Part shown: positions 1 to 47,573 of the stretch, in pieces | Layout: the number at the start of each line of letters is the position of its first letter | Numbering within the stretch: the stretch's first letter is position 1 | Sequence record: PX132564.1 | Reading direction: 5' to 3' (one strand) | DNA from: a phage | DNA: 47,573 nt | The notes under the pieces: generated by a model | Database searches by the model: none | What the model was told of the DNA's origin: nothing | The model's input: only the letters and a program-made list of their open reading frames with translations | Position numbers and translations under genes: made by a program

Positions 1-139
1 GGCGTTTCCGTTCTTCTTCGCCGTAACTTAATGTTTTTATTTAAAACACTCCCTGAAAAGAAAGGAAACGACAGGTGCTGAAAACGGGCTTTTTGGCCTC
101 TGTCGTTTCCTTTCTCTGTTTTTGTCCGTGGAATGAACA
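1..139 (+). other. cosB-like terminase-binding leader upstream of nu1 (continuation of the cos region across the window join)
   Basis: Window end plus window start reads GGGCGGCGACCTCGCGGGTTTTCGC...TTTAAGGCGTTTCCGTTCTTCTTCG, matching the lambda left-end/cosB leader as I recall it; nu1 follows immediately. Confidence 0.55.
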
Positions 140-659
140 ATGGAAGTCAACAAAAAGCAGCTGGCTGACATTTTCGGCGCGAGTATCCGTACTATTCAGA
201 ACTGGCAGGAGCAGGGAATGCCCGTTCTGCGAGGCGGTGGGAAGGGTAATGAGGTGCTTTATGACTCTGCCGACGTCATAAAATGGTATGCCGAAAGGGA
301 TGCTGAAATTGAGAACGAAAAGCTGCGCCGGGAGGTTGAAGAACTGCGACAGGCCAGCGAGACAGATCTCCAGCCAGGGACTATTGAGTACGAACGCCAT
401 CGACTTACGCGTGCGCAGGCCGACGCACAGGAGCTGAAAAATGCCAGAGACTCCGCTGAAGTGGTGGAAACCGCATTCTGTACTTTCGTGCTGTCGCGGA
501 TCGCAGGTGAAATTGCCAGTATTCTCGACGGGATCCCCCTGTCGGTGCAGCGGCGTTTTCCGGAACTGGAAAACCGACATGTTGATTTCCTGAAACGGGA
601 TATCATCAAAGCCATGAACAAAGCAGCCGCGCTGGATGAACTGATACCGGGGTTGCTGA

Positions 660-685
<26 letters not shown>
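140..685 (+). CDS. nu1: terminase small subunit Nu1
   Basis: 181-aa ORF MEVNKKQLADIFGASIRTIQNWQEQGMPV..., essentially the lambda Nu1 sequence; first gene after cos. Confidence 0.95.
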
Positions 686-4366
<3,681 letters not shown>

Positions 4367-4386
<20 letters not shown>

Positions 4387-5686
4387 TCTCCCGCATATTG
4401 CCAGTATGGCCTTTAATGAGCCGCTGATGCTTGAACCCGCCTATGCGCGGGTTTTCTTTTGTGCGCTTGCAGGCCAGCTTGGGATCAGCCGCCTGACGGA
4501 TGCGGTATCCGGCGACAGCCTGACTGCCGGAGAGGCACCCGCGGCGCTGGCGTTATCCGTTGATGATGACGGACCACGACAGGCCCGCAGTTATCAGGTC
4601 ATGAACGGCATCGCCGTGCTGCCGGTGTCCGGCACGCTGGTCAGTCGGACGCGAGCGCTGCAGCCGTATTCGGGGATGACCGGTTACAACGGCATTATCG
4701 CCCGTCTGCAACAGGCTGCCAGCGACCCGATGGTGGACGGCATTCTGCTCGATATGGATACGCCAGGCGGGATGGTGGCAGGGGCATTTGACTGCGCTGA
4801 CATCATCGCCCGTGTGCGTGACATAAAGCCGGTATGGGCGCTGGCCAACGACATGAACTGCAGTGCAGGTCAGTTGCTTGCCAGCGCCGCCTCCCGACGT
4901 CTGGTCACGCAGACCGCCCGGACAGGCTCCATCGGCGTCATGATGGCTCACAGTAATTACGGTGCTGCGCTGGAGAAACAGGGCGTGGAAATCACGCTGA
5001 TTTACAGCGGCAGCCATAAGGTGGATGGCAACCCCTACAGCCATCTACCGGATGATGTCCGGGAAACACTGCAGTCCCGGATGGATGCAACCCGCCGGAT
5101 GTTTGCACAGAAGGTGTCGGCATATACCGGCCTGTCCGTGCAGGCTGTGCTGGATACCGAGGCTGCAGTGTACAGCGGTCAGGAGGCCATTGATGCCGGA
5201 CTGGCTGATGAACTTGTTAACAGTACCGATGCGATCACCGTCATGCGTGATGCACTGGATGCACGTAAATCCCGTCTCTCAGGAGGGCGAATGACCAAAG
5301 AGACTCAATCAACAACTGTTTCAGCCACTGCTTCGCAGGCTGACGTTACTGGCGTGGTGCCAGCGACGGAGGGCGAGAACGCCAGCGCTGCGCAGCCGGA
5401 CGTGAACGCGCAGATCACCGCAGCGGTTGCGGCAGAAAACAGTCGCATTATGGGGATCCTCAACTGTGAGGAAGCTCACGGACGCGAAGAACAGGCACGC
5501 GTGCTGGCCGAAACCCCTGGTATGACCGTGGAAACGGCCCGCCGCATTCTGGCAGTTGCACCACAGAGTGCACAGGCGCGCAGTGACACTGCGCTGGATC
5601 GTCTGATGCAGGGGGCACCGGCACCGCTGGCTGCAGGTAACCTGGCATCTGATGCCGTTAACGATTTGCTGAACACACCAGTGTAA
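4367..5686 (+). CDS. C: capsid maturation protease / minor capsid protein C
   Basis: Lambda gpC-like sequence beginning (V/M)TAELRNLPHIASMAFNEPLMLEP...; GTG start at 4367 within the longer track ORF 4232-5686. Confidence 0.9.
5081..5686 (+). CDS. nu3: scaffolding protein Nu3 (in-frame internal start within C)
   Basis: ATG at 5081 in the C frame about 201 codons before the shared stop, as in lambda C/Nu3. Confidence 0.6.
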   Translation: MDATRRMFAQKVSAYTGLSVQAVLDTEAAVYSGQEAIDAGLADELVNSTDAITVMRDALDARKSRLSGGRMTKETQSTTVSATASQADVTGVVPATEGENASAAQPDVNAQITAAVAAENSRIMGILNCEEAHGREEQARVLAETPGMTVETARRILAVAPQSAQARSDTALDRLMQGAPAPLAAGNLASDAVNDLLNTPV

Positions 5687-5695
5687 GGGATGTTT

Positions 5696-6028
5696 ATGAC
5701 GAGCAAAGAAACCTTTACCCATTACCAGCCGCTGGGCAACAGTGACCCGGCTCATACCGCAACCGCGCCCGGCGGATTGAGTGCGAAAGCGCCTGCAATG
5801 ACCCCGCTGATGCTGGACACCTCCAGCCGTAAGCTGGTTGCGTGGGATGGCACCACCGACGGTGCTGCCGTTGGCATTCTTGCGGTTGCTGCTGACCAGA
5901 CCAGCACCACGCTGACGTTCTACAAGTCCGGCACGTTCCGTTATGAGGATGTGCTCTGGCCGGAGGCTGCCAGCGACGAGACGAAAAAACGGACCGCGTT
6001 TGCCGGAACGGCAATCAGCATCGTTTAA
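5696..6028 (+). CDS. D: head decoration protein D
   Basis: [31 protein letters not shown]..., lambda gpD-like, 110 aa. Confidence 0.92.
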
Positions 6029-6048
6029 CTTTACCCTTCATCACTAAA

Positions 6049-6070
6049 GGCCGCCTGTGCGGCTTTTTTT
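6049..6070 (+). terminator. hairpin GCCGC-ctgt-GCGGC followed by a T7 run between D and E
   Basis: GC stem plus TTTTTTT seen directly in sequence; probably a partial terminator since E must be expressed. Confidence 0.45.
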
Positions 6071-6083
6071 ACGGGATTTTTTT

Positions 6084-7109
6084 ATGTCGATGTACACAAC
6101 CGCCCAGCTGCTGGCGGCAAATGAGCAGAAATTTAAGTTTGATCCGCTGTTTCTGCGTCTCTTTTTCCGTGAGAGCTATCCCTTCACCACGGAGAAAGTC
6201 TATCTCTCACAAATTCCGGGACTGGTAAACATGGCGCTGTACGTTTCGCCGATTGTTTCCGGTGAGGTTATCCGTTCCCGTGGCGGCTCCACCTCTGAAT
6301 TTACGCCGGGATATGTCAAGCCGAAGCATGAAGTGAATCCGCAGATGACCCTGCGTCGCCTGCCGGATGAAGATCCGCAGAATCTGGTGGACCCGGCTTA
6401 CCGCCGCCGTCGCATCATCATGCAGAACATGCGTGACGAAGAGCTGGCCATTGCTCAGGTCGAAGAGATGCAGGCAGTTTCTGCCGTGCTTAAGGGCAAA
6501 TACACCATGACCGGTGAAGCCTTCGATCCGGTTGAGGTGGATATGGGCCGCAGTGAGGAGAATAACATCACGCAGTCCGGCGGCACGGAGTGGAGCAAGC
6601 GTGACAAGTCCACGTATGACCCGACCGACGATATCGAAGCCTACGCGCTGAACGCCAGCGGTGTGGTGAATATCATCGTGTTCGATCCGAAAGGCTGGGC
6701 GCTGTTCCGTTCCTTCAAAGCCGTCAAGGAGAAGCTGGATACCCGTCGTGGTTCTAATTCCGAGCTGGAGACAGCGGTGAAAGACCTGGGTAAAGCGGTG
6801 TCCTATAAGGGGATGTATGGCGATGTGGCCATCGTCGTGTATTCCGGACAGTACGTGGAAAACGGCGTCAAAAAGAACTTCCTGCCGGACAACACGATGG
6901 TGCTGGGGAACACTCAGGCACGCGGTCTGCGCACCTATGGCTGCATTCAGGATGCGGACGCACAGCTCGAAGGCATTAACGCCTCTGCCCGTTACCCGAA
7001 AAACTGGGTGACCACCGGCGATCCGGCGCGTGAGTTCACCATGATTCAGTCAGCACCGCTGATGCTGCTGGCTGACCCTGATGAGTTCGTGTCCGTACAA
7101 CTGGCGTAA
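6084..7109 (+). CDS. E: major capsid protein E
   Basis: MSMYTTAQLLAANEQKFKFDPLFLRLFFRESYPFTTEKVYL..., lambda gpE-like, 341 aa; start at internal ATG of track ORF 6057-7109. Confidence 0.95.
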   Translation: MSMYTTAQLLAANEQKFKFDPLFLRLFFRESYPFTTEKVYLSQIPGLVNMALYVSPIVSGEVIRSRGGSTSEFTPGYVKPKHEVNPQMTLRRLPDEDPQNLVDPAYRRRRIIMQNMRDEELAIAQVEEMQAVSAVLKGKYTMTGEAFDPVEVDMGRSEENNITQSGGTEWSKRDKSTYDPTDDIEAYALNASGVVNIIVFDPKGWALFRSFKAVKEKLDTRRGSNSELETAVKDLGKAVSYKGMYGDVAIVVYSGQYVENGVKKNFLPDNTMVLGNTQARGLRTYGCIQDADAQLEGINASARYPKNWVTTGDPAREFTMIQSAPLMLLADPDEFVSVQLA

Positions 7110-7150
7110 TCATGGCCCTTCGGGGCCATTGTTTCTCTGTGGAGGAGTCC

Positions 7151-7549
7151 ATGACGAAAGATGAACTGATTGCCCGTCTCCGCTCGCTGGGTGAACAACT
7201 GAACCGTGATGTCAGCCTGACGGGGACGAAAGAAGAACTGGCGCTCCGTGTGGCAGAGCTGGAAGAGGAGCTTGATGACACGGATGAAACTGCCGGTCAG
7301 GACACCCCTCTCAGCCGGGAAAATGTGCTGACCGGACATGAAAATGAGGTGGGATCAGCGCAGCCGGATACCGTGATTCTGGATACGTCTGAACTGGTCA
7401 CGGTCGTGGCACTGGTGACGCTGCATACTGATGCACTTCACGCCACGCGGGATGAACCTGTGGCATTTGTGCTTCCGGGAACGGCGTTCCGTGTCTCTGC
7501 CGGTGTGGCAGCCGAAATGACAGAACGTGGCCTGGCCAGAATGCAATAA
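7151..7549 (+). CDS. FI: DNA packaging protein FI
   Basis: MTKDELIARLRSLGEQLNRDVSLTGTKEEL..., lambda FI-like; start at internal ATG of track ORF. Confidence 0.9.
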   Translation: MTKDELIARLRSLGEQLNRDVSLTGTKEELALRVAELEEELDDTDETAGQDTPLSRENVLTGHENEVGSAQPDTVILDTSELVTVVALVTLHTDALHATRDEPVAFVLPGTAFRVSAGVAAEMTERGLARMQ

Positions 7550-7560
7550 CGGGAGGCGCT

Positions 7561-7914
7561 GTGGCTGATTTCGATAACCTGTTCGATGCTGCCATTGTCC
7601 GCGCCGATGAAACGATACGCGGGTACATGGGAACGTCAGCCACCATGACATCCGGTGAGCAGTCCGGCGCAGTAATACGTGGTGTTTTTGATGACCCTGA
7701 AAATATCAGCTATGCCGGACAGGGCGTGCGCGTTGAAGGCTCCAGCCCGTCCCTGTTTGTCCGGACTGATGATGTGCGGCAGCTGCGGCGCGGCGACACG
7801 CTGACCATCGGTGAGGAAAACTTCTGGATAGACCGGATTTCGACGGATGATGGCGGAAGCTGTCATCTCTGGCTTGGGCGTGGCGTGCCGCCTGCCGTTA
7901 ACCGTCGTCGCTGA
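7561..7914 (+). CDS. FII: head-tail connector FII
   Basis: MADFDNLFDAAIVRADETIRGYMGTSAT..., lambda FII-like, 117 aa. Confidence 0.9.
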   Translation: MADFDNLFDAAIVRADETIRGYMGTSATMTSGEQSGAVIRGVFDDPENISYAGQGVRVEGSSPSLFVRTDDVRQLRRGDTLTIGEENFWIDRISTDDGGSCHLWLGRGVPPAVNRRR

Positions 7915-7925
7915 AGGGGGGATGT

Positions 7926-8504
7926 ATGGCCATAAAAGGTCTTGAGCAGGCCGTTGAAAACCTCAGCCGTATCAGCAGAACGGCGGTGCCCGGTGCCGCC
8001 GCAATGGCCATTAACCGCGTTGCTTCATCCGCGATATCGCAGTCGGCGTCACAGGTTGCCCGTGAGACAAAGGTACGCCGGAAACTGGTAAAGGAAAGGG
8101 CCAGGCTGAAAAGGGCCACGGTCAAAAATCCGCAGGCCAGAATCAAGGTTAACCGGGGGGATTTGCCCGTAATCAGGCTGGGTAACGCGCGGGTTGTCCT
8201 GTCCCGACGCAGGCGTCGTAAAAAGGGGCAGCGTTCATCCCTGAAAGGTGGCGACAGCGTGCTTGTGGTGGGAAACCGTCGTATTCCCGGCGCGTTTATT
8301 CAGCAACTGAAAAATGGCCGATGGCATGTCATGCAGCGTGTGGCCGGGAAAAACCGTTACCCCATTGATGTGGTGAAAATCCCGATGGCAGTGCCGCTGA
8401 CCACGGCGTTTAAACAGAATATTGAGCGGATACGGCGTGAACGTCTTCCGAAAGAGCTGGGCTATGCGCTGCAGCATCAACTGAGGATGGTAATAAAGCG
8501 ATGA
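7926..8504 (+). CDS. Z: tail completion protein Z
   Basis: 192-aa ORF in lambda Z position and size. Confidence 0.88.
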   Translation: MAIKGLEQAVENLSRISRTAVPGAAAMAINRVASSAISQSASQVARETKVRRKLVKERARLKRATVKNPQARIKVNRGDLPVIRLGNARVVLSRRRRRKKGQRSSLKGGDSVLVVGNRRIPGAFIQQLKNGRWHVMQRVAGKNRYPIDVVKIPMAVPLTTAFKQNIERIRRERLPKELGYALQHQLRMVIKR

Positions 8505-8896
8505 AACATACAGAACTCCGTGCAGCCGTACTGGATGCACTGGAAAAACATGACACCGGGGCGACGCTTTTTGATGGTCGCCCCGCTGTTTTTGATGAGG
8601 AGGATTTTCCGGCAGTTGCCGTTTATCTCACCGGCGCTGAATACACGGGCGAAGAGCTGGACAGCGATACCTGGCAGGCGGAGCTGCATATTGAAGTTTT
8701 CCTGCCTGCTCAGGTGCCGGATTCAGAGCTGGATTCGTGGATGGAGTCCCGGATTTATCCGGTGATGAGCGATGTCCCGGCACTGTCAGATTTGATCACC
8801 AGTATGGTGGCCAGTGGCTATGACTACCGGCGCGACGATGATGCGGGCCTGTGGAGTTCAGCCGATCTGACTTATGTCATTACCTATGAAATGTGA
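8501..8896 (+). CDS. U: tail terminator protein U
   Basis: 131-aa ORF, lambda gpU-like, coupled to Z. Confidence 0.9.
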
Positions 8897-8903
8897 GGAC
8901 GAT

Positions 8904-9644
8904 ATGCCTGTACCAAATCCAGTAATGCCGGTGAAAGGGGCCGGGACCACCCTGTGGGTTTATAAGGGGAACGGTGACCCTTATGCGAACCCGCTTTCAG
9001 ACGTTGACTGGTCGCGTCTGGCTAAAGTTAAAGACCTGACGCCCGGCGAACTGAGCGCTGAGTCCTATGACGACAGCTATCTCGATGATGAAGATGCGGA
9101 CTGGACTGCGACCGGGCAGGGGCAGAAATCTGCCGGAGATACCAGCTTCACGCTGGCGTGGATGCCCGGAGAGCAGGGGCAGCAGGCGCTGCTGGCGTGG
9201 TTTAATGAAGGGGATACCCGTGCCTATAAAATCCGCTTCCCGAACGGCACGGTCGATGTGTTCCGCGGCTGGGTCAGCAGTATCGGTAAGGCGGTGACGG
9301 CGAAGGAAGTGATCACCCGCACGGTGAAAGTCACCAACGTGGGACGTCCGTCGATGGCAGAAGATCGCAGCACGGTGACGGCGACAACCGGCATGACGGT
9401 GACACCCGCCAGTGCTTCCGTAGTGAAAGGGCAGAGCACTACGCTGACCGTGGCATTCCAGCCGGAGGGCGCAACCGACAAGAGCTTCCGTGCGGTGTCT
9501 GCGGATAAAACAAAAGCCACCGTGTCGGTCAGCGGTATGACCATCACCGTGAACGGCGTTGCTGCAGGCAAGGTCAACATTCCGGTTGTATCCGGTAATG
9601 GTGAGTTTGCTGCGGTTGCAGAAATCACCGTCACCGCCAGTTAA
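8904..9644 (+). CDS. V: major tail tube protein V
   Basis: [31 protein letters not shown]..., lambda gpV-like including the C-terminal Ig-like region. Confidence 0.92.
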
Positions 9645-9659
9645 TCCGGAGAGTCAGCG

Positions 9660-10082
9660 ATGTTCCTGAAAACCGAATCATTTGAATATAACGGCGTGAC
9701 CGTCACGCTTTCTGAACTGTCAGCCCTGCAGCGTATTGAGCATCTTGCCCTGATGAAACGGCAGGCAGAACCGGCGGGATCCGACAGCAACCGGCAGGTT
9801 ACTGTGGAAGACGTCATCAGAACCGGCGCGTTTCTGGTGGCGATGTCCCTGTGGCATAACCATCCGAAGAAGACGCAGATGCCGTCCATGAATGAAGCCG
9901 TTAAACAGATTGAGCAGGAAGTGCTTACCACCTGGCCCACAGAGGCAATTTCTCATGCTGAAAACGTGGTGTACCGGCTGTCCGGTATGTATGAGTTTGT
10001 GGTGAATAATGCCCCCGAACAGGCAGAGGACGCCGGGCCTGCAGAGCCTGTTTCTGCGGGAAAGTGTTCGACGGTGAGCTGA
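9660..10082 (+). CDS. G: tail assembly chaperone G
   Basis: 140-aa ORF MFLKTESFEYNGVTVTLSELSALQRIEHL..., lambda gpG-like. Confidence 0.9.
   Translation: MFLKTESFEYNGVTVTLSELSALQRIEHLALMKRQAEPAGSDSNRQVTVEDVIRTGAFLVAMSLWHNHPKKTQMPSMNEAVKQIEQEVLTTWPTEAISHAENVVYRLSGMYEFVVNNAPEQAEDAGPAEPVSAGKCSTVS
10058..10064 (+). promoter_or_regulatory. -1 programmed ribosomal frameshift slippery heptamer G GGA AAG (G to G-T)
   Basis: GGGAAAG lies in the G reading frame as G|GGA|AAG just before the G stop, and the T frame is open from here. Confidence 0.8.
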
Positions 10083-10498
10083 GTTTTGCCCTGAAACTGG
10101 CGCGTGAGATGGGGCGACCCGACTGGCGTGCCATGCTTGCCGGGATGTCATCCACGGAGTATGCCGACTGGCACCGCTTTTACAGTACCCATTATTTTCA
10201 TGATGTTCTGCTGGATATGCACTTTTCCGGGCTGACGTACACCGTGCTCAGCCTGTTTTTCAGCGATCCGGATATGCATCCGCTGGATTTCAGTCTGCTG
10301 AACCGGCGCGAGGCTGACGAAGAGCCTGAAGATGATGTGCTGATGCAGAAAGCGGCAGGGCTTGCCGGAGGTGTCCGCTTTGGCCCGGACGGGAATGAAG
10401 TTATCCCCGCTTCCCCGGATGTGGCGGACATGACGGAGGATGACGTAATGCTGATGACAGTATCAGAAGGGATCGCAGGAGGAGTCCGGTATGGCTGA
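10064..10498 (+). CDS. T: tail assembly protein T (made as G-T fusion by -1 frameshift)
   Basis: -1 frame ORF overlapping the end of G with no independent RBS; lambda gpT-like sequence. Confidence 0.8.
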   Translation: MFDGELSFALKLAREMGRPDWRAMLAGMSSTEYADWHRFYSTHYFHDVLLDMHFSGLTYTVLSLFFSDPDMHPLDFSLLNRREADEEPEDDVLMQKAAGLAGGVRFGPDGNEVIPASPDVADMTEDDVMLMTVSEGIAGGVRYG

Positions 10499-13052
10499 AC
10501 CGGTAGGCGATCTGGTCGTTGATTTGAGTCTGGATGCGGCCAGATTTGACGAGCAGATGGCCAGAGTCAGGCGTCATTTTTCCGGTACGGAAAGTGATGC
10601 GAAAAAAACAGCGGCAGTCGTTGAACAGTCGCTGAGCCGACAGGCGCTGGCTGCACAGAAAGCGGGGATTTCCGTCGGGCAGTATAAAGCCGCCATGCGT
10701 ATGCTGCCTGCACAGTTCACCGACGTGGCCACGCAGCTTGCAGGCGGGCAAAGTCCGTGGCTGATCCTGCTGCAACAGGGGGGGCAGGTGAAGGACTCCT
10801 TCGGCGGGATGATCCCCATGTTCAGGGGGCTTGCCGGTGCGATCACCCTGCCGATGGTGGGGGCCACCTCGCTGGCGGTGGCGACCGGTGCGCTGGCGTA
10901 TGCCTGGTATCAGGGCAACTCAACCCTGTCCGATTTCAACAAAACGCTGGTCCTTTCCGGCAATCAGGCGGGTCTGACGGCAGATCGTATGCTGGTCCTG
11001 TCCAGAGCCGGGCAGGCGGCAGGGCTGACGTTTAACCAGACCAGCGAGTCACTCAGCGCACTGGTTAAGGCGGGGGTAAGCGGTGAGGCTCAGATTGCGT
11101 CCATCAGCCAGAGTGTGGCGCGTTTCTCCTCTGCATCCGGCGTGGAGGTGGACAAGGTCGCTGAAGCCTTCGGGAAGCTGACCACAGACCCGACGTCGGG
11201 GCTGACGGCGATGGCACGCCAGTTCCATAACGTGACGGCGGAGCAGATTGCGTATGTTGCTCAGTTGCAGCGTTCCGGCGATGAAGCCGGGGCATTGCAG
11301 GCGGCGAACGAGGCCGCAACGAAAGGGTTTGATGACCAGACCCGCCGCCTGAAAGAGAACATGGGCACGCTGGAGACCTGGGCAGACAGGACTGCGCGGG
11401 CATTCAAATCCATGTGGGATGCGGTGCTGGATATTGGTCGTCCTGATACCGCGCAGGAGATGCTGATTAAGGCAGAGGCTGCGTTTAAGAAAGCAGACGA
11501 CATCTGGAATCTGCGCAAGGATGATTATTTTGTTAACGATGAAGCGCGGGCGCGTTACTGGGATGATCGTGAAAAGGCCCGTCTTGCGCTTGAAGCCGCC
11601 CGAAAGAAGGCTGAACAGCAGAGTCAACAGGACAAAAATGCGCAGCAGCAGAGCGATACCGAAGCGTCACGGCTGAAATATACCGAAGAGGCGCAGAAGG
11701 CTTACGAACGGCTGCAGACGCCGCTGGAGAAATATGCCGCCCGTCAGGAAGAACTGAATAAGGCCCTGAAAGACGGAAAAATCCTGCAGGCAGATTACAA
11801 CACGCTGATGGCGGCAGCGAAAAAGGACTATGAAACGACACTGAAAAAGCCGAAGCAGTCCGGCGTGAAGGTGTCTGCGGGCGATCGTCAGGAAGACAGT
11901 GCTCATGCTGCCCTGCTGACGCTTCAGGCTGAACTCCGGACGCTGGAGAAGCATGCCGGAGCAAATGAGAAAATCAGCCAGCAGCGCCGGGATTTGTGGA
12001 AGGCGGAGAGTCAGTTCGCGGTACTGGAGGAGGCGGCGCAACGTCGCCAGCTGTCTGTACAGGAGAAATCCCTGCTGGCGCATAAAGATGAGACGCTGGA
12101 GTACAAACGCCAGCTGGCTGCACTTGGCGACAAGGTTACGTATCAGGAGCGCCTGAACGCGCTGGCGCAGCAGGCGGATAAATTCGCACAGCAGCAACGG
12201 GCAAAACGGGCCGCCATTGATGCGAAAAGCCGGGGGCTGACTGACCGGCAGGCAGAACGGGAAGCCACGGAACAGCGCCTGAAGGAACAGTATGGCGATA
12301 ATCCGCTGGCGCTGAATAACGTCATGTCAGAGCAGAAAAAGACCTGGGCGGCTGAAGACCAGCTTCGCGGGAACTGGATGGCAGGCCTGAAGTCCGGCTG
12401 GAGTGAGTGGGAAGAGAGCGCCACGGACAGTATGTCGCAGGTAAAAAGTGCAGCCACGCAGACCTTTGATGGTATTGCACAGAATATGGCGGCGATGCTG
12501 ACCGGCAGTGAGCAGAACTGGCGCAGCTTCACCCGTTCCGTGCTGTCCATGATGACAGAAATTCTGCTTAAGCAGGCAATGGTGGGGATTGTCGGGAGTA
12601 TCGGCAGCGCCATTGGCGGGGCTGTTGGTGGCGGCGCATCCGCGTCAGGCGGTACAGCCATTCAGGCCGCTGCGGCGAAATTCCATTTTGCAACCGGAGG
12701 ATTTACGGGAACCGGCGGCAAATATGAGCCAGCGGGGATTGTTCACCGTGGTGAGTTTGTCTTCACGAAGGAGGCAACCAGCCGGATTGGCGTGGGGAAT
12801 CTTTACCGGCTGATGCGCGGCTATGCCACCGGCGGTTATGTCGGTACACCGGGCAGCATGGCAGACAGCCGGTCGCAGGCGTCCGGGACGTTTGAGCAGA
12901 ATAACCATGTGGTGATTAACAACGACGGCACGAACGGGCAGATAGGTCCGGCTGCTCTGAAGGCGGTGTATGACATGGCCCGCAAGGGTGCCCGTGATGA
13001 AATTCAGACACAGATGCGTGATGGTGGCCTGTTCTCCGGAGGTGGACGATGA
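10491..13052 (+). CDS. H: tail tape measure protein H
   Basis: 853-aa ORF, lambda gpH-like, coiled-coil rich. Confidence 0.95.
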   Translation: MAEPVGDLVVDLSLDAARFDEQMARVRRHFSGTESDAKKTAAVVEQSLSRQALAAQKAGISVGQYKAAMRMLPAQFTDVATQLAGGQSPWLILLQQGGQVKDSFGGMIPMFRGLAGAITLPMVGATSLAVATGALAYAWYQGNSTLSDFNKTLVLSGNQAGLTADRMLVLSRAGQAAGLTFNQTSESLSALVKAGVSGEAQIASISQSVARFSSASGVEVDKVAEAFGKLTTDPTSGLTAMARQFHNVTAEQIAYVAQLQRSGDEAGALQAANEAATKGFDDQTRRLKENMGTLETWADRTARAFKSMWDAVLDIGRPDTAQEMLIKAEAAFKKADDIWNLRKDDYFVNDEARARYWDDREKARLALEAARKKAEQQSQQDKNAQQQSDTEASRLKYTEEAQKAYERLQTPLEKYAARQEELNKALKDGKILQADYNTLMAAAKKDYETTLKKPKQSGVKVSAGDRQEDSAHAALLTLQAELRTLEKHAGANEKISQQRRDLWKAESQFAVLEEAAQRRQLSVQEKSLLAHKDETLEYKRQLAALGDKVTYQERLNALAQQADKFAQQQRAKRAAIDAKSRGLTDRQAEREATEQRLKEQYGDNPLALNNVMSEQKKTWAAEDQLRGNWMAGLKSGWSEWEESATDSMSQVKSAATQTFDGIAQNMAAMLTGSEQNWRSFTRSVLSMMTEILLKQAMVGIVGSIGSAIGGAVGGGASASGGTAIQAAAAKFHFATGGFTGTGGKYEPAGIVHRGEFVFTKEATSRIGVGNLYRLMRGYATGGYVGTPGSMADSRSQASGTFEQNNHVVINNDGTNGQIGPAALKAVYDMARKGARDEIQTQMRDGGLFSGGGR

Positions 13053-13378
13053 AGACCTTCCGCTGGAAAGTGAAACCCGGTATGGATGTGGCTTCGGTCC
13101 CTTCTGTAAGAAAGGTGCGCTTTGGTGATGGCTATTCTCAGCGAGCGCCTGCCGGGCTGAATGCCAACCTGAAAACGTACAGCGTGACGCTTTCTGTCCC
13201 CCGTGAGGAGGCCACGGTACTGGAGTCGTTTCTGGAAGAGCACGGGGGCTGGAAATCCTTTCTGTGGACGCCGCCTTATGAGTGGCAGCAGATAAAGGTG
13301 ACCTGCGCAAAATGGTCGTCGCGGGTCAGTATGCTGCGTGTTGAGTTCAGCGCAGAGTTTGAACAGGTGGTGAACTGA
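13049..13378 (+). CDS. M: tail tip protein M
   Basis: 109-aa ORF MKTFRWKVKPGMDVASVPSVRKVRFGDGYSQRA..., lambda gpM-like. Confidence 0.9.
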   Translation: MKTFRWKVKPGMDVASVPSVRKVRFGDGYSQRAPAGLNANLKTYSVTLSVPREEATVLESFLEEHGGWKSFLWTPPYEWQQIKVTCAKWSSRVSMLRVEFSAEFEQVVN

Positions 13379-14076
13379 TGCAGGATATCCGGCAGGAAAC
13401 ACTGAATGAATGCACCCGTGCGGAGCAGTCGGCCAGCGTGGTGCTCTGGGAAATCGACCTGACAGAGGTCGGTGGAGAACGTTATTTTTTCTGTAATGAG
13501 CAGAACGAAAAAGGTGAGCCGGTCACCTGGCAGGGGCGACAGTATCAGCCGTATCCCATTCAGGGGAGCGGTTTTGAACTGAATGGCAAAGGCACCAGTA
13601 CGCGCCCCACGCTGACGGTTTCTAACCTGTACGGTATGGTCACCGGGATGGCGGAAGATCTGCAGAGTCTGGTCGGCGGAACGGTGGTCCGGCGTAAGGT
13701 TTACGCCCGTTTTCTGGATGCGGTGAACTTCGTCAACGGAAACAGTTATGCCGATCCGGAGCAGGAGGTGATCAGCCGCTGGCGCATTGAGCAGTGCAGC
13801 GAACTGAGCGCGGTGAGTGCCTCCTTTGTACTGTCCACGCCGACGGAAACGGATGGCGCTGTTTTTCCGGGACGTATCATGCTGGCCAACACCTGCACCT
13901 GGACCTATCGCGGTGACGAGTGCGGTTATAGCGGTCCGGCTGTCGCGGATGAATATGACCAGCCAACGTCCGATATCACGAAGGATAAATGCAGCAAATG
14001 CCTGAGCGGTTGTAAGTTCCGCAATAACGTCGGCAACTTTGGCGGCTTCCTTTCCATTAACAAACTTTCGCAGTAA
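13378..14076 (+). CDS. L: tail tip protein L
   Basis: 232-aa ORF, lambda gpL-like, with C-terminal cysteine cluster. Confidence 0.9.
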   Translation: MQDIRQETLNECTRAEQSASVVLWEIDLTEVGGERYFFCNEQNEKGEPVTWQGRQYQPYPIQGSGFELNGKGTSTRPTLTVSNLYGMVTGMAEDLQSLVGGTVVRRKVYARFLDAVNFVNGNSYADPEQEVISRWRIEQCSELSAVSASFVLSTPTETDGAVFPGRIMLANTCTWTYRGDECGYSGPAVADEYDQPTSDITKDKCSKCLSGCKFRNNVGNFGGFLSINKLSQ

Positions 14077-14080
14077 TCCC

Positions 14081-14824
14081 ATGACACAGACAGAATCAGC
14101 GATTCTGGCGCACGCCCGGCGATGTGCGCCAGCGGAGTCGTGTGGCTTCGTGGTGAGAACGCCGAAGGGGGAAAGATATTTTCCCTGCGTGAATATCTCC
14201 GGTGAGCCGGAGGCGTATTTCCGGATGTCGCCGGAGGACTGGCTGCGTGCACAAATGCAGGGGGAGGTTGTGGCACTGGTCCACAGCCACCCCGGTGGTC
14301 TGCCCTGGCTGAGTGAGGCTGACAGGCGGCTGCAGGTGCAGAGTGATTTGCCGTGGTGGCTGGTCTGCCGGGGGGCGATTCACAAGTTCCGCTGTGTGCC
14401 ACATCTTACCGGGCGGCGCTTTGAGCACGGGGTGACGGACTGTTACACGCTGTTCCGGGATGCATACCATCTGGCGGAAATTGAGATGCCGGATTTTTAT
14501 CGCGGGGATGACTGGTGGCGTAACGGCCAGAATCTCTATCTTGAAAATATGGAGGCGACTGGTTTTTACCGTGTCGCACTGACAGAGGCGCAGCCGGGCG
14601 ATGTGCTGCTGTGCTGTTTTGGTTCATCGGTGCCGAATCATGCCGCCATTTACTGTGGTGATGGCGAGCTGCTGCACCATATTCCTGAACAACTGAGCAA
14701 ACGAGAGAGGTATACCGACAAATGGCAGCGACGCACACACTCCCTCTGGCGTCACCGGGCATGGCGCGCATCTGCCTTTACGGGGATTTACAACGATTTG
14801 GCCGCCGCATCGACCTTCGTGTGA
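14081..14824 (+). CDS. K: tail tip assembly protein K
   Basis: MTQTESAILAHARRCAPAESCGFVV..., lambda gpK-like; start at internal ATG of track ORF 14039-14824. Confidence 0.85.
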   Translation: MTQTESAILAHARRCAPAESCGFVVRTPKGERYFPCVNISGEPEAYFRMSPEDWLRAQMQGEVVALVHSHPGGLPWLSEADRRLQVQSDLPWWLVCRGAIHKFRCVPHLTGRRFEHGVTDCYTLFRDAYHLAEIEMPDFYRGDDWWRNGQNLYLENMEATGFYRVALTEAQPGDVLLCCFGSSVPNHAAIYCGDGELLHHIPEQLSKRERYTDKWQRRTHSLWRHRAWRASAFTGIYNDLAAASTFV

Positions 14825-15363
14825 AAACGGGGGCTGAAGCCATCCGGGCGCTGGCCACACAGCTCCCGGCGTTTCGTCAGAAACTGAGCGACGGCTGGTA
14901 TCAGGTACGGATTGCCGGGCGTGATACAGGTGAAACGGAATTATCAGCCCGTCTTAATGAACCGCTGGCAAATGGTGCTGTGATCCATATCGTGCCGCGT
15001 CTGGCAGGAGCCAAAAGTGGCGGTGTGTTTCAGGCTGTGCTGGGGGCGGCTGTTATGGCGGTTGCTATATGGATGCCGGGGGTAGGAATTATGGCGAGTA
15101 ATCTGCTGTTTTCTCTCGGTGCCAGTATGACGCTTGGCGGTGTTGCACAGATGCTGGCCCCTAAACCCAGAACCCCCCGCACACAGACAACGGATAACGG
15201 CAAACAGAACACCTATTTTTCTTCACTGGATAATATGGTTGCCCAGGGCAATGTTCTGCCCGTTCTGTACGGTGAAATGCGCGTGGGATCACGTGTGGTA
15301 TCTCAGGAGATCAGCACAGCAGATGAAGGTGATGGTGGTCAGGTTGTGGTGATTGGTCGCTGA
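14722..15363 (+). CDS. I: tail tip assembly protein I
   Basis: MAATHTLPLASPGMARICLYGDLQRFGRRIDLRV..., lambda gpI-like, overlapping K 3' end as in lambda. Confidence 0.85.
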   Translation: MAATHTLPLASPGMARICLYGDLQRFGRRIDLRVKTGAEAIRALATQLPAFRQKLSDGWYQVRIAGRDTGETELSARLNEPLANGAVIHIVPRLAGAKSGGVFQAVLGAAVMAVAIWMPGVGIMASNLLFSLGASMTLGGVAQMLAPKPRTPRTQTTDNGKQNTYFSSLDNMVAQGNVLPVLYGEMRVGSRVVSQEISTADEGDGGQVVVIGR

Positions 15364-15381
15364 TGAAAAACGTTTTATGTG

Positions 15382-15402
15382 AAACCGCCTCCGGGCGGTT
15401 TT
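15382..15402 (+). terminator. hairpin AAACCGCC-tcc-GGGCGGTTTT between I and J (likely weak or attenuating)
   Basis: Perfect GC-rich inverted repeat followed by TTTT; J lies immediately downstream. Confidence 0.35.
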
Positions 15403-15423
15403 ATCGTTTATGGAGCATGACGA

Positions 15424-18400
15424 ATGGGTAAAGGCAGCAGTAAGGGGCATACCCCGCGCGAAGCGAAGGACAACCTGAAGTCCACGCAGCTGCTGAGTGT
15501 GATCGATGCCATCAGCGAAGGGCCGGTTGAAGGTCCGGTGGATGGATTAAAAAGCGTGCTGCTGAACAGTACGCCGGTGCTGGACAGTGAGGGGAATACC
15601 AATATATCCGGCGTCACGGTGGTGTTCCGGGCCGGTGAGCAGGAGCAGTCACCGCCGGAGGGATTTGAATCCTCCGGCTCCGAGACGGTGCTGGGTACGG
15701 AAGTGAAATATGACACGCCGATCACCCGGACCATCACGTCGGCAAACATCGACCGTCTGCGCTTTACCTTCGGTGTACAGGCACTGGTGGAAACCACCTC
15801 AAAGGGAGACAGGAATCCGTCGGAAGTTCGCCTGCTGGTTCAGATACAGCGTAACGGTGGCTGGGTGACGGAAAAAGACATCACCATTAAGGGCAAAACC
15901 ACCTCGCAGTATCTGGCCTCGGTGGTGGTGGATAACCTGCCGCCGCGCCCGTTTAATATCCGGATGCGCAGGATGACGCCGGACAGCACCACAGACCAGC
16001 TGCTGAACAAAACGCTCTGGTCGTCATACACCGAAATCATCGATGTGAAACAGTGCTACCCGAACACGGCACTGGTTGGCGTGCAGGTGGACTCGGAGCA
16101 GTTCGGCAGCCAGCAGGTGAGCCGTAATTATCATCTTCGCGGGCGCATTCTGCAGGTGCCGTCGAACTATAACCCGCAGACGCGGCAATACAGCGGTATC
16201 TGGGACGGAACGTTAAAACCGGCATACAGCAACAACATGGCCTGGTGTCTGTGGGATATGCTGACCCATCCGCGCTACGGCATGGGGAAACGTCTTGGTG
16301 CGGCGGATGTGGATAAATGGGCGCTGTATGTCATCGGCCAGTACTGCGACCAGTCGGTGCCGGACGGCTTTGGCGGCACGGAGCCGCGCATTACCTGTAA
16401 TGCGTACCTGACCACACAGCGCAAGGCGTGGGATGTGCTCAGTGATTTCTGCTCGGCGATGCGCTGTATGCCGGTATGGAACGGGCAGACGCTGACGTTC
16501 GTGCAGGACCGACCATCAGATAAGGTGTGGACCTATAACCGCAGTAATGTGGTGATGCCGGATGATGGCGCGCCGTTCCGCTACAGCTTCAGCGCCCTGA
16601 AGGACCGCCATAATGCCGTTGAGGTGAACTGGATTGACCCGGATAACGGCTGGGAGACGGCGACAGAGCTCGTGGAGGATACGCAGGCCATTGCCCGTTA
16701 CGGCCGTAACGTCACGAAGATGGATGCCTTTGGCTGTACCAGCCGGGGGCAGGCACACCGCGCCGGGCTGTGGCTGATTAAAACGGAGCTGCTGGAAACG
16801 CAGACCGTGGACTTCAGCGTGGGTGCTGAAGGGCTTCGCCATGTACCGGGGGATGTCATTGAAATCTGCGATGATGACTATGCCGGTATCAGCACCGGTG
16901 GTCGTGTGCTGGCGGTGAACAGCCAGACCCGGACGCTGACGCTCGACCGTGAAATCACGCTGCCATCCTCCGGTACCACGCTGATAAGCCTGGTTGACGG
17001 AAGTGGCAATCCGGTCAGCGTGGAGGTTCAGTCCGTCACCGACGGCGTGAAGGTGAAAGTGAGCCGTGTTCCTGACGGTGTTGCTGAATACAGCGTATGG
17101 GGGCTGAAGCTGCCGACGCTGCGCCAGCGACTGTTCCGCTGCGTGAGTATCCGTGAAAACGACGACGGCACGTATGCCATCACCGCCGTGCAGCATGTGC
17201 CGGAAAAAGAGACCATCGTGGATAACGGGGCGCACTTTGACGGCGAACAGAGTGGCACGGTGAATGGTGTCACGCCGCCCGCGGTGCAGCACCTGACCGC
17301 AGAAGTCACCGCAGACAGCGGGGAATATCAGGTGCTGGCGCGATGGGACACACCGAAGGTGGTGAAGGGGGTGAGCTTTATGCTTCGCCTGACCGTGGCA
17401 GCGGATGACGGCAGTGAGCGGCTGGTCAGCACGGCCAGGACGACGGAAACCACATACCGCTTCAGGCAACTGGCGCTGGGGAACTACAGGCTGACAGTCC
17501 GGGCGGTAAATGCGTGGGGGCAGCAGGGGGATCCGGCGTCGGTATCGTTCCGGATTGCCGCACCGGCAGCGCCATCGCGGATTGAGCTGACGCCGGGCTA
17601 TTTTCAGATAACCGCAACGCCGCATCTTGCCGTTTATGATCCGACGGTACAGTTTGAGTTCTGGTTCTCGGAAAAGCGGATTGCGGATATCAGGCAGGTT
17701 GAAGCCAGCGCGCGTTATCTTGGTACGGCGCTGTACTGGATAGCCGCCAGTATCAATATCAAACCGGGCCATGATTATTATTTTTACATTCGCAGTGTGA
17801 ACACCGTTGGCAAATCGGCATTTGTGGAGGCTGTTGGCCAGCCGAGTGATGATGCATCCGGCTATCTGGATTTTTTCAAAGGAGAGATAGGGAAAACCCA
17901 TCTGGCTCAGGAGTTGTGGACGCAGATTGATAACGGTCAGCTTGCGCCTGACCTGGCTGAAATCAGGACGTCCATTACGGATGTCAGCAATGAAATCACG
18001 CAGACCGTCAATAAGAAACTGGAAGACCAGAGTGCAGCGATCCAGCAGATACAGAAGGTTCAGGTTGATACAAATAATAACCTGAACAGCATGTGGGCTG
18101 TGAAGCTGCAGCAGATGCAGGACGGACGCCTTTATATCGCGGGTATTGGTGCCGGTATTGAGAATACCCCTGACGGTATGCAGAGTCAGGTGCTGCTGGC
18201 GGCGGACAGGATTGCGATGATTAATCCTGCGAATGGCAATACAAAGCCGATGTTTGTTGGGCAGGGCGATCAGATATTCATGAACGAAGTGTTCCTGAAA
18301 TATCTGACGGCTCCCACCATTACCAGCGGTGGCAATCCCCCAACGTTTTCACTGACACCTGATGGTCGACTTTCTGCGAGAAATGCGGATATCAGCGGTA

Positions 18401-18906
18401 ACGTGAATGCGAACTCCGGGACGCTCAATAATGTCACGATTAACCAGAACTGTCGGATTCTGGGAAAACTGTCAGCTAACCAGATTGAAGGTGATATTGT
18501 CAAAACGGTGGGAAAAGCCTTTCCGAGAAATGGCAGTTATGCCAGCGGTACAATAACGGTCACTGTGTACGATGACCAGGCTTTTGACCGTCAGATAGTC
18601 GTCCCCCCCGTTCTGTTTCGCGGTGGTAAGCATGAAAACTTCAACAGCAACAACCAACAGTCATACTGGTATTCAACCTGTAAGCTGCAGGTGCTGAAGA
18701 ACGGACAGGAAATCTTTCAGCAACCCGCGACGGATGTCAGCAGGGTATTTTCATCAGTCATTGATATGCCTGCCGGACACGGCCATGTCACCCTGACTTT
18801 CAATGTTTCTTCATATGGTGCAAATAACTGGACGCCAACGACCAGTATCAGCGACCTTCTTGTTGTCGTGATGAAGAAATCAACAGCCGGCATCAGTATC
18901 AGTTGA
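15424..18906 (+). CDS. J: central tail fibre / host specificity protein J
   Basis: 1160-aa ORF, lambda gpJ-like N-terminal and central regions; C-terminal receptor-binding part not verified. Confidence 0.93.
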
Positions 18907-18926
18907 ATTTTAAAACCCAAATTCGG

Positions 18927-18951
18927 GCACCAGAAATGGTGCCTTTTTTAT
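18927..18951 (+). terminator. rho-independent terminator after J
   Basis: GGCACC-agaaat-GGTGCC followed by TTTTTTA. Confidence 0.6.
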
Positions 18952-18958
18952 TTGTGGA

Positions 18959-20986
18959 GTGAATATGGCAGTACAGATTTCAGGTGTGCTGAAAGACGGT
19001 GCAGGAAAACCGATACAGAACTGCACCATTCAGCTCAAAGCAAAACGTAACAGCACCACAGTTGTGGTGAACACGGTGGCCTCAGAAAATCCGGATGAAG
19101 CCGGACGTTACAGCATGGATGTTGAGTATGGCCAGTACAGCGTCGCCCTGCTGGTTGAAGGTTTTCCGCCTTCACATGCCGGGACCATCACCGTGTATGA
19201 GGATTCTAAGCCGGGGACATTGAATGATTTTCTGGGCGCTGCAACAGAAGATGATGTTTGTCCGGAGGCACTGTATCGTTTTGAAAAGATGGTGGAAGAG
19301 GCGGCACGCAACGCTGAAGCCGCCTCTCAGAGCGCAGCGGCAGCAAAGAAATCAGAAACAGCAGCGGCATCGTCCAGGAACGCGGCGAAAACATCAGAGA
19401 CGAATGCAGGTAACAGCGCGAAAGCGGCAGCTTCTTCAAAAACAGCCGCACAAAACGCAGCAACAGCGGCAGAACGTTCAGAGACAAATGCCCGTGCGTC
19501 AGAAGAAGCCTCCGCAGACAGTGAAGAGGCTTCCCGCCGTAATGCAGAGTCAGCCGCTGAAAATGCCGGAGTCGCCACCACAAAAGCGCGGGAGGCCGCA
19601 GCAGACGCAACAAAGGCCGGGCAGAAAAAGGATGAGGCTCTGTCGGCAGCGACACGAGCTGAAAAGGCGGCAGACCGCGCAGAAGCCGCAGCGGAAGTGA
19701 CTGCAGAGCCCTGTGCGAATATAGTGCCGCCGCTGCCTGATGTGTGGATACCGTTTAACGATTCACTGGATATGATTACGGGTTTTTCGCCATCTTATAA
19801 AAAGATAGTTATTGGTGACGATGAAATAACAATGCCAGGCGACAAGATTGTTAAGTTTAAACGTGCTTCAACAGCAACGTATATTAATAAGTCCGGCCAA
19901 CTCAAGCTTGCTGAAGTTGACGAACCGCGATTTGAGCGCGATGGCTTATTGATTGAAGGACAGAGGACAAATTATCTGAGGAACTCAAATAAACCAGACT
20001 CATGGACTGTTCATTCCGCACTGAATAAAACATTTGGCACTGATAAACAGGGGTTCAATTATGCCACGGTGACACCCACGGAAAGTATAGTGGGAACAAC
20101 AGGTGGCTATACTGTGCATGGTGTGGTTGCAGCAGACAGATTCCCGCTGGCAAGTGGTGAATGTTTCACTTTTTCGTGCCGGGTTAAAGGCGCTAAAGCA
20201 CGATGCAGGTTAAGAGTTTCAGTTATTATTGGTGGAACAGATACCTTCTCTGCTGACTCTTATCTTGATCTGGATACCCGGATCGCAACAGTAAGCGGTA
20301 ATACATCCCTTATAACAGCCAAAGCTGAACAACAGGGCGAGTGGACCTACTATGAGGCCACTTATACAGCTAATACGGACATTGATACCGTTAACTGTGC
20401 TTTTTATATGACAAATAAAATAAGTAATGAGACATTCTATGATGACTCAACATTAACCATGACGACGCCGCAAATTGAACTGGGCAATACGGCATCGTCA
20501 TTTATTGTAACTACAATGCCAACAACACGCGCAAGTGATGTAGTTACTATCCCATCGCAGAATAACCTGTCAACACGGCCTTTTACGGTATTGTGCGAAG
20601 TAAGCAGGAACTGGAGTACACCGCCCAATGTTGCGCCAAGGATATTTGATGTTGGAGGGCACAGTATTGATGATAATTATTTATCGCTGGGGTTTGTTGC
20701 AACAGGAAAGATAAGCGCCAACGTAGGAATGGTTCAGCCACAAATTGCCTCAGATGGAGAAAGGTTCATTGTGGGTGTGAGAGCTAAATCTGATTTATCA
20801 GTAAATGCAATATGCAATGGTAATTATACAACAAACCTTAATGGTAAAATATTTGGAGTTACAGCAACATCGTACCGGTTTGGTGGGCAGACCGCAGCAG
20901 GAACGCGTCATTTGTTTGGACACATCAGAAATTTCAGAGTCTGGTTTAAAGAATTAAATGACAGGCAAATCAAGGAGGCAGTATGA
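18959..20986 (+). CDS. stf: side tail fibre protein: lambda Stf-like N-terminus plus Ala/Ser-rich repeat shaft plus unrelated AT-rich C-terminal distal domain
   Basis: First ~110 aa MAVQISGVLKDGAGKPIQNCTIQLKAKRNSTTVVVNTVASENPDEAGRYSMDVEYGQYSV... resemble lambda Stf; distal ~400 aa are AT-rich and not lambda-like. Confidence 0.8.
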   Translation: MNMAVQISGVLKDGAGKPIQNCTIQLKAKRNSTTVVVNTVASENPDEAGRYSMDVEYGQYSVALLVEGFPPSHAGTITVYEDSKPGTLNDFLGAATEDDVCPEALYRFEKMVEEAARNAEAASQSAAAAKKSETAAASSRNAAKTSETNAGNSAKAAASSKTAAQNAATAAERSETNARASEEASADSEEASRRNAESAAENAGVATTKAREAAADATKAGQKKDEALSAATRAEKAADRAEAAAEVTAEPCANIVPPLPDVWIPFNDSLDMITGFSPSYKKIVIGDDEITMPGDKIVKFKRASTATYINKSGQLKLAEVDEPRFERDGLLIEGQRTNYLRNSNKPDSWTVHSALNKTFGTDKQGFNYATVTPTESIVGTTGGYTVHGVVAADRFPLASGECFTFSCRVKGAKARCRLRVSVIIGGTDTFSADSYLDLDTRIATVSGNTSLITAKAEQQGEWTYYEATYTANTDIDTVNCAFYMTNKISNETFYDDSTLTMTTPQIELGNTASSFIVTTMPTTRASDVVTIPSQNNLSTRPFTVLCEVSRNWSTPPNVAPRIFDVGGHSIDDNYLSLGFVATGKISANVGMVQPQIASDGERFIVGVRAKSDLSVNAICNGNYTTNLNGKIFGVTATSYRFGGQTAAGTRHLFGHIRNFRVWFKELNDRQIKEAV

Positions 20987-21261
20987 AAGATTTAACTTTG
21001 AAATTTCCTGGTAACAGAGAGTTTAAATCCTTCCTGTCATCTCTTGACTGGGAGGAGGATGAAGACCTCCAGAATAAACTGTTAGTCGATGAAATTGGTT
21101 TCACCTACACAGAAACAGGGGTAACAGAAGAGGGAGAACCTGTCTGTGTCCGGAATGACGGTTATTTTGTCAACATTCGCATTCTTGATGACTTGTTTGA
21201 TGTTTCTGTATTCTCTGATTATGTCGTGGAGCTGGAAACACCGCTTCGGGAATGGAGCTGA
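20983..21261 (+). CDS. hypothetical acidic 92-aa protein, translationally coupled to stf (possible fibre assembly factor)
   Basis: ATGA stop/start overlap with stf; no family recognised. Confidence 0.4.
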   Translation: MKDLTLKFPGNREFKSFLSSLDWEEDEDLQNKLLVDEIGFTYTETGVTEEGEPVCVRNDGYFVNIRILDDLFDVSVFSDYVVELETPLREWS

Positions 21262-21273
21262 AAGGAGGAAATA

Positions 21274-21567
21274 ATGGATATAAGCCCCTTACTTCATGCA
21301 CTTTGTGCTGTGGCTGCGCAGATACTGGTTGGTCTTTTTACCGGAAACTGGGCTTACGGAGCGATAGCCGGTTGTACGTTCTTCATTGCGCGTGAACATA
21401 CCCAGGCAGAATATCGCTGGATTGAAATGTTCGGGCATGGCAAGCGAATGAATATGCCGTGGTGGGGCGGTTTTGATCCGCGAGCTTGGGATGTGGCAAG
21501 CCTGATGGATTTTGCTGTGCCGGTGGTGGCGTGTCTGCTGGTCTGGCTGTTGGTTAATCGTGGGTGA
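21274..21567 (+). CDS. hypothetical small membrane protein (about 3 predicted helices)
   Basis: 97-aa ORF with hydrophobic segments AVAAQILVGLFTG, AIAGCTFFIA, FAVPVVACLLVWLLV; RBS-like AGGAGG upstream. Confidence 0.4.
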   Translation: MDISPLLHALCAVAAQILVGLFTGNWAYGAIAGCTFFIAREHTQAEYRWIEMFGHGKRMNMPWWGGFDPRAWDVASLMDFAVPVVACLLVWLLVNRG

Positions 21568-21658
21568 AAAAAGGTGAGCTGTATATGCAACGGAGGAAGA
21601 AACCCCGTTGCTGGAAGCCAGGAAAAAGTATCGGGTGTTGCTGTCCTCGGATGTTGTG

Positions 21659-22516
21659 CTAATTGGGTGATAACAGATCCTGTGTATGGGAGTTTCCCTT
21701 TTTGCGTGCGTTGATGCTGGTAACGGCAAACGTCATGATGAACAAAACCGCGAATAAGACGACAATCGTCGGAGCTGGTGCGCTGTCGATAAAAAAGGAC
21801 AACCAGACACCAGTCATTGACACTATTACCGATATGCCAGTCGCCAGTAGGAGCGCAATATGAAAGCGTTGTGTCAGGAGTACCGCAATGGCGCCAGGCG
21901 CAATGAGCAGAGAAATGGAGAGAATGATACCTACCGCTTTCAGCGTCGCCACAATGGTCAGAGAGACCATGCACAGCAGCCCATAATGCAGCCATCTCGT
22001 ATGCAAACCGCTTACCTGCGCCTGTTGATAATCAAAGCTGAACAGCAAAAAATCCCGCCATTTTACGCTAATAACAAGTGTAACCAGCCCGGCAATAATC
22101 ATCGTCTGGATTATATCGCCGATGGTTATCCCGAGCATGTCGCCGAAAAGAATATGGTCAAGATGTACGTCTGGTTTGACTGCAATATACAAGATCAGAC
22201 CTGCGGCAAACATGCCAGAAAAAACAATCCCCATCACTGTATCTTGCTTGATTCGGCTGTTGTCTTTCAGGTATCCCGTCGCCACCGCACAGAATACTCC
22301 GGCGACGAATGCCCCTGTAGCCAAAGGTAACCCCAGAATCCAGGCAAGCACGATGCCAGGAAAAACCGCATGACTCATCGCGTCACCCATCAGTGCCCAA
22401 CCTTTCAGGACCAGAAAGACCGACAGCAGCGCACAGGGTATGGAAACTACCAGTGAAATCAGCAGTGCGTGACTCATAAAGGTGAACTGCAGTGGCTCCA
22501 GTAATAATGCCATCAT
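21659..22516 (-). CDS. sitD: Mn/Fe ABC transporter permease SitD
   Basis: 285-aa polytopic membrane protein, last gene of a four-gene binding protein/ATPase/permease/permease operon. Confidence 0.85.
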   Translation of the reverse strand: MMALLLEPLQFTFMSHALLISLVVSIPCALLSVFLVLKGWALMGDAMSHAVFPGIVLAWILGLPLATGAFVAGVFCAVATGYLKDNSRIKQDTVMGIVFSGMFAAGLILYIAVKPDVHLDHILFGDMLGITIGDIIQTMIIAGLVTLVISVKWRDFLLFSFDYQQAQVSGLHTRWLHYGLLCMVSLTIVATLKAVGIILSISLLIAPGAIAVLLTQRFHIALLLATGISVIVSMTGVWLSFFIDSAPAPTIVVLFAVLFIMTFAVTSINARKKGNSHTQDLLSPN

Positions 22517-23370
22517 GAGCGATCCTCCAGCGCCTTATGCGCACGCCGACGATTTGCCAAAAGCCCATGGGTGGGCGCAAAGACAAATGCTAAAAGAAAC
22601 AGCAGTGTCTGCGCCACCACGATGATTCCACCTGTCGCGCCGTCCAGAAAGTAACTGACCCACGCGCCGAGGAAACTGGTTACACTGCCAATAGTTACAG
22701 CAATCATGAGCAGGCGGGGAAAACGATCGGTTAACAACCATGCTGTTGCACCGGGAGTCACCACCAGACAGATCACCAGAAAGGCACCAACCGTTTGCAG
22801 CGCCGCAACGGTCGAAACCGACAGCAGGGTGAAGAAGAGGAGTTTTAATCTGCCCGGATGCAATCCAATAGCACGGGCGTGATTCTCGTCGAAAAAGGTC
22901 ACCATAAGATCTTTCCATTTGAAAAAAAGCACGATGATCGAGAGAATGCCAATGATAGTGAGTTGCAGGATATCCGCCGGATCGATTGCCAGAATATTGC
23001 CCAGGACGATGGTCTGAATGTTCACAGATGTCGGGTTCAATGACACCATAAACAGCCCCAGGCCAAAAAAGGACGAGAAGATCAGACCGATGATGGCATC
23101 TTCTTTTAAGCGGGTGCGTTGGTTAAGAAACAGCATGCTGCCCGCAGCCAGTCCGCCGGAAAAGAAGGCTCCCAGAGAAAACGGAAGCCCCAGCATATAT
23201 GCCCCCGCAACACCCGGGACAATAGAGTGCGACAACGCATCGCCAATCAGCGACCAGCCTTTTAGCATCAGATAGCATGACAGGAAAGCGCAGAGACCGC
23301 CGACCATCGCCGAGACCCACATCGCATTGAGCATATATTCATAGCTGAAGGGTTCCAGTAGCACGTTCAT
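22513..23370 (-). CDS. sitC: Mn/Fe ABC transporter permease SitC
   Basis: 285-aa polytopic membrane protein, paralogous to the adjacent permease. Confidence 0.85.
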
Positions 23371-24194
23371 CTTTCTTCCCTCTGCACCGCTGACGGTCGA
23401 TGAGCCACAAAAGGGCGTTCATCGTCAGTAATAATGCTTTCTTCCGAGCCGTTAAGTGTGACATGGCGCAGTACGCCGCTAAAAGCCAGCTCTAGGTTCT
23501 CGGCTGTAAAAGTGGTGTCTGTCGGCCCGCTTGCCAGGACGGTGCCTTTGACCATGACCGTATAATCGCAAAATGTCGTGACGGATCCGAGATTGTGTGT
23601 TGAGACAAGCATCGTTTTGCCTTCCGCGCGTAACTCCCTCAACAGGCTGATGATTTTGGCTTCGGTTTTCACATCAACGCCAGTAAAAGGTTCATCCAGC
23701 AGGATCACATCACCCTGCTGTGCAATCGCTCTCGCCAGAAAGACGCGTTTCTTTTGTCCACCGGAAAGCTCGCCGATTTGTCGATGGCGAAAATTCACCA
23801 TATCGACACGTTCCAGCGCATCGGTGACAATTTGACGATCCCTCTTTTTGGCGATACGCAACATACCCATATGCCCATAGCGGCCCATCATCACCACATC
23901 TTCCACCAGTACAGGAAATGACCAGTCAACATCTTCTGACTGAGGGACGTAGGCAACCAGGTTTTTCTGTAACGCCTGTCGCGTGGGAATACCCAGAACA
24001 GATATCTTTCCGCTGGTCAGACGCACAAATCCCATAATCGCTTTAAACAACGTCGATTTTCCGGAACCGTTTACCCCAACCAGAGCGGCAATAGATCCAC
24101 TTGGTACTGTGAAGGATGCATCGCGCAGTGCTGTGTGCCCGTTACGCCAGGTGACAGTAACATCATTAACGACAATGCCTGCAGATTGCATCAT
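23367..24194 (-). CDS. sitB: Mn/Fe ABC transporter ATP-binding protein SitB
   Basis: Walker [13 protein letters not shown] signature LSGGQKKR, Walker B ILLDEP. Confidence 0.9.
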
Positions 24195-25108
24195 TATTTC
24201 TCCCTTTTCCCAGCTTTAATTCCCTGTACCAGCGTACTGGTAGTAACCTTAAGAAGGTCGATATACGTCGGTACCGGGCCGTTTTCTGTGCTCAGGGAAT
24301 CGACATAGAGCACACCGCCGTAGTGTGCGCCGGTTTCACGCGCAACCTGACGCGCTGGTTTATCGGAAATCGTACTCTCGCTAAAGACTGCCGGGATATG
24401 ATTTTTCTTAACTATATCAACAACCTTACGTACCTGCTGCGGTGTTCCTTGTTGATCGGCATTAATCGGCCACAGATAAAGCTCTTTTAGCCCCAAATCG
24501 CGTGCGAGATAAGAAAAAGCCCCTTCACTGGTGACCATCCATCGCTGATTCTCAGGGAGTTCCGTAATCTGCTTACGCAGGGGGGCAAGGGTTTGGGTAA
24601 TCTTGGCTTTATAAGTATCGGCATTGCGTTGGTAGGTTTGTGCATTTGCCGGATCGTATTTTATCAACGCATCACGAATATTATCGACGTAAATCAGAGC
24701 ATTATCTGGCGACATCCATGCATGGGGGTTAGGTTTGCCCTCATAGGGTCCTTCGGTGATCCCTACAGGCGTCACACCCGAAGAGACAATTACTTCTGGA
24801 ACCCCATTGAGATGCTGGTAAAAGCGTTGGAACCACAATTCCAGATTCATACCATTGGCGAGAATCAGTTGTGCCCCCTGCGCACGTTTAATATCGCCAG
24901 GGGTAGGCTGATACTCATGAATTTCTGCACCAGGCTTGGTTATGGATGAGACTTCTGCAGCATCTCCCGCCACGTTTTTGGCCATATCCGCGATGATGGT
25001 AAATGTTGTAATGACCTTGAATTTTTCAGTTGCACTTGCCTGAAATGCGATCGAGCAGGTGAGTGCGAGCCCCCCCAAGAGCATGGTTACTTTTTTTATC
25101 GAGTGCAT
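24194..25108 (-). CDS. sitA: periplasmic Mn/Fe-binding protein SitA
   Basis: 304-aa protein with signal peptide [26 protein letters not shown] and metal-binding-protein-like body. Confidence 0.9.
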
Positions 25109-25140
25109 AATTTAGTACCTATAGTGAGCAAAATTAGAAC

Positions 25141-25163
25141 AAATATAGCAACGGCTATGTTTT
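25141..25163 (-). promoter_or_regulatory. MntR-box-like palindrome upstream of sitA
   Basis: AAATATAGCAACGGCTATGTTTT contains the inverted repeat ATAGC-N4-GCTAT, close to the MntR box AAACATAGC...GCTATGTTT as I recall it. Confidence 0.5.
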
Positions 25164-25184
25164 ATAGCACAGCCTATACAAAAT

Positions 25185-25203
25185 GAAAATGATTATCATT
25201 AGC
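25185..25203 (-). promoter_or_regulatory. Fur-box-like sequence upstream of sitA
   Basis: GAAAATGATTATCATTAGC matches about 16 of 19 positions of GATAATGATAATCATTATC. Confidence 0.5.
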
Positions 25204-25502
25204 AGCTTTGAGGCCCAAAACAGGGATTAGGTTGTTTCCTGCTGGCGACGCGTTATTGAGGAAAAAAGTAAGGCAGCTAGTAGGCTTTGAAATAACGTTT
25301 TGCGGTTGGCTGATGCAATTTCGAGAGTGCATGTATTGAATGATTTCTAGCCGTTACTGATTTTCGTATTTTTTGTATGGGAGGATTTGCACCTCCCCCC
25401 ACCGAGCCTCCATGACTTTACTCCACTGTCTCTAGGGCTGCTGTGTGCCAGGAGCGGAAGCAGGGGGGCCAGAGACTCCTTAAAAGTTGATAGCTCGTTT
25501 TG

Positions 25503-25598
25503 CAGGGAGACTTACACGGTAAGCGTTATTCCGAAGAGCTTAAAATTGAAGCAGTCAAACGGGTTGTTGAGCGTGTTTATGCGCTGCCATCTGATTAA
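25503..25598 (+). pseudogene. possible IS3-family transposase OrfA N-terminal remnant
   Basis: Short frame ...GKRYSEELKIEAVKRVVERVYALPSD* resembles the N-terminal HTH motif (KRYxEEFKxEAV) of IS3-family OrfA; only about 30 codons, no downstream transposase. Confidence 0.3.
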
Positions 25599-25806
25599 TC
25601 GACGGAAGCAGTTCCGTTTGGTCTATGATGCAGTTGTCCGGCAGGCGCTCTGTGACGCAAAAGAACGATAGGAGTAGCATTGAAGTGAACGAGGTTATGC
25701 TTGTCTTATATTATCCTCTATTTTAAAAACATCAGCTGGTTGTGTAAGAGTTTTTATTGTTTTATCTTGTTGACTTTGCTTTTATGAAAACAGAGTGATT
25801 GATACA

Positions 25807-26565
25807 ATGAAAACCTTAAGTGGGAAAGAGTTTAGGAAATTATTTAATCGTTATGAGACAGGATTCTATCTAAGTGAGTTTGAATACTTAAAGGACTTTG
25901 ATCCTTTGTTTCCTGAATGCGTAGGGAAAGAATTAAAGTTGGGTTATAAACGAAAAGTTGATGTATGGTGCGAAGAGGATGCTGCGCTATATGCAGAATT
26001 TATAGCTACAAAAGAAAGGCTGAAAAGAGGCCGGTTAATCCTAAAAATAAACCAAGTGTGGTCGCGTGTATATCCTGCTTATATTTATGCAATTGAAGAA
26101 AGAATAAATGTCAGGGCAAAGGGGAGAGAGTCATTTAAGTATGAAACTGTGCAAGAAAAACAATGTAAACTTTCCATAATGTTAGATGGTCTGAAAGACC
26201 TTGAATGTGAAATAGCTATGATTTCAAGTGAGTTTGAAATTGAAAAACACTCTATGCACTATTTTTATATGATTTTTGATATTGAACGCTATATAAATGA
26301 CTGCAGTTACTTTGTTTTTTCTGCTGCTAAAGTTGTTAAAGGCGTGATTCAATGCATTGGTTACATTGACAAAAATAACAAAGCAAGTTGCGATGAATTT
26401 TATTCAGGCAGCTATGAATGCTTGGATGATGATCAGGAAACACTGAACTATTTAAATGAATCATGCGCAGAGGGTATAGACGCTGATAAAGATCTCATCA
26501 GGAAGAATGAGTTATTAGCCTTATCCCTGAAGGAATTGTATCAACTTCTCGTTTCAAAAAAATAA
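25807..26565 (+). CDS. hypothetical protein, AT-rich orphan (252 aa)
   Basis: Long uninterrupted ORF MKTLSGKEFRKLFNRYETGFYLSEFEYLKDFDPLF... with markedly lower GC than flanking phage DNA; AT-rich upstream with TTGACT -35-like hexamer; no family recognised. Confidence 0.55.
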   Translation: MKTLSGKEFRKLFNRYETGFYLSEFEYLKDFDPLFPECVGKELKLGYKRKVDVWCEEDAALYAEFIATKERLKRGRLILKINQVWSRVYPAYIYAIEERINVRAKGRESFKYETVQEKQCKLSIMLDGLKDLECEIAMISSEFEIEKHSMHYFYMIFDIERYINDCSYFVFSAAKVVKGVIQCIGYIDKNNKASCDEFYSGSYECLDDDQETLNYLNESCAEGIDADKDLIRKNELLALSLKELYQLLVSKK

Positions 26566-26687
26566 CAAGTAATACGGCGAGCGATATGACGTGCCATGGG
26601 ATATCCGCACCCAGCAGCATGTTGTCTCCACGATGTCCGCAGTTCGCTCATAATAGACATTCACTACAGTTATAGTAGAAGGTATGC

Positions 26688-26846
26688 ATGCTGCTGAGTG
26701 GGGAAAGTGTGAAAGAAAAGAAGACAGCTGCTTTGTTTGTCGTCACGTTTATCTTCATTGGCTATGCAAGTCGTAATACAAGGCGGGACAAAACTGAGAC
26801 ACATAAGGCCTCGCAATGGCTTGCAAGGCCACACATGTATTGAGAT
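26688..26846 (+). CDS. possible small single-helix membrane protein (52 codons)
   Basis: MLLSGESVKEKKTAALFVVTFIFIGYASRNTRRDKTETHKASQWLARPHMY; below the track length cut-off; coding status uncertain. Confidence 0.2.
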
Positions 26847-26894
26847 GTTAATAAAATGTAGACTTGTAATTTTGATATAAATGGTAGAGAAAAT

Positions 26895-26907
26895 CTTTCC
26901 CCAAAAT
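26895..26907 (+). repeat. CTTTCCCCAAAAT, distal copy of the TTCCCCAAAA repeat family (candidate Int arm-type site)
   Basis: Same motif as the three tandem copies at 27256-27292, on the other side of the icd-homologous segment. Confidence 0.35.
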
Positions 26908-27024
26908 AAAAACGAACGTCAATGAAATCAAACGGTTGAATAAAGTTGATTTTGGCTAATACAAAGACAAGAAAATAATATTTATGATTAAATATCAGCG
27001 AGTTGAATACATAATTTTTATATA

Positions 27025-27189
27025 CTGCTGCGCCATATGGGTTGGACTGAAGCGGCTGACCTGATTGTTAAAGGTATGGAAGGCGCAATCAATGCCAAGA
27101 CCGTAACCTATGACTTCGAACGTCTGATGGAAGGCGCTAAACTGCTGAAATGTTCAGAGTTTGGTGACGCGATCATCAAGAATATGTAA
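27025..27189 (+). pseudogene. icd: phage-borne copy of the icd (isocitrate dehydrogenase) 3' end within attP
   Basis: Translates in frame to ...[54 protein letters not shown], the Icd C-terminus; no upstream icd body; lies just downstream of the int 3' end. Confidence 0.8.
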
Positions 27190-27212
27190 TCACTACATGT
27201 GTTAAATATTGA

Positions 27213-27241
27213 AACGGGCGTATAACACGCCCGTTGTTTTA
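27213..27241 (+). terminator. rho-independent terminator after the icd fragment
   Basis: ACGGGCGT-ataac-ACGCCCGT followed by TGTTTTA. Confidence 0.6.
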
Positions 27242-27255
27242 TGATGATGTAAAAT

Positions 27256-27292
27256 CTTCCCCAAAACTTTCCCCAAAACCCTTCCCCAAAAC
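27256..27292 (+). repeat. three tandem 12-13 bp direct repeats (C/T)TTCCCCAAAAC, candidate integrase arm-type sites
   Basis: CTTCCCCAAAAC / TTTCCCCAAAAC / CTTCCCCAAAAC at about 27256, 27268, 27281, just beyond the int stop. Confidence 0.4.
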
Positions 27293-27302
27293 TGGCTATT
27301 TT

Positions 27303-28445
27303 CTATGCTGTTTTGATATCTACGATAATCCAGTCTTTACCACGATCATCATTGTATCGGTCGGTCATTTTTCTGGATTTATGGCCTAACAACTTTTGCG
27401 TATCCAGACCCTGTTCCCGATATAACCGTTCTGACAGAGATCGCTGCTCATGAAATGTGGGCGCAGTTCCTTGCTCCCATTTTATGCCACATTTTTCCCG
27501 GGCCTTTTTAAAAGCCGTTGTCAGAGTATTTGCAGAAACCTGGTCTCCTCTGTTTGCTTGAGAGGTAGTGTGACGGTAATGGACCAGATATTTACTAACA
27601 ACAGCATCCCTGCACTGAGATATAACTTCACGAAGGGTAATATTCAGAGCATCGCATTTCAGGTTAAGCGGAATAGCAAGTTTTGAACCGGTTTTTTCCT
27701 GAGTAATGTGCAACATGTCGTCCCATATATCAGAGAATTTCAAATTGCAGATATCGCCTAAACGTTGTCCAGTAACAAGAGCAAGTAGCATGCCGCATTT
27801 TAAATAGGGCTGCCGTCTGCTTACGCTGTCAAATATTGCCTGCCATTCGGGCAGTGACAATCTTTGGCGGTTTACTCGATTTCGCGGTTGTTTTGTTGCC
27901 TGCGCTGGGTTAAATCCTGGCGGAACATGTCCTGCGTGTTGTGCTTCTTTGAAGACGTCGATCAACACCATTCTCACGACTTGCGCCATCCTGTTATGAC
28001 CTTCAGCCTTTACAGCATCAATTATTTCGGCAATATCAAGTGCGGTAATATCCTTGAGGTGTTGCATTCCACAATGCTCACGGAAAAGACGAATGGGTTT
28101 GCCTTTTTGCCGATAGGAGTTGGGTCTTAGTTCATTATGTTGCAGCCTGTCCTCTTGGATAGAAATATATTTATCAAGCCATTCTGTCACCGTAATGTCT
28201 GAGCGCCTGCCTTTCATTCTTTCCAGACGCTCATTGACGCTTAATATTTGTCTGGTACGTTGTTCAGCAATAATGGTATTTGCTTCAGTAGCAACTTGTT
28301 TTGCTTCATTCTCATCAGTTCCTAAGCTATGAAAACGACCGGATAGTGGATGTTTGTATTGCCAATATACCTTTCCGGTTCGCTTATCTAATTTGCAATA
28401 TAAATTGGGTATAGAGATTTTGTGAGATCGGGGTCTAGCAGCCAT
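27303..28445 (-). CDS. int: tyrosine integrase (lambda Int family)
   Basis: 380-aa protein; C-terminal catalytic region ...FHEQRSLSERLYREQGLDTQKLLGHKSRKMTDRYNDDRGKDWIIVDIKTA with R..H..R..Y arrangement; adjacent to attP and xis. Confidence 0.9.
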   Translation of the reverse strand: MAARPRSHKISIPNLYCKLDKRTGKVYWQYKHPLSGRFHSLGTDENEAKQVATEANTIIAEQRTRQILSVNERLERMKGRRSDITVTEWLDKYISIQEDRLQHNELRPNSYRQKGKPIRLFREHCGMQHLKDITALDIAEIIDAVKAEGHNRMAQVVRMVLIDVFKEAQHAGHVPPGFNPAQATKQPRNRVNRQRLSLPEWQAIFDSVSRRQPYLKCGMLLALVTGQRLGDICNLKFSDIWDDMLHITQEKTGSKLAIPLNLKCDALNITLREVISQCRDAVVSKYLVHYRHTTSQANRGDQVSANTLTTAFKKAREKCGIKWEQGTAPTFHEQRSLSERLYREQGLDTQKLLGHKSRKMTDRYNDDRGKDWIIVDIKTA

Positions 28446-28671
28446 CAGCGATTATCCTTTGGAGTTTTGGGTTTGCGTTTATTGGGAGTTGCGGTTCTGC
28501 AAGCGTTCCTACAAAACGGGAATTTCGGTCAATCATCCAGTAGCGACCAACTTTTATAGCGGGTGGGGCCATCATTTTCCCTTGCGCGTATTTTTTCAGA
28601 ACTCGCTCACTTGGTGCTAAGTCCCCAAATTCTTCTTTAGCCCAGTCCTGTAAAGTGATTAGTCGAGACAT
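28435..28671 (-). CDS. xis: excisionase
   Basis: 78-aa ORF overlapping the int start as lambda xis does; small basic DNA-binding-like protein. Confidence 0.7.
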   Translation of the reverse strand: MSRLITLQDWAKEEFGDLAPSERVLKKYAQGKMMAPPAIKVGRYWMIDRNSRFVGTLAEPQLPINANPKLQRIIADGC

Positions 28672-28810
28672 TTGTCCTCCTCTTAGCTGCTGAGGGAGTT
28701 TGTGACCGATATATCTGACATGATATTAAGCTCATGGCAGGTACATCTCTTGACTGGTCATAGAGATAAATTTAATGCTGAGAAATGCAGTATTGAATTT
28801 ATCAATTTTT

Positions 28811-29050
28811 CTATTTCCTGCGCATGTCACGTAACTTCTTAATGTGTTCTGCCGTTTCGATCTCTTCTGCTATCCGATCTGCATCAGCTTTATTCACAGG
28901 TTCAAAGTCATGATTAAAGCGGAACATGCTGGCGATACATGTTCTGCCTTTTCGGATGTAGTGAACTTTGTTGTGGGTAGAACGCAGGATTTTGCAGGGA
29001 GTGCCGTGGTGGTCGACGTACCAGGTGTTAGGGTCAATCACTCTGAACAT
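28811..29050 (-). CDS. hypothetical early-left protein (79 aa)
   Basis: ORF in the leftward operon between xis and exo; no family recognised. Confidence 0.45.
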   Translation of the reverse strand: MFRVIDPNTWYVDHHGTPCKILRSTHNKVHYIRKGRTCIASMFRFNHDFEPVNKADADRIAEEIETAEHIKKLRDMRRK

Positions 29051-29363
29051 TCTTGACCTTGTGTTGTGCGGATTGATATTCAGTGCTGATATTCACCTTT
29101 ATAGCGAACACCTTTACCGGTTTATCGCCAAAGTGCGGATGTGTGATTGTCTTCACTTCATATCCGTCATACGGAACATCAATTCTGCGACTGGAATCGT
29201 CGCGCTTCGGATATCCCTTTGTGATAATCAGGCGGTCATATTCCCGGAACATAATTCGCTTATTCCAGTAGTCATTACACAAGCGATACTCTTCCGTTTT
29301 CTCTCCGCGAATCATGGCATCGAAGTATTCACTTTTAACAGCAAGTTGCAGGTTAGCCATCAC
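29034..29363 (-). CDS. hypothetical protein, ASCH/PUA-like N-terminal motif
   Basis: 109 aa; LQLAVKSEYFDAMIRGEKTEEYRL resembles the ASCH-domain signature; coupled to neighbouring ORFs. Confidence 0.45.
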   Translation of the reverse strand: MMANLQLAVKSEYFDAMIRGEKTEEYRLCNDYWNKRIMFREYDRLIITKGYPKRDDSSRRIDVPYDGYEVKTITHPHFGDKPVKVFAIKVNISTEYQSAQHKVKNVQSD

Positions 29364-29581
29364 TTAATCCCCCTTTGTTTGCGGATAAGCTCCAGATCTT
29401 GCTGGCAACTGGCGCAAGTCCGACAACCCTGAACGGCCAGGCGTCTTCGTTCATCTATCGGATCGCCACACTCACAACAATGAGTGGCAGATACAGCCAG
29501 GTAGTTCAGGCGGCGCATTTTTATTGCTGTGTTGCGCTGTAATTCTTCTATTTCTGATGCTGAATCAATGATGTCTGCCAT
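29360..29581 (-). CDS. TraR/DksA-family C4 zinc-finger protein
   Basis: 73 aa with C-x2-C-x17-C-x2-C (CCECGDPIDERRRLAVQGCRTCASC), typical of phage TraR-like proteins. Confidence 0.7.
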   Translation of the reverse strand: MADIIDSASEIEELQRNTAIKMRRLNYLAVSATHCCECGDPIDERRRLAVQGCRTCASCQQDLELIRKQRGIK

Positions 29582-29679
29582 CTTTCATTAATCCCTGAAC
29601 TGTTGGTTAATACGCTTGAGGGTGAATGCGAACAATAAAAAAGGAGCCTGTAGCTCCCTGATAATTTTGCTTTTCATGT

Positions 29680-29961
29680 TCATCGTTCCTTAAAGACGCC
29701 GTTTAACATGCCGATTGCCAGGCTTAAATGAGTCGGTGTGAATCCCTTCAGCGTTACCGTTTCGCGGTGCTTCTTCAGTACGCTACGGCAAATGTCATTG
29801 ACGTTTTTATCCGGAAACTGCTGTCTGACTTTTTTGATTTCAGAATTAGCCTGACGGGCAATGCTGCGAAGGGCATTTTCTTGCTGAGGTGTCACTGAAC
29901 AAGCCCCATGTCGGCAAGCATAAGCACACAGAATATGAAGCCCGCTGCCAGAAAAATGCAT
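29680..29961 (-). CDS. hypothetical protein (lambda orf61 position); start uncertain
   Basis: 93-aa track ORF at the left edge of the lambda-like block; N-terminus unverified. Confidence 0.35.
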   Translation of the reverse strand: MHFSGSGLHILCAYACRHGACSVTPQQENALRSIARQANSEIKKVRQQFPDKNVNDICRSVLKKHRETVTLKGFTPTHLSLAIGMLNGVFKER

Positions 29962-29971
29962 TCAGTGGTTG

Positions 29972-30163
29972 TCATACCTGGTCTCTCTCATCTGCTTCTG
30001 CTTTCGCCACCATCATTTCCAGCTTTTGTGAAAGGGATGTGGCTAACGTATGAAATTCTTCGTCTGTTTCTGCTGGTATTGGCACAAACCTGACTCCAAT
30101 TTGAGCAAGGCTATGTGCCAAATCAATACTCGTTCTTAACTCAACAGGAGATGCTTTGTGCAT
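29972..30163 (-). CDS. lambda Orf63-like protein
   Basis: 63-aa [29 protein letters not shown]... at the lambda orf63 position relative to exo. Confidence 0.6.
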   Translation of the reverse strand: MHKASPVELRTSIDLAHSLAQIGVRFVPIPAETDEEFHTLATSLSQKLEMMVAKAEADERDQV

Positions 30164-30324
30164 ACCGCCCCCCGTTTATTATTTATCTCCTCAGCCAGCC
30201 GCTGGGCTTTCAGCGGATTTCGGATAACAGAAAGACCGTGAAATACCCAGCCTCGCTTTGTAACGGAGTAGACGAAAGTGATCGCGCCTACCCGGATATT
30301 ATCGTGAGGATGGGTCATCGCCAT
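30136..30324 (-). CDS. lambda Orf60a-like protein
   Basis: 62-aa ORF immediately downstream of exo (lambda orf60a position). Confidence 0.6.
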
Positions 30325-30995
30325 TGCTCTCCAAATACAAAACCAATTTCAGCCAGTGCTTCGTCCATTTTTTCGATGAACTCCGGCACCATCTCGTCAA
30401 AACTCGCCATGTACTTTTCATCCCGCTCAACCACGACATAATGCAGGCCTTCACGCTTCATTCGTGGGTCATAGTTGGCAAAGTACCAGGCATCTTTTCG
30501 TGTCACCCACATGCTGTACTGCACCTGGGCCATGTAAGCCGACTTTATGGCCTCGAAACCACCGAGCCGGAACTTCATGAAATCCCGGGAGGTAAACGGG
30601 CATTTCAGCTCAAGGCCATTGCCGTCACTGCATAAACCATCGGGAGAGCAGGCGGTGCGCATACTTTCGTCGCGATAGATGATCGGGGATTCAGTAACAT
30701 TCACGCCGGAAGTGAATTCAAACAGGGTTCTGGCGTCGTTCTCGTACTGTTTTCCCCACGCCAGCGCCTTAGCATTAACTTCCGGAGCCACACCGGTGCA
30801 AACCTCAGCCAGCAGGGTGTGGAAGTAGGACATTTTCATGTCAGGCCACTTCTTTCCTGAGCGGGGCTTTGCTATCACGTTGTGAACTTCTGAAGCGGTG
30901 ATGACGCCGAGCCGTAATTTGTGCCATGCATCATCCCCCTGTTCGACAGCTCTCACGTCGATCCCGGTACGCTGCAGGATAATGTCCGGTGTCAT
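30315..30995 (-). CDS. exo: exonuclease (Red-alpha)
   Basis: 226 aa [43 protein letters not shown]..., lambda Exo. Confidence 0.96.
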
Positions 30996-31777
30996 GCTGC
31001 CACCTTCTGCTCAGTGGCTTTCTGTTTCAGGAATCCAAGAGCTTTCACTGCTTCGGCCTGTGTCAGTTCTGACGATGCGCGAATGTCGCGGCGAAATATC
31101 TGGGAACAGAGCGGCAATAAGTCGTCATCCCATGTTTTGTCCAGGGCAATCAGCAGAGTGTTAATCTCCTGCATGGTTTCATCGTTAACCGGAGTGATGT
31201 CGCGTTCCGGCTGACGTTCCGCAGTGTATGCAGTATTTTCGACAATGCGCTCGGCTTCATCCTTGTCATAGATACCAGCAAATCCGAAGGCCAGACGGGC
31301 ACACTGAATCATGGCTTTATGCCGTAACATCCGTTTGGGATGCGACTGCCACGGCCCCGTGATTTCTCTGCCTTCGCGAGTTTTGAATGGTTCGCGGCGG
31401 CATTCATCCATCCATTCGGTAACGCAGATCGGATGATTGCGGTCTTTGCGGTAAATCCGGCACGTACATGATTCATTGTCCTGCTCAAAGTCCATGCCAT
31501 CAAACTGCTGGTTTTCATTGATGATGCGGGACCAGCCATCAACGCCCACCACCGGAACGATGCCGTTCTGCTTATCAGGGAAGGCGTAAATTTCTTTCGT
31601 CCACGGATTAAGGCCGTACTGGTTGGCGACGATCAGCAATGCGATGAACTGCGCATCGCTGGCATCACCTTTAAATGCCGTCTGACGAAGAGTGGTGATC
31701 AGTTCCTGTGGGTCGACAGAATCCATGCCGACACGTTCAGCCAGCTTCCCAGCCAGCGTTGCGAGTGCTGTACTCAT
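30992..31777 (-). CDS. bet: recombinase Bet (Red-beta)
   Basis: 261 aa [48 protein letters not shown]..., lambda Bet. Confidence 0.96.
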
Positions 31778-31782
31778 CCGTT

Positions 31783-32079
31783 TTATACCTCTGAATCAAT
31801 ATCAACATGGTGGTGAGCAATGGTTTCAACCATGTACCGGATGTGTTCTGCCATGCGCTCCTGAAACTCAACATCGTCATCAAACGCACGGGTAATGGCT
31901 TTTTTGCTGGCCCCGCAGCGTTGCAAATGATCGATGCAGAGTGATTCAAACAGGTGCTGTGGAAGACCTTTTTCCATGTCGTCTGCCAGTTCTGCCTCTT
32001 TCTCTTCACGGGCGATCTGCTGGTAGTGACGCGCCCAGCTTTGAGCCTCAAGACGATCCTGAATGTAATAAGCGTTCAT
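31783..32079 (-). CDS. gam: Gam (RecBCD inhibitor), 98-aa form
   Basis: [46 protein letters not shown]..., lambda Gam; the track shows only the 98-aa form open. Confidence 0.9.
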
Positions 32080-32154
32080 GGCTGAACTCCTGAAAATGGC
32101 TGTGAAAATATCGCCTGCGAAATGCCGGGCTGATTAGGTAAACAGGAAAGGGGA

Positions 32155-32304
32155 TTAGTGATTCAGGCCGTTGCCGCGTCCGTCGAGAAAAACTTCCACG
32201 AGCAAATCACGGGTATAAGTGCGCTCGATGCCGCGATGCAGATAAAGCCGTCCGCGTAAATTAGCTGATGCAGTCCAGGTACCATCTTTGTGTTTGACCA
32301 GCAT
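32155..32304 (-). CDS. kil: Kil-like small protein (C-terminal part of track ORF 32155-32445)
   Basis: Stop is at the lambda kil position relative to gam; the upstream part of the 96-aa track ORF is not lambda-like, so the start is uncertain. Confidence 0.4.
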
Positions 32305-32651
32305 TCCTGGCATGACCGCACCGCGATTAACGGTCTGCGTTCCGTAATGTTGATGAACCATAAAAACTCCTGCCCGTAAGCTGGGCTGCTGAACATATAG
32401 AGACTTCTGCGCGTATTCAGGCGGTGGATGGCCGCCGGTTGTCATAACTAAGCCGCCTCGTTGAAGCGACTAAGGTATGAAATGTTGAGTTAATTTCAGC
32501 TGGTCACACCGACGTTCACGCGTCCGTTTCACCCCTCGCACTCCCCGAAGCCTGCTGAAATTCAAACTGCGGATCTAAGCGGTCATCGCAACGGTGAATC
32601 AGGTAGTTGCCGTATCGTTGTGTTGTTGCGATGAACTTATTTAAAACTATA

Positions 32652-32693
32652 GTTGTTTTATCGTCAACAACAAAAGTTGTTTTATTGGTTGTT
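32652..32693 (-). promoter_or_regulatory. OL-like operator cluster with leftward promoter
   Basis: GTTGTT / AACAAC hexamers at about 32652, 32666, 32676, 32688 forming GTTGTT-N8-AACAAC and AACAAC-N4-GTTGTT, the same half-site as the cI-cro operator; TTGACG -35-like on the minus strand. Confidence 0.45.
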
Positions 32694-32956
32694 TTAGATA
32701 TAACTGGTTGTATTTAGGATGGATTTATTTTGTGACTTGAATCGCATAGCGATAACTGAAGCGAGGTTATGGTGGTTTTTTTAACGGTGTGTGTGATGAG
32801 GGGAGGGCAAAAGAAAACCCGGCACGGTGACCGGGATTCTTACGCCGTTAGGTAAAGATATTATTGCGGTGGCTTAATATTACTACCTAGAGCAAAGATA
32901 GGAATTAGTTCTTTACTGAATGAGCACAATGCCCAGTTGATAATTTTTAATTGGTA

Positions 32957-33646
32957 CTACCCATGCTTCCTATATGTCTGCGGCATGCTCCCAATAACCT
33001 TACCGAAGATGAACACCCGGTTCATCTCGTCTTTCTCGATCGGGTCCCACGGTGAGTAGCTTTTGTTATCAGAGATGACCAGCAGCTTATCCTTCATCAT
33101 TTGCAGGCGCTTTACATGGGCTGTGTCGTCGTACAGAAACGCATAGATACCATCACCGTCGAAAGATTTAACTGTGATATCAACGAACAGCAGATCACCT
33201 GGTTCGATCGTTCCTGACATGCTGTCACCACGCACGTTAATGATGCGGATATTTTCCGCCTTCCTACCATCGAACATGTGACGAGCATCGTCAAACGAGT
33301 ACTCAACCGAGCGTAGAACTTCTACAAACTCACGGTTGATGACTCCCGGCCCAGCACTGACTTCTATATCAAGAACGTCAATCTTGAAGTATTTGGAATG
33401 GCTGACAGTTGATTGTATTGGTTGCACTGTACTGTCTGACATATTTCCAACGCCAGAAGATAACCATTCTGCGCGCACACCCAAAGCGTTCGCGATCTCC
33501 ACGATTTTAGTTGTTTGATTAGCTTTCCCTGTTTCGATTTTCTGAATAGCAGCCTGGCTAACCCCGACCAAATCCCCAAGCGCCTTTTGTGTAAGGCCTC
33601 GCGCTAATCTGGCTTCTTTAAGTCTTTCTGAGAGTGTTGTTTTCAT
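32957..33646 (-). CDS. cI: CI-type repressor (HTH_XRE N-terminus, LexA/S24 peptidase-like C-terminus)
   Basis: MKTTLSERLKEARLARGLTQKALGDLVGVSQAAIQKIETG... HTH, then C-terminal ...INVRGDSMSGTIEPGDLLFVD...VKRL... with Ser/Lys dyad motifs; divergent from cro; not lambda cI. Confidence 0.85.
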   Translation of the reverse strand: MKTTLSERLKEARLARGLTQKALGDLVGVSQAAIQKIETGKANQTTKIVEIANALGVRAEWLSSGVGNMSDSTVQPIQSTVSHSKYFKIDVLDIEVSAGPGVINREFVEVLRSVEYSFDDARHMFDGRKAENIRIINVRGDSMSGTIEPGDLLFVDITVKSFDGDGIYAFLYDDTAHVKRLQMMKDKLLVISDNKSYSPWDPIEKDEMNRVFIFGKVIGSMPQTYRKHG

Positions 33647-33690
33647 AGTCCAAATGTACAACCAAGGTTTTATTCCATCAAACGAAAATG

Positions 33691-33723
33691 GTTGTTGACT
33701 AAAAACAACCATAGTTTTAATCT
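33691..33723 (+). promoter_or_regulatory. OR-like operator palindrome overlapping a pR-like promoter
   Basis: ATGGTTGTT-GACTAAA-AACAACCAT palindrome; TTGACT (-35) inside it, 17-bp spacer, TAATCT (-10), then GGAGG RBS and cro ATG. Confidence 0.55.
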
Positions 33724-33750
33724 TGATTCAAATTAACCACGGAGGTTGTT

Positions 33751-33981
33751 ATGAACCCAGCTATCAAAACAGCGATCAATATCGTTGGTTCACAAAAGAA
33801 ACTGGGCGCTGCTTGCGAAGTTTCACAGCAGGCCGTCTATAAGTGGCTTCACAACAAAGCAAAGGTATCCCCTGAACATGTCGGCAGCATTGTTACGGCT
33901 ACTGGTGGAGTAGTGAAGGCATACCAGATTCGCCCGGATCTTCCGAAGTTGTTTCCACACACCGAAAAGAACGCAGCTTAA
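33751..33981 (+). CDS. cro: Cro-type repressor
   Basis: 76-aa HTH protein (…KKLGAACEVSQQAVYKW…) divergent from cI with strong RBS. Confidence 0.8.
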   Translation: MNPAIKTAINIVGSQKKLGAACEVSQQAVYKWLHNKAKVSPEHVGSIVTATGGVVKAYQIRPDLPKLFPHTEKNAA

Positions 33982-33993
33982 ATTTCCATTTCA

Positions 33994-34006
33994 CGCTCTT
34001 TAACAA
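33994..34006 (+). promoter_or_regulatory. boxA-like element (nutR position)
   Basis: CGCTCTTTAACAA just after cro, matching the rrn/lambda boxA consensus (T/C)GCTCTTTAACAA as I recall it; no obvious boxB hairpin follows. Confidence 0.4.
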
Positions 34007-34050
34007 TAAGCAATCAACTTAACAGTCAATTCAAACTAAAGGAGTCAATT

Positions 34051-34590
34051 ATGCAACCACTTACATACCAACAGACTAGCGGATTTAGCCCGACTGCGGT
34101 GATAAATCGTTCTCAAACAAAACAGGTGCCAGGCCACGAAAAAATCCGTGATGCCGTCCGCGCCTGGTCGGCTGTAGATAATCAGGATGTCGTTGCCACA
34201 CTCATTGTGAATGAGTATCTGGAGCAGGGCGGCGGCACCATCGATTTCCCTGATGATGTCAGCCGTGCACGCCAGAAGCTGTTCCGCTTCCTCGATAACA
34301 AATTCGATTCTGAAAAATACCGAAATAACGTGCGTGAACTGACCCCGGCAATTCTGGCGGTACTACCGCTGGAATATCGCGGTTACCTGGTTGAGCAGGA
34401 TAGCTTCATGGCTAGGTTGGCTGAAATGGAAAAGGAACTCAGTGAGGCAAAACAGGCTGTCATTCTCAACGCACCACGCCACCAGAAACTGAAGGAAATT
34501 AGTGAAGGTATTGTGTCGATGTTTCGTGTGGACCCAGATCTGGCTGGTCCATTGATGGCGATGGTTACTACCATGCTGGGGGCGATATGA
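34051..34590 (+). CDS. CII-like / YdaT-family regulatory protein (putative)
   Basis: 179-aa ORF in the cII position with AAGGAG RBS; not lambda CII; family assignment from recollection only. Confidence 0.45.
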   Translation: MQPLTYQQTSGFSPTAVINRSQTKQVPGHEKIRDAVRAWSAVDNQDVVATLIVNEYLEQGGGTIDFPDDVSRARQKLFRFLDNKFDSEKYRNNVRELTPAILAVLPLEYRGYLVEQDSFMARLAEMEKELSEAKQAVILNAPRHQKLKEISEGIVSMFRVDPDLAGPLMAMVTTMLGAI

Positions 34591-34676
34591 CAGGTTCAGA
34601 AATGGCGAAAGCCGGTCTGCTGGAACAGAACCGACTTTCAGGTGCAAATCGTAACACACTCATTGCGGGAGGAATT

Positions 34677-35606
34677 ATGGCAAACACTGCTGAGATATTC
34701 AATTTTCCAGTGCCGGATGCGGCACAAAAGGAGCCGCGCGTGGCAGATCTCGATGATGGTTATACGCGCATTGCAAATGAGTTGCTGGAAGCTGTGATGC
34801 TGGCCGGATTAACACAGCACCAGCTTCTGGTCTTTCTGGCTGTCATGCGCAAAACATATGGCTTTAATAAAAAACTGGATTGGGTTAGCAACGAGCAACT
34901 TTCCGAATTAACCGGGATATTGCCGCACAAGTGTTCTGCTGCAAAAAGTGTTCTGGTAAAGCGTGGGATTTTTATTCAGAGCGGGCGGAATACCGGCATT
35001 AATAATGTGGTCAGTGAATGGTCAACATTACCCGAATCAGGTAAGAAAAATAAAGTTTACCTGAAAGAGGTAAATTTACCTGAATCAGGTAAAAAAAGTT
35101 TACCCAAATCAGGTAAAGGCGTTTACCCGAATCAGGTAAACACAAAAGACAAACTAACAAAAGACAATATAAAACCTTTTTCGTCCGAGAATTCTGGCGA
35201 ATCCTCTGACCAACCAGAAAACGATCTTCCTGTGGTGAAACCGGATGCTGCAATTCAGAGCGGCAGCAAGTGGGGGACAGCAGAAGACCTGACCGCCGCA
35301 GAGTGGATGTTTGACATGGTGAAGACCATCGCGCCATCAGCCAGAAAACCGAATTTTGCAGGGTGGGCTAACGATATCCGCCTGATGCGTGAACGTGACG
35401 GACGTAACCACCGCGACATGTGCGTGCTGTTCCGCTGGGCATGCCAGGACAACTTCTGGTCCGGTAACGTGCTAAGTCCGGCCAAACTCCGCGACAAGTG
35501 GACCCAACTCGAAATCAACCGTAACAAGCAACAGGCAGGCGTGACAGCTAGCAAACCAAAACTCGACCTGACAAACACAGACTGGATTTACGGGGTGGAT
35601 CTATGA
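34677..35606 (+). CDS. O: replication initiator O
   Basis: MANTAEIFNFPVPDAAQKEPRVADLDDGYTRIANELLEA... is lambda O N-terminus-like; GGGAGG RBS before the ATG at 34677; ori iterons inside. Confidence 0.85.
   Translation: MANTAEIFNFPVPDAAQKEPRVADLDDGYTRIANELLEAVMLAGLTQHQLLVFLAVMRKTYGFNKKLDWVSNEQLSELTGILPHKCSAAKSVLVKRGIFIQSGRNTGINNVVSEWSTLPESGKKNKVYLKEVNLPESGKKSLPKSGKGVYPNQVNTKDKLTKDNIKPFSSENSGESSDQPENDLPVVKPDAAIQSGSKWGTAEDLTAAEWMFDMVKTIAPSARKPNFAGWANDIRLMRERDGRNHRDMCVLFRWACQDNFWSGNVLSPAKLRDKWTQLEINRNKQQAGVTASKPKLDLTNTDWIYGVDL
35031..35140 (+). repeat. replication origin iterons inside O (four 18-19 bp repeats TTTACC(C/T)(G/A)AATCAGGTAAA) followed by an A/T-rich segment
   Basis: Copies at about 35031, 35076, 35098, 35121, each an internal inverted repeat TTACC...GGTAA; A-rich stretch 35141-35180. 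Confidence 0.7.
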
Positions 35607-36304
35607 AAAACATCGCCGCACAGATGATTAACTTTGACCGTGAGCAGATGCGTCGGATCGCCAACAACATGCCGGAACAGTACGACGAAAAGCCGCAGGT
35701 ACAGCAGGTAGCGCAGATAATCAACGGTGTATTCAGCCAGTTACTGGCAACTTTCCCGGCGAGCCTGGCTAATCGTGACCAGAACGAACTGAACGAAATC
35801 CGCCGCCAGTGGGTTCTGGCTTTCCGGGAAAACGGGATCACCACGATGGAGCAGGTGAGCGACGGAATGCGTGTTGCCCGTCGGCAGAATAGACCATTTC
35901 TGCCATCACCCGGGCAGTTTGTTGCATGGTGCCGGGAAGAAGCATCCGTTACCGCCGGGCTGCCAAACGTCAGCGAGCTGGTTGATATGGTTTACGAGTA
36001 TTGCCGGAAGCGTGGTCTGTATCCGGATGCAGAGTCTTATCCGTGGAAATCAAACGCGCACTACTGGCTGGTTACCAACCTGTATCAGAACATGCGGGCC
36101 AATGCGTTGACTGACGCGGAATTACGGCGCAAGGCTGCCGATGAACTGGCCTGTATGACCGCGCGAATTAACCGTGGTGAGGCTATACCTGAACCAGTAA
36201 AACAACTTCCTGTCATGGGCGGTAGGCCTCTAAATCGTGCACAGGCTCTGGCGAAGATCGCAGAAATCAAAGCTAAGTTCGGGCTGAAAGGAGCGATGAA
36301 ATAG
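35603..36304 (+). CDS. P: replication protein P (DnaB helicase loader)
   Basis: 233 aa MKNIAAQMINFDREQMRRIANNMPEQYDEKPQVQQVAQIINGVFSQLL..., lambda P. Confidence 0.95.
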   Translation: MKNIAAQMINFDREQMRRIANNMPEQYDEKPQVQQVAQIINGVFSQLLATFPASLANRDQNELNEIRRQWVLAFRENGITTMEQVSDGMRVARRQNRPFLPSPGQFVAWCREEASVTAGLPNVSELVDMVYEYCRKRGLYPDAESYPWKSNAHYWLVTNLYQNMRANALTDAELRRKAADELACMTARINRGEAIPEPVKQLPVMGGRPLNRAQALAKIAEIKAKFGLKGAMK

Positions 36305-36553
36305 AGCTAAAGTATTAGCTTAAAAATAAAGTATACCTAGCGAATATAATCTAGGACTAGTTGTAACGCCCGAAATGATTGATTGCGTGAGCAACAAAAT
36401 TTTTCTTCCATTGTTGTGAAATCATTTAGCCATAAAGTTTATGCAGAGATTTTATTTTATTTTTGAGTTGATTTTTTTGTAACGAGCTGTATATTTCGCG
36501 CCTCTTGTCATACCAGTTATTTTTTTCATTATATTCATAACGTTGATTGAACT

Positions 36554-39500
36554 ATGACCACTGTGAATAAAAAGTTAAAAAAAACTGCATCTGGCGCGAT
36601 TACATGGTCGGTAATTGTTACCCAGATATTATCTCCAGTTTCTCTTTCTTTGATCCCAGCAAACAGTTTTGCATCATCTGGTAATAAAGATGTTACGCAA
36701 ATTTATGCCAGCGATGAGCATGCAAATAAAGTGGCCTCATTTGCAGCAAGTGCAGGTCAGAGCCTGGCGAATAATAATGCAAGTAGTTTTGCTGTAAATA
36801 CTTTATCAACTCAGGCGACAAAAGAGGTCGTCGACTGGTTGCAACAATATGGCAATGCGCGCATCAAGCTTAATGTCGATGATTCTTTTTCCTTGAAGGA
36901 TTCATCATTCGACTTTTTATATCCATGGCTGGATACTCAGGATTATGTGTTATTCAGTCAGACATCACTACATCGTACTGATGACCGAAATCAGACCAAT
37001 ATTGGTTTGGGGATTCGTCATTTCACTCCTGATAACGCAATGTTGGGTGCGAATGTTTTCTATGATTACGATTTAAGTCGTAGTCACTCTCGTGCAGGTT
37101 TTGGGGTTGAGTACTGGAGGGATTATTTCAGGCTTGGTGTAAATACCTATTTTGGTCTATCTGACTGGAAGAACAGTCGTGATATTGATGATTATCTGGA
37201 AAGACCTGCAAATGGCTGGGATTTTTCTGCTGAAGGATGGCTACCTGCTTATCCGCAATTAGGGGCATCTATTCAGTTTGAAAAATATTATGGTAAAAAT
37301 GTCGGGTTATTTGGAAGCGATAACCTGCAGGAAAACCCTTACGCAGTTACTGGGGGAATTTCTTATACACCAGTTCCTCTGATTAAGTTTTCTGCACAGC
37401 ATAAGCAAGGACAGAGCAACACTCACGATACAACCTTTGGTGTTGAGTTTAATTATCGCCCGGGCGTTTCCTTGGCTGAACAGCTTAGCAGCGATAATGT
37501 TGCAGTTATGCGAGAAGTCCAGAACCGGCGTTATGATTTTGTTGAACGAAATAACAACATTGTTCTGGAGTACAAGAAGAAGCATGCACTGAAAATCAGT
37601 TTGCCAGAGTCTGTTCAGGGGGAGGGGGAATCAATCATCCCTGTAACACTGACAATCAACAATGCTAGTGGTGGTATCAAGTCTGTACAGTGGAATGATA
37701 GTGCATTCACTGCGGCTGGCGGCAAGATCAGTGGAAATGGCACATCATGGCAGATCACTTTACCGGCTTATAAAAGCGAAGGTGTAAATTCGTGGAATGT
37801 TGGAGCCACAGTACAGGATAACAGAGGCAACGTTTCCAACTATGCCGTGATGAATATTAGCGTTACTGATAGTGGTGTCTCGACGGCTGATTCGTCTTTT
37901 ACACTGGATGGAGATTCGTCGCCGACAATCTCTGCTGATAGCCAATCCACTTATCCGATAGTATTAAGCCTGAAAGATAGTAACGGTAAGGCATTAACCG
38001 GACTGGCTGATGACATTGAAATGTCAGTGGAATTTACAGCAGATAGCAATAGTGCTCGACAGCGTGAAACGGTAACTGCTCCGTCATTAGGCGCGGTAGA
38101 GGAAATCTCTGCTGGGGTATATCGCTCTAAAAGCGAAGGTGTAAATTCGTGGAATGTTGGAGCCACAGTACAGGATAACAGAGGCAACGTTTCCAACTAT
38201 GCCGTGATGAATATTAGCGTTACTGATAGTGGTGTCTCGACGGCTGATTCGTCTTTTACACTGGATGGAGATTCGTCGCCGACAATCTCTGCTGATAGCC
38301 AATCCACTTATCCGATAGTATTAAGCCTGAAAGATAGTAACGGTAAGGCATTAACCGGACTGGCTGATGACATTGAAATGTCAGTGGAATTTACAGCAGA
38401 TAGCAATAGTGCTCGACAGCGTGAAACGGTAACTGCTCCGTCATTAGGCGCGGTAGAGGAAATCTCTGCTGGGGTATATCGCTCTGTTCTGGCTGCTGGT
38501 TCGCAGGCTGGTACGGTACGTGTAACTGCAAAAGTTCAGGGAAAAACATTTACTCTCAGTATTAAGCAAACAGCAACAACAGAACCTGATTCTGAGGTCA
38601 GTGCTGTTTTAACCGCTGCACCAGCAGAACAGGTAGTTGGTTACAATATCAATCTACAACTGGCAGTGAAGGATTCACAAGGAAATGCAATCACTGGTGA
38701 TAACACTCTGAGCTTTTATGCTCTTAACCAGGCAGAAGGAGTCGAGTTTGGGACTGTAACGGAAAAAGACGGTGTCTATAGCGCGACAGTAACTTCAAAA
38801 CGAGCTGGTAAGATTACTATCGGTGTTAAATCTGATAGTCATGATTTCTCAGGTGTTAAGAAAGAAATCACCTTTATTGAGGACCGGCAGCAGGTTACAT
38901 TCTCTCAGTTTGAAGCCAGCCAAAATAATGCATTGGCTGATGGAAAACAGAGAAATATGGTAACTGTAAGCCTTGCGGACCGTTTCGGCAATGTTGTTCC
39001 TGGTTATGCTGTCACATTGTCTTTACCAGCAGGGATAACTCAAGTTGGTGGTGAACATGCTGTTTCAACTGACGAAAATGGTAATGCTATTTTTGCGTTA
39101 ATAAGCTCCACTCCGGGGTCTTACGTGATTACAGCTCATGCTGGTTCTCAGATGTCTACTGAGTTAACAGTGACCTTTGCATCAAATATGACCGGAGCTT
39201 CACTGTCACTGACGCCTGAAAGCAGTAGTTTAATTTCCAATATTCCTGCTAATGGTAAGGATGCAGCGGTATTAGATGTGCAGCTGACAAATACGAATGC
39301 GTCGGTCAATGGGCAAAAGATTCAGCTCATCACCTCATCTGAAGGATTATCTGTACCAACAAATATCGTGACTGATTCAACAGGGCATGTTTCTGTTCCG
39401 CTTACAACGGTGAAAGCTGGTGAGTACACGGTGACTGCACGGGTGACTGACGGTTCCCATAGCGTGGAATCTGGCAGCGTTAAGTTAACTTTTGTGCCCG

Positions 39501-40462
39501 ATGTTGCTTCTGCAGAACTGAATATGAGTGTATCAAAACAGGAGATTGTGGCCGATGGCAGTGAAAACGCAACAGTAAACATTCAGTTGGTTGATGCGAA
39601 TAACAATGCGTTTACAGGCGAGGTGGATTTAACGATTACACCATCGACGGGAGCATCATTGACCAGTAGTAATCTGCAACTGGATGCTCATGGACAGGCA
39701 ACAACGCAGTTCACTGCATCGAAATCAGGCCAGTACACAATTCAGGCCGAGTATGTTCTGGATGGGAAACGCATAACCGCAAGCCAGAATATTGATGCCG
39801 TGACGGATGTGAAGGGGGCTGTGTTGGAGATCACATCATCTGCATCTTCGGCTGTAGTGAGCGATACCAACAATCTGGTATTTACGTTACTGTTGAAAAG
39901 TAAGTCAGGCGAAGCATTAAGTGGTCGAGCATTGAATGTTAAGACATCTGGGCCGTCTAAATATGGTGCGTTGGTGGTTGATAAAACCACAGTAACGACT
40001 GATGAGAACGGTCAGGCTACGGTAAGCGTACATGGTCGAACGGTTGGTTCGTATAAATTAACGGCGACCTTAAACGAACTTGGCAGTGATGTTAGCGCGG
40101 TGAAATCATTCTCCCTGTACGCTGATGACGCAAATGGAGTATTGACTCTAACAAAAGATCCTGGTTATGAGACAAACGATGGATCTCCAGTAGGTATTTA
40201 TGCTCGATTTGTCGATCATTTTGGAAACCCATTATCTGGTACGGTTGAGTTTTCTGCTGGTAGTGAAGATAGTCCAGACTCTCAACGGGTCAAAATGGAG
40301 CCTGCTACAGTAACGTTACACTGGACAGGTAATGCAGCTTCGGAATTCAGCACCTATGAAAGTGGTTATCACTGGATTAAGGCCAAAATAACGAATAGCA
40401 AAAATACATATGAGAAAACAATAAGGACTTATGTTGTAAAACTACCTGAAAAGGATAGTTAA
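36554..40462 (+). CDS. invasin/intimin-family inverse autotransporter adhesin with multiple Big (Ig-like) repeats
   Basis: 1302 aa; signal peptide, then a beta-barrel region (…LFSQTSLHRTDDRNQTNIGLGIRHF…NPYAVTGGISYTPVPL…DRNNNIVLEYKKK) resembling Yersinia invasin/intimin, then serial Ig-like repeats; AT-rich upstream. Confidence 0.85.
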   Translation: MTTVNKKLKKTASGAITWSVIVTQILSPVSLSLIPANSFASSGNKDVTQIYASDEHANKVASFAASAGQSLANNNASSFAVNTLSTQATKEVVDWLQQYGNARIKLNVDDSFSLKDSSFDFLYPWLDTQDYVLFSQTSLHRTDDRNQTNIGLGIRHFTPDNAMLGANVFYDYDLSRSHSRAGFGVEYWRDYFRLGVNTYFGLSDWKNSRDIDDYLERPANGWDFSAEGWLPAYPQLGASIQFEKYYGKNVGLFGSDNLQENPYAVTGGISYTPVPLIKFSAQHKQGQSNTHDTTFGVEFNYRPGVSLAEQLSSDNVAVMREVQNRRYDFVERNNNIVLEYKKKHALKISLPESVQGEGESIIPVTLTINNASGGIKSVQWNDSAFTAAGGKISGNGTSWQITLPAYKSEGVNSWNVGATVQDNRGNVSNYAVMNISVTDSGVSTADSSFTLDGDSSPTISADSQSTYPIVLSLKDSNGKALTGLADDIEMSVEFTADSNSARQRETVTAPSLGAVEEISAGVYRSKSEGVNSWNVGATVQDNRGNVSNYAVMNISVTDSGVSTADSSFTLDGDSSPTISADSQSTYPIVLSLKDSNGKALTGLADDIEMSVEFTADSNSARQRETVTAPSLGAVEEISAGVYRSVLAAGSQAGTVRVTAKVQGKTFTLSIKQTATTEPDSEVSAVLTAAPAEQVVGYNINLQLAVKDSQGNAITGDNTLSFYALNQAEGVEFGTVTEKDGVYSATVTSKRAGKITIGVKSDSHDFSGVKKEITFIEDRQQVTFSQFEASQNNALADGKQRNMVTVSLADRFGNVVPGYAVTLSLPAGITQVGGEHAVSTDENGNAIFALISSTPGSYVITAHAGSQMSTELTVTFASNMTGASLSLTPESSSLISNIPANGKDAAVLDVQLTNTNASVNGQKIQLITSSEGLSVPTNIVTDSTGHVSVPLTTVKAGEYTVTARVTDGSHSVESGSVKLTFVPDVASAELNMSVSKQEIVADGSENATVNIQLVDANNNAFTGEVDLTITPSTGASLTSSNLQLDAHGQATTQFTASKSGQYTIQAEYVLDGKRITASQNIDAVTDVKGAVLEITSSASSAVVSDTNNLVFTLLLKSKSGEALSGRALNVKTSGPSKYGALVVDKTTVTTDENGQATVSVHGRTVGSYKLTATLNELGSDVSAVKSFSLYADDANGVLTLTKDPGYETNDGSPVGIYARFVDHFGNPLSGTVEFSAGSEDSPDSQRVKMEPATVTLHWTGNAASEFSTYESGYHWIKAKITNSKNTYEKTIRTYVVKLPEKDS
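37772..38485 (+). repeat. perfect tandem duplication, 2 x 357 bp (119 codons), inside the adhesin gene
   Basis: Protein segment KSEGVNSWNVGATVQDNRGNVSNYAVMNISVTDSG...EEISAGVYRS occurs twice back to back; antisense track ORFs 37760-37945 and 38087-38302 are identical over their shared 60 residues. Confidence 0.9.
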
Positions 40463-40473
40463 CAAAATTGAAT

Positions 40474-40500
40474 GGGGAGGGCTTAGCCCTCCCTCTTTTT
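40474..40500. terminator. bidirectional rho-independent terminator between convergent adhesin and esterase genes
   Basis: GGGGAGGGC-tta-GCCCTCCC(T)C followed by TTTTT on plus and an A/T-rich run on minus. Confidence 0.7.
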
Positions 40501-41542
40501 ACAGGTTAGCGTTTGGGTTTTGTTGTTGGGGAGCTGTTTTTATAGGCGCTCCCAGGTTTTTAGTAAACCACTCAACGACTCTGTTTATAATAATTGGCTG
40601 ATACCATGTCTTATCGCCATGCTCGGCCCCTTCTACCAGCACGTACTCAGCGTTATCACCGTTCTTCTTCAACATCCTGAATAGTTTGGCGCTTTGCTCA
40701 GGTGAAACCAGAGTGTCTTTGCTACCATGCATAATAAGAAATGGGGGTTTTACTCCTTTCATATGTCCGATTGGACTGGCGTTTAGCGCTTTTTCTTTTG
40801 ACGCTGTGATGGGGGCTCCCGCAAAATTTCTGAATGCAGGGCCATTGATCATTAAGGCTTCGGTTACGGCAGGAGAGCGATGAACCTCCTGCACTGATTC
40901 AGGGAACCCCTCGCCAATATTCAACAAGTCAGAAATCCCATAAAGTGTGGCAACTGCCTGAACATCTGAGGATTGCTGAAGAAAGTCACCTTTATCAAAG
41001 GTTTTGTCACCATTTGTAGTTCCCATCATCTGGGCAAGCCATCCACCGGCAGAGTCACCCAGAACTCCGATTCTTTGAGGATCAATCCCATAATTGCTGG
41101 CATGCTCTCTCAGGTAACGTATTGCAGCTTTTCCATCCTCAACTGGTGCTGGAAATGTATCAGGAATTGTTCTGTATTCTACAGCGGCCACAACAAAACC
41201 AGCTTCTGCCAGAGCCATTCTCATTTCAATAAATTTGTCATGTTCAGAAGACATGAATCCGCCGCCGGGATAATAAATAATGGCTGGTTTTAAATCATTT
41301 GTTCGCGGGACAAGAACTGACATGTGAAGCTGTCTGACAGAACGAGTTCCTTTTATCTGGGAATAAACAACATCACCAATGAGATCGACCTGGTTTCTGG
41401 TCGGTGAAACACTAATGATATCTGCACCCGGGGTGTAACCAGGAAGATTAGTCTGGACAGGTGTTGCACAACTCCCGACCGACATGGCCATTGACATACC
41501 ATACAATAGTGTTGCAGATGATAATATCTTGTTAATTTTCAT
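40499..41542 (-). CDS. alpha/beta-hydrolase esterase/lipase, probable lipoprotein
   Basis: 347 aa; lipoprotein-type signal ending in Cys; oxyanion-hole PGGGF, nucleophile elbow GDSAGG, C-terminal HG. Confidence 0.8.
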   Translation of the reverse strand: MKINKILSSATLLYGMSMAMSVGSCATPVQTNLPGYTPGADIISVSPTRNQVDLIGDVVYSQIKGTRSVRQLHMSVLVPRTNDLKPAIIYYPGGGFMSSEHDKFIEMRMALAEAGFVVAAVEYRTIPDTFPAPVEDGKAAIRYLREHASNYGIDPQRIGVLGDSAGGWLAQMMGTTNGDKTFDKGDFLQQSSDVQAVATLYGISDLLNIGEGFPESVQEVHRSPAVTEALMINGPAFRNFAGAPITASKEKALNASPIGHMKGVKPPFLIMHGSKDTLVSPEQSAKLFRMLKKNGDNAEYVLVEGAEHGDKTWYQPIIINRVVEWFTKNLGAPIKTAPQQQNPNANL

Positions 41543-41989
41543 GTTTTACATGCCTTGACTTATCGGATGAAATTCTCTTACTAAATTTAACGGCAGTTTA
41601 ATAGCCGTACAACTCGTGGTAGCCAGGGAAATATCCCAGTCGTGGTTAAGGTTGTACTTGACGGCTATTATTTCAACAATGCTTAAAGTGAGAGCTTAAG
41701 GTTATGCGTATGTTTTACAGTCCGAGTAGATTCTGACCAATAGCTTCTTTGTATAATTCTGTCAGAAATAAATCTTGGCTTGCATGAAGTTTGAGACCTT
41801 ATCTTGTTTGATTATGAATAATCAATTCGCCATAATTGTATCACCGGAGCCTGAACAACTCCGGTGACTTCTGCGCTAAACGGGGACGTTTATGCGCACA
41901 CACAATCCAAACTCTCTTCTCCCTTCACAGATGCAGAAATGCACCTGCGTTTTTTTGCATCTAGCGTCTGACCTCTGTGGAGGTGAAGC

Positions 41990-42445
41990 GTGAACCTACC
42001 ACAAGATGGCATCAAACTGCATCGCGGTAACTTCATCGCTATCGGCCAGCAGATCCAGCCTTATCTGGAGAACGGAAAATGCTTTCGCATGGTGCTTAAA
42101 CCGTGGCGTGAGAAACGCAGTCTTTCCCAGAATGCACTCAGCCACATGTGGTACAGCGAAATCAGTGAATACCTCATCAGCAGGGGGAAATCGTTCGCTA
42201 CCGCAGCATGGGTAAAAGATGCTCTCAAACACACATACCTCGGTTATGAAACCAAGGACCTGGTTGATGTCGTAACCGGCGAAATCACTACTATCCAGTC
42301 GTTACGCCATACCTCCGATCTCGATACCGGAGAGATGTATGTCTTCCTGTGTAAGGTTGAAGCCTGGGCGGTGAATATTGGCTGCCACCTGACTATTCCG
42401 CAGAGCTGCGAGTTCCAGCTGCTGCGCGACAAGCAGGAGGCGTAA
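41990..42445 (+). CDS. ninB: NinB-like recombination protein (putative)
   Basis: 151 aa, GTG start; contains KRSLSQN...W like the NinB RSLDQN motif; first gene after the nin-region insert. Confidence 0.55.
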
Positions 42446-42615
42446 TGGCTACACCGCTTATTCGTGTCATGAACGGACACATCTACAGAGTACCAAATCG
42501 TCGTAAGCGTAAGCCTGAGCTGAAACCATCCGAAATACCAACACTGCTCGGATATACCGCCAGCCTGGTTGATAAAAAATGGTTGCGACTGGCAGCAAGG
42601 AGGAATCATGGCTGA
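42445..42615 (+). CDS. NinE-like small basic protein (putative)
   Basis: 56-codon ORF coupled (TAATG) to ninB and overlapping the ybcO start; below track cut-off. Confidence 0.35.
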   Translation: MATPLIRVMNGHIYRVPNRRKRKPELKPSEIPTLLGYTASLVDKKWLRLAARRNHG

Positions 42616-42898
42616 CTTGAGAAAAGCAGCGCGTGGTCGGGAATGCCAGGTAAGAATCCCTGGCGTATGTAATGGCAATCCTGAAACGTCAGTACTGGCA
42701 CATATCCGGCTGGCTGGATTGTGCGGTACCGGTATCAAACCGCCAGACCTGATTGCCACCATTGCATGTTCTGCCTGCCACGACGAAATCGACCGTCGCA
42801 CGCATTTTGTTGACGCTGGATATGCAAAAGAATGTGCGCTGGAAGGTATGGCGAGAACACAGGTTATCTGGCTGAAAGAGGGGGTAATTAAGGCGTGA
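42608..42898 (+). CDS. ybcO: YbcO-like (DUF1364) putative nuclease
   Basis: [42 protein letters not shown]..., recalled as DLP12 YbcO; Cys-rich. Confidence 0.75.
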
Positions 42899-43257
42899 AT
42901 ACTTACTGCATCACACTACCCTGGCCGCCGAGCAATAATCGCTATTACCGCCATAATCGCGGACGCACGCATATCAGCGCAGAGGGGCAGGCATACCGCG
43001 ATAATGTCGCCCGAATCATTAAAAACGCAATGCTGGATATCGGCCTGGCTATTCCTGTGAAAATCAGCATTGAGTGCCACATGCCGGATCGCCGTCGCCG
43101 TGACCTTGATAATCTGCAAAAGGCCGCTTTTGACGCACTCACCAAAGCAGGTTTCTGGCTGGATGATGCTCAGGTCGTTGATTACCGCGTTGTGAAGATG
43201 CCCGTTACCAAAGGTGGGAAGCTGGAGCTGACTATCACTGAACTGGGAGATGAATGA
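42895..43257 (+). CDS. rusA: Holliday junction resolvase RusA
   Basis: 120 aa [45 protein letters not shown]..., RusA. Confidence 0.92.
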
Positions 43258-43394
43258 TGTTTGAGTCTTATATGGCAGAACGTCTTCGCCGCCGCTGGGT
43301 GCGCCTGCGCTTATATCGTTTTCCTAGTTCTGTTTTGACCGATTACCGGATACTGAAGAATTACGCCAAAACACTGAAAGGAGCTGCCGCATGA
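43254..43394 (+). CDS. ylcG: YlcG-like small protein
   Basis: 46 codons [46 protein letters not shown], overlapping rusA stop and Q start. Confidence 0.5.
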
Positions 43395-44080
43395 ATACCC
43401 AATATTTACAGTATGTCCGCGAGCAACTCATTGTGGCTACCGCTGATTTGAGCGGAGCAACGAAAGGACAGCTTGAAGCCTGGCTGGAGCATGCACAATT
43501 TGATACTGGTACATACAAACGAAAGAAGCCGCGCATTCTGGATGAGGTAACTGGCAGGATGATTACGCTGGATAATCCGCCGATTTCCGGTAAGCAGTTG
43601 TACGCAAAAGGTTCATCCATTGCACTGGTCAGCCAGGTTGAGTTCTCAACCTCGTCATGGCGCCGCGCGGTTCTGTCTCTCGAAGAACATCAGAAAGCGT
43701 GGTTGCTGTGGAGTTACAGCGAAAGTGTTCGCTGGGAACATCAGGTCACCATAACGCAGTGGGCATGGAGCGAGTTTAAGACTCTGTTGGGTACCAGGAA
43801 AATTGCAGGTAAAACACTGGAACGTTTGAAGAAGTTGATCTGGCTGGCGGCACAGGATGTGAAGAACGAGCTGGCAGGGCGTAAGACCTATGAATACCAG
43901 GAGCTGGCATCACTGGTGGGAGTGACATCAAAAAACTGGTCTGAGACATTTACTGAACGCTGGGTTGCAATGAAGCACATTTTTCTACAGCTTGATAGCC
44001 AAGCTTTATTGCTTTTAACGAAAACACGTTCAAAACAAAAGACCATATTTTCACAGCAAGATATTGCAAAACTGGATTAA
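43391..44080 (+). CDS. Q: late-gene antiterminator Q (putative, non-lambda type)
   Basis: 229-aa ORF immediately upstream of a promoter/terminator region and the lysis genes; not lambda Q by sequence. Confidence 0.55.
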   Translation: MNTQYLQYVREQLIVATADLSGATKGQLEAWLEHAQFDTGTYKRKKPRILDEVTGRMITLDNPPISGKQLYAKGSSIALVSQVEFSTSSWRRAVLSLEEHQKAWLLWSYSESVRWEHQVTITQWAWSEFKTLLGTRKIAGKTLERLKKLIWLAAQDVKNELAGRKTYEYQELASLVGVTSKNWSETFTERWVAMKHIFLQLDSQALLLLTKTRSKQKTIFSQQDIAKLD

Positions 44081-44261
44081 AAATCATATATTTTATGTAA
44101 ATCTGATATTTTGCCAATGTTGTACGCACTGGCAGTAATCCAAATTCAAGCCCGAGGTTTAAAGCCTTGGGCTTTTCTGTTTCTGAACGGTGAGTAGCCT
44201 TCCAACCTACCCCAGCCAGGGTGTCTTCAGCTGTTGAGTTGATATTGCTTAACCCTCTGTT

Positions 44262-44285
44262 GCCAGCTACATGCTGGCTTTTTTA
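44262..44285 (+). terminator. tR'-like rho-independent terminator in the late leader
   Basis: GCCAGC-tacat-GCTGGC followed by TTTTTTA; a second hairpin plus T run lies near 44147-44180; candidate -35 TTGCCA near 44113. Confidence 0.5.
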
Positions 44286-44401
44286 TTCCAGGCTTGCGGG
44301 GAGCATCAACTCCGTGCTTTGTCGTTAAATTACCCCGTGAGCCTGATTTCTGACATTTAACGTCCCGGCCTTTTGTCGGCGGCGAAACATTGGCTATTCA
44401 T

Positions 44402-44707
44402 ATGCACGAAAAAGAGAGCCTTGCCGGAGCGTTCTGGCTCGTTTTGCTGATCATCGCAGGTTGGGGCGGTCTGGTCCGCTACCTGATAGATGTGAAGCAG
44501 AGTAAAGCAACGTGGAGTTGGATAAATGCTCTGGCTCAAATAGTGGTATCAGGATTCACCGGTGTTATTGGTGGCCTGATCAGCATCGAAAGTGGATTCA
44601 GTATTTACATGATTCTCGCGACAGCGGGGATTAGTGGTGCGATGGGTTCGGTTGCACTGACGTACTTCTGGGAACGACTGACAGGGGTGAAAAATGCAAA
44701 ATCTTAA
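44402..44707 (+). CDS. S: holin (three predicted helices), not lambda S
   Basis: ORF directly upstream of and overlapping R; three hydrophobic segments; track ORF starts at TTG 44390, ATG at 44402. Confidence 0.65.
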   Translation: MHEKESLAGAFWLVLLIIAGWGGLVRYLIDVKQSKATWSWINALAQIVVSGFTGVIGGLISIESGFSIYMILATAGISGAMGSVALTYFWERLTGVKNAKS

Positions 44708-45170
44708 TCCTCAGCGTAAAGCCTTCCTCGATATGTTGGCGTGGTCAGAAGGAACGGATAACGGGCGACAACCGACACGTAACCACGGTTATGATGTTAT
44801 TGTTGGCGGCGAACTGTTTACTGATTACTCCGATCACCCTCGCAAACTTGTCACGCTACACCCCAAACTCAAATCAACAGCCGCCGGACGTTATCAGCTT
44901 CTTTCACGCTGGTGGGATGCTTACCGTAAACAGCTTGGTTTGAAAGACTTCTCCCCCAAAAGCCAGGACGCAGTGGCATTACAGCAGATTAAAGAGCGTG
45001 GTGCTTTACCGATGATTGATCGCGGTGATATCCGTCAGGCAATCGACCGTTGCAGCAATATCTGGGCTTCACTGCCGGGCGCTGGTTATGGTCAGTTCGA
45101 GCATAAGGCTGACAGCCTGATTGCAAAATTCAAAGAAGCTGGCGGAACGCTCAGAGAGAGTGAGGTATGA
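44694..45170 (+). CDS. R: endolysin R (lytic transglycosylase)
   Basis: 158 aa ...[46 protein letters not shown]..., lambda R. Confidence 0.95.
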
Positions 45171-45628
45171 GCAGAATAACCGCGATTATCTCCGCTCTGG
45201 TTATCTGCGTCATCGTCTGCCTTTCATGGGCGGTTAATCATTACCGCGATAACGCGATTACCTACAAAGCCCAGCGCGACAAAAATGCCAGAGAACTGAC
45301 GCTGGCGAACGCGGCAATTACTGACATACAGATGCGTCAGCGTGATGTTGCTGCGCTCGATGCAAAATACACGAAGGAGTTAGCTGATGCGAAAGCTGAA
45401 AATGATGCTCTGCGTGATGATGTTGCCGCTGGTCGTCGTCGGTTGCACATCAAAGCAGTCTGTCAGTCAGTGCGTGAAGCCACCACCGCCTCCGGCGTGG
45501 ATAATGCAGCCTCCCCCCGACTGGCAGACACCGCTGAACGGGATTATTTCACCCTCAGAGAGAGGCTGATCACTATGCAAAAACAACTGGAAGGAACCCA
45601 GAAGTATATTAATGAGCAGTGCAGATAG
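45167..45628 (+). CDS. Rz: spanin inner-membrane subunit Rz
   Basis: 153 aa [44 protein letters not shown]..., lambda Rz. Confidence 0.92.
45387..45569 (+). CDS. Rz1: spanin outer-membrane lipoprotein Rz1, embedded in Rz
   Basis: 60 aa [60 protein letters not shown], lipobox VVGC, Pro-rich; +1 frame inside Rz. Confidence 0.88.
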
Positions 45629-45659
45629 AGCTGCCCATATCGATGGGCAACTCATGCAA

Positions 45660-45953
45660 TTATTGTGAGCAATACACACGCGCTTCCAGCGGAGTATAAA
45701 TGCCTAAAGTAATAAAACCGAGCAATCCATTTACGAATGTTTGCTGGGTTTCTGTTTTAACAACATTTTCTGCACCACCACAAATTTTTGCTGCATCGAC
45801 AGTTTTCTTCTGCCCAATTCCCGAAACGAAGAAATGATGGGTGATGGTTTCCTTTGGTGTTACTGCTGTAGGTTTGTTTCCAACAGTAAACGTCTGTTGA
45901 GCACATCCTGTAATAAGCATTGCCAGAGCGGCAGAAAACAACATTTTTTTCAT
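45660..45953 (-). CDS. bor: Bor lipoprotein (serum resistance)
   Basis: MKKMLFSAALAMLITGCAQQTFTVGNKPTAVTPKETITHHFFVSGIGQKKTVDAAKICGGAENVVKTETQQTF..., lambda Bor; start at internal ATG of track ORF. Confidence 0.92.
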   Translation of the reverse strand: MKKMLFSAALAMLITGCAQQTFTVGNKPTAVTPKETITHHFFVSGIGQKKTVDAAKICGGAENVVKTETQQTFVNGLLGFITLGIYTPLEARVYCSQ

Positions 45954-46433
45954 CTTATTATCCTGCATTGTTAAAAACGGCAGAATCCTATGTGACAACA
46001 ATTAAACGATAGTTAAATGGATTGATGAAAATTAAAACTACACAGGTGGGCTCAGACTATTGGAGGAAGTTGGGGACACTCAGAATCCTGTGGAATGAAA
46101 TAAACCGGTCTATCCGTCCATTACCCTTTTAGCTGCGCTGTATCGTCGCCGTATTCCCGCATTAACCATGACCGTAGCCCGACGGGGAATTCCTTCTGCG
46201 TGAGTGTGCGGGAATAATTAAAAACGATGCACACCGGGTTTTTACCGCGTTAATGATTCGCGGGTTTATCCCGGTGCGATGGTGGAAGAAACAGGAAGCT
46301 GTATTACAGAAAGTGCTACTACTGTATCCCGATGCGATGTATGTAATGTGAGTCAGATAATGGCACAGGATGTGGTGATGTGGCAGTCTGGAACACAGGA
46401 TATATTGTCAGAATAAGACCCGTAGGAATAAAA

Positions 46434-46760
46434 ATGAAAAGACGCCTTTTACTACTTTTTCTGTTATCTGTCCTGGCAGTGGGATGCTCGCAGCAAAAAG
46501 CTGATGAGCCCCGGCAATTAGTGACGGTGTATCCACGATATCCGGAATATGCTGCAGCAAATTATATCAAGGGGCTGGTTGAGGTTAAGTTCGATATTGG
46601 TGCTGATGGGACTGTGACACGGATCGTTTTTCTCCGCTCAGAGCCTCATAATTTGTTTCGTGATGAAGTGGTGAAGGCCATGGCGAAATGGCGATTTGAA
46701 AAGAATCGCCCCTGTCAGGGAGTGAAGAGACAATTTATCTTTACGCCGTCACGTCCTTGA
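46434..46760 (+). CDS. lipoprotein with TonB-C-terminal-like fold (putative envelope protein)
   Basis: MKRRLLLLFLLSVLAVGCSQ lipobox; YPRYPEYAAANYIKGLVEVKFDIGADGTV...AMAKWRF resembles TonB_C; AGGAAT RBS. Confidence 0.55.
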   Translation: MKRRLLLLFLLSVLAVGCSQQKADEPRQLVTVYPRYPEYAAANYIKGLVEVKFDIGADGTVTRIVFLRSEPHNLFRDEVVKAMAKWRFEKNRPCQGVKRQFIFTPSRP

Positions 46761-46882
46761 TGCTTCCAGGTAGAGAGGGGCTGGAAGCAGGAGAAAAATG
46801 AAAGAGCCAGCGGTTATATTTTTGTCATGGCTGACGAGGAATGATGGAAGAAGGCGTTGTATGCCACACAACGCCTCACTGT

Positions 46883-47062
46883 TCATTTCTTCTTTTTCTC
46901 TGGTGGAACCCGATGAATAAGAGTTGCACTGGTTTCCGATGAGATGGCGATATACTCGGGCAAAGTATGCTGGCAGTTTTCCAACTGGTCAAAAATACCT
47001 GCTCTCGTCTGTTGCAATGCCTGCAGCATGCGGCGGCAATGCGCCTTGCTTTTACTAACCAT
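46883..47062 (-). CDS. hypothetical small protein (59 aa)
   Basis: MVSKSKAHCRRMLQALQQTRAGIFDQL... preceded by strong RBS GAGGAAGGAAAG; chosen over the longer overlapping track ORF. Confidence 0.35.
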   Translation of the reverse strand: MVSKSKAHCRRMLQALQQTRAGIFDQLENCQHTLPEYIAISSETSATLIHRVPPEKKKK

Positions 47063-47123
47063 CTTTCCTTCCTCTATCAGTCGCTGCGTGAACTCATCAT
47101 GGAATACCAGGTAAATGCGGATG

Positions 47124-47375
47124 TTATCGGTTTTGGCTACGCAGCATAGTACAAAACGGACAGGTGCATCCCGGGACGGGGGAGGCGTCACATGTCCCTG
47201 TGATGGTTGTTCCGGGTAATGTACTGTGTGGGGCATAAAAATGTCCGATAATTTTACTTTCTACCGCAGTTAGTTGATTCGTTGGTCCTGGTAGCACATT
47301 GGGCGAGGATTTAAATGCCAGGCAACTGAAGGATGATGTCGCAAGGGAGATAGCGAGAATATTTCTGATTTTCAT
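47124..47375 (-). CDS. hypothetical small secreted protein (83 aa)
   Basis: MKIRNILAISLATSSFSCLAFK signal-peptide-like N-terminus, Cys-rich C-terminus; start at internal ATG of track ORF. Confidence 0.35.
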   Translation of the reverse strand: MKIRNILAISLATSSFSCLAFKSSPNVLPGPTNQLTAVESKIIGHFYAPHSTLPGTTITGTCDASPVPGCTCPFCTMLRSQNR

Positions 47376-47523
47376 TTGATGATGCCTCTGTGTGAAATGA
47401 CGGTAAACGACGCACTTGTGCCGGCACATAATAGCAAGCACCATAATAGATCAGATTCGATTCTTGCTGTAAGTGATAATTATTCTCGTTTTCGGGTCCT
47501 TTCCGTCGATCCAACAGGTTACG

Positions 47524-47535
47524 GGGCGGCGACCT
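47524..47535 (+). other. cosN cohesive-end sequence GGGCGGCGACCT
   Basis: Identical to the lambda 12-nt cohesive end as I recall it, followed by the lambda left-end leader that continues into position 1. Confidence 0.75.
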
Positions 47536-47573
47536 CGCGGGTTTTCGCTATTTATGAAAATTTTCCGGTTTAA

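Follow-up and report, generated by a model that had tools for sequence, protein, structure and literature searches.

The end of the tail operon in sequence record PX132564.1 is best explained as a phage 21-type locus that would encode a trimeric side tail fibre (Stf) tipped with lectin domains, a 92-aa partner protein coupled to it, and a separate 97-aa membrane protein of the "moron" type. The probability of this explanation as a whole is estimated at roughly 0.6. Its foundations, namely the gene structure, homologies, folds, mosaic breakpoints, gene linkage and purifying selection described below, are directly established. Throughout the text, the window denotes the entire stretch of DNA that was analysed, with a length of 47,573 nucleotides.

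Organization of the Locus

The features of the locus, with the evidence for each of them, are the following:

15424–18906, + strand: J, central tail fibre or tip attachment protein, upstream context (7 Pfam J domains; gpJ annotation in an identical genome region)
18925–18944, + strand: terminator-like hairpin with a T-run in the J/stf gap (pattern scan and direct sequence reading)
18965–20986, + strand: stf, side tail fibre, 673 aa (unbroken ORF, GGAG ribosome-binding site, start matching lambda, PHROG 1419)
18965–19357, + strand: lambda Stf-type N-terminal tail-attachment domain (Pfam PF08400, PDB 9E7M, lambda orf-401 match)
19292–19714, + strand: Ala/Ser-rich shaft (composition; similarity to the lambda and phage 21 shafts)
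19724–19975, + strand: conserved neck of the distal module, Stf 256–339, PLPDVWIPFNDSL...LLIEGQRTN (cross-family identity)
19976–20533, + strand: lectin domain 1, Stf 340–525, head-spike-fibre or CBM-like beta-sandwich
20534–20983, + strand: lectin domain 2, Stf 526–675, LamG or ConA-like (Laminin_G_3 alignment below threshold; AF2)
19975–20874, + strand: cassette replaced relative to phage 21 (DNA similarity absent in blastn)
20983–21261, + strand: 92-aa acidic protein, PHROG 1361, constant partner of the fibre module (ATGA overlap, AAGGAGG, PHROG match, AF2)
21274–21567, + strand: 97-aa small membrane protein, PHROG 1443, independent moron-like gene (PHROG match, hydropathy, conserved motifs)
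21659–25108, − strand: sitDCBA iron/manganese transporter, prophage cargo bounding the locus (annotation of an identical genome region and of phage 21)

In this explanation, a lambdoid prophage of the phage 21 type is integrated at icd, and the region forms the end of its late (tail) operon. The stf gene lies directly 3' of J in this operon, with J ending at 18906 and stf starting at 18965. The sole content of the 58-nt gap between J and the stf ATG is the terminator-like hairpin; a terminator is annotated in phage 21 at the matching site. No lom gene is present in this gap, as the initial annotation had stated. The ribosome-binding sites are GGAG for stf and AAGGAGG for both small genes. The locus is ordinary for phage 21-like E. 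coli prophages, is already represented in databases and in this respect offers nothing new; 513 of 5426 complete E. coli genomes contain the region.

The Side Tail Fibre and Its Lectin Cassette

The mechanically defined stf reading frame runs from a GTG at 18959 to 20986. This position, given in the initial annotation, holds except for the start. The true start is almost certainly the ATG at 18965 (MAVQISG..., 673 aa), because GGAG is located 6 nt upstream, the start of lambda Stf agrees with it, and the database entries have 673 aa. From this start, the description of a fibre that begins like lambda Stf, continues into an Ala/Ser-rich shaft and ends in an AT-rich half unrelated to lambda is confirmed in each of its parts. 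The Pfam phage_tail_N domain (PF08400) covers residues 3–133 (E=2.8e-67, 225 bits vs a cut-off of 26.6), the N-terminus shares 73% identity over 158 aa with lambda orf-401 (residues 1–158), and the N-terminal domain matches residues 1–94 of the lambda tail fibre chain in PDB 9E7M (E=1.6e-49). In the shaft, which has low-complexity similarity to that of lambda, alanine and serine make up 49% of residues 111–250. Beyond approximately 19700, the GC content falls from 0.55–0.59 to 0.38–0.47, and a BLASTP comparison of the distal half with lambda orf-314 gave no significant similarity (E=0.23). The lambda-type N-terminus would plug into the tail tip, followed by the shaft and then by the conserved neck.

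Judged by its sequence, the distal module is nothing exotic but an allele from a large family already known. Stf matches PHROG 1419 (tail protein) with E=2e-294 and the NCBIfam "phage head spike fiber domain" (NF048003) with 65.7 bits vs a cut-off of 36, and the family that these profiles define is represented in 218 phage records and by over 2400 proteins in the databases. A family profile also matches the RcGTA protein Rcc01080 (PDB 6TB9) across Stf residues ~300–540 (E=2.7e-18), and the head-spike-fibre domain of Stf has a beta-sandwich fold of the lectin type. Structure prediction, proposed in the initial annotation as a check on the distal part, provided a fibre model of moderate quality, built from 11 sequences (AF2, pLDDT 66.8). 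Lectin domain 2 has a pLDDT of 52–83, and the neck, whose mean pairwise identity across phage families is 84%, has a pLDDT below 40 in the monomer model. The Laminin_G_3 profile (PF13385) aligns with Stf 526–672 over positions 4–151 of its 151 (E=3e-4 at 21 bits), with scores of 20–25 bits, which is below the cut-off of 27.6, and a fold search for residues 526–675 pointed to the LamG/pentraxin type.

The comparison with phage 21 supports, at the sequence level, the earlier suggestion that the receptor-binding module was swapped by recombination. In blastn, positions 14343–19974 align with phage 21 at 93.8% identity and positions 20875–26000 at 98.9%, while no alignment spans the approximately 900 bp in between (19975–20874). 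At the protein level, identity to the phage 21 fibre is 97% in the N-terminus, 98% in the shaft and 43% in the distal part. The lectin part may therefore be described as an exchangeable cassette, the one present here being unlike that of phage 21. Near-identical copies of the present allele excepted, no sampled allele exceeds 36% identity over residues 526–639; lectin domain 1 is 85% identical to its counterpart in a virulent T1-like phage. The two lectin domains would shuffle independently, with virulent phages included in the exchange.

Stf can be envisaged as a homotrimeric side tail fibre whose distal end bears two ConA-like lectin domains. For the homologue in phage IrisVonRoten, a homotrimer model with a pLDDT of 95.4 has been published, confident without the small protein, and from this homologue, Gp22, described as a proximal lateral fibre, a galectin-like domain protrudes that is regarded as a possible extra receptor-binding domain (PMC11990801). 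The most probable primary receptor for the lectin domains of Stf is a surface glycan (O-antigen, LPS or capsule), to which they would bind reversibly. This prediction of polysaccharide binding is based on the modelled fold and on the literature on relatives (PMC11990801, PMC8594841). The Stf lectins would engage the glycan first, and J would bind the terminal outer-membrane receptor.

The 92-aa Partner Protein

The small gene downstream of stf was correctly described as encoding an acidic protein translationally coupled to the fibre. Its start codon overlaps the stf stop codon (ATGA), and the protein has a pI of 4.05, with 22 Asp and Glu vs 8 Lys and Arg residues. It belongs to PHROG 1361 (E=1.6e-39). 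Its gene is found immediately 3' of a fibre gene in 144 phage records as well as in IMG/VR loci, and it stands behind the fibre module in 88 of the 88 loci with a readable flank, with its start either overlapping the stop codon of the fibre gene or adjoining it. The pairing spans lambdoid, Drexlerviridae (T1-like), Dhillonvirus, Queuovirinae (9g-like), T5-like and rV5-like phages.

The claim that no recognisable tfa follows stf also holds. The 92-aa protein is unmatched in Pfam and NCBIfam even at E values up to 10, and an hhalign comparison of its profile with lambda Tfa gave a probability of 0.1%. Sequence and profile searches of the PDB returned nothing for either small protein, and the fold of the 92-aa protein, modelled by AF2 with a pLDDT of 90, is unlike those of solved fibre chaperones. 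Among 1.8 billion representatives searched, 47 proteins, mostly standalone, were recovered, and in none of them was the 92-aa domain fused to a fibre. Two long matches to the domain (P0170 and P0202) were discarded as repeat-rich artefacts. Literature searches on the function of the phage 21 fibre, on the PhiR phages, on LtfA/LtfB and on receptor prediction turned up no mention of either small protein, and in the BASEL phage papers examined the 92-aa protein is not discussed and the fibre is modelled without it.

From this constant association, we infer that the 92-aa protein is an assembly or accessory factor dedicated to the fibre. The initial suggestion that the fibre module brings its own assembly factor is accordingly upheld as far as linkage is concerned; the gene itself falls outside the swapped cassette, and its product does not resemble known chaperones. 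The protein would be a cytoplasmic acidic alpha/beta protein, whose synthesis is kept level with that of the fibre by translational coupling and which would most likely act on the scaffold formed by the conserved neck and the C-terminal tail as an assembly factor or accessory subunit. In the genome it would occupy the place held in lambda by Tfa, a protein unrelated to it. Three points speak against this role: globular lectin domains often fold unaided, the trimer model of IrisVonRoten Gp22 was confident without the small protein, and the search described above turned up no fibre fused to the 92-aa domain. The 92-aa protein diverges in parallel with the neck (Spearman rho 0.73) and the tail (0.75), and less closely so with the two variable lectin domains (0.45 and 0.47). 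This correlation need not mean contact, since common descent and physical linkage could also produce it. A broader proposal, to which slightly less than an even chance is given, is that the protein founds an unrecognised class of assembly or adaptor proteins that are indispensable to the lectin-tipped lateral fibres of six or more siphovirus and myovirus lineages and recognise the neck and the C-terminal scaffold, not the receptor-binding surface. If this is true, lectin cassettes would be freely exchangeable without co-transfer of a chaperone.

A structural function is an alternative to a role in assembly, although an unlikely one. The 92-aa protein would then be a connector, or "knee-cap", joining a distal to a proximal fibre, and the two-gene locus would be a reduced form in which it is a mere cap or a leftover. 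The order proximal fibre, 92-aa gene, distal fibre in T5-like, T1-like and 9g-like phages and in one lambdoid phage (2G7b) agrees with this idea, as does the conserved N-terminal motif MxTxT[VIN]IPxDIxxLK of the distal fibre in these three-gene loci. In IrisVonRoten, the distal T-shaped fibre indeed attaches to the proximal one (PMC11990801). The C-terminal tail of the 92-aa model, conserved and unstructured, fits a docking peptide. However, the third gene is absent from phage 21 and from every IMG/VR prophage locus with a readable downstream flank, and the 92-aa gene remains intact in loci without it, under purifying selection (dN/dS 0.13–0.41). No distal-fibre gene or anchor motif is present anywhere in the window, and the motif is also missing from the gene that comes next in the rV5-like phage JeffSchatz. 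During the search of the window for a hidden distal fibre, a weak antisense match to a JeffSchatz protein at 9692–10096 was dismissed as spurious. By motif-based assignment, the distal fibre in three-gene loci has its own C-terminal intramolecular chaperone region (a conserved SDxxLK-type motif and a coiled tail), so that the first fibre is the sole component of these loci lacking one, an observation in favour of the assembly or accessory role.

The 97-aa Membrane Protein and the Integrity of stf

The last gene encodes, as initially described, a membrane protein, with hydrophobic segments at residues ~3–39 and 78–95, and it matches PHROG 1443 (E=2.4e-58). Its assignment to the fibre module did not stand: the gene is also located 3' of the unrelated P22-like tailspike and of the tfa of Halomonas phage phiHAP-1. 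On this gene-neighbourhood evidence, it is outside the module and independent of fibre type and phage morphotype. The protein would be a separate small inner-membrane "moron" that ends the receptor-binding-protein operons of several temperate phage types.

The initial annotation considered it a candidate for superinfection exclusion. A role in exclusion or lysogenic conversion, by which the entry of related phages would be blocked, is deduced mainly from position and is rather improbable. The ends of receptor-binding-protein operons are a common seat of conversion and exclusion genes, and the gene occupies the very end of such operons in lambdoid, P22-like and phiHAP-1-like temperate phages. 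In the P22-like phage Gally, the gene has the layout of a moron, with a terminator hairpin and a weak promoter-like site ahead of it. Its strong conservation (dN/dS mostly 0–0.3; invariant polar residues H8, R40, E41, E46, Y47, R48 and D79) is also in line with such a function. On the other hand, PADLOC, Pfam and NCBIfam gave no match for the protein and no known exclusion or defence family, and virulent jumbo phages of Aeromonas also have homologues, though weaker ones. In the window, the gene begins 12 nt past the 92-aa gene and no promoter-like site lies upstream, so it looks late-transcribed and not expressed in the lysogen.

That stf is a decayed pseudogene and the small ORFs its remnants, as the two incomplete fragments called by PGAP (RefSeq) in an identical genome region would imply, is very improbable and is rejected because the ORF is intact: it is uninterrupted over 2 kb, the full 673-aa protein occurs in hundreds of database entries, its distal 428 residues recur in the records of PhiR47_2 (host listed as E. 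coli C) and Lambda_ev058 with 100% and 99.8% identity, respectively, and both small genes are under purifying selection.

Significance

The practical value of these results is modest but real. Many E. coli prophages, among them those of ST131-type strains, carry this type of fibre, as do virulent phages of the therapeutic type. Its two lectin domains, as independently exchangeable cassettes with conserved recombination arms, may be useful for host-range engineering; if the 92-aa partner is needed for assembly, fibre-swapping designs must include its gene. For annotation, an intact stf that currently appears in RefSeq as two false pseudogene fragments can be corrected.

Comparison with Known Systems

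One of the related systems is the RcGTA head spike fibre Rcc01080 (PDB 6TB9), whose beta-sandwich domain is homologous to Stf ~300–540. In contrast to Stf, this spike is located on a capsid vertex and is not a tail fibre, and it has neither the Stf N-terminus nor the second, LamG-like domain. It is reported to have been studied, together with an extracellular polysaccharide receptor, as a protein that binds receptors (PMC10218006).

The proximal subunits of the lateral fibres of BASEL phages (IrisVonRoten Gp22 and KarlJaspers bas06_0037) have a homologous distal module, 43–68% identical overall, and the value of 85% for lectin domain 1 refers to KarlJaspers. A homologue of the 92-aa gene lies directly 3' of the fibre gene in these phages too. 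Unlike the window, both are virulent and possess a third gene, for the distal fibre with its intramolecular chaperone region; in Gp22, a lambda Stf-type N-terminus is undetectable.

The Stf/Tfa pair of lambda (Ur-lambda) shares with the present locus the N-terminal domain, the Ala/Ser-rich style of the shaft, the position after J and a small coupled downstream gene. The present locus differs in the lack of lom, in a distal half unrelated to orf-314 and in a downstream protein unrelated to Tfa.

The closest system is phage 21 (Jouyvirus, OL657228; CPT_21_22 to CPT_21_24). It differs in the lectin cassette, which is without DNA similarity, and in the distal protein module, which is only 43% identical. 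The 92-aa protein is 93% and the 97-aa protein 100% identical, and J, the terminator, stf, the two small genes, sitDCBA and the icd-type attachment site follow one another in identical order.

Gene Organization and Prophage Context

An ORF scan recovered J, stf, and the genes for the 92-aa and 97-aa proteins where the initial annotation had placed them. These features and the neighbouring prophage elements are listed below.

Features of the side tail fibre region
15424-18906, + strand: J (ORF scan)
18925-18944: terminator-like hairpin 3' of J (DNA reading and pattern scan)
18959-20986, + strand: stf, long ORF (ORF scan)
20983-21261, + strand: 92-aa ORF, in ATGA overlap with the stf stop codon
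21274-21567, + strand: 97-aa ORF (ORF scan)
21659-25108, - strand: sitDCBA iron/manganese transporter, prophage cargo
27022-27189: duplicated icd 3' end at the attachment site

ATG 18965 is almost certainly the true start of Stf, because the DNA reads GGAG 6 nt before it. This position agrees with the lambda Stf start, and the product (MAVQISG...) has 673 aa, as do the database entries of Stf. The gap between J and stf has no space for a lom gene, in line with its reported absence, and the ATGA overlap bears out the proposed coupling of the 92-aa ORF to stf. An AAGGAGG ribosome-binding site precedes both the 92-aa and the 97-aa gene. The GC content changes from 0.55-0.59 to 0.38-0.47 past ~19700, so that the distal half is indeed AT-rich. 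In an identical genome region, RefSeq/PGAP splits stf into two 'incomplete' pseudogene fragments (18965-19328 and 19961-20986). Because the 673-aa ORF is uninterrupted, this call looks like an annotation artefact arising from the two-family domain make-up of Stf.

The window aligns with a region annotated from terminase genes through J and the genes discussed here to sitDCBA, a truncated icd copy, and chromosomal genes; this identifies it as the late half of a lambdoid prophage sitting at icd. The sitDCBA genes are flanked by the tail fibre genes on one side and the icd 3' duplication on the other, as they are in phage 21. Of 5426 complete E. coli genomes, 513 contain the same 2.8 kb at a coverage of at least 80%. 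In some E. coli genomes (matches H1-H3), ISEc52 lies inside the locus and splits the match in two, and in phage 4A7 (L007 2917-5333) IS genes are found between stf and the 92-aa gene; the side-fibre locus is a recurrent IS target.

Mosaic Structure of the Fibre

The beginning of Stf is lambda-like, as first proposed: residues 3-133 fit the Pfam model phage_tail_N (E=2.8e-67), 158 aa align to lambda orf-401 at 73% identity, and the N-terminus also matches a lambda tail fibre fragment in PDB 9E7M. The shaft, described as Ala/Ser-rich, consists of 49% Ala+Ser, and the distal half proved unrelated to lambda, with no resemblance to orf-314 from about residue 256 (E=0.23). The distal 420 residues are a member of PHROG 1419, and residues 331-525 correspond to the NCBIfam 'phage head spike fiber domain'. 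This family spans 218 phage records across lambdoid, T1-like, Dhillonvirus, 9g-like, T5-like, and rV5-like phages, and over 2400 proteins in databases. A family profile built from 15 diverse members matches Rcc01080, the head spike fibre of RcGTA (PDB 6TB9, E=2.7e-18), and the last 150 Stf residues give a full-length but sub-threshold alignment to Laminin_G_3. The neck (256-339) is highly conserved and its monomer model is poor; the part of IrisVonRoten Gp22 homologous to it gave a homotrimer model with pLDDT 95.4 (PMC11990801). PMC11990801 describes Gp22 as a proximal fibre from which a galectin-like domain protrudes, and this domain could be an additional receptor-binding domain. Because of the Rcc01080 and Laminin_G_3 likeness and this galectin-like domain, glycan binding by the lectin-type tip of Stf is a reasonable prediction. 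More than one type of fibre scaffold seems to carry the distal module. In database proteins P0209 and P0213 it stands beside Pfam PF12571 and PF03406 (the latter a phage tail fibre repeat), not beside the lambda Stf N-terminus.

The initial annotation also proposed a swapped tip module, and comparison with phage 21 DNA (OL657228) agrees: identity is 93.8% for 14343-19974 and 98.9% for 20875-26000, while nothing aligned for 19975-20874. Protein identity to phage 21 Stf is 97% in the N-terminus, 98% in the shaft, and 43% in the distal module.

Mean pairwise identity of Stf segments among 49 distinct loci
256-339: neck, 84%
340-525: lectin domain 1, 53%
526-639: lectin domain 2, 52%
640-675: C-terminal tail, 79%

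The fibre tip is thus a swapped cassette, and within it each lectin domain is exchanged on its own, between arms that are conserved. Identity to the virulent T1-like phage KarlJaspers (L090) is 85% in domain 1 (19976-20533) and 33% in domain 2. Near-identical copies of the window allele aside, domain 2 is at most 36% identical to other sampled alleles. The sequences indicate that temperate and virulent phages exchange single lectin domains.

The 92-aa Partner Protein

The 92-aa protein is acidic, as initially described (pI 4.05), and belongs to PHROG 1361, a family of unknown function. It was found by tblastn in 144 phage records, adjoining a fibre gene in every record listed, and among 80 IMG/VR loci and annotated phages every locus whose flank could be read (88 of 88) has the same fibre module in the upstream gene. 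Across sampled loci the start of the 92-aa gene overlaps the fibre stop or adjoins it. A Seuratvirus and the rV5-like myovirus JeffSchatz carry small, divergent ORFs behind the module that also belong to the family (hhalign probability 98.5%). The family is small, with 47 standalone representatives and no real fusions among 1.8 billion proteins, and dN/dS values of 0.13-0.41 point to purifying selection. AF2 models it with confidence (pLDDT 90) as a small alpha/beta fold that has no significant neighbour in the PDB and whose BFVD matches are limited to uncharacterised phage proteins. By hhalign the protein is unrelated to lambda Tfa, consistent with the reported absence of Tfa.

The protein is 93% identical to its phage 21 counterpart despite completely different lectin domains, and 49% identical to that of KarlJaspers despite the similarity in lectin domain 1. 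Its divergence correlates better with that of the conserved neck (rho 0.73) and tail (0.75) than with that of the lectin domains (0.45 and 0.47). On these comparisons, the 92-aa gene lies outside the swapped cassette.

Virulent phages and the lambdoid phage 2G7b have a third gene behind the 92-aa gene, and it encodes a distal fibre. These distal fibres share an N-terminal motif, MxTxT[VIN]IPxDIxxLK, which is probably a docking peptide for the proximal fibre; it is kept despite very different receptor-binding parts.

Distal fibre genes with the N-terminal motif, by compared locus
L003 5289-7013
L004 4289-5344
L005 4292-4987
L006 4792-5829
L089 5120-6880
L090 5074-5751

In the C-terminal region of the distal fibres an SDxxLK-type motif is conserved and the tail is coiled; from these features the region is read as a putative intramolecular chaperone. 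Neither the window nor phage 21 has the third gene, and it is missing from all prophage loci whose downstream flank could be read. The main rival explanation is that the 92-aa protein is a pure connector. A role at the first fibre, either assembling it or serving as its accessory subunit, is favoured because selection on the 92-aa gene persists without the third gene and because distal fibres bring their own chaperone region. This constant partner is the one loose end at the locus that merits attention, its function apparently addressed by nobody.

The 97-aa Membrane Protein

Hydrophobic segments span residues ~3-39 and 78-95 of the 97-aa protein, and its invariant polar residues lie around the motifs REHTQAEYR and PWWGGFDPRAWD. 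The protein belongs to PHROG 1443, a family of unknown function, and matches no defence, Pfam, or NCBIfam family; dN/dS is mostly 0-0.3. The initial annotation had suggested that this membrane ORF possibly came with the fibre module, which the distribution of its homologues contradicts: a 79%-identical copy sits directly behind the tailspike gene in the P22-like phage Gally (L091 3289-3785), and a 36-39% identical copy directly follows tfa in Halomonas phage phiHAP-1 (L092 3501-3806). Gally and phiHAP-1 have quite different tail types. The occurrence of the gene is unrelated to fibre type; its behaviour is that of an independent moron that closes receptor-binding-protein operons. Upstream of the Gally copy lie a terminator hairpin and a weak promoter-like site; a pattern scan of the window found no promoter-like site for the 97-aa gene itself. 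Judged from gene position, a candidate exclusion role is plausible. In the prophage loci L029, L044, L045, and L046, the homologous ORF extends to 146 aa and lies 13-453 nt past the 92-aa gene.

Comparison with Phage 21

Phage 21 carries J, a terminator, a side tail fibre gene, the 92-aa and 97-aa genes, and sitDCBA in the same order, and its 97-aa protein is 100% identical. There the 92-aa product is annotated as a hypothetical protein and the 97-aa product as a 'putative membrane protein'; the genome announcement (PMC9119081) does not discuss the side-fibre, 92-aa, or 97-aa genes. For phage 21-type prophages this side-fibre locus is ordinary, and its fibre family has already been described.

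Follow-up and report, generated by a model that had tools for sequence, protein, structure and literature searches.

A sitABCD operon carried by a lambdoid phage, with Fur and tandem MntR operator sequences upstream of sitA

The window analyzed here is a phage genome of 47,573 nucleotides, in which positions 21659 to 25108 are filled by four consecutive minus-strand ORFs (from the ORF listing) that are translationally coupled, with stop/start overlaps of 4, 4, and 1 bases between neighboring genes. The gene order (binding protein, ATPase, permease, permease) is that expected of SitABCD/YfeABCD importers, and the domains of the products (Table 1) bear out the four-gene ABC importer proposed in an earlier note on this DNA. 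The operon had also been called complete, a description that holds at the DNA level: over 3552 bases the sequence matches RefSeq-annotated sitABCD of Escherichia coli chromosomes with 100% identity, and the annotated genes have the same lengths. Upstream of sitA, on the same strand, are a Fur box and two MntR boxes that overlap a putative promoter.

Table 1. Features of the sit locus and its upstream region
Feature	Coordinates	Strand	Description
sitA	24194-25108	-	Periplasmic Mn2+/Fe2+ substrate-binding protein, 304 aa; Pfam ZnuA, E 8.9e-86
sitB	23367-24194	-	ABC ATPase, 275 aa; Pfam ABC_tran and NCBIfam PRK15056
sitC	22513-23370	-	Inner-membrane permease, 285 aa; Pfam ABC-3, E 5.6e-83, full-length
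sitD	21659-22516	-	Inner-membrane permease, 285 aa; Pfam ABC-3, E 1.5e-76, full-length
Fur box GCTAATGATAATCATTTTC	25185-25203	-	17/19 consensus bases, 2 mismatches to 19-mer
Proximal MntR box AAACATAGCCGTTGCTATATTT	25141-25162	-	1 mismatch to AAACATAGC-N4-GCTATGTTT
Distal MntR box core ATAGGCTGTGCTAT	25164-25177	-	ATAGC-N4-GCTAT type, one core mismatch
Putative sigma-70 promoter	25161-25189	-	Placed by eye from sequence
sit cassette, ~3.65 kb	~21644-25290		sitD stop to ~180 bases upstream of sitA

The Fur box is centered ~86 bases 5' of the ATG of sitA, and nothing else in the window comes within 3 mismatches of the consensus (0 of 100 shuffles had such a site). The copies on the plasmid and in phage 21, 4C10, and ST131 all keep it, and the Fur-box-like sequence reported earlier is thus both beyond chance and conserved. 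The MntR-box-like palindrome of the same report is confirmed as the proximal box, which occurs once in the window where 0.02 would be expected (2 of 100 shuffles contained one), but there are two tandem MntR boxes rather than one. The interval given in the earlier note ends at 25210 and takes in both the Fur site and the proximal MntR site.

In the sitA upstream regions of 12 genera, conserved blocks are confined to these three boxes, and the block of Fur box plus double MntR box is conserved upstream of sitA in ~10 to 12 Enterobacterales genera, with diverged flanking DNA. The ATAGC and GCTA of the proximal box are invariant across the 12 genera. The distal box, found at -69 in the sitA upstream comparison, has an invariant GCTAT half in the alignment and reads ATAGC-N4-GCTAT without mismatch in Phytobacter, Shimwellia, Klebsiella, Raoultella, Enterobacter, Buttiauxella, Atlantibacter, and Pantoea, as well as in the ColV-type plasmid copy. 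Relative to the perfect boxes in other copies, the phage described here has a G-to-A change in the proximal box (GCTATATTT, as also in the ST131 copy, versus GCTATGTTT in phage 21 and the plasmid) and a C-to-G change in the distal box, so that MntR affinity could be somewhat lower. By sequence comparison, the two MntR operators stand in tandem on the sitA-proximal side of the Fur box, their cores 19 bases apart, and this layout is conserved across the Enterobacterales. The E. coli K-12 mntH promoter follows the same operator logic, a Fur box and then an MntR box, with a near-identical palindrome of the AAACATAGC-N4-GCTATGTTT type (AAACATAGCAAAGGCTATGTTT, directly 5' of the ATG), although it controls an NRAMP symporter rather than an ABC importer and has only a single clear MntR box.

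These comparisons make it very unlikely that the likeness to operators is due to chance in AT-rich DNA, with expression being constitutive or phage-driven rather than metal-regulated by the host. Regulator binding at the sitA promoter is predicted, each MntR box here departs from the perfect boxes by one substitution, and the copy in prophage Perceval is detectably expressed in an LB overnight culture, a metal-replete medium; however, the shuffle counts, the confinement of upstream conservation to the three boxes, and the same layout at K-12 mntH all argue against chance, and repression by Fur and MntR is published for the Salmonella and Shigella sit orthologues (review PMC3852070). On statistical and phylogenetic grounds, the operator sequences are real.

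A putative -35 hexamer (TTTTCA, 25184 to 25189) overlaps the 3' end of the Fur box and is separated by a 17-base spacer from a putative -10 hexamer (TATAAA, 25161 to 25166), which lies between, and overlaps, both MntR boxes. A consensus promoter and terminator scan gave counts no higher than in shuffles and missed the sitA promoter on account of the final A of its -10 hexamer; placement of the promoter was therefore by eye, and we infer both the hexamers and the occlusion of the promoter by the repressors. Rfam at gathering thresholds returned no RNA family across the whole window, and thus neither a riboswitch nor an sRNA for the sit leader.

The assignment of the products is clearest for SitB, which scores 592.8 bits against NCBIfam NF011630 (PRK15056, "manganese/iron ABC transporter ATP-binding protein"; cut-off, 393) over residues 1 to 274, and in whose translation the Walker A (GVNGSGKST), signature (LSGGQKKR), and Walker B (ILLDEP) motifs are all visible. 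No NCBIfam model reaches its curated cut-off with SitA, SitC, or SitD, and the naming of these proteins thus rests on near-identity to annotated proteins together with Pfam; the matching records all annotate the sitA product as SitA. SitA has a signal-like sequence at its N terminus, and in structure it is most closely related to YfeA and to the Mn transporter MntC, the closest solved structure being Yersinia YfeA (5uxs; E 4e-125, with residues 24 to 297 aligned gap-free). SitA residues H64, H129, E195, and D270 align in 5uxs with YfeA positions 76, 141, 207, and 282, which we take to be the His/His/Glu/Asp metal ligands, and Glu195 at the third ligand position presumably denotes the Mn/Fe-type His-His-Glu-Asp set and not the Zn type.

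That the locus encodes a transporter of another metal family (of the Zn-specific ZnuABC/AztABC type, or for some other substrate) with merely superficial likeness to Sit is extremely unlikely, even though the Pfam family of the binding protein bears the name ZnuA and the zinc models AztB and AztC give E values of ~1e-54 to 1e-58. The Azt and Znu scores are all under their curated cut-offs (e.g., AztC, 196.8 versus 350; ZnuA, 66 versus 268), on which ground a Zn-family assignment is rejected, whereas the Mn/Fe ATPase equivalog passes; the structural relatives, the presumed ligand at the third position, and the complete DNA identity to annotated sitABCD also speak for the Sit family, as had been claimed earlier. 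Orthologues of SitABCD transport both Mn2+ and Fe2+, and published uptake assays on orthologues show no preference for Zn (review PMC3852070). The region is therefore very probably an intact sitABCD operon encoding a cluster A-I ABC importer for Mn2+/Fe2+, with the transport specificity taken from these orthologues.

The tail genes are on the plus strand (a J-like gene at 15424 to 18906 and the side tail fiber gene at 18959 to 20986) and the integrase gene is on the minus strand at 27303 to 28445, which places the sit operon, as proposed, in the b-region equivalent on the strand opposite the tail genes. Homology to the sit-less phage HannyBb ends at 21643 and picks up again at 25288; that to pEC5-2, a ColV-type plasmid, covers 21632 to 25293, and that to Lambda_4C10 ends at 25245. 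Three phages (HannyBb, Tritos, and PhiR49_1) match the flank only, up to 21643, and lack sit though they are syntenic. Presence or absence of sit thus varies at a fixed site, in a region that is not needed for lytic growth, as in a moron. A consensus scan found no intrinsic-terminator-like site 3' of sitD of the kind that morons can carry as their own, and folding of positions 21560 to 21665 after sitD gave only a modest hairpin (z -2.3), which no T-run adjoins and which belongs to the phage backbone.

The earlier description of sit as phage cargo agrees with its occurrence in the same place in phage 21, Perceval, the Lambda_ev series, and others, and with its absence from the syntenic HannyBb. 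The proposal that sit is instead adjacent host DNA within a prophage-derived window (through a boundary or assembly artifact, or specialized transduction) is hardly credible, for although sit is close to the prophage end, adjoining attP/icd', and ~44% of complete E. coli genomes (2384 of 5426) have it, it lies inside the phage genome between the tail fiber genes and attP/int, is present in genomes sequenced from virions or from induced phages (among them phage 21, a 1950s isolate), and in an ST131 chromosome is followed by host genes only past the icd' remnant. In both phage 21 and the ST131 prophage, sit likewise adjoins the tail fiber and the icd' remnant.

Carriage of sitABCD by lambdoid phages has been published before and is very common among E. 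coli, and there is nothing new in it here. Mathieu et al. (2020, PMC6969025) reported the operon, with an upstream fur box, as a moron on 70% of the lambda phages of the infant gut, and Chaudhuri et al. (2010, PMC2808357) listed it among the prophage cargo of EAEC 042. In at least 26 deposited lambdoid phages, including phage 21, the LF82 prophage Perceval, and the Lambda_ev series, the locus is 99.6 to 99.9% identical to ours, as measured over a 4.1-kb query around sit. The lambdoid copies that we compared (phage 21, OL657228; Perceval, OV696612; the Lambda_ev/1H12 series; and the EAEC 042 prophage 042p3) have the same position, between the side tail fiber and attP/int, the same orientation, and the same operators, with only a few single-base differences. 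Expression in a lysogen is documented for Perceval, in which sitA-D are transcribed 4- to 13-fold above the prophage background (Misson et al. 2023, PMC9928086), and that copy is 99.9% identical to the one described here. With phage sit already documented in the infant-gut lambda phages, phage 21, and Perceval, this phage adds a further near-identical example and no new biology.

The sitABCD of IncF/ColV-type virulence plasmids, a lineage characterized in APEC, consists of the same four genes with the same Fur and MntR boxes, and these plasmids share the same cassette, but the plasmid copies are ~97.3 to 97.4% identical, rather than at least 99.6%, and in a representative IncFIB/FIC plasmid sit is flanked by IS1 and the aerobactin/crcB region and not by phage genes. 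Salmonella SitABCD (SPI-1) and Yersinia YfeABCD are orthologous Mn2+/Fe2+ ABC importers that are encoded by chromosomal island genes and are not phage-borne. SitA here is 74% identical to that of Salmonella arizonae, and Salmonella has the Fur box and proximal MntR box at matching positions; the distal MntR box is degenerate in both Salmonella and Citrobacter. Yersinia is without MntR (review PMC3852070).

A phage-21-like lambdoid phage that integrates at icd thus very probably carries sit as a self-contained moron cassette between its tail fiber genes and attP/int, and we propose that in the lysogen a promoter within the cassette would drive sit transcription, convergent with the late operon. 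As that promoter is overlapped by the Fur box and by both MntR boxes, Fe-Fur and Mn-MntR of the host would repress sit when metal is plentiful, with release under Fe/Mn limitation or oxidative stress. Such control is predicted by orthology, and repression of SitABCD by Mn-MntR is published (review PMC3852070). The lysogen would thereby gain an additional Mn/Fe uptake route. The tandem arrangement of the MntR operators might give cooperative, switch-like repression by Mn2+, which the substitutions in this phage might partly relax, a possibility that we offer tentatively and consider somewhat doubtful; the sit regulation literature, as surveyed, goes no further than "a fur box" or a general mention of repression by MntR.

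The locus illustrates how a temperate phage spreads a metal-uptake operon that would be regulated by the host and is associated with virulence, which bears on the fitness of E. coli in the gut, within macrophages, and during extraintestinal infection; the contribution of sit to virulence is that reported in the literature for orthologues or near-identical copies. The phage surrounding the cassette is a different mosaic from its sit-carrying relatives, with a left arm that is ~97.6% identical to 1H12 and a right arm of which ~70% is covered by PhiR47_2.

Four successive ORFs fill positions 21659-25108 on the minus strand in an ORF translation of the window (see the table), with stop and start codons overlapping by 1, 4, and 4 bases at the sitA/B, B/C, and C/D junctions, the usual mark of a translationally coupled operon. 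The ORFs, Pfam, and an NCBIfam equivalog bear out the earlier proposal of a four-gene ABC importer with a binding protein, an ATPase, and two permeases. All four products match over their full lengths, SitA to ZnuA (E = 8.9e-86), SitB to ABC_tran, and SitC and SitD to ABC-3 (E = 5.6e-83 and 1.5e-76), and SitB exceeds the cut-off of the NCBIfam equivalog 'manganese/iron ABC transporter ATP-binding protein' (592.8 bits vs 393). A zinc-transporter identity is rejected, as the AztA/B/C and ZnuA/B models all fall under their own NCBIfam cut-offs. SitA aligns gap-free with Yersinia YfeA (5uxs; E = 4e-125), and its residues H64, H129, E195, and D270 align to specific YfeA positions, which we take to be the His/His/Glu/Asp metal ligands. 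The sitABCD assignment itself is supported by a stretch of 3552 bases, reaching through the upstream operators, for which several E. coli chromosomes, one of them from an ST131 strain, carry a 100% identical sequence annotated in RefSeq as sitABCD.

Features of the sit locus and other genes discussed in the text
Feature	Position	Strand	Details
Tail genes	15424-18906, 18959-20986	+	ORF calls
Small ORF	20983-21261	+	92 aa
Small ORF	21274-21567	+	97 aa
sitD	21659-22516	-	285 aa
sitC	22513-23370	-	285 aa
sitB	23367-24194	-	275 aa
sitA	24194-25108	-	304 aa
Proximal MntR box	25141-25162	-	AAACATAGCCGTTGCTATATTT
Predicted -10	25161-25166	-	TATAAA
Distal MntR box	25164-25177	-	ATAGGCTGTGCTAT
Predicted -35	25184-25189	-	TTTTCA
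Fur box	25185-25203	-	GCTAATGATAATCATTTTC
Hypothetical ORF	25795-26565	+	256 aa
icd' ORF	27037-27189	+	50 aa; adjoins 27190-27302
Tyrosine integrase	27303-28445	-	ORF calls
cI repressor	32957-33712	-	LexA-like
Adhesin	36554-40462	+	1302 aa
Alpha/beta hydrolase	40499-41542	-	347 aa

The boundaries of the locus were set by local BLAST against retrieved loci. Homology to the sit-less syntenic phage HannyBb ends at 21643 and returns briefly from 25288. The match to the IncF ColV-type plasmid pEC5-2, whose sit copy has IS1 and the aerobactin region as neighbours, covers 21632-25293, and homology to the sit-bearing phage Lambda_4C10 extends to 25245. These limits define sit as a discrete ~3.65-kb unit, whose ~180 bases upstream of sitA hold all three operators and whose insertion point is 15 bases past the sitD stop codon. 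Over the 4.1 kb around the locus, identity is 99.9% to the sit region of numerous lambdoid phage records (1H12, the Lambda_ev series, Perceval, and PhiR47_2) and 99.6% to that of classical phage 21; all of them annotate the genes as SitA-D. Of 5426 complete E. coli genomes, 2384 carry the locus, which lies at 1683 places on chromosomes and 1061 on plasmids. A copy with 97.3-97.4% identity is found on over 1000 plasmids, most of them conjugative IncF types. The window as a whole is a lambdoid mosaic; for its left arm, 98% of 25 kb aligns with phage 1H12 and the Lambda_ev series at ~97.6% identity, and any single deposited phage covers only 44-70% of the right arm (best PhiR47_2, 70%).

That sitABCD is phage cargo is already known. 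Mathieu et al. (2020) report it as the most abundant virulence-associated cargo, in 70% of infant-faeces lambda phages, with an upstream fur box 'in all cases', placing the operon in the host Fur regulon (PMC6969025). The phage 21 genome announcement describes morons encoding bacterial virulence factors (PMC9119081), its GenBank record annotates SitA-D, and a review (PMC7545054) covers the 'PAI sit' known from Shigella and E. coli.

The earlier note had also described an MntR-box-like palindrome and a Fur-box-like sequence upstream of sitA, and both were found. The Fur box agrees with the consensus at 17 of 19 bases; no other site in the window comes within 3 mismatches, and none of 100 shuffles gave one; the proximal MntR box has one mismatch to AAACATAGC-N4-GCTATGTTT (0.02 sites expected), and a distal box lies 19 bases upstream of it. 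In the E. coli K-12 mntH promoter, AAACATAGCAAAGGCTATGTTT is found just 5' of the start codon with a Fur-like AATTTGATAATCATTCTCG ahead. Copies from the plasmid, phage 21, Lambda_4C10, and ST131 keep the boxes too. The window's sitA promoter is identical to the ST131 chromosomal copy; its proximal box reads GCTATATTT, with the consensus GCTATGTTT at this place in phage 21, Lambda_4C10, and the ColV-type plasmid, and its distal box reads ATAGG, compared with ATAGC in the plasmid. These substitutions could tune manganese sensitivity. A predicted -35 overlaps the Fur box at its 3' end, and a predicted -10, after a 17-base spacer, sits between the two MntR boxes and extends into them; a consensus promoter scan of the window did not list this putative sitA promoter, and no intrinsic terminator was found after sitD.

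Upstream regions of sitA loci retrieved from other Enterobacterales were compared in a 12-genus alignment. The block of a Fur box and two successive ATAGC-N4-GCTAT motifs recurs at equal distance from the ATG in Phytobacter, Shimwellia, Klebsiella, Raoultella, Enterobacter, Buttiauxella, and Atlantibacter. Erwinia amylovora retains the proximal box and a Fur-like site. In Pantoea both MntR boxes are present, and the corresponding position shows no recognisable Fur box (best match, 7 mismatches); Salmonella arizonae and Citrobacter have a degenerate distal site. Invariant columns cluster in the boxes, and DNA farther upstream is unalignable. We found no statement of this tandem MntR operator architecture or its conservation in the available sit literature, and regard it as a minor regulatory point.

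SitA would capture Mn2+ and Fe2+ in the periplasm and hand the metal to a SitC/SitD channel, with SitB supplying power. In a lysogen the operon would be expressed from its own promoter, and with replete metals Fe-Fur and Mn-MntR would repress it. The transport and regulation steps draw on work on orthologues, namely transport of both metals in Salmonella, APEC, and Shigella and repression by MntR (review PMC3852070), and lysogenic expression on the 99.9% identical Perceval copy, where sitA-D are 4-13 fold over prophage background (PMC9928086).

The tail genes are on the plus strand and the integrase follows on the minus strand, and the sit operon thus occupies the b-region equivalent on the strand opposite the tail genes, as previously noted, and converges on the late operon. 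The layout matches that of phage 21 and the ST131 prophage, where the side tail fibre is followed by two small ORFs and sitDCBA, and these in turn by a 759-base hypothetical gene and an icd' remnant before attP/int or host DNA begins. Among PHROGs, the small ORFs hit only families of unknown function (phrog_1361 and phrog_1443), the second is a putative membrane protein in the phage 21 annotation, and both are phage backbone because they are common to sit-less phages. Between sit and attP, in a low-GC stretch (36-41% GC), is a further cargo-like gene, the 256-aa ORF, which is kept in phage 21 and the ST131 prophage, has no Pfam domain, and has phrog_20520 (unknown function) as its sole PHROGs match. 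Just ahead of the integrase gene, the icd' ORF repeats the isocitrate dehydrogenase C-terminus; the phage therefore integrates into icd, restoring its 3' end. Phage 21 is annotated with an icd pseudogene adjoining attP, and the ST131 prophage has the same junction.

A candidate second, large lysogenic-conversion gene is in the nin/late-regulatory region and codes for an inverse autotransporter (intimin/invasin-type adhesin) with an IAT_beta domain (E = 5e-101) and five Big_1/Invasin_D3 repeats, matching PHROGs of unknown function (phrog_7803 and phrog_16344). Directly after it, on the opposite strand, an alpha/beta hydrolase (BD-FAE, E = 5.7e-45; Abhydrolase_3) is probably another moron; 'alpha/beta hydrolase' or esterase is annotated among the right-arm match features of related phages. 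The cI repressor has HTH_3 and Peptidase_S24 domains.

Follow-up and report, generated by a model that had tools for sequence, protein, structure and literature searches.

An orphan gene beside attP of a phage-21-type lambdoid phage is the cargo of a mobile unit with conserved inverted arms

We find that ORF252, an orphan gene near attP of a phage-21/Perceval-type lambdoid phage, is a real protein-coding gene under purifying selection. It is carried as cargo by a discrete unit of approximately 1.2 kb (25444-26650) that is horizontally mobile and has conserved inverted arms at its ends. In the lysogen the gene is transcribed independently of the lytic genes, and it moves alone, without a conserved partner, as part of this unit. 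We tentatively favor the view that its product acts in the lysogen as a binder of DNA or of a partner protein, serving superinfection exclusion or defense against phages and other mobile genetic elements. Positions refer to the window, the whole stretch of 47,573 nucleotides that was analyzed (record PX132564.1). The order within the unit is left arm, decayed IS3 orfA fragment, AT-rich leader, ORF252, and right arm:

25444-25516, plus strand: left end (LE), with the arm TGTGCCAGGAGCGGAAG at 25444-25460, then a conserved extension ending ...ACTTACAC
25517-25695, plus strand: frameshifted remnant of an IS3-family orfA, …GKRYSEELKIEAVKRV… to …ELNEV
25696-25806, plus strand: AT-rich conserved leader, presumed promoter/operator
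25807-26565, plus strand: ORF252, the orphan cargo gene, ATG at 25807 to TAA at 26565, 252 aa
26566-26650, plus strand: 3' segment with the right arm (RE), TGTCCGCAGTTCGCTCA at 26634-26650

The original prediction pointed to the open reading frame at 25807-26565 for a GC content far below that of its surroundings, and this is correct. ORF252 is 34.1% GC and the 111 nt upstream are 27.9% GC, compared to 50.6% for the window. This is the lowest-GC stretch in the window (the lowest 759-nt frame starts at 25701, and frames of 34.5% GC or less make up 0.4% of all), and its composition thus differs from the rest of the phage, as expected of a moron. RefSeq uses an alternative start, a GTG at 25795 that gives 256 aa (WP_000567449.1). 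We favor the start at 25807 because an alignment of eight homologous loci retains an ATG or GTG there but shows no conservation of the preceding 12 nt. Among eight genes from different genera, pairwise dN/dS is 0.15-0.40 (median 0.23), and 78 residues, LDDD at 206-209 among them, are invariant among 20 sequences. The product is predicted to be a soluble, acidic protein of 30 kDa with a pI of 5.3. The truncation of two database entries, P0021 and P0022, seems to stem from assembly or adapter artefacts and is not taken as evidence of pseudogenization.

We conclude that the unit is discrete because homology between contexts ends at the arms and the arms are kept in at least 20 instances. Homology of the window to the Klebsiella and Citrobacter copies (L005 and L009) stops exactly at 26650, and homology to another copy (L011) begins at 25445. 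At least 20 cargo units have the LE arm as their left boundary (consensus TGTGCCAGaAGCGGAaGTTggAgt.ccaga), the RE consensus from 22 instances is aAcgTCCGCTccTCGCTCA, and chance matches to the arms amount to 0.38 per shuffled locus. The two ends form imperfect terminal inverted repeats with TG…CA termini, LE starting TGTGCCAG… and RE ending …CGCTCA. On the left, 25440-25517 shares 82% identity with a site that precedes a NYN gene on a Klebsiella plasmid, and 25517-25589 shares 86-92% with IS3-family transposase genes annotated on more than 2,000 plasmids. The orfA remnant is present in the window, L008 and L011, takes another form in L006 and L014, and is deleted in L005 and L009. The earlier reading overlooked this remnant and the conserved end repeats that define the mobile unit, and the region is not simply "b-region DNA".

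The arms resemble the ends of known mobile units in several ways. Like integron cassettes and IS-derived MICs, the arm-bounded units are small, mostly carry a single gene, have conserved imperfect inverted ends, and occur as the same unit in unrelated replicons; they form arrays split by an imperfect palindrome of approximately 70-80 bp, sometimes beside a tyrosine recombinase. Like IS3-family elements, they have TG…CA termini, here with a contiguous IS3 orfA remnant. However, they lack the attC R''/R' cores (RYYYAAC/GTTRRRY), occur in both orientations and have their own leaders, and the associated recombinase is Xer-like and lacks the IntI insertion; we therefore rejected the arms as integron attC sites. 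We also rejected them as IS3 ends with target duplication: no direct repeats of 3-4 bp flank any of 12 units, the flanks being inverted instead (…GnCCGCTn to the left and nAGCGGAC… to the right), and, unlike for IS3-derived MICs, no full-length parent IS with these ends was found in PLSDB. Nor are the arms stable DNA hairpins, since their folding energy is no better than that of shuffled DNA. Exact LE sequences were present in 3 viral contigs and, among about 100,000 species genomes scanned, in 4, with no transposase between the arms in the matches examined. There was no empty backbone site among 5,426 E. coli genomes.

Arm-bounded units with a single gene, in some cases nuclease-like or of no known function, occur in phages, ICEs and islands. 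Cargo with both arms includes a T5orf172 protein (PDC-S57, 8e-15), a 489-aa HNH protein and, with a degenerate right arm, a PDC-M14A unit (6.5e-10). Only the left arm was seen for a DUF6602/NucC-like protein (2.8e-33), a RelA_SpoT (toxSAS-like) protein and a NYN protein, and RnlA/RnlB (rnlAB) is located between units in the same arrays. A secreted RHS-like protein and several unknowns are also cargo. A conserved family of 200-aa tyrosine recombinases is in physical linkage with the arms in all contexts that we read (one example is at 7235-7837 of L005); the recombinase scores 58 bits against the integron/XerA model (cut-off 220). No remnant of this small recombinase was found in the window or in lambda, and most ORF252 loci do not have it nearby.

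The unit occupies a slot that is homologous to one in lambda. The original prediction placed ORF252 in a cargo slot between the sit operon and attP, and the annotation agrees, with sitA on one side and attP on the other:

21659-25108, minus strand: sitDCBA iron/manganese transporter operon, the divergent left neighbor (sitA, 24194-25108)
26651-26880: lambdoid backbone after the cassette, including a 51-aa open reading frame and a tI/sib-like terminator
26881-27295, plus strand: attP region (repeat family D1, CTTTCCCCAAAA; phage 21 annotation of attP P1P2P3 and an ICDH-like pseudogene; terminator scan)
26890-26907: P-arm Int site
27037-27189: copy of the icd 3' end (icd')
27213-27235: icd terminator
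27251-27293: three P'-arm Int sites
27303-28445, minus strand: phage-21-type integrase
28435-28671, minus strand: excisionase

An Rfam scan of 25000-27400 gave nothing relevant. Window positions 25301-25458 match lambda 24191-24348, and 26636-26775 match lambda 27323-27464 (81% identical, with no gene annotated there). The corresponding lambda arms are at 24334 (TGTGCCGGAGCGGA…) and 27321-27337 (CTTCCGCTCCTCGCTCA), and lambda RE matches the window LE at 15 of 17 positions. Between its arms lambda carries ea31-ea59, a two-gene ATPase plus HNH system (Septu-like PtuA/PtuB, PDC-M01) directed leftward from pL; ea59 scores 5e-184 for PtuA and 4e-201 for PDC-M01A, and ea31 scores 6e-113 for PDC-M01B. 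The likeness thus lies in the homologous backbone slot left of sib/attP, the same two arms and flanks that are approximately 80% identical. In contrast, ORF252 stands alone, does not look enzymatic, lies on the opposite strand behind a leader of its own and has no sequence similarity to ea31-ea59. Whatever ORF252 does, the arms indicate that the lambda b-region cargo and ORF252 are interchangeable discrete units drawn from a pool common to ICEs and plasmids, and they provide a concrete, testable handle on the exchange of defense-type cargo between temperate phages and other mobile elements.

ORF252 was predicted to have no recognizable family signature, and it is indeed an orphan at the level of sequence. 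There was no match at E <= 1 in Pfam or NCBIfam, nothing in sequence searches of the PDB (phmmer and profile), and no match at E <= 10 in a PDB profile search with residues 1-62. A word-index search gave 23 matches, every one at least 63% identical, and when 1.84 billion representative proteins were searched exhaustively with a HMMER profile, only the narrow enterobacterial family of ORF252 and fragments were recovered. The sole match in PADLOC-DB v2, to PDC-M13C (E = 0.0077, 14.5 bits, residues 2-25), is negligible, and this check, proposed with the original prediction, assigns the protein to no defense family. ORF252 falls in PHROG 20520, annotated as unknown function. The stretch had also been called the most novel-looking in the window, but it is not novel as sequence. 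Classical phage 21 and Perceval already carry it, as do 739 of 5,426 complete E. coli genomes (approximately 14%), each time as "hypothetical", even though HHpred was used to annotate the phage 21 copy. Literature searches with gene identifiers, ea31/ea59 and cassette keywords turned up no account of either ORF252 or the arms. The gene is thus common and has gone unannotated since phage 21 was sequenced.

The E. coli carriers are typically ExPEC/AIEC-type strains (e.g., LF82 and NC101), and the gene is always beside the virulence operon sitABCD on phage-21/Perceval-type prophages. More broadly, ORF252 is carried by lambdoid prophages, by an ICE and by small genomic islands in Escherichia, Citrobacter, Klebsiella, Mangrovibacter and an Aeromonadaceae MAG. 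DNA common to the eight contexts compared is confined to about 25690-26650. The neighbors differ in all eight, and there is no conserved partner gene of the kind expected for a toxin-antitoxin or other multi-gene system. No homologue of ORF252 was found by tblastn in other cassettes with the same arms.

Public RNA-seq data from the LF82 lysogen indicate that ORF252 (LF82_189/PERCE_30) is expressed as a moron would be, while flanking phage genes are silent. Its log2 fpkm is 4.4 in LB and reaches 7.1-8.0 in the other four of the five conditions (DMEM and macrophages), compared to 2.3-3 for structural (tail and head) genes and 6.2-8.1 for cI (PMC9928086, S1 Table). Expression in DMEM/macrophages is approximately 8-fold higher than in overnight LB, in parallel with sitA, bor and emrE (PMC9928086, S1 Table); in LB it is only approximately 3-fold above the prophage background, below the 5-fold cut-off that the LF82 authors used for morons. 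In host-like conditions, expression is thus as strong as that of the prophage repressor. The original prediction was to be abandoned if the gene were silent in lysogens, and its expression in the LF82 lysogen removes that objection. ORF252 is transcribed in the lysogen although the adjacent sit operon is divergent.

The leader travels with ORF252 in eight of eight loci, and a block within it, ATCAnnnGGTTGTGTAAGAGTnTnTATnGTTTTATCTTGTTGAC, is nearly invariant in their alignment. The description of the upstream region as AT-rich and promoter-like therefore holds in part: the region is AT-rich and conserved, but a consensus scan found no sigma-70-like site on the plus strand, so that "promoter-like" refers to AT-richness and conservation only. 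The CII-dependent promoter marked by the phage 21 annotators (TTGT-N6-TTGT, 25757-25770) does not account for conservation of the block, since copies on the ICE and on islands, where CII is absent, retain the block too. A terminator scan found no plus-strand terminator directly after the ORF252 stop codon.

The AlphaFold model of the protein (pLDDT 92.5, pTM 0.84) has two predicted parts that pack against each other:

Residues 1-55: N-terminal winged helix of the excisionase/MerR type
Residues 56-110, 115-147, 153-189 and 206-251: helices of a long antiparallel four-helix bundle

Structure comparison, also proposed with the original prediction, was informative for only one of them. The N-domain resembles excisionases/RDFs most closely (the GIsul2 AlpA excisionase, RdfS, and Xis of HK022, lambda and Pukovnik) and also matches the AlpA, MerR, TnrA and GlnR regulators, whereas the bundle gave no informative match. 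ORF252 has no sequence-profile match to such winged-helix proteins (GIsul2 excisionase 8c3t, lambda Xis 1lx8, CvkR 7xn2). Xis and AlpA lack a bundle, and MerR has a single coiled-coil, unlike the 200-residue four-helix bundle on which the ORF252 winged helix is packed. The wing is basic (KLGYKRKVDVW, with K48, R49 and K50 invariant), and helix 2, usually the recognition helix, is acidic (LSEFEYLKDF). ORF252 may bind protein instead of DNA, because helix 2 is acidic and the winged-helix domain is confidently predicted only if packed on the bundle. From our own inspection of sequence and model, and not from a tool test, we dropped an enzyme (no catalytic motif), a HEPN protein (no Rx4-6H motif) and a pore-forming toxin (no hydrophobic tongue or transmembrane segment).

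In the reading that we tentatively favor, the conserved leader would hold the gene's own promoter, and the protein would be a non-enzymatic binder that acts in the lysogen. The basic wing and winged-helix fold could dock on DNA or a partner protein, the helical bundle might mediate oligomerization or sensing, and the outcome would be interference with another genetic element. A role in defense or exclusion is plausible because the cassette occupies the slot where lambda carries a Septu-like system, and we prefer interference because of this slot and a cassette pool that is rich in defense-type cargo. The suggestion of a candidate accessory or defense function therefore remains plausible by analogy, although the protein belongs to no defense family. 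Guilt by association with defense cargo is weak, as the RHS-like protein and the unknowns share the cassettes. Single-gene prophage exclusion morons near att include P2 old/tin/fun, e14 lit and lambda rexAB/sieB. Like these, ORF252 is an accessory gene that a temperate phage carries close to att, is foreign in composition and is expressed in the lysogen, but it is homologous to none of them. Should it exclude phages or other elements, it would be a structurally new single-gene system and would help explain the persistence of these prophages. It is unlikely, though worth stating, that ORF252 is a new single-gene effector against phages or MGEs (a four-helix bundle bearing an Xis-like winged helix, in no described defense family) and also the cargo of an undescribed enterobacterial cassette system. 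In such a system, units bounded by TGTGCCAGRAGCGGAAG … TCCGCTCCTCGCTCA, the lambda ea31-ea59 unit among them, would be shuffled among lambdoid phages, ICEs, plasmids and islands by the very widespread, catalytic-domain-only 200-aa tyrosine recombinase, whose gene is always followed by a left arm.

Somewhat doubtful is a purely regulatory moron, an AlpA/MerR-like protein that would bind host or prophage promoters, adjust gene expression to the environment and have no role in phage exclusion. It could act on the sit operon next to it, on induction of the prophage, or on genes of the host in nutrient-poor or intracellular conditions. The matches of the N-domain to AlpA, MerR, TnrA and GlnR, the higher expression in DMEM and macrophages and the divergent arrangement with sitA are consistent with this. 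MerR-type proteins also have a winged helix followed by a long helical dimerization element. However, the would-be DNA-reading helix is acidic, no sequence model of a regulator family matches, and ORF252 has no fixed target locus nearby because sit does not accompany it into the ICEs and islands in other genera. Conversely, sit copies occur on plasmids, and sitABCD on plasmids, in Shigella and in Salmonella works without ORF252. The rank of excisionases/RDFs as top structural matches, the location of ORF252 between two conserved inverted arms, with the P arm of attP 240 bp away, and the linkage of the arms to a small recombinase would all suit an excisionase-like (RDF-type) accessory factor for mobility, which would recognize LE/RE or attP and steer a tyrosine recombinase in trans (the 200-aa family or the phage Int). 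We consider this improbable: same-arm cassettes have no ORF252 homologue, most ORF252 loci have no such recombinase close by, and the phage already has its own Xis beside int. RDFs are typically 55-100 aa and have no 200-residue helical bundle.

We give similarly little credence to an anti-defense or counter-host factor of the phage, ICE and islands that would bind directly to an immune or regulatory protein of the host and so neutralize it. Many inhibitor proteins are, like ORF252, acidic and all-helical with no catalytic motif, a winged-helix fold can bind protein (e.g., CbpM), and the Citrobacter werkmanii island with ORF252 also has KlcA-type antirestriction and DUF932 genes. However, ORF252 faces away from the pL early transcript, its expression is seen once lysogeny is established and not with the early lytic genes, and it is outside the ICE leading region. 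It is very improbable that ORF252 is selfish or decaying cargo, useless to phage and host. The IS remnant adjoins it, the slot is prone to recombination, and at least one of the 5,426 E. coli strains searched (AF16) has a different sequence in its place, but the low dN/dS across genera, the invariant residues, the confident and compact model, the conserved leader and the expression of the gene all argue against decay.

The region to the right of ORF252 had been described as containing a 52-codon open reading frame with one hydrophobic helix (26688-26846) and an imperfect inverted repeat. A repeat is present, but there are two, and the open reading frame is shorter than stated:

26604-26621 and 26687-26704: inverted repeat 3' of ORF252
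26688-26843, plus strand: doubtful small open reading frame, 51 aa
26807-26830, minus strand: tI/sib-like terminator hairpin (z = -3.4; 0 of 200 shuffles fold as well)

The small frame is probably not a gene but backbone or terminator sequence, because it overlies lambda-homologous backbone and the tI/sib-like terminator. We rejected it as a partner gene of ORF252 on these grounds and since it does not travel with ORF252 and its frame from the ATG is broken in lambda. It had no match in PADLOC-DB v2, and 26787-26843 is 91% identical to SfII/SfV sequence labeled "terminator".

ORF252 is a self-contained, mobile single gene that is expressed in the lysogen, and in kind it belongs with prophage morons or accessory cassettes. 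It runs from an ATG at 25807 to a stop at 26565 (252 amino acids); the RefSeq start is a GTG at 25795, but eight homologous loci, when aligned, support 25807. No other stretch of the window is as AT-rich as ORF252, whose GC content is 34.1% (27.9% in its 111-nt leader and 50.6% in the whole window), and only 0.4% of frames of equal length are this low. It is a real gene. There are 20 full-length homologues (63-99% identity, 78 residues invariant), and pairwise dN/dS among eight genes is 0.15-0.40, with a median of 0.23.

The gene had been predicted to be an AT-rich orphan, and it is. ORF252 has no match in Pfam or NCBIfam, none by sequence in the PDB, and a single one in PADLOC (14.5 bits over 24 residues). 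When 1.84 billion cluster representatives were scanned exhaustively with a HMMER profile, the only matches were one full-length representative of its own family and fragments. It is PHROG 20520, listed as "unknown function", and the phage 21 annotation, for which HHpred was used, likewise kept it as "hypothetical". The sequence has long been known and is widely deposited; the protein lies outside every described family. The upstream region, predicted to be promoter-like, is AT-rich as claimed and has no sigma-70 consensus on the plus strand.

The phage genome is complete, lambdoid and opened at cos, with this gene order:

Left part: terminase, head/tail genes, J (15424-18906), tail fibre, sitDCBA (21659-25108, minus strand)
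Right part: the ORF252 interval (25680-26880), a copy of the icd 3' end, int and xis, exo/bet/gam, cI, O/P, lysis genes

The region 25100-27300 is 99-100% identical to phage 21 (OL657228), to Perceval of AIEC LF82 and to infant-gut phages such as ev207, and at least 80% of it is found in 739 of 5,426 complete E. coli genomes. In E. coli chromosomes it is where a prophage integrated in icd has its attR end, the order being sit, ORF252, old icd 3' end and ymgL. A contiguous phage-form junction, sit-ORF252-icd'-int (6001-9346 of L001, from E. coli FXCREC028), is present in two clinical E. coli chromosomes and indicates tandem or adjacent icd-type prophages rather than one insertion.

Copies from Klebsiella variicola, Mangrovibacter and Citrobacter have only about 25690-26650, or 25430-26640, in common with the window, and the neighbours of ORF252 differ in each context examined: a prophage end, cargo in a PFGI-1/pKLC102-type ICE, an island with KlcA and DUF932, small islands with a 200-aa tyrosine recombinase, and a site beside a type I R-M system. 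ORF252 therefore moves alone, with its own leader. The unit that carries it is bounded by two conserved, mutually inverted arms:

25444-25460, left arm, TGTGCCAGGAGCGGAAG
25517-25695, frameshifted remnant of an IS3-family orfA, between the left arm and the leader
26634-26650, right arm, TGTCCGCAGTTCGCTCA

The orfA remnant is kept in E. coli and in two Citrobacter copies and rearranged in Mangrovibacter and an Aeromonadaceae MAG; the Klebsiella and Citrobacter sedlakii copies have lost it by a clean deletion. In E. coli AF16 (L030, 3138-3635), window 25246-26744 gives way to a different remnant of about 500 bp that is AT-rich and coding-like, so the interval from sit to attR is a general hot spot for replacement that is not limited to the arm-bounded unit.

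The same arm pair flanks ea31-ea59 in lambda (at 24334 and 27321-27337), and the backbone is about 80% identical on both sides (window 25301-25458 with lambda 24191-24348, and 26636-26775 with lambda 27323-27464). The claim that ORF252 occupies a cargo slot holds. A third cargo between these arms, in phi458, is a 379-aa protein without assigned function; at 93% identity, it adjoins ORF252 in the C. sedlakii ICE, and the homology stops at the right arm. Arms TGTGCCAGRAGCGGAAG … TCCGCTCCTCGCTCA enclose units of one or two genes, found in either orientation, in phages, plasmids, ICEs and islands. Arms are present in the window, lambda (L015) and the further loci L005, L008, L009, L012, L017, L018, L020, L023-L029 and L035. 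More than 20 left and 22 right instances in the loci read both yield a clear consensus (left, …GnCnGCTn|TGTGCCAGaAGCGGAaGTTggAgt.ccaga; right, aAcgTCCGCTccTCGCTCA|nAgcGGaC); a dyad-type arm scan gave 0.38 hits per shuffled locus. Adjacent units are a constant 34 nt apart, which gives an imperfect palindrome of about 70-80 bp. A viral contig and Yersinia alsatica share, at 98% identity, a 1,240-bp unit that encodes a secreted 293-aa protein; the homology begins 2 nt outside the left arm and ends about 15 nt past the right arm, and elsewhere there is only one weak 69-nt match. The slot and the cassette pool hold defence-type cargo elsewhere. Cargo that goes with these arms, or lies in arrays with them, varies in how fully it is enclosed:

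Both arms: lambda ea59/ea31; T5orf172 (PDC-S57); a 489-aa HNH protein
Both arms, the right degenerate (…CGCTGT): a two-gene unit with PDC-M14A
Only a left arm observed, the locus ending inside the unit: a DUF6602/NucC-like nuclease (2.8e-33)
Only a left arm observed: a 432-aa RelA_SpoT protein; an NYN protein
Between units, not within one: rnlA-rnlB

In lambda (24509-26973; L015 5510-7974), ea59 scores as PtuA of Septu (5e-184) and PDC-M01A (4e-201) and ea31 as PDC-M01B (6e-113), so that the b-region pair counts as a candidate for a Septu-like defence system.

The arms have no target-site duplications, their flanks being inverted half-sites, and fold no better than shuffled DNA. A parent IS with these ends was looked for and not found, and attC sites were considered and rejected. 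The arms are tied to 200-aa Xer-like tyrosine recombinases that consist of the catalytic domain only, a family both huge and strongly conserved (at least 7,995 clusters; 78-98% identity from Pantoea to Idiomarina, across Gammaproteobacteria). The recombinase genes are:

L005, a locus with the orfA remnant deleted, 7235-7837
L008, a further arm-bearing locus, 3385-3987
L031-L035, recombinase loci, 10001-10603

Four independent contexts were read, in Klebsiella, Providencia, a Cycloclasticus-type ICE and Pantoea; in each, a GC dyad and, beyond it, the left arm lie past the recombinase stop codon, and in three a right arm lies ahead of the gene. The arms may be the substrate of this recombinase. 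The literature searched holds no description of the arrangement, which is no proof of novelty, and the association may be a more consequential lead than ORF252 itself.

The short ORF that follows the gene is most likely not its partner. It ends at 26843 rather than 26846 (51 aa, from 26688), does not travel with ORF252, and lies in the lambdoid backbone, which resumes from 26636. It is annotated in phage 21 ("membrane protein") and overlaps lambda-homologous DNA that carries no annotation in lambda, where its frame from the ATG is broken; only the distal, hydrophobic VKEKK… part is open in both phages, and that frame could conceivably encode a shorter conserved peptide. Its 3' half also overlaps a terminator, and attP lies beyond:

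26807-26830, minus strand, tI/sib-like terminator hairpin (z = -3.4)
26890-26907, P arm, one phage-21 Int arm-type site, CTTYCCCCAAAA
27251-27293, P' arm, three further copies of the site, the four flanking the icd copy

The hairpin is 91% identical to Shigella phage SfII sequence annotated as a terminator and lies at the lambda tI/sib position, past attP on the downstream side of int. From 26881 onward the AT-rich DNA belongs to the P arm of attP, and the arm-type sites in P and P' place all of 26881-27036 within attP. At 27194-27258, overlapping the icd terminator, there is a sub-threshold match to the Rfam sRNA tpke11 (20.8 bits against a gathering threshold of 43, E = 0.25) that is probably due to chance.

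Expression in a lysogen is borne out by public RNA-seq from LF82, re-tabulated in PMC9928086 (S1 Table), in which ORF252 is LF82_189/PERCE_30. In overnight LB it reaches log2 fpkm values of 4.43 and 4.45, and in the other four conditions (DMEM and macrophage samples, per the paper's description) 7.1-8.0, with the Perceval head/tail genes at the floor (2.3-3) and cI at 6.2-8.1 (PMC9928086). In LB this is about 3-fold over the prophage background, and the authors' moron cut-off is 5-fold (PMC9928086), which explains its absence from their Table 1. Because the sit operon diverges from the gene and early transcription from pL runs the opposite way, we infer that transcription starts within the conserved leader.

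A confident AlphaFold2 model built on a 20-sequence alignment (pLDDT 92.5, pTM 0.84) predicts a winged-helix domain joined to a four-helix bundle: residues 1-55 would form a beta-alpha-alpha-beta-beta fold, followed by long helices at 56-110, 115-147, 153-189 and 206-251. Sequence profiles give no match. The usual DNA-reading helix is acidic, and the wing is basic with K48, R49 and K50 invariant, so the domain may contact DNA through its wing or may instead bind a protein. The protein is acidic (pI 5.3) with 9 cysteines, H151, C166, C183, C195 and the LDDD motif (206-209) are invariant, and reading of sequence and model revealed no catalytic motif, TM segment or hydrophobic tongue.

We tentatively favour a reading in which ORF252, driven from its own leader, would make a non-enzymatic binder, with the basic wing on DNA or in contact with protein and the bundle serving oligomerisation or sensing, whose role might be exclusion of, or defence against, other genetic elements. 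The case for defence is circumstantial. Among the alternatives, a regulator moron is rather unlikely. An excisionase-like mobility factor acting on the arms or attP is improbable, and an anti-defence binder equally so; junk, set beside the dN/dS values and the invariant residues, is very unlikely. What is variant about this moron or accessory cassette is its protein architecture and its discrete arm-bounded unit, the latter common to lambda ea31-ea59. Of the original prediction, orphan status, cargo slot and expression stand and the partner ORF falls. Being common, expressed and cheap to test, ORF252 merits an experiment.

Elsewhere in the window, the nin region encodes a 1,302-aa inverse autotransporter of the intimin/invasin type (36554-40462, plus strand; IAT_beta 5e-101, five Big_1/Invasin_D3 repeats), whose upstream region and 5' end have the second lowest GC in the window. 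Convergent with it is a BD-FAE alpha/beta hydrolase gene (40499-41542, minus strand), and the two look like further morons.

Follow-up and report, generated by a model that had tools for sequence, protein, structure and literature searches.

The DNA analysed here is a phage sequence of 47,573 nucleotides (record PX132564.1), and this whole stretch is hereafter called the window. From its first base onward, the left 24 kb runs collinear with the genomes of packaged lambdoid phages, 1H12 among them (97.5% identity; window position 1 corresponds approximately to position 52 of 1H12), and its right half is a mosaic for which phage Perceval is the nearest relative. The int gene (27303-28445, minus strand) encodes a lambda-type tyrosine integrase of 380 amino acids, whose residues 1-71 match the Pfam family Arm-DNA-bind_1 (PF09003, E = 1.8e-28) and which also matches Phage_integrase (PF00589, E = 8.9e-24). 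Because the arm-binding domain is of the lambda type, the enzyme belongs to a kind that needs arm sites. The adjacent xis gene (28435-28671, minus strand) was recognized as an excisionase gene by a match to Pfam PF07825 (Exc; score 26.5 bits, cut-off 23), and it is annotated as such in phage 21. The excisionase found beside diverse 21-type int genes is often one and the same protein, WP_000088653.1.

Beyond the int stop codon, and convergent with int, lies a block homologous to the 3′ end of host icd with its untranslated region (UTR) and terminator (27026-27242, plus strand), which we refer to as the replacement segment. A match to this block was found in 5426 of 5426 E. coli genomes, and at unoccupied sites in complete genomes the matches run from 27026 or 27031 to 27242. 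When compared with the unoccupied attB of EH09-18-41, where icd is followed by iraM, 209 of the 217 nucleotides were identical, including 158 of 164 in the coding part, and two amino acids differed (D/E and K/E). The preliminary description of this DNA, made from the sequence alone, had noted about 165 bp encoding the last ~54 residues of isocitrate dehydrogenase, together with stop codon and terminator, just beyond the int stop. The 165 nucleotides of 27025-27189 indeed translate to the isocitrate dehydrogenase C-terminus and a stop, and alignment to host icd gave identity from 27026 through the stop codon at 27187-27189. Since identity begins only with the second base of the Met codon in host icd (27026), the first codon (CTG versus ATG in the host) falls outside the homology; the earlier length therefore holds to within one codon, the homologous part being the last 53 codons plus the stop (27028-27189, plus strand), as judged by translation against the Icd of EH09-18-41. 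The same codons are annotated as a pseudogene in the phage 21 record OL657228. The intrinsic terminator of icd, a hairpin followed by a T-run (27213-27235, plus strand), was found by a terminator scan, is annotated in OL657228 and is identical in attB.

Several other genes and structures surround the site. A complete sitABCD iron/manganese ABC transporter operon (21659-25108, minus strand; Pfam ZnuA and ABC-3 matches) is located as cargo between the tail-fibre genes and the phage attachment site (attP), and the annotations of phage 21, Perceval and 3W list it too. Next to the far arm of attP lies an open reading frame of 256 amino acids (25795-26565, plus strand) that matched no Pfam family and only phrog_20520 (function unknown); its protein, WP_000567449.1, adjoins attR in AH21I008, FXCREC028 and IAI39. 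Just past the far end of attP, the int-coding strand holds a strong interrupted hairpin (26797-26837, minus strand) whose 17 pairs fall into two runs and which precedes a U-rich stretch (z = -3.2; 0 of 200 shuffles as stable). It is placed as is lambda tI/sib, which integration separates from int, and we take this as a resemblance only. Farther away, in the interval that separates the replication genes from the nin region, an inverse autotransporter of the intimin/invasin type (36554-40462, plus strand; 1302 amino acids; IAT_beta, E = 5e-101, plus several repeats of the Big_1 and Invasin_D3 families) is paired with an alpha/beta hydrolase (BD-FAE; 40499-41542, minus strand), and the same pair occurs in the Ecol_244 and Rb-23 prophages. 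A small RNA, svsR, known from the related prophage NC-SV, was considered as a further neighbor and rejected, being located in cI and not near attP.

Arm-type repeats, IHF-like sites and the candidate core

The sequence TTCCCCAAAA occurs four times without mismatch, always on the plus strand (26897-26906, 27257-27266, 27269-27278 and 27282-27291), and nowhere else in the 47.6 kb. Dinucleotide-preserving shuffles contained 0.12 copies on average, and none of 100 reached four. When up to one mismatch was allowed, the whole window held 5 copies against 3.8 expected, which is not above chance, and the repeat signal therefore lies in the exactness and clustering of the copies. Read as 12-mers, the copies are CTTTCCCCAAAA (26895), TCTTCCCCAAAA (27255), CTTTCCCCAAAA (27267) and CCTTCCCCAAAA (27280), with int-side spacings of 12 and 13 bp, and the dodecamers on both arms fit YYTTCCCCAAAA, one on the far side and three on the int side. 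The single far-side or P-arm dodecamer occupies 26895-26906 (plus strand), and the P′ arm consists of the three in tandem (27255-27266, 27267-27278 and 27280-27291, together 27255-27291, plus strand), which are annotated as P1P2P3 in OL657228. The int-side repeats are positioned 12-46 bp past the int stop, the last copy ending 11 bp from the stop codon. This is the layout given in the preliminary description, which had likened it to the P and P′ arm sites of lambda, and the likeness is apt, as both have three sites in tandem on the int side.

In every 21-type attP or attR examined, the far-side dodecamer was located at offset -359 from the P′ block. The tandem P′ repeats were also found directly after the local icd terminator, approximately 230 bases from the junction motif, in six other genera (Kosakonia, Trabulsiella, Buttiauxella, Enterobacter, Mangrovibacter and Citrobacter), where they are kept though the flanks have diverged. 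The search pattern used for these genera comprised two repeats; the third P′ copy, which lay outside the pattern, was exact at 5 of 8 loci, degenerate at 2 and absent at 1. We take the dodecamers to be putative arm-type sites to which Int would bind. A possible degenerate inverted copy, TTAGCCAAAA (26950-26959, minus strand; 2 mismatches), is kept in phage 3W, and we regard it as uncertain: about 0.6 hits of this grade are expected per 700 bp, so that a fifth, inverted copy does not exceed chance. The triple repeat was also met, as part of an E. coli-type icd attL, in a 23.5-kb contig assigned to 'uncultured Sutterella sp.' UMGS1525, whose 3′ UTR, as shown, is identical to that of the window bar one base; the contig is very probably mis-binned Escherichia DNA.

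Two predicted IHF sites lie on the core side of the far repeat. The first, H1-like, is AATCAAACGGTTG (26926-26938, plus strand) in the P arm between the far repeat and the core, and it is the sole exact match to WATCAANNNNTTR on either strand of the whole window; phage 3W has a substitution here at an N position of the consensus. The second, H2-like, is TATCAGCGAGTTG (26993-27005, plus strand), with one mismatch to the consensus. Its homologue in 3W, TATCAATGACTTA, matches the consensus perfectly despite diverged surroundings. A motif scan of the approximately 220 bp from the core to the P′ sites found no IHF-like site, unlike lambda with its H′. Judging from these motif matches, IHF would bind at the two predicted places.

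For the core, the candidate is ATATAC-TGCTGCG-CCATAT (C, 7-bp overlap, C′; 27020-27038), an imperfect inverted repeat whose half-sites have weak symmetry (ATAT plus a purine) and whose 7-bp spacer begins exactly at the start of attB identity. In this candidate frame the overlap would be TGCTGCG. Other frames, such as 27030-27036, 27031-27037 and 27033-27039, were tried as well and rejected, symmetry searches having been unconvincing.

Prophage junctions and the interval of strand exchange

Next to int genes encoding the identical integrase, a full icd of 416 amino acids convergent with int, which corresponds to attL, was found in 10 of 10 contigs among the matches listed. A place covering at least 80% of 26850-27310 was present in 1462 of 5426 complete E. 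coli genomes, and those sampled consisted of the far arm plus the icd 3′ end, namely attR, except for the top match, H31, which has an intact attP. The attB, attL and attR of E. coli genomes aligned as predicted. The order is icd, repeats and int at the attL of O157:H7 DEC4E, and sitA, far arm, icd fragment and host ymgL at the attR of AH21I008, and the e14 attR of K-12 also reads as the predicted junction. In the lysogens, the phage copy of the icd 3′ end is the one joined to icd.

Three records with unusual structures came up in the same comparison. The chromosome of E. coli FXCREC028 (NZ_CM135822.1) has three att places, and at one of them (approximately 204662-205122) there is an intact attP with far arm, core, icd piece, triple repeat and int, bearing a unique G at the equivalent of 27042; such a structure points to either a double lysogen in tandem or a duplication made in assembly. 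In phage D2 (OM475427.1, approximately 1650-2060), labelled 'partial genome', the far repeat is fused directly to an icd piece about 130 bp longer, the IHF sites are missing and Ns stand in place of the third int-side repeat. Probably, reads from the attL and attR of a lysogen were assembled into a chimera here. In E. coli IAI39 (NC_011750.1, 1992301-2042300), a sit-carrying icd prophage is split by a Mu-like prophage with transposase, Mor, Gam and myovirus tail genes, and its ends are more than 50 kb apart because of this interruption.

The position of strand exchange was bracketed with attL/attR pairs from six 21-type lysogens (WCHEC050613, MRE162, Ecol_244, SCU-152, AH21I008 and 2013C-4974) and the e14 of K-12. 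Identity with attB starts at 27026 in 21-type and at 27025 in e14-type elements, those of other genera included. The first difference between attL and attR was at 27036 in five of the seven pairs (WCHEC050613, MRE162, Ecol_244, SCU-152 and K-12 e14) and at 27042 in the other two (AH21I008 and 2013C-4974). In both WCHEC050613 and MRE162, the sequence upstream of the junction equals that of EH09-18-41, the 3′ end at attR agrees with EH09-18-41 at all eight variable positions, and attL differs from 27036 onward. For K-12 e14, position 27036 is C at attL and T in icdC, the attR allele being that of the unoccupied site. Because identity begins at 27026 and attL and attR first differ at 27036, the exchange takes place within 27026-27035, a bracket that assumes that the WCHEC050613 and K-12 hosts resembled EH09-18-41 before integration. 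Positions 27042, 27054 and 27057 are common to phage and host icd copies and therefore unusable for mapping the crossover.

Two readings of this interval were dropped on the attR sequences of SCU-152 and 2013C-4974: that the Leu codon at 27028-27030 is host-derived with the exchange to its right, as attL alone had indicated, and that C at 27036 is the host allele of one lineage. As a separate observation, the rare alleles 27036 C, 27061 T and 27063 A are shared by attL copies of both element types (locus L033, SCU-152, the e14-type AMSHJX01 and K-12), which points to an exchange of the replacement segment between 21-type and e14-type elements.

The Leu codon at 27028-27030, inside the exchange interval, is polymorphic in E. 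coli and reads CTG, TTA or also TTG. According to matches of 44-mers in complete genomes, CTG is present in 2639 of 5426 (at least 49%) and TTA in 2135 of 5426 (at least 39%). The codon was the same at both prophage ends in 7 of 7 lysogens (five CTG and two TTA), a small sample that represents approximately six independent events and in which lineage structure is uncontrolled. A distinct far-arm variant is common to the two TTA lysogens and one TTA attP (locus L016), and the TTA allele was not among the best 40 of the 860 records whose match to the far-arm junction covers 80% or more of the query. Both 21-type and e14-type elements come in versions that match the alleles of this codon. In lambda, identity of the overlap is required for recombination, and the present pattern suggests that the overlaps of phage and host may have to match here as well.

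Comparison with e14, phage 21, lambda and tRNA-gene integrators

The element e14 uses the same attB, its left homology edge is within 1 bp of that of the window, and its crossover likewise falls left of 27036. It also has one far-side and, after the icd terminator, three tandem repeats at matching offsets (the e14-type far arm carries GGTTATCAAAAC at -360, as against -359 in the 21-type), and e14-type P arms show an exact IHF consensus at the place equivalent to 26926-26938. In contrast, its repeat is GTTATCAAAA where the window has TTCCCCAAAA, and its integrase, IntE, is 60% identical to the window Int, differing at every position of residues 17-24 (CKLDKRTG against PLYSRKVN), which belong to the arm-binding domain. 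Different arm specificities acting on a shared core would be expected to look like this. Another feature of e14 is the cargo ymfD, ymfE and lit between the P′ arm and intE. No copy of GTTATCAAAA was found in the att region of the window, and because these arm repeats are absent, the module is assigned to the 21-type and not to the e14-type.

An e14-type far arm followed by the shared core and icd 3′ end and then by the 21-type triple repeat was observed in L013, L017, L021 (IMG/VR) and L055 (Citrobacter sp. Awk 4). The possibility that such mixed junctions are working attP sites was set aside; because L017 carries pin and mcrA upstream, as e14 does at its right end, they appear to be junctions of tandem arrays in which two different elements occupy icd.

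The closest described system is phage 21. Across the full 801 bp of 26600-27400, the window is 98.4% identical to phage 21, as represented by the 1991 int-xis-icd record M61865 and the complete genome OL657228, and 99.8% identical to phage Perceval. The annotation of OL657228 names an ICDH-like icd pseudogene, a terminator and 'attP ... 3 subsites P1P2P3; consensus YYTTCCCCAAAA'. On the strength of this identity and these annotations, the feature is the known attachment site of phage 21, that is, the attP of phage 21-type lambdoid phages; what the preliminary description noticed is correct and had already been described. Its statement that the arrangement is that of phages such as 21 and e14, which integrate into icd and restore the 3′ end, agrees with both the identity and the lysogen junctions at icd. 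Phage 21 and the window are alike in the icd 3′ block, the terminator, the four dodecamers, the IHF-like sites, int and xis, and only point differences occur within the icd block (27042, 27054, 27057, 27093 and 27153-27156, with a few in the UTR). The remaining genome of the window is a different lambdoid mosaic, closest to 1H12 and Perceval.

The int-xis-attP module of phage 21 is reportedly the subject of Campbell, Schneider and Song (1992) and of Wang et al. (1997). The latter are said to have put the size of the minimal 21 attP at between 366 and 418 bp, so that the outermost dodecamers would be included, to have found recombination abolished or altered when the repeats or the icd block were deleted, and to have carried out experiments on Int binding to the dodecamers and on the IHF requirement. 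In the window, the outermost repeats span 397 bp (26895-27291), which approximates the extent of attP and agrees with the reported minimal size. A literature query with the repeat sequence returned unrelated matches only.

The attP of lambda (P1, H1, P2, X1/X2/F, H2, C-O-C′, H′ and P′1-P′3) is likewise served by a heterobivalent Int with an arm-binding domain, and it shares with the window the three tandem arm sites on the int side, the arm site or sites on the far side, the P-arm IHF sites and the adjacent xis. Lambda, however, inserts between genes, has only 15 bp in common with attB and possesses an attP of about 240 bp, whereas in the window 217 bp of host gene separates the core from the P′ sites, no H′-like site was found, one clear arm site lies on the far side and all copies have one orientation. 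In P4, P22, HP1 and similar phages and islands that use tRNA genes, attP likewise replaces the target downstream of the crossover (PMC10111431). The window differs from them in having a protein-coding target and in the length of identity, approximately 217 bp versus less than 100 bp. The unusually long identity block of the icd att site has been ascribed to the replacement sequence carried by attP (PMC10111431). The attachment site of phage 21 is in icd (PMC12803456), and integration there duplicates the 3′ end and leaves the length of the open reading frame unchanged (PMC3603311).

Proposed integration mechanism and its alternatives

We propose that attP functions in the order arm-type Int site, IHF site, second IHF-like site, core, 217-bp icd copy and three tandem arm-type sites. 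Int, composed of an arm-binding N-terminal domain and a core-binding catalytic part, would bridge arm and core with the help of IHF-induced bends, and strands would be exchanged with host icd in a short overlap located at the left-hand extremity of the homologous block (27026-27035). Integration would then join the 5′ part of host icd to the phage-borne last 53 codons and terminator, and Icd would still be made because the phage-borne 3′ end completes the gene. The displaced host 3′ end would become a pseudogene at the opposite prophage end. We estimate at roughly 0.93 the probability that the window is a lambdoid phage genome with the phage 21 int-xis-attP module, in which arms, core, icd copy and mechanism are as proposed.

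The constancy of the left homology edge (27026, or 27025 in e14) across 21-type and e14-type elements and other genera is difficult to reconcile with a different view of the icd piece, namely that it is a dead remnant of imprecise excision and that the repeats are unrelated to integration and serve, for example, as int 3′-end expression signals. That view could draw on the fragment lacking its own start codon and ribosome-binding site, on its annotation as a pseudogene, and on the tandem repeats beginning only 12 bp past the int stop. Nevertheless, it is the phage copy that is joined to icd in lysogens, the fourth repeat stands across the core at a conserved offset, and e14 has this layout too, its repeat and its Int N-domain both being different, so that we consider a dead remnant highly improbable. 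Hardly any probability attaches, either, to the window being the internal junction of tandem prophages at icd, or an assembly artefact of one, and not the attP of a free phage. Such junctions seem to occur, as indicated by the intact attP within the FXCREC028 chromosome with its three att places and by the hybrids of L013, L017, L021 and L055, whose P arm is e14-type and whose P′ arm is 21-type, but the window can be aligned collinearly with packaged lambdoid genomes starting at its first base, contains one phage gene set and no host flank, and has two arms that are both 21-type. The attP sequence itself would be identical under either reading.

The remaining alternative concerns the protein that occupies the repeats. 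As lambda Xis likewise binds direct repeats in the P arm, the TTCCCCAAAA copies might be bound by Xis or another accessory protein and not by the N-terminal domain of Int. However, lambda-type Xis repeats are found only in the P arm near the core, whereas three of the four copies here are on the int side, like P′1-P′3, and the Int has a strong arm-binding domain and needs sites on both arms. The excisionases themselves give no discrimination, because they are often identical (WP_000088653.1) beside diverse 21-type int genes. We therefore judge binding by Xis to be very unlikely and retain the dodecamers as putative Int sites within the phage 21-type attP.

The locus represents a textbook case in which a phage keeps its target gene working by means of a spare 3′ end, and attP is unusually long because this spare end is carried. 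The window belongs to a 21-type phage that lysogenises at icd, where E. coli very commonly carries a prophage. The analysis is a confirmation that adds nothing new on the mechanism, and the matched polymorphism of the exchange interval is the sole lead that has some novelty. If identity of the overlap is required as in lambda, a further consequence would follow, which we put forward tentatively and hold to be less probable than not: the att overlap might split E. coli into lineages open and lineages closed to efficient lysogeny by a given phage variant.

Follow-up and report, generated by a model that had tools for sequence, protein, structure and literature searches.

Early transcription in this phage is probably controlled by host factors, as judged from its sequence. 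The explanation that we prefer, at a probability of about one half, combines a switch of known type with host Nus factors acting at a boxA after cro and with a regulatory leader in the leftward transcript, and involves neither an N protein nor a put RNA. The window (record PX132564.1, the whole stretch of 47,573 nucleotides analysed here) is by similarity a lambda-like phage and practically Escherichia phage PhiR34_1, in which cI, Cro and cII are annotated and to which positions 32100-34100 are 99.7% identical. Pfam domains detected in the window include HTH_3 and Peptidase_S24, YdaS, YdaT, the replication proteins O and P, and Q, and sequence comparison assigns the region to the immunity and early-control regions of Rac/CP-933P/phi80-type lambdoid phages, a switch type already known (Table 1). 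The sequence features listed in an earlier note on this DNA were all found where it had placed them.

In the preferred explanation, an S24-type CI and a YdaS-type Cro would compete for operators of 16-19 bp (AAACAAC-N-ATAGTTTT and weaker variants, at 24-bp spacing) that overlap the near-identical promoters pL and pR as well as a leaderless pRM, with a YdaT-type CII encoded after cro. The boxA of the rightward transcript, of the rrn/suhB class, would load RNA polymerase first with NusB/NusE and subsequently with SuhB, NusA and NusG, and the loaded complex, like that of rrn operons and CRISPR arrays, would protect against Rho-dependent termination independently of N. The leftward transcript, from about 32632, would begin with a 5' hairpin, and its conserved leader, about 270 nt long and directly preceding kil, may act as a regulatory 5' UTR governing stability, Rho access or kil translation. 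A stronger antitermination device may be unneeded because sense-strand intrinsic terminators are few.

Textbook lambdoid early expression requires N and nut sites, the put RNA of HK022 being, to our knowledge, the one studied exception. If an exact rrn-type boxA works alone, such phages would borrow the host ribosomal antitermination complex without a phage-encoded adaptor. Antitermination by boxA only would then be a third solution beside N/nut and put, and such phages would lend themselves to the study of boxA-only regulation of translated operons.

Table 1. Features of the immunity and early-control region, by position in the window
Feature	Position	Strand	Basis or remark
kil, KilR/phi80-type FtsZ inhibitor, likely true 68-aa CDS, AGGAG Shine-Dalgarno	32155..32361	-	phrog_294
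Upstream in-frame extension of kil ORF (MTTGGHPPP...)	32362..32445	-	ORF list
pL leader RNA, ~270 nt, conserved	32362..32633	-	no annotated feature in 40 E. coli records listed
Possible arginine-rich mini-ORF, GTG-MKRTRERRCDQLKLTQHFIP-TAG, GGAG 8 nt upstream	32470..32532	-	ORF list
Leader domain 2, 12-bp closing stem (AAUUUCAGCAGG / CCAGCUGAAAUU) around G-rich hairpins	32492..32562	-	MFE fold
5'-terminal leader hairpin (CAUCGCAAC ... GUUGCGAUG)	32584..32633	-	fold, alifold
pL: -35 TTGACG 32662-32667, 17-nt spacer, -10 TTAAAT 32639-32644	32639..32667	-	read from sequence
oL: 3-4 operators at 24-bp spacing (32643-32658, 32667-32682, weaker ones farther out)	32643..32714	-	
Intrinsic terminator after cI, CCCGGTCACCGTGCCGGG then TTTTCTTTTG	32818..32835	-	conserved in relatives
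cI repressor, 229 aa, HTH_3 (PF01381) + Peptidase_S24 (PF00717), phrog 4	32957..33646	-	Pfam, PHROG
oR + pR + pRM: palindrome 33688-33712, pR -35 TTGACT 33695-33700, perfect operator 33703-33718	33655..33750	.	
cro, YdaS family	33751..33981	+	PF15943, E = 4e-17; phrog_35
boxA (CGCTCTTTAACAA, also written CGCUCUUUAACAA), untranslated, 12 nt past cro stop	33994..34006	+	consensus match
cII-like regulator, YdaT family	34051..34590	+	PF06254, E = 9e-30; phrog_163

The switch and its operators

The repressor and cro had been described as divergent and unlike lambda. The two genes are indeed divergent, and the unlikeness holds at the family level only, the arrangement being the known CI/YdaS(Cro)/YdaT(CII) type (PMC5917428; PMC8630535). 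As in an immunity region, a repressor with HTH and S24 autocleavage domains is transcribed divergently from a Cro-like gene, behind which lies a CII-like gene, and repeated predicted operators overlap pR/pRM, with a second set at pL. A repressor divergent from a YdaS-type Cro that precedes a YdaT-type CII is likewise found in Rac (RacR-YdaS-YdaT) and CP-933P (PaaR2-YdaS-YdaT), which also have several operators at pR/pRM and at pL, and in the Rac, CP-933P and phi80 immunity regions kil again lies downstream of pL (PMC8630535; PMC5917428; PMC9986795; the YdaT-type CII is treated in the latter two). The repressor here differs from those of Rac and CP-933P in being a classical S24 autocleaving CI without toxin-antitoxin genes, and the operators are of the form AAACAAC..GTTTT, as against GTTTAGTAA repeats in CP-933P. 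The cI reading frame is open to 33712, its start shared with homologues being the ATG at 33646; pRM, read from the sequence as TTGATG-17 nt-TACATT, ends 6 nt upstream of this ATG. The cI mRNA is probably leaderless, by analogy with that of paaR2 in CP-933P (PMC8630535).

A single promoter-operator unit, AAACAAC[T/C]ATAGTTTT, recurs at pL and pR; its 19-nt operator arms are 95% complementary between the two. Reuse of one hexamer at both operator regions, as the earlier note had it, was borne out: AACAAC/GTTGTT occurs five times in 32622-32693 and three times in 33691-33750, and its density in the whole window (44 copies on both strands versus 29 +/- 5 in shuffles) predicts about 0.07 copies per 72 bp. 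The 25-bp palindrome over the TTGACT -35 element, ATGGTTGTT-GACTAAA-AACAACCAT, is also present, with perfect 9-bp arms. The actual repeated unit is the operator of 16-19 bp, the sole matches to it with zero mismatches in the window being AAACAACTATAGTTTT (32643-32658, minus) and AAACAACCATAGTTTT (33703-33718, plus).

The boxA between cro and cII

Rather than near-consensus, as had been reported, the boxA just downstream of cro is an exact match. The rrn-consensus 12-mer GCTCTTTAACAA (33995-34006) is the sole match in the window even at two mismatches or fewer, and GCTCTTTAACA (33995-34005) fits the gamma-proteobacterial consensus GYTCTTTAANA (PMC5725501). By our own arithmetic, about 1e-4 matches are expected by chance in the 69-nt cro-cII spacer. 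The element is untranslated: it follows the cro stop (33979-33981), and the next gene, the YdaT-type cII, has its AAGGAG about 30 nt and its ATG (34051) 45 nt beyond the end of the boxA. The surrounding RNA is unstructured, rut-like and 7% G. No boxB hairpin is predicted downstream of it in the fold of 33975-34055 (MFE -4.1 kcal/mol, centroid unpaired, z = +0.5), in agreement with the earlier reading.

The boxA is invariant in 52/52 copies of the same immunity type. In one diverged copy, the spacer has gained 12 nt and differs at four further positions by substitution, and its boxA shows a single C-to-T change, confined to the degenerate Y of the consensus, which gives the suhB allele GTTCTTTAACA. 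The cro-boxA-cII junction is present in 1515 of 5426 E. coli genomes and at least 99% identical across its whole length in 1464 of these, so that the invariance of the boxA is partly just recent common descent. In relatives whose immunity is of the other type (AATAGC operators), the downstream genes are the same and there is no boxA; the element is therefore not indispensable for such a genome architecture. That the boxA affects the rightward transcript through Nus factors, without N, is plausible, since it is consensus-exact, single-stranded, without boxB and invariant in all 52 copies.

Like that of lambda nutR, the boxA lies shortly downstream of cro, and, as at lambda tR1 and suhB, it is set in G-poor, rut-like RNA; unlike nutR, it has neither boxB nor N. 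It belongs to the sequence class GYTCTTTAANA with the rrn, CRISPR and suhB elements and has the high-affinity rrn form, the lambda nut form being weaker (NusB:NusE binds the rrnG boxA at 5-8 nM and the lambda nut boxA at 80-90 nM; PMC2800207). In CRISPR arrays, boxA prevents Rho termination without any phage protein (PMC7665894). The RNA downstream of the boxA differs from that in rrn operons and CRISPR arrays in being mostly translated.

Nus factors bound at the boxA might instead tether the RNA to the polymerase in a loop that keeps ribosomes off the Shine-Dalgarno sequence of the YdaT-type cII, making the boxA a translational operator; reduced YdaT synthesis would then permit Rho termination in the G-poor spacer and so tune the Cro/CII ratio and the lysis-lysogeny choice. 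In lambda, N bound at nutL represses translation of N by similar looping. We regard this as possible, if on the whole unlikely. The position of the boxA suits it, since Baniulyte et al. found repression at boxA-to-Shine-Dalgarno distances up to 100 nt and called candidate targets at a window of 50 nt or less, and in suhB itself boxA represses translation of the next gene (PMC5725501). Their Supplementary Data place GCTCTTTAACA upstream of 'cII' and 'C1' genes in E. coli S88 and 55989 (PMC5725501), entries that probably represent the locus studied here. The low G content of the spacer points the same way, as does the tight regulation of YdaT/CII, which is toxic when overproduced (PMC5917428). 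The place just past cro, however, is the canonical one of nutR, where boxA serves antitermination, and relatives of the other immunity have the same ydaT-like gene without a boxA. Translational and antitermination roles of a boxA can coexist. Should tuning of YdaT translation be its only role, the boxA would represent a new input to the lysis-lysogeny decision.

Sense-strand intrinsic terminator-like sites are few in the early operons: one leftward (29659-29641) and two rightward, namely the moron terminator and a weak site at 41929-41952. The stretch from pR to Q includes a strong terminator of the intrinsic type (40474-40494) as well as esterase sequence in antisense orientation over about 1 kb. 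The nin region is short, with 1.4 kb from ninB to Q. Complexes of the boxA type affect Rho-dependent termination and are inefficient on intrinsic terminators; for this reason, and with 40474-40494 preceding Q, the case for a boxA-only device is weaker.

Scarce terminators and a short nin region would also suit a boxA that is the relic of an ancestral nutR, boxB and N having been lost and processive antitermination being unneeded. The early operons would then be terminator-poor like those of the lambda nin deletion, the leader would be a plain 5' UTR, and Q and int/xis would be reached through leaky read-through or internal promoters. The sister phages that keep the same downstream genes without a boxA are in line with this, as is the share of recent descent in the invariance of the boxA. 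A relic is nevertheless unlikely in our judgement: the boxA is perfect for the high-affinity rrn consensus and is not the weakened lambda nut form, its single diverged copy changes solely within the consensus, and the leader evolves more slowly than the third codon positions of its neighbours.

The pL leader and the place of N

In lambda-type systems, N is a protein of about 100 aa that has an arginine-rich motif at its N-terminus and is encoded by the first gene past pL. No ORF of N size or of the N family was found between cI and kil or elsewhere in the window, and PHROG and Pfam scans of the ORFs of the early left and right operons returned no N or antitermination family, Q being the sole antiterminator found. 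For comparison, the 'N' of phi80 is without arginine-rich motif and without Pfam match. The claim that an N-like ORF is missing thus stands, and the N analogue encoded elsewhere that the earlier note had entertained was not found in the window. A conventional N homologue with nut boxB sites, named there as the finding that would count against it, was looked for, with no N and no boxB found. In the pL leader, there was no boxA at two mismatches or fewer, a point against the preferred explanation, and no hairpin of the boxB type (5-bp stem, GNRA-like pentaloop) in our own reading of the folds. A tblastn search with the arginine-rich frame of the leader matched no N gene, returning only the same phage family and kil-proximal sequence, and a vestigial N in the leader was rejected on this ground.

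The interval of about 500 bp between pL and kil was confirmed in lacking an ORF of N size and corrected in length: measured from pL, it spans about 190 nt if kil starts with the ATG at 32445 and about 270 nt if it starts at 32361; the remaining ~300 bp (32700-32957) lies upstream of pL and contains the cI terminator. The true kil start is likely at 32361 rather than at 32445, as suggested by the phrog_294 match (E = 1e-38, residues 20-96 of the 96-aa ORF), by the N-terminus M(V/I)HQHYGTQ of kil homologues at 12 loci of other genera and by the 207-nt kil genes annotated in RefSeq and HK225. The upstream extension contains a hairpin (GGCGG-CCAUCCA-CCGCC), carries a 2-nt deletion in two relatives and is common to phi80, where the match starts directly after the stop of the phi80 'N' and a terminator.

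Transcription from pL is predicted to start near 32631-32633. Between immunity types, conservation resumes at about +1, so that one shared leader follows two different operator sets; in Perceval and PhiR70_1, the oL segment is replaced by AATAGC-type repeats. The leader was found in 2222 of 5426 complete E. coli genomes (41%) and in 16 phage records, and was absent from 14 Kil loci in prophages of other genera. Its diversity is pi = 0.033 overall and 0.017 in its 3' part; for kil, gam and bet, third codon positions give 0.055-0.083. The leader thus evolves about half as fast as these positions and is by this measure under purifying selection. It is thus a conserved element before a cell-division inhibitor and recombination genes, unannotated in the records examined. 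Rfam gave nothing credible, either for the whole window at gathering thresholds or for 32100-34200 in E-value mode.

Folding of the leader, proposed earlier as a check, predicted the 5' hairpin and domain 2, with a stability no better than that of shuffled sequence (z = -1.55 for the whole leader and about 0 for each domain). Two stem pairs of the 5' hairpin are polymorphic without loss of pairing, and a leader variant retains only the CAUCG/CGAUG stem of this hairpin, with a different loop. The leaders of phi80, HK639 and prophages of other genera likewise begin with CAUCG and a hairpin. In domain 2, an A-to-G polymorphism of the closing stem leaves a G-U pair, and one inner hairpin is, by our own reading, disrupted by a majority polymorphism. 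Common polymorphisms at predicted paired positions preserve pairing in 7/7 cases. No double-sided covariation was seen among 119 IMG/VR and phage copies, all at least 90% identical and with one-sided changes only.

Where the leader sits, phi80 carries nutL-N, and HK639 has putL at a comparable place early in its pL leader; the first ~45 nt of the leader are common to both phages before they diverge into these cassettes. It is doubtful, yet worth stating, that the leader cassette (~150-270 nt, as RNA or as a 20-aa arginine-rich peptide) may be an unrecognised early-antitermination or anti-Rho device that replaces them, alongside the host-recruiting rrn-type boxA. Such a device, if real, would be present in a prophage family of about 40% of sequenced E. 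coli.

HK022 and HK639 are, like this phage, lambdoid and without N, their put lies in the leader directly past pL, and HK639 shares a YdaT-like CII and Kil. HK639 is annotated with putL only, and copies at both pL and pR may not be universal among put phages. The activity of put depends on the zinc-binding domain of RNA polymerase beta' (PMC9378689). No consensus boxA was found in HK639 or in the HK022 region examined. The put-like option raised by the earlier note was not upheld: a covariance model built from HK022 putL and putR and HK639 putL, which recovered its own training sequences at 68-94 bits, had no match in the leader, its best score in 31500-35000 with filters off being 7.5 bits inside gene O. 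The two-stem put RNA of ~70 nt (GAACGGC..GUCGG..GGCG.GG..AGGA.GA..CAAU) is absent from the leader and, unlike in HK022, nothing equivalent lies downstream of pR. Leader segments longer than 11 nt have no second copy elsewhere in the window, including the right operon; an 11-nt stretch that recurs in the ori iterons is probably a coincidence.

A new cis-acting antiterminator RNA in the leader (~32480-32633), analogous to put and unrelated or remotely related to it, would modify RNA polymerase so that transcription from pL reads through to xis and int. Its place, that of phi80 nutL-N and near that of HK639 putL, speaks for it, as do its conservation across immunity types, the purifying selection on it and the likeness of GAAACGGACGCGUGAACGUCGG (32509-32530) to put stem I (GAACGGCGCG...GCGUCGG), the sole match to a relaxed stem-I descriptor in the window where 0.78 are expected; this descriptor was written after the leader was seen and is hence biased. 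Given the failure of the covariance model, the missing put stem II motifs, the lack of a second copy in the right operon, the ordinary folding energy and the absence of covariation, we hold such an RNA to be rather improbable. A permuted put was also considered, in which the GAUACGGCAAC motif (ACGGCAA-like) of hairpin 1 resembles stem II, and was rejected, the loop being replaced in a natural variant.

The search for small ORFs yielded a 20-aa arginine-rich mini-ORF with no family match and, by tblastn, no homology to any N. Its product (MKRTRERRCDQLK..., 20 aa or fused to Kil) could be a minimal N-like or Nun-like RNA-binding factor encoded at the N position, and its motif resembles the arginine-rich motifs of N proteins, which in lambda is MDAQTRRRERRAEKQ. 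A GGAG lies 8 nt before its GTG, which varies between GTG and ATG in 9/74 unique leaders, with MKRT read in 13 of 84 longer sequences, and the core KRTRERRCDQLK is unaltered in 80 of 83 recovered peptides. Diversity at third codon positions is 2-3 times that at first and second ones, a weak signal from three sites (estimated p ~0.4). Against such a factor, 20 residues are too few for the NusA- and polymerase-binding regions of N, and a boxB-like target is missing after cro. The C-terminus is variable (TAG versus CAG, a 5-nt insertion, frameshifts): in 84 longer sequences, the 20-aa peptide occurs in 37 and CAG read-through to a 125-aa kil fusion in 39. Arginine codons also arise by chance in CG-rich structured RNA, put RNA included, and a functional peptide seems very improbable indeed.

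Relatives and occurrence

The closest relatives are PhiR34_1 (PV340559), Turner (PP925837), PhiR47_2 (PV340567), IdasGreatGrand (PP925829) and PhiR26_1 (PV340555), with 96-99.7% nucleotide identity over 32100-34100. All have cI, cro, the cII-like gene, the leader and the boxA in common with the window; their annotations mention neither leader nor boxA nor the missing N, and differ in the kil start. Antitermination, nut and boxA likewise go unmentioned in the CP-933P paper (PMC8630535). Of the complete E. coli genomes, 28-41% have prophages with this immunity and leader module, ST131, O104:H4 and O157:H7 strains among them; in pathogenic strains, the boxA or the leader could influence how prophages are induced and excised and how morons are expressed. 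Unlike its close relatives, the window has an invasin-like and esterase moron between P and ninB, while some of those relatives carry additional genes between cI and pL, e.g. GevT/GevA in PhiR47_2.

Switch genes and operators

The open reading frames (ORFs) of the window begin on the left with terminase and finish on the right with the lysis genes. This order, together with family matches to exo, bet, gam, kil, cI, cro, a cII-like gene, O, P, ninB, rusA and Q, identifies a complete lambda-like phage genome. Positions 32100-34100 match Escherichia phage PhiR34_1 at 99.7% identity and Turner, PhiR47_2, IdasGreatGrand and PhiR26_1 at 96-99.5%; the records of PhiR34_1 and its kin annotate cI, Cro and cII in this region and nothing else. 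The CI, YdaS and YdaT arrangement belongs to the Rac/CP-933P/phi80 type of lambdoid switch, in which YdaS functions as Cro and YdaT as CII (PMC5917428, PMC8630535, PMC9986795). Both the phage and its switch type are already known, and the switch would be an ordinary one, CI and YdaS-Cro contesting oR and oL and YdaT playing the role of CII.

As the earlier note had stated, GTTGTT/AACAAC hexamers recur in both operator regions, being strongly clustered at 32622-32693 and 33691-33750. The 25-bp palindrome over a -35 element, described there as near-perfect, is in fact perfect (33688-33712, with TTGACT at 33695-33700 within it). The truly repeated unit is an operator of 16-19 bp rather than the hexamer, and its only perfect matches in the window are AAACAACTATAGTTTT (32643-32658, minus strand) and AAACAACCATAGTTTT (33703-33718, plus strand), additional weaker operators occurring at 24-bp spacing. 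These two operators lie in identical register relative to TTGAC(G/T), which indicates that pL and pR are two copies of one promoter-operator unit; the 19-nt stretches of pL and pR are 95% complementary. The sole consensus promoter match in 31700-34700 is a plus-strand site (TTGCGA, 16 nt, TATAGT; 32626-32653) that overlaps pL and oL1 and points to the end of cI; it may be a mere reflection of the palindromic operator.

The slot between cI and pL, empty in the window, is a hotspot of accessory and defence genes in relatives (e.g. 2743-4171 of the PhiR47_2 locus L002 and 1049-2650 of L144, from E. coli strain 350). Its contents include a GevT/GevA toxin-antitoxin pair, a SIR2-family protein, a BamE-like lipoprotein (in L143, a locus with a diverged boxA copy) and transmembrane proteins (in Perceval).

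Table. Features of the early region and of the adjoining moron
Feature	Position	Strand	Remarks
Leftward intrinsic terminator	29641-29659	minus	AGGAGCC..GGCUCCUU then UUUUAUUGUU; good
Putative mini-ORF	GTG at 32532		GGAG 8 nt upstream; would encode MKRTRERRCDQLKLTQHFIP
5'-terminal leader hairpin	32584-32633		a variant with another loop retains it
pL (predicted)	-35 32662-32667; -10 32639-32644; +1 near 32632	minus	read from sequence
cI repressor	32957-33646	minus	229 aa; HTH_3 and Peptidase_S24 domains
pRM (predicted, leaderless)	directly upstream of cI ATG		TTGATG, 17 nt, TACATT; by sequence inspection
cro	33751-33981	divergent from cI	YdaS family
Gene after cro (cII-like)	34051-34590		YdaT family
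Invasin-like gene (moron)			1302 aa; inverse autotransporter; IAT_beta and Big_1 repeats
Moron terminator	40474-40494		strong, bidirectional
Moron esterase gene	40499-41542	minus	convergent

The position of N and the put test

The ORF-poor stretch after pL had been put at about 500 bp; instead, about 190 nt separate pL from the ATG at 32445 and about 270 nt from 32361, the likelier start of kil, the remaining 300 bp or so being upstream of pL and holding the cI terminator (32818-32835). The start at 32361 is supported by an AGGAG Shine-Dalgarno sequence, by Kil homologues in 12 loci of other genera, which begin MVHQHYGT, and by the 207-nt genes annotated in RefSeq and HK225 records. The claimed lack of an N-like ORF was borne out, the pL-kil interval containing no ORF of N size in the ORF listing. 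No match to the N family was obtained among the ORFs of both early operons (PHROGs or Pfam scan), where Q was the sole antiterminator, and none of the ORFs listed for the int-xis and nin regions has an Arg-rich N-terminus. The window carries no N. Sequence in common with phi80 starts right after the phi80 gene annotated 'N' and its terminator, showing that the window has a different cassette in place of phi80 nutL-N. The pL leader of HK639 has roughly its first 45 nt in common with phi80, after which comes the annotated putL.

An HK022 put-like RNA had been considered in place of N, and here the leader did not group with the put family. A covariance model built from HK022 putL, HK022 putR and HK639 putL scores its own three training sequences at 68-94 bits; against the window it gave no match at E <= 10 with default filters and, with filters off over 31500-35000, a top score of 7.5 bits within gene O. 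The leader has no Rfam match, and none of its segments recurs in the right operon. Positions 32509-32530 (GAAACGGACGCGUGAACGUCGG) resemble put stem I and are the sole window match to a relaxed descriptor; this was written after the leader had been seen, so the resemblance carries little weight. A stem-II-like motif was rejected as part of a put element, sitting in a hairpin loop that is replaced in a natural variant.

Kil prophages of Silvania, Leclercia, Kluyvera, Citrobacter, Enterobacter, Raoultella and Entomohabitans (loci L009-L020) mostly have no N-sized ORF before kil. The leader motif ACGUUCCGC(C/U)(A/G)GCC(U)GGCGA(C/U)AAGG(G)CA is conserved in 9/12 of them some 60-100 nt ahead of kil (e.g. 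2440-2500 in both L009 and L012) and forms a small hairpin with compensatory variation; it is absent from the window and has no Rfam match. HK225 (L142, 3413-3510, minus strand) has a match to Rfam isrB, an Hfq-binding sRNA, downstream of kil (38.2 bits), also absent from the window.

The conserved leftward leader

The pL leader RNA (minus strand, about 32362-32633) directly precedes kil. In an alignment with Perceval and PhiR70_1, AATAGC-type repeats, which mark a different immunity, take the place of the operator segment, with both flanks conserved and conservation between immunity types picking up again at about +1. The 119 leader copies taken from IMG/VR and GenBank fall into these two operator types and share one leader. 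The immunity/leader module is very widespread: the leader was found in 16 phage records and in 2222 of 5426 complete E. coli genomes, nearly all at at least 90% identity, no annotated feature underlying the match among the E. coli records listed. At 14 loci of other genera, this leader is absent upstream of kil. The leader has a nucleotide diversity of 0.033 (its 3' part, 0.017). In kil, gam and bet the diversity is 0.055-0.083 at third and 0.011-0.035 at first and second codon positions, so that constraint on the leader is about equal to that on coding positions. We infer that the leader is a selected regulatory 5' UTR, whose 5' hairpin may give stability and whose remainder may govern Rho access or kil translation.

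Evidence for structure, as judged from predicted folds, is weak. The folding z-score of the leader is -1.55 over its full length and about 0 in each domain; all seven common polymorphisms at positions predicted to pair keep pairing, via G-U, and no double-sided covariation was seen. Equivalents of the 5'-terminal hairpin are present in phi80, HK639 and other-genus prophages, all of them beginning CAUCG. The loop of the window's hairpin (CTACCTGATTCA, 32596-32607) matches half of the ori iteron TTACCTGAATCAGGTAA, present as four repeats inside gene O (35034-35138), a match of only 10-11 nt that is probably due to chance.

The coding status of the mini-ORF in the leader is putative and unproven. 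Its Arg-rich core is unaltered in 80 of the 83 peptides recovered, and Arg codons arise readily from CG-rich RNA; the peptide has no family match and no similarity to any N. Among 74 unique leaders, nine start the frame with ATG, and the end codon is TAG in 27 and CAG in 47. The CAG codon extends the frame into kil, which explains 'Kil' annotations of 129-140 aa. The 20-aa peptide occurs in 37 of 84 longer sequences and a 125-aa fusion in 39, the tail being changed by indels in the others.

boxA after cro and a proposed control of elongation

The boxA reported just downstream of cro was recovered (GCTCTTTAACAA, 33995-34006), 12 nt past the cro stop, with no boxB hairpin or other predicted RNA structure. 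It is unique in the window, up to two mismatches allowed, and fits the gamma-proteobacterial consensus GYTCTTTAANA as given in PMC5725501. The surrounding RNA, unstructured and with 7% G, is rut-like. All 52 copies of the window's immunity type with an extractable junction carry the identical boxA, and the cro-cII junction occurs in 1515/5426 E. coli genomes. One diverged copy is 87% identical over the junction, with four substitutions and an insertion of 12 nt in the spacer; the only change in its boxA falls at the degenerate Y position and produces GTTCTTTAACAA, the suhB allele. The supplementary list of PMC5725501 includes, for E. coli S88 and 55989, GCTCTTTAACA upstream of genes named 'cII' and 'C1', probably the window's boxA locus; these entries go unmentioned in the main-text passages that name suhB, prsA, rpsJ and ParE-like toxins.

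boxA is absent from all 50 AATAGC-type copies, which carry the hairpin GCCGC-CUAA(A/U)CU-GCGGC across the cro stop in its place; such sister phages, e.g. Perceval and PhiR70_1, have the leader and downstream genes in common with the window. The hairpin, with 5 GC-rich bp and a 7-nt loop CUAA(A/U)CU (L005, 6925-6960; L004, 6905-6945; both related loci of this type), is preceded by UUGUUUAAC, and the two look like a boxA/boxB pair, yet N is absent. A consensus boxA is also absent from HK639, from the HK022, phi80 and HK225 stretches examined and from the other-genus loci. N-less lambdoid phages are already known (HK022, HK639 and, in PMC12315714, LLS), and our literature search found no description of a lambdoid early region that lacks both N and put, has an exact rrn-type boxA with no boxB and bears a conserved leader where N would lie.

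NusB:NusE binds rrnG boxA at 5-8 nM versus 80-90 nM for lambda nut boxA (PMC2800207), and host Nus factors acting at boxA suffice to prevent Rho termination in CRISPR arrays (PMC7665894). We propose that the rightward transcript would recruit the host Nus complex at boxA, needing no phage protein, and that this complex would shield the transcript from Rho both in the cro-ydaT spacer, which is poor in G, and in poorly translated stretches further on. The early operons contain few sense-orientation intrinsic terminators, so nothing stronger than boxA may be needed. An equally mechanistic alternative is a suhB-like translational role, boxA in suhB repressing translation and promoting Rho termination even 100 nt from the Shine-Dalgarno sequence (PMC5725501).

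The proposed Nus recruitment at boxA has two further weak points: the sister phages get by without boxA, and a strong intrinsic terminator and the convergent esterase gene lie between pR and Q. boxA complexes act poorly on intrinsic terminators. The strong terminator and the esterase gene belong to a moron with AT-rich flanks (36554-41542) between P and ninB, in the path from pR to Q; within the invasin-like gene of this moron a segment of about 120 aa is duplicated exactly. On the left, the intrinsic terminator between the orf61-like and TraR/DksA-like genes, upstream of xis and int, is the candidate main target for any leftward antitermination.

Follow-up and report, generated by a model that had tools for sequence, protein, structure and literature searches.

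The window analysed here is the whole of a 47,573-nucleotide phage sequence (PX132564.1). Between the replication gene P and ybcN it carries two convergent genes, one for an inverse autotransporter adhesin and one for a lipoprotein esterase, within the following arrangement of features.

35603-36304, + strand: P (replication protein), the last conserved backbone gene 5' of the variable slot (Pfam Phage_lambda_P, E 3.4e-61).
36295-36553, + strand: AT-rich leader of the adhesin cassette, GC 0.35, with two candidate sigma-70 promoters.
36554-40462, + strand: inverse autotransporter adhesin gene, 1302 aa (type Ve; Pfam IAT_beta).
37771-38485, + strand: exact tandem duplication in the adhesin passenger, 2 x 357 bp (TRF).
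40474-40494, + strand: GC-rich hairpin, predicted intrinsic terminator of the adhesin gene (folding; kept in the adhesin-only locus L003).
40495-40501, no strand assigned: CTTTTTA, 7 bp common to both cassettes (from the homology limits with esterase-only and adhesin-only phages).
40499-41542, - strand: lipoprotein alpha/beta-hydrolase gene, 347 aa, of the BD-FAE / hormone-sensitive-lipase-like type.
41543-41847, - strand: upstream region of the esterase cassette, the expected place of the esterase promoter; homology with L003, which has only the adhesin, begins again at 41848.
41990-42445, + strand: ybcN, NinB-like (PHROG 72 NinB/Orf, E 2e-51; RefSeq annotation of an identical locus).

The adhesin and esterase genes lie 36 bp apart, and an operon of the two was rejected because they are convergent. 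GC content is 0.35-0.47 over 36250-41750 versus 0.50-0.56 in the flanks, so that the base composition of this segment is unlike that of the neighbouring phage genes; the leader 5' of the adhesin has 35% GC, compared with 54-56% in O and P, in agreement with the AT-rich upstream region that had been predicted. An Rfam scan of 36000-42500 gave no match. Isolated infant-gut lambda-like phages match the structural half of the window at 97% identity, and the backbone is therefore that of a real phage. sitABCD-like genes and bor/iss are also present in the same window. The original prediction held that the nin region had been replaced. This is true of the ren/ninA slot; the whole region was not replaced, because ybcN-ninE-ybcO-rusA-ylcG-Q remain, with ybcN, ninE, ybcO, rusA and ylcG as the downstream equivalents of ninB-I. 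ybcN, which scores 23.7 bits against Pfam NinB, just below the cut-off of 23.8, is the first gene of this retained DLP12/phage-82-type nin module.

Coordinates, gene call and domain content all agreed with the predicted 1302-aa invasin/intimin-type protein. Pfam IAT_beta (PF11924, E 4.9e-101) matched aa 57-334 (36722-37555), N-terminal to the passenger, and the barrel matched those of Yersinia invasin (4E1T, E 8.5e-74) and intimin (4E1S, E 5.9e-63) in PDB; no FdeC structure was among the matches of the adhesin in the PDB sequence search. The passenger consists of ~10 Ig-like domains: Pfam detected at least five Big_1/Invasin_D3 stretches, and there were Ig-like matches in every ~100-aa segment of aa 340-1302, the last of them weak (E 0.057). 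The N-terminus, MTTVNKKLKKTASGAITWSVIVTQILSPVSLSLIPANSFA/SS, is a putative signal peptide, judged by its basic N-region, hydrophobic core and A-x-A-like site. Neither LysM nor Intimin_C matched the adhesin, whole or fragmented, and it has no C-type lectin tip. FdeC, too, is not known to have a LysM domain or a C-type lectin cap. An AlphaFold single-sequence model of the last 303 aa was all-beta with no helices, but of low confidence (pLDDT 47) and unfit for fold search, and the last 203 aa, used as a homology query for proteins sharing the tip domain, returned two fragments only. Scores fell short of the NCBIfam equivalog cut-offs for the IatC N-terminus (393 of 2400 bits), intimin (329 of 1400), SinH (325 of 999) and YchO (270 of 508). 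By these sequence features the protein is assigned to the intimin/invasin family as an uncharacterised inverse autotransporter.

The duplicated unit of 357 bp (TRF period 357, 2.0 copies, 100% match) encodes 119 aa in-frame and straddles two Ig-like domains. Adhesin alleles of 1184, 1302, 1421 and 1540 aa correspond to one to four copies of it, so that stalk length varies through gain and loss of the unit. dN/dS was 0.08-0.14 in the barrel and 0.22-0.28 in the passenger, in all cases below 0.3, and the adhesin is under purifying selection. Candidate sigma-70 promoters were located in the leader at 36468-36495 and 36505-36532, although promoter-like sites in the region were not above chance (10 found versus 11.6 expected). 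It is possible that the AT-rich leader is subject to H-NS-type silencing.

The opposing gene encodes, as predicted, an esterase with GDSAGG and a lipobox, transcribed towards the adhesin. It matched Pfam BD-FAE (PF20434, E 5.7e-45, 153.9 bits against a threshold of 26.8) and Abhydrolase_3 (PF07859, E 1.1e-22, 81.3 bits against 25); IAT_beta, Big_1 and Abhydrolase_3, the domains proposed for the pair, were thus all found. The catalytic triad is intact, with codons verified by translation: Ser164 in GDSAGG (41051-41053), Asp276 (40715-40717) and His308 (40619-40621). Together with G93-G95 of the oxyanion motif PGGGF, these residues are invariant in 28 homologues and also align with 6NKF. The lipobox, MKINKILSSATLLYGMSMAMSVGS-C25 (Cys25 codon 41468-41470), follows a hydrophobic signal and fits a PROSITE-style rule by eye; its +2 residue is Ala, which is not an inner-membrane retention signal. 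Both products carry putative export signals, in keeping with the cell-surface or periplasmic location that had been predicted for them. The AlphaFold model of the esterase (pTM 0.80) had 6NKF, BD-FAE (6TKX/6XYC) and the GH43-CE protein 6MLY as top PDB matches. The esterase is also under purifying selection (dN/dS 0.15-0.45). No - strand promoter-like site was found 5' of the gene (41543-41847).

Pfam BD-FAE was founded on a feruloyl/acetyl-xylan esterase (PMC8165983). Orthologues with 63-80% identity to the phage esterase occur in Dickeya, Pectobacterium, Pantoea, Klebsiella and related genera; those of Dickeya and Pectobacterium are 63-72% identical, and one of them is called 'Ferulate esterase', a database name on the Dickeya orthologue that was not traced to the assayed FaeD sequence. 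Of the two paralogues in Dickeya, one has a signal peptide and the other does not; the link to FaeD rests on this pair and on the database name. In 4 contigs, a phenolic-acid decarboxylase gene immediately precedes the two closest lipobox-bearing homologues; other homologues occur in other gene contexts. A remnant of such a decarboxylase gene was sought 5' of the phage esterase and none was found; nucleotide homology begins 10 nt before the start codon. The esterase had been proposed to modify surface polysaccharide or adhesin-related substrates. Homology and gene neighbourhood point elsewhere, to a feruloyl/acetyl carbohydrate-type esterase tied to phenolic-acid metabolism, and on this basis the protein is probably a hydroxycinnamoyl/acetyl esterase. 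Hormone-sensitive-lipase-type esterases are promiscuous.

Prophage-encoded surface-modifying enzymes are well known, and the esterase might instead de-O-acetylate O-antigen, capsule or peptidoglycan, thereby blocking superinfection or altering serotype in a mirror image of phage O-acetyltransferases. As a predicted lipoprotein it would be anchored in the envelope, where such polymers pass, and carbohydrate acetyl esterases are among its structural neighbours. However, the enzymes most closely related to it are secreted proteins or lipoproteins from plant-associated Enterobacterales, with a link to phenolic-acid decarboxylase or the name ferulate esterase, and there are no glycan-synthesis genes near it. 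In addition, E. coli strains with the gene belong to at least two O types (O25 and O83), which argues against a single O-antigen substrate. We regard a role in envelope editing as unlikely, and retain hydroxycinnamoyl/acetyl esters as the probable substrates.

The two genes had been thought to share a bidirectional terminator. A hairpin is indeed present between them, and it folds on the + strand with -20.8 kcal/mol and a CUUUUU tail, whereas on the - strand it reaches -16.7 kcal/mol with a poor U tract. Thus, it is predicted to be a good terminator for the adhesin strand only. The same hairpin is still found 3' of the adhesin in the adhesin-only locus L003, and the esterase-only locus L004 has a different hairpin at the same spot; by this comparison the terminator belongs to the adhesin cassette and travels with the adhesin, and the idea of sharing was abandoned. 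The CTTTTTA at 40495-40501 provides the T tract for termination on the + strand, and its last three bases coincide with the esterase stop codon (40499-40501).

Cassette presence and absence were compared in backbones of the lambda/DLP12 type that are 96-100% identical. Among them are phages with both genes, with only one of the two (either the adhesin or the esterase), and with both deleted. In four esterase-only loci (L002, L004, L070, L072) homology to the window is lost at 36294 and regained at 40495; in the adhesin-only L003 it is kept to 40501 and regained at 41848. These breakpoints define an adhesin cassette of 4.2 kb (36295-40494) and an esterase cassette of ~1.35 kb (~40502-41847). 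Another locus, L081, is 100% identical to the window but without 36491-41160, and has lost both genes. The slot is empty in some phages and in others is filled by about 2 kb, by ren-emrE-ybcK or by the adhesin. Phage 4A7, L004 and 18 IMG/VR loci have the esterase but no adhesin, and L003 and 6 IMG/VR loci have the adhesin but no esterase. A 66%-identical homologue of the adhesin is present in Citrobacter with no phage or esterase genes nearby, and chromosomal homologues of the adhesin and esterase are never neighbours; the two genes have different chromosomal origins.

These data bear on the possibility that adhesin and esterase are a functional pair, in which the esterase modifies the adhesin, its ligand or surface polysaccharide, and selection keeps both genes together with a shared bidirectional terminator. 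The genes are adjacent, convergent and closely spaced, and both products have putative export signals. The original prediction proposed to look for co-occurrence across related prophages, and many do carry both: 423 of 5,426 complete E. coli genomes have an unbroken junction, the adhesin is also present in 26 of the 45 IMG/VR esterase loci, and most adhesin-positive loci have the esterase as well. The two are together more often than apart in raw counts uncorrected for phylogeny, and we attribute this co-occurrence to shared ancestry and clonal sampling (ST131 among the carriers). However, each gene exists alone in near-identical phages, the breakpoints lie precisely in the gap from the hairpin to the esterase stop codon, the hairpin is part of the adhesin cassette while esterase-only phages use another, and the junction is split by ISEc23 in L005 and H21 and broken at the same point in further genomes (H116 and H117). 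The separate chromosomal homologues and the link of the esterase relatives to phenolic-acid metabolism also speak against a pair, which we consider very improbable. What remains of the proposed lysogenic-conversion module is two moron-type cargo genes that a temperate phage carries in its early-right region, not one module, as each occurs alone.

Of the 5,426 complete E. coli genomes, ~10% have the adhesin and ~12.5% the esterase, and ST131 is represented among the carriers. Among the 50,697 records of INPHARED, no phage-genome record encodes such an adhesin. A 2019 inventory of inverse autotransporters in E. coli does not list it either, although its data set includes strain MNCRE44, a carrier of the gene, and searches of the literature by protein accession, for ST131 prophage invasins and for lambdoid moron adhesins found no study of the locus. 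The high variability of the slot, the loss of both genes in L081 and the IS insertions in the slot would also fit DNA that hitch-hikes without host function in a tolerant hot spot of the phage genome. This explanation is hardly credible, however, as hundreds of genomes retain full-length ORFs of both genes, every comparison gave a dN/dS well below 1 and the catalytic residues of the esterase are invariant.

Taken together, the explanation we favor, and hold to be likely as a whole, is that two separate moron cassettes lie side by side in the P-ybcN slot of a lambda/DLP12-type temperate coliphage and assort independently. After Sec-dependent export, the adhesin would have its N-terminal 12-stranded barrel in the outer membrane, and its stalk of ~10 Ig-like domains would be threaded to the surface. 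By analogy with FdeC, YeeJ, IatC and IatD, its most likely role is in adhesion or biofilm formation in lysogens; IatB, IatC and IatD of E. coli promote biofilm formation (PMC6714894). The lipoprotein serine esterase, predicted to be transcribed against the early-right operon, would most likely act, in the periplasm or at the outer membrane, on small compounds of plant origin and hydrolyse their hydroxycinnamoyl (feruloyl) esters, their acetyl esters or both. In the lysogen, the adhesin terminator may halt unmodified RNA polymerase arriving from upstream and thus shield the esterase from antisense transcription, while in lytic growth antiterminated early-right (pR-type) transcription would have to continue across the adhesin and esterase cassettes before it reached Q.

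Should the adhesin be expressed, roughly one sequenced E. coli strain in ten, with many isolates of ST131 in this number, carries a phage-delivered surface adhesin that is missing from the standard inverse-autotransporter inventories. Such a protein would be of interest as a candidate factor in colonisation, as a surface antigen that varies, and possibly as a target for vaccines or typing. Phages that supply E. coli with an enzyme acting on plant phenolic esters are rare, and the esterase would be one such case. The locus itself is a clean natural example of separate morons stacking in one hot spot, and of a moron terminator that may insulate a neighbouring gene. A more far-reaching and quite speculative scenario, to which we give little credence, is that the adhesin forms an unrecognised eighth E. 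coli inverse-autotransporter group, which a viable lambda-like phage spreads and which is enriched in pandemic ExPEC lineages such as ST131, and acts as a colonisation factor whose reach is tuned by gain and loss of the 119-aa unit, and that the esterase frees hydroxycinnamates or acetate from dietary-fibre fragments, the lysogen sticking to and feeding on plant particles or mucus in the gut.

Known lambdoid morons (bor/iss and lom of lambda; emrE, ybcK, ybcL and ybcM of DLP12; nanS-p of Stx phages) are likewise self-contained, atypical in GC and, like the adhesin and esterase, found in some but not in others of a set of otherwise near-identical phages; a terminator of its own accompanies the adhesin, and DLP12-type phages have ren-emrE-ybcK at the position of the cassettes. 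What differs is the cargo, here a 3.9-kb inverse autotransporter. NanS-p esterases of Stx phages are of the SGNH type, and the phage esterase is an alpha/beta-hydrolase instead. With BD-FAE (6TKX/6XYC, PMC8165983) the esterase has in common the Ser-Asp-His triad, the GGG oxyanion motif and the fold, at only ~25% identity. It has a lipobox, whereas the Dickeya proteins have a signal-peptidase-I type signal, and it resides in a phage rather than in a polysaccharide-utilisation locus or a plant cell-wall degradation regulon. Finally, the adhesin shares with FdeC/EaeH, YeeJ, IatC and IatD (PMC6714894, PMC5595812) the N-terminal IAT_beta barrel followed by a Big_1/Invasin_D3 Ig-like chain, and has an AT-rich upstream region of the kind found at other horizontally acquired genes. 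However, it is phage-borne and its stalk varies by a 119-aa unit, which sets it apart from the named E. coli inverse-autotransporter groups, located at fixed chromosomal sites.

The window covers a full lambda-like phage genome with genes ordered as in the virion: terminase lies at the left, integrase and recombination genes occupy the middle, and the right part has the immunity, replication, Q and lysis genes. Over the structural half, identity to isolated infant-gut coliphages (for example 1H12 and the Lambda_ev series) is 97%. As originally predicted, two convergent ORFs lie between P and ybcN, and gene calls and Pfam confirmed that they encode an adhesin and an esterase. GC content is 35–47% in the cassette region versus 50–56% in the flanking phage genes. 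The relevant features are as follows.

35603–36304: replication gene P, upstream border of the cargo slot
36554–40462, + strand: adhesin ORF, 1302 aa
40474–40494: GC-rich hairpin, inside the 36-bp gap between adhesin and esterase
40499–41542, − strand: esterase ORF, 347 aa
41990–42445: ybcN, NinB-like, downstream border of the cargo slot

The two genes had been thought to replace the nin region. Cargo is indeed present between P and ybcN, but the nin module ybcN-ninE-ybcO-rusA-ylcG-Q is retained downstream of the esterase. A 33-codon, ylcH/orf33-like ORF (41892–41993) overlaps the ybcN start, and for the homologous stretch of phage 82, record X92588 lists a possible regulator-binding site together with −35/−10 signals; because of this annotation, a promoter for the nin/rusA module is suggested directly downstream of the esterase cassette. 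In the lambda cII position (34051–34590), the product has a YdaT-toxin domain; at this position, the record of the related phage 4A7 names its protein 'CII-like'.

Of 5,426 complete E. coli genomes, 560 contain the 5' part of the adhesin gene, 681 the esterase gene and 423 an intact adhesin/esterase junction. Among viral contigs of IMG/VR, the adhesin accompanies the esterase at 26 loci and is missing from 18 other esterase loci, and six adhesin loci had no esterase. Annotated examples of these arrangements are listed below.

P-adhesin-esterase-ybcN: both genes (locus L001)
P-adhesin-ybcN: no esterase (locus L003)
P-ren-emrE-ybcK-esterase-ybcN: no adhesin (phage 4A7 and strain SCU-124)
ISEc23 inserted between adhesin and esterase (locus L005)

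In pairwise BLAST, homology between esterase-only phages and the window ends at 36294 and returns at 40495, and that of an adhesin-only phage runs through 40501 and returns at 41848. These breakpoints therefore define two cassettes, one of 4.2 kb with the adhesin (36295–40494) and one of ~1.35 kb with the esterase (~40502–41847), which have only the 7-bp CTTTTTA in common. The adhesin and esterase are not one unit; the pair envisaged in the original prediction is not supported, as judged by these breakpoints and by the occurrence of each gene singly in related phages. Outside phages, to judge from the contexts of their homologs, the two genes have unrelated genomic homes.

The hairpin was also proposed to be a bidirectional terminator shared by both genes. 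On the + strand it has a predicted energy of −20.8 kcal/mol and a CUUUUU tail, whereas on the − strand it has −16.7 kcal/mol and a poor U tract; as a predicted terminator it is thus convincing for the adhesin only. Because it still follows the adhesin where the esterase is missing, and is replaced by a different hairpin before the same T tract in esterase-only phages, it is part of the adhesin cassette, and a shared terminator is not supported.

The dN/dS values between alleles were 0.08–0.14 for the adhesin barrel, 0.22–0.28 for its passenger and 0.15–0.45 for the esterase, and full-length ORFs were in the majority for both genes. Therefore, both are maintained by selection, though the phage can lose both: the IMG/VR contig L081 (IMGVR_UViG_651053022_000004; 8382–8420) matches the window at 100% identity to either side of a 4,670-bp deletion (window 36491–41160) in which the adhesin ORF and two-thirds of the esterase, from its 3' end, are lost. 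Candidate adhesin promoters occur at 36468–36532, in a region where promoter-like sites are not above chance, and the region scan found no promoter-like site for the esterase. In a lysogen, the adhesin and the esterase would each rely on a promoter of their own, and the adhesin terminator would halt unmodified polymerase and also guard the esterase against antisense transcription. In the lytic cycle, early-right-operon (pR-type) transcription, being antiterminated, would cross both cassettes on its way to Q. Lysogenic conversion, as originally put forward, is plausible for the adhesin and for the esterase taken one by one; a pair with a shared terminator is not supported.

Other cargo was detected in this phage. 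A set of four genes lies in the b region (21659–25108, − strand), with the tail-fibre genes on one side and int on the other. Their products are a 304-aa ZnuA-type binding protein, a 275-aa ABC ATPase and two ABC-3 permeases of 285 aa each, and the genes presumably correspond to the sitABCD iron/manganese transporter, which they match in sizes and order. Two more morons follow the lysis genes (45660–46001, − strand; 46380–46760, + strand): one encodes a Bor/Iss serum-resistance lipoprotein homolog and the other a 126-aa protein with a TonB C-terminal domain, labeled 'Rz-like spanin' in PHROGs. Together, these genes suggest a multi-moron converting phage.

The esterase belongs to the BD-FAE/Abhydrolase_3 family (Pfam). 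Its sequence includes a lipobox whose last residue is Cys25, an oxyanion motif PGGGF and an intact catalytic set of Ser164 (in GDSAGG), Asp276 and His308; across 28 homologs these residues do not vary, and their codons were confirmed in the window. A C-terminal tail, ...P-[DN]-A-N-L, is conserved after a variable linker (last columns of the family alignment; window 40502–40519) in secreted Dickeya forms and lipoprotein forms alike. In sequence and fold searches, the four nearest enzymes were the rumen esterase 6NKF (E 1.6e-37), a Bacteroides GH43-CE bifunctional enzyme, an acetyl-ester/xyloside hydrolase and BD-FAE (6TKX/6XYC), the founding feruloyl/acetyl-xylan esterase (PMC8165983). Chromosomal orthologs with 63–80% identity occur in Dickeya, Pectobacterium, Pantoea, Kluyvera, Klebsiella and some rhizobia, and mostly have ordinary signal peptides, unlike the phage esterase with its lipobox. 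The Dickeya aquatica ortholog bears the database name 'Ferulate esterase', and this organism has two paralogs, one with a signal peptide and one without, which fits the pair of FaeD and FaeT, the latter being cytoplasmic. That pair, with a secreted FaeD, has been published (PMC9007343; bioRxiv 10.1101/568105).

In four independent contigs, a phenolic-acid decarboxylase gene directly precedes the two nearest lipobox-sharing homologs (79% and 75% identity). This decarboxylase consumes ferulic and p-coumaric acid. No remnant of its gene was found at the phage esterase copy. Given the nearest enzymes, the 'Ferulate esterase' ortholog and the decarboxylase neighborhood, the phage protein is probably a hydroxycinnamoyl/acetyl esterase anchored in the periplasm or outer membrane rather than an enzyme editing the adhesin or the cell surface. 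A 370-aa homolog with 80% identity (contig L096, 6117–7229) lies near genes for a SPATE-type serine-protease autotransporter and a PerC-like regulator, which, judged by these neighbors, is a second, island-like mobile setting.

Both proteins fall in already known kinds, and the adhesin is the more interesting gene, being common, phage-borne, length-variable and unnamed. Residues 57–334 form an inverse-autotransporter beta-barrel (Pfam, E 4.9e-101), that is matched by the solved invasin (Yersinia; E 8.5e-74) and intimin (E 5.9e-63) barrels, and multiple Big_1/Invasin_D3 domains are also present. The gene holds an exact tandem duplication of 2 × 357 bp (37771–38485), and alleles with one to four units encode 1184, 1302, 1421 and 1540 aa (loci L001–L061); thus, stalk length varies in nature. 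The unit runs from within the final third of one Ig-like domain to the two-thirds point of the following one, so every added copy makes a chimeric Ig domain.

Citrobacter has a chromosomal 1186-aa homolog (66% identity) whose surroundings are free of phage and esterase genes and of homologs of the window's phage genes (chromosomes L082–L084), and E. albertii has a fragment with 80% identity. In two metagenome viral contigs (L033 and L034, 9977–13537), a 66%-identical, 1186-aa homolog lies just past two different prophage integrases, one prophage being P2/186-like. This homolog appears to be a chromosomal gene beside an integration hot spot, and it may have given rise to the phage copy.

A protein search of 50,697 phage records revealed no real phage genome encoding an inverse autotransporter of any kind, and in PHROGs the adhesin is present solely as families of unknown function. 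All scores against named NCBIfam equivalogs were far under cut-off, and on these scores the adhesin is not orthologous to any named inverse-autotransporter group. When the passenger was scanned in ~100-aa pieces, Ig-like matches alone were found, right to the C-terminus, with no LysM or C-type lectin domain. In layout the nearest protein is FdeC, which is likewise not known to have a LysM domain or a lectin tip. A 2019 survey of inverse autotransporters in 126 genomes recognized seven groups with fixed positions in the chromosome; the adhesin is not mentioned, although the surveyed strain MNCRE44 carries it. The adhesin probably acts in biofilm formation or adhesion, since it shares the architecture of E. 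coli inverse autotransporters known to promote these traits (PMC6714894, PMC5595812).

Follow-up and report, generated by a model that had tools for sequence, protein, structure and literature searches.

A probable private tandem duplication of 119 codons in an inverse autotransporter adhesin gene on an Escherichia coli ST131 prophage haplotype

Invasin-like proteins of Yersinia ruckeri have many repeats, each of which is a whole domain, and the bor/iss and lom genes are cargo genes ('morons') of lambdoid phages. Periscope surface proteins, among which inverse autotransporters are counted, vary in repeat number by homologous recombination (PMC8201768 (2021); reviewed in PMC9704523). Among the inverse autotransporters of E. 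coli, IatB, IatC and IatD are reported to promote biofilm formation upon overexpression, and the same study saw no variation in tandem-repeat number for IatC or IatD (PMC6714894). Assembly errors in such tandem repeats are the subject of PMC6868369. Against this background, we analyzed a phage-borne adhesin gene that contains an exact tandem repeat of 357 bp. The favored reading, to which we assign a probability of roughly 0.7, is that the repeat is genuine and arose very recently, as a private, illegitimate tandem duplication of 119 codons on an E. coli ST131 prophage haplotype.

The window, that is, the whole stretch of 47,573 nucleotides that was analyzed (sequence record PX132564.1), is a complete lambda-like phage genome in circularly permuted form. 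The lambda cosN 12-mer is located at positions 47524-47535, and the start of the window continues the lambda left end. The late genes occupy positions 1 to ~26.9 kb, and the integrase and early region extend from 27.0 kb up to the lysis genes; in ST131 chromosomes the same DNA is present as a prophage that starts with the early region. Between the replication gene P and the nin region (P and ybcN/ninE) sits a module formed by the adhesin gene and an esterase gene convergent to it, the GC content being 0.43 for positions 36305-41989 versus 0.515 for the remainder of the window. A bor/iss homologue is also encoded by this phage, and no match to the adhesin gene was found among the INPHARED phage records. 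The features of this region are as follows.

30315-32079, minus strand: Red-type recombination genes (exo 30315-30995, bet 30992-31777, gam 31783-32079), from open reading frames and the annotation of the identical prophage region
36305-36553, plus strand: AT-rich intergenic region 5' of the adhesin gene, with two promoter-like hexamer pairs (36468-36495 and 36505-36532)
36554-40462, plus strand: inverse autotransporter (intimin/invasin-type) adhesin gene, 1302 aa, which bears the duplication; from the translated open reading frame and Pfam matches (IAT_beta, five Big_1, six Invasin_D3)
40474-40494, no strand assigned: GC-rich hairpin that separates the adhesin gene from the convergent esterase gene, terminator-like on both strands
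40499-41542, minus strand: alpha/beta-hydrolase (esterase) gene, which together with the adhesin gene makes up a low-GC cargo module

Matches to the promoter consensus in the scanned region are no more numerous than in shuffled sequences, which makes the hexamer pairs weak evidence for a promoter. The adhesin gene has the RefSeq product name 'inverse autotransporter beta domain-containing protein'. The IAT_beta match spans profile positions 3-279 of 279, and the barrel is similar to invasin (PDB 4e1t_A, E 8.5e-74) and intimin (4e1s_A, E 5.9e-63). In the passenger, Pfam places Big_1 in five stretches and Invasin_D3 in six, and we parsed nine Ig-like modules in the order D0 - H - D1 - D2...D7, with the chimeric module H adjoining the barrel end of the stalk, between D0 and D1. 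By its N-terminal IAT_beta barrel, which is the 12-stranded translocation domain of this family, and C-terminal tandem Big_1/Invasin_D3 passenger, the protein belongs to the inverse autotransporters (type Ve). Its N-terminus, MTTVNKKLKKTASGAITWSVIVTQILSPVSLSLIPANSFA, looks by eye like a putative signal peptide. The parts of the protein that matter for the repeat are listed below.

36722-37555, plus strand: beta-barrel translocation domain, aa 57-334 (Pfam PF11924, IAT_beta, 338 bits, E 5e-101)
37586-37870, plus strand: D0, the first (membrane-proximal) Ig-like module by the domain parse, aa 345-439, of which the final 33 residues, encoded by segment A and a few further codons, lie within the duplicated unit
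37871-38227, plus strand: chimeric Ig-like module H, aa 440-558, in which residues 1-86 of D1 are joined to residues 63-95 of D0 (119 residues)
38228-38590, plus strand: native D1 module, aa 559-679 (segments B and C), a unit present one to four times in other strains

The first passenger module (aa 342-441) matches the intimin D00-D0 chain 6tqd_A with E 9e-10. A profile of D2-D7 matches D1 end to end and gives no match to the tail of H or D0. When the tails of D0 and D1 are aligned by eye, they appear to be offset by 3-5 residues, and the offset seems to be compensated elsewhere in the module. AlphaFold2 predictions of single modules on the paralogue alignment are all-beta for both H (pLDDT 60) and native D1 (pLDDT 51), at a confidence too low for a comparison of the two.

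Neither a LysM domain nor a C-type lectin tip was found by Pfam. None of the NCBIfam equivalog cut-offs for intimin, SinH/IatB, IatC, Ilp and YchO was reached, the best scores being 393 of 2400 bits for the IatC N-terminal model, 329 of 1400 for intimin and 325 of 999 for SinH. Identity with SinH/IatB, the ST131 vaccine antigen, was rejected, as the latter has 724 aa and is another protein (PMC9937491); FdeC, YeeJ and IatA-D were likewise rejected, as neither their sizes (465-2,934 aa) nor their chromosomal locations fit (PMC6714894). In PHROGs, families 7803 and 16344, to which this adhesin family corresponds, are annotated as 'unknown function', and our literature search found no paper characterizing this prophage adhesin. 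Thus, the adhesin appears to be an unnamed, uncharacterized prophage protein outside the six E. coli inverse autotransporters of Goh et al.

The original prediction described an exact, in-frame repeat of 119 codons, and Tandem Repeats Finder, direct string comparison and translation agree with it to the base, positions 37772-38485 being exact. Positions 37772-38128 equal 38129-38485 base for base over 357 bp, and Tandem Repeats Finder reports 37771-38485 with a period of 357, 2.0 copies, 100% matches, 0 indels and a score of 1430. Beyond the unit, the identity continues for one base leftward (T at 37771 and T at 38128) and for 0 bases rightward. The unit starts in frame, with (37772-36554) mod 3 = 0, at codon 407, and the two copies correspond to codons 407-525 and 526-644 of an open reading frame that is stop-free across both of them and translates into 1302 aa. 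For a perfect match of 357 bp, a chance origin is impossible. Mapping by blastn divides the repeat region into the following segments.

37772-38128, plus strand: copy 1 of the 357-bp unit, made up of segment A (37772-37862, the D0 tail) and segment B (37863-38128, the first 86 residues of D1)
38117-38140, plus strand: novel junction of B to A, GTATATCGCTCT joined to AAAAGCGAAGGT, encoding the peptide GVYRS/KSEGV, with 1 bp of microhomology
38129-38485, plus strand: copy 2 of the unit, A (38129-38219) and B (38220-38485), 100% identical to copy 1
38486-38576, plus strand: segment C, 91 bp, the tail of D1, of the same length as A

In gene coordinates, the single segments are A at 1219-1309 (91 bp), B at 1310-1575 (266 bp) and C at 1576-1666 (91 bp). 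Segments A and C have no relationship at the DNA level. The sequence diagnostic of the B-to-A junction is GTATATCGCTCTAAAAGCGAAGGT, and a 31-mer specific to the junction is GGGGTATATCGCTCTAAAAGCGAAGGTGTAA.

The adhesin gene is carried by about 560 of the 5,426 complete E. coli genomes. In other strains its segments follow the order P-A-B-C-D, P-A-B-C-B-C-D or P-A-B-C-B-C-B-C-D, that is, A-(B-C)n with n from 1 to 4, and the repeat unit B+C is a whole Ig domain. The corresponding gene lengths are 3552 bp in strain 1442, 3909 bp in isolate 42 and 4266 bp in EC958, and four-copy proteins of 1540 aa are on record (e.g. P0001). The canonical 357-bp unit occurs in 1402 places in total among 561 records. 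Counting copy number as places of the unit per record in 60 of the 561 records, taken at even spacing, we found three copies in 37 records, two in 13 and one in 9 (~62%, 22% and 15%), and six places in one record. In the latter, FXCREC048, an insertion sequence truncates the gene, and there are either six copies or two loci. Copies within the canonical array are 97-98% identical, with their differences clustered at the array edges. The one- and two-copy alleles are both present on several diverged haplotypes. The flanks of the window gene have 0 mismatches to ST131 prophages with one, two and three canonical copies, for 9.5 kb on the upstream side and 5-8 kb on the downstream side. From these data, expansion and contraction of the canonical array are frequent and have taken place recently.

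The window has the segment order P-A-B-A-B-C-D, and the register of its repeat (A+B) is shifted by 91 bp from that of the canonical one (B+C). The two kinds of repeat share a period of 357 bp since A and C are equally long. A place for the window repeat in the series of 3552-, 3909- and 4266-bp alleles was considered and rejected: those alleles contain only one copy of its exact unit, and their self-similarity at a lag of 357 and segment analysis belong to the other register. A check of related genomes therefore did not bear out the duplication as an allele of the common length array. The original prediction had also named length and phase variation of the adhesin as a consequence. Gene length does differ among strains, through a different 357-bp unit; phase variation fails on the arithmetic of the unit, as discussed below. 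From the difference in register, we conclude on sequence grounds that the window duplication is a separate private event, which makes a chimeric domain, and not an allele of the common array.

Searches for the new junction used 50-bp queries in complete genomes and shorter exact patterns in the other collections. The 50-bp query had no match in the 5,426 complete E. coli genomes, and none of the exact junction patterns was found in IMG/VR, JGI metagenome contigs or GTDB representatives; the junction was also absent from the best 120 protein clusters and from 37 IMG/VR loci. No protein record contains the exact 1302-aa window protein. A protein search with the junction peptide returned 20 candidates, all of them fragments, and is thus a weak negative. 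Segment A is found in 562 places in 560 records of complete genomes, which makes it essentially single-copy and means that finished genomes contain practically no duplications that take in A. The allele is a singleton across every collection that we examined, an observation that we counted against the best explanation.

The age of the repeat is constrained by several comparisons. There are 0 mismatches between the copies, the window gene minus one copy equals the single-copy allele of strain 1442 with 0 differences, and the flanks equal those of ST131 prophages. That the copies have diverged neither from each other nor from the parental haplotype argues for a very recent event, as the original prediction had proposed. 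The parent would be an E. coli ST131 prophage haplotype, most simply its single-copy allele. In this parent, the repeat would have been produced by one illegitimate join with 1 bp of microhomology, which linked the end of B to the start of A through either slippage during replication or unequal exchange between sister strands. The minimal microhomology and the lack of relationship between A and C argue for an illegitimate join and not for homologous crossing-over in the old array.

Four other readings were weighed against this duplication. The source DNA may have been one-copy or canonical, and the A-B-A-B order may have come from a chimeric molecule, from a low-frequency subpopulation that formed a loop in the assembly graph or from a wrong count of loop traversals; we regard this as rather unlikely. 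It is favored by the status of the allele as a singleton, with neither protein nor junction on record, by the origin of the window as a circularized phage contig and by the difficulty of the array for short reads, since 12 of the 37 IMG/VR loci break off inside the array and the unit occurs as orphan 277-357-bp contigs in draft assemblies. Yet collapse or mis-traversal of the canonical array could not make the B-to-A junction, because such a k-mer is absent from A-B-C and A-B-C-B-C templates. The product is also in frame and clean to the base, and an independent back-jump allele from D1 to D0 in another strain indicates that such events happen. Consequently, the assembly artefact that the original prediction had offered as an alternative is unlikely in the form of repeat collapse or mis-traversal, the junction being new sequence, and may still apply in the form of a chimeric or minority molecule. 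As the window is an excised circular phage genome, the duplication could exist in only part of the phage population, and the copy number could exceed two if the assembly was made from short reads. An origin in two steps appears less likely still: sister arrays mispaired by one unit, with one end joined in the heterologous flank, would give A-B-A-B-C-B-C, which would then contract to A-B-A-B-C. It would account for the exact 357-bp period despite the 91-bp shift in register, ST131 has mostly three copies on the same haplotype, so that mispairing must be frequent, and contraction is evidently common. It nevertheless requires two events, both B copies of the window are of the first-copy type, without the four single-base differences of internal copies, and the spacing in the other private allele, 363 bp, misses the register by 6 bp. 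To our knowledge, no established mechanism forces an in-register junction in non-homologous DNA, which also counts against the two-step origin.

Inheritance of the common two-copy allele of the polymorphic array would fit the length of the gene, which is the same (3909 bp, 1302 aa) as in that widespread allele. This reading is refuted by the sequence of the middle 91 bp, which is A and not C, with 71 of 91 positions different. An ungapped comparison of the window with the common 3909-bp allele shows 75 differing positions; 71 of these lie at gene positions 1576-1666 (window 38129-38219, where A replaces C), and the remaining four are copy-specific single bases in the adjoining B copy, just downstream. 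The internal junction peptide NIKQAAITDSD is also missing, with GVYRS/KSEGV in its stead. As repeat tracts in surface-protein genes often serve as phase switches, we further considered a programmed on/off switch through gain and loss of repeats, and found it very improbable. The unit of 357 = 3 x 119 bp lies within the coding region and keeps the frame at any copy number. Since the canonical alleles with one, two, three and four copies are all intact open reading frames, phase variation is excluded and only length can change. A private illegitimate duplication on the ST131 haplotype has the best agreement with the data.

If it is correct, the stalk would gain one module, the chimera H with a D1 front and a D0 tail, beside the outer-membrane barrel and with the frame kept. 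One Ig module lengthens a stalk by a few nanometres. The two perfect 357-bp copies would form a substrate for homologous unequal recombination via host RecA or phage Exo/Bet, and the allele should revert to one copy or expand at a high rate; for perfect copies of this length, ready recombination by either route is expected. By extension, the Red genes could promote recombination between the copies in lytic growth. The analysis directly shows the sequence facts, the shift in register, the privacy of the junction and the copy-number variation in the population, while how the ends were joined, that H folds and is displayed on the surface, that stalk length would matter for adhesion, and that the repeat is unstable are inferences.

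A second private allele is present in UMEA 3489-1 (P0010/L004), where a back-jump of 363 bp from D1 to D0 has minimal microhomology and a junction that is absent from finished genomes. It is unlikely that two independent illegitimate events would both come within 6 bp of the domain period by chance. The window repeat and the canonical array have exactly the same period in different registers, which a simple random duplication would not predict, and this observation, too, was counted against the best explanation. Possible sources of the match are chance, a filter for insertions of approximately one module that fold and are secreted, or mispaired canonical repeats. It can be speculated, as a tentative and minority view, that the window captures the birth of a new repeat array beside the old one, and that the two near-period back-jumps imply a constraint, either a secretion filter that lets through only inserts of roughly one module, chimeric ones included, or in-register templating of nearby non-homologous joins by mispaired canonical repeats. 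If true, this would be a testable route by which variable-length stalk arrays start and shift register.

Taken alone, the duplication is an ordinary private polymorphism, and length variation of an adhesin is of a known sort; the private A+B allele is new here, and repeat-number variation in surface stalk proteins is already known. The prophage that carries the adhesin has reached fixation across most of the pandemic ST131 lineage. The stalk of the adhesin varies in length on an otherwise identical haplotype, which identifies it as a fast-evolving surface structure. A variable stalk could have consequences for adhesion, for biofilm formation or for exposure to antibodies. The adhesin locus also appears to be systematically mis-assembled in short-read genomes. 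The window allele suggests that new arrays can start out of register with domain boundaries and give chimeric modules, and its match to the domain period is a hint that only some duplications are able to persist.

The known systems listed at the outset resemble this locus in different respects. Like Periscope proteins, the adhesin is a single-chain surface protein with a tandem Ig-like stalk and near-identical DNA repeats, in one to four copies on one ST131 haplotype, with homologous recombination as the presumed source of variation. The Periscope hallmark of near-identical DNA repeats of >50 residues is present both in the window (119 codons in two copies at 100%) and in the canonical array (2-3 copies at 97-98%); a repeat number that differs between close strains is found for canonical B+C only, A+B being known as one two-copy allele. 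The window repeat is distinct from the established array of this gene, being a new two-copy, register-shifted array whose unit spans parts of two domains, so that the added module is chimeric. The invasin-like inverse autotransporters of Y. ruckeri (cited in PMC6714894) share the near-identical Big domains in the passenger and the same risk of misassembly, but the window has only two copies and these are out of register with domain boundaries. With intimin and invasin (PDB 4e1s, 4e1t, 6tqd and 1cwv), the adhesin has in common the homologous barrel, a D00-like first module and a Big_1/Invasin_D3 stalk; it differs from them in the location of its gene on a lambdoid phage and in having no LysM domain or C-type lectin tip by Pfam. 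FdeC, YeeJ and IatA-D (Goh et al. 2019, PMC6714894) belong to the same secretion type and the same species. Finally, the locus is a candidate lambdoid moron, being a low-GC insert amid conserved phage genes with its own putative terminator and a predicted outer-membrane or surface protein that possibly benefits the lysogen, whereas, in contrast to bor/iss and lom, the adhesin gene is far larger and is paired with an esterase gene.

In the canonical array, built of copies of the 357-bp whole-Ig-domain unit, the differences between copies are concentrated at both edges: ~65 bp at the start of the first copy and ~30 bp at the end of the last one (L002 9093-10163, which is strain EC958, and L001 9310-10023). 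The interior of the array is homogeneous in both loci, which fits a model in which unequal exchange keeps the internal repeats alike.

Another kind of non-canonical adhesin allele was identified in E. coli UMEA 3489-1 (L004 4875-4924; protein P0010, 1423 aa). On a canonical two-copy background, this allele carries a 363-bp (121-aa) back-jump from the second Ig-like stalk module, D1 (after ...APSLGA), to the first, D0 (GNGTSWQ...), with minimal microhomology at the junction. The same junction was not found in any complete genome searched.

Short-read assemblies (IMG/VR loci L020 and L030-L041; proteins P0121-P0130) often end inside the canonical array, as 12 of 37 IMG/VR loci do, or contain the unit as an orphan contig of 277-357 bp. 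Because short-read assemblies break in the array or leave these orphans, adhesin-gene copy numbers taken from draft genomes are unreliable. One fragment, P0124, is labelled Acinetobacter variabilis and is 100% identical, probably reflecting contamination. In E. coli FXCREC048 (L042, NZ_CM135821.1), an ISEc23 insertion truncates the 3' end of the adhesin gene, and the canonical unit occurs at six places in the genome, representing either a long array or two loci.

The window contains a whole lambda-like phage genome (1-47573), opened ~38 bp past the cosN 12-mer at 47524-47535. Its late genes precede the integrase and early region, which is the order of the excised form, circularly permuted relative to the ST131 prophage. 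Since the ISEc23 or ISEc52 insertions present in many ST131 prophage copies are missing from the window, the phage copy here may be intact and inducible. The adhesin gene, used alone as the query, has no match in the INPHARED phage collection. The features of the replication and cargo regions are as follows.

34587-35606, replication initiator gene, enclosing tandem repeats at 35028-35140
36305-41989, low-GC two-gene cargo module (adhesin and convergent esterase), between replication gene P and ybcN/ninE
40499-41542, minus strand, esterase gene, convergent with the adhesin gene
45660-46001, minus strand, gene for an outer-membrane lipoprotein of the Bor/Iss type, downstream of the lysis genes

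The GC content of the cargo module is 0.43, versus 0.515 in the rest of the window. A GC-rich hairpin at 40474-40494 looks like a terminator on both strands. The Bor/Iss-type gene is a second lysogen-benefit cargo gene of this phage. Finally, the repeats within the replication initiator gene are imperfect, 19-23 bp long and TTACCCGAATCAGGTAAAAAAAG-like, and in both form and position they are similar to the iterons at lambdoid phage origins.
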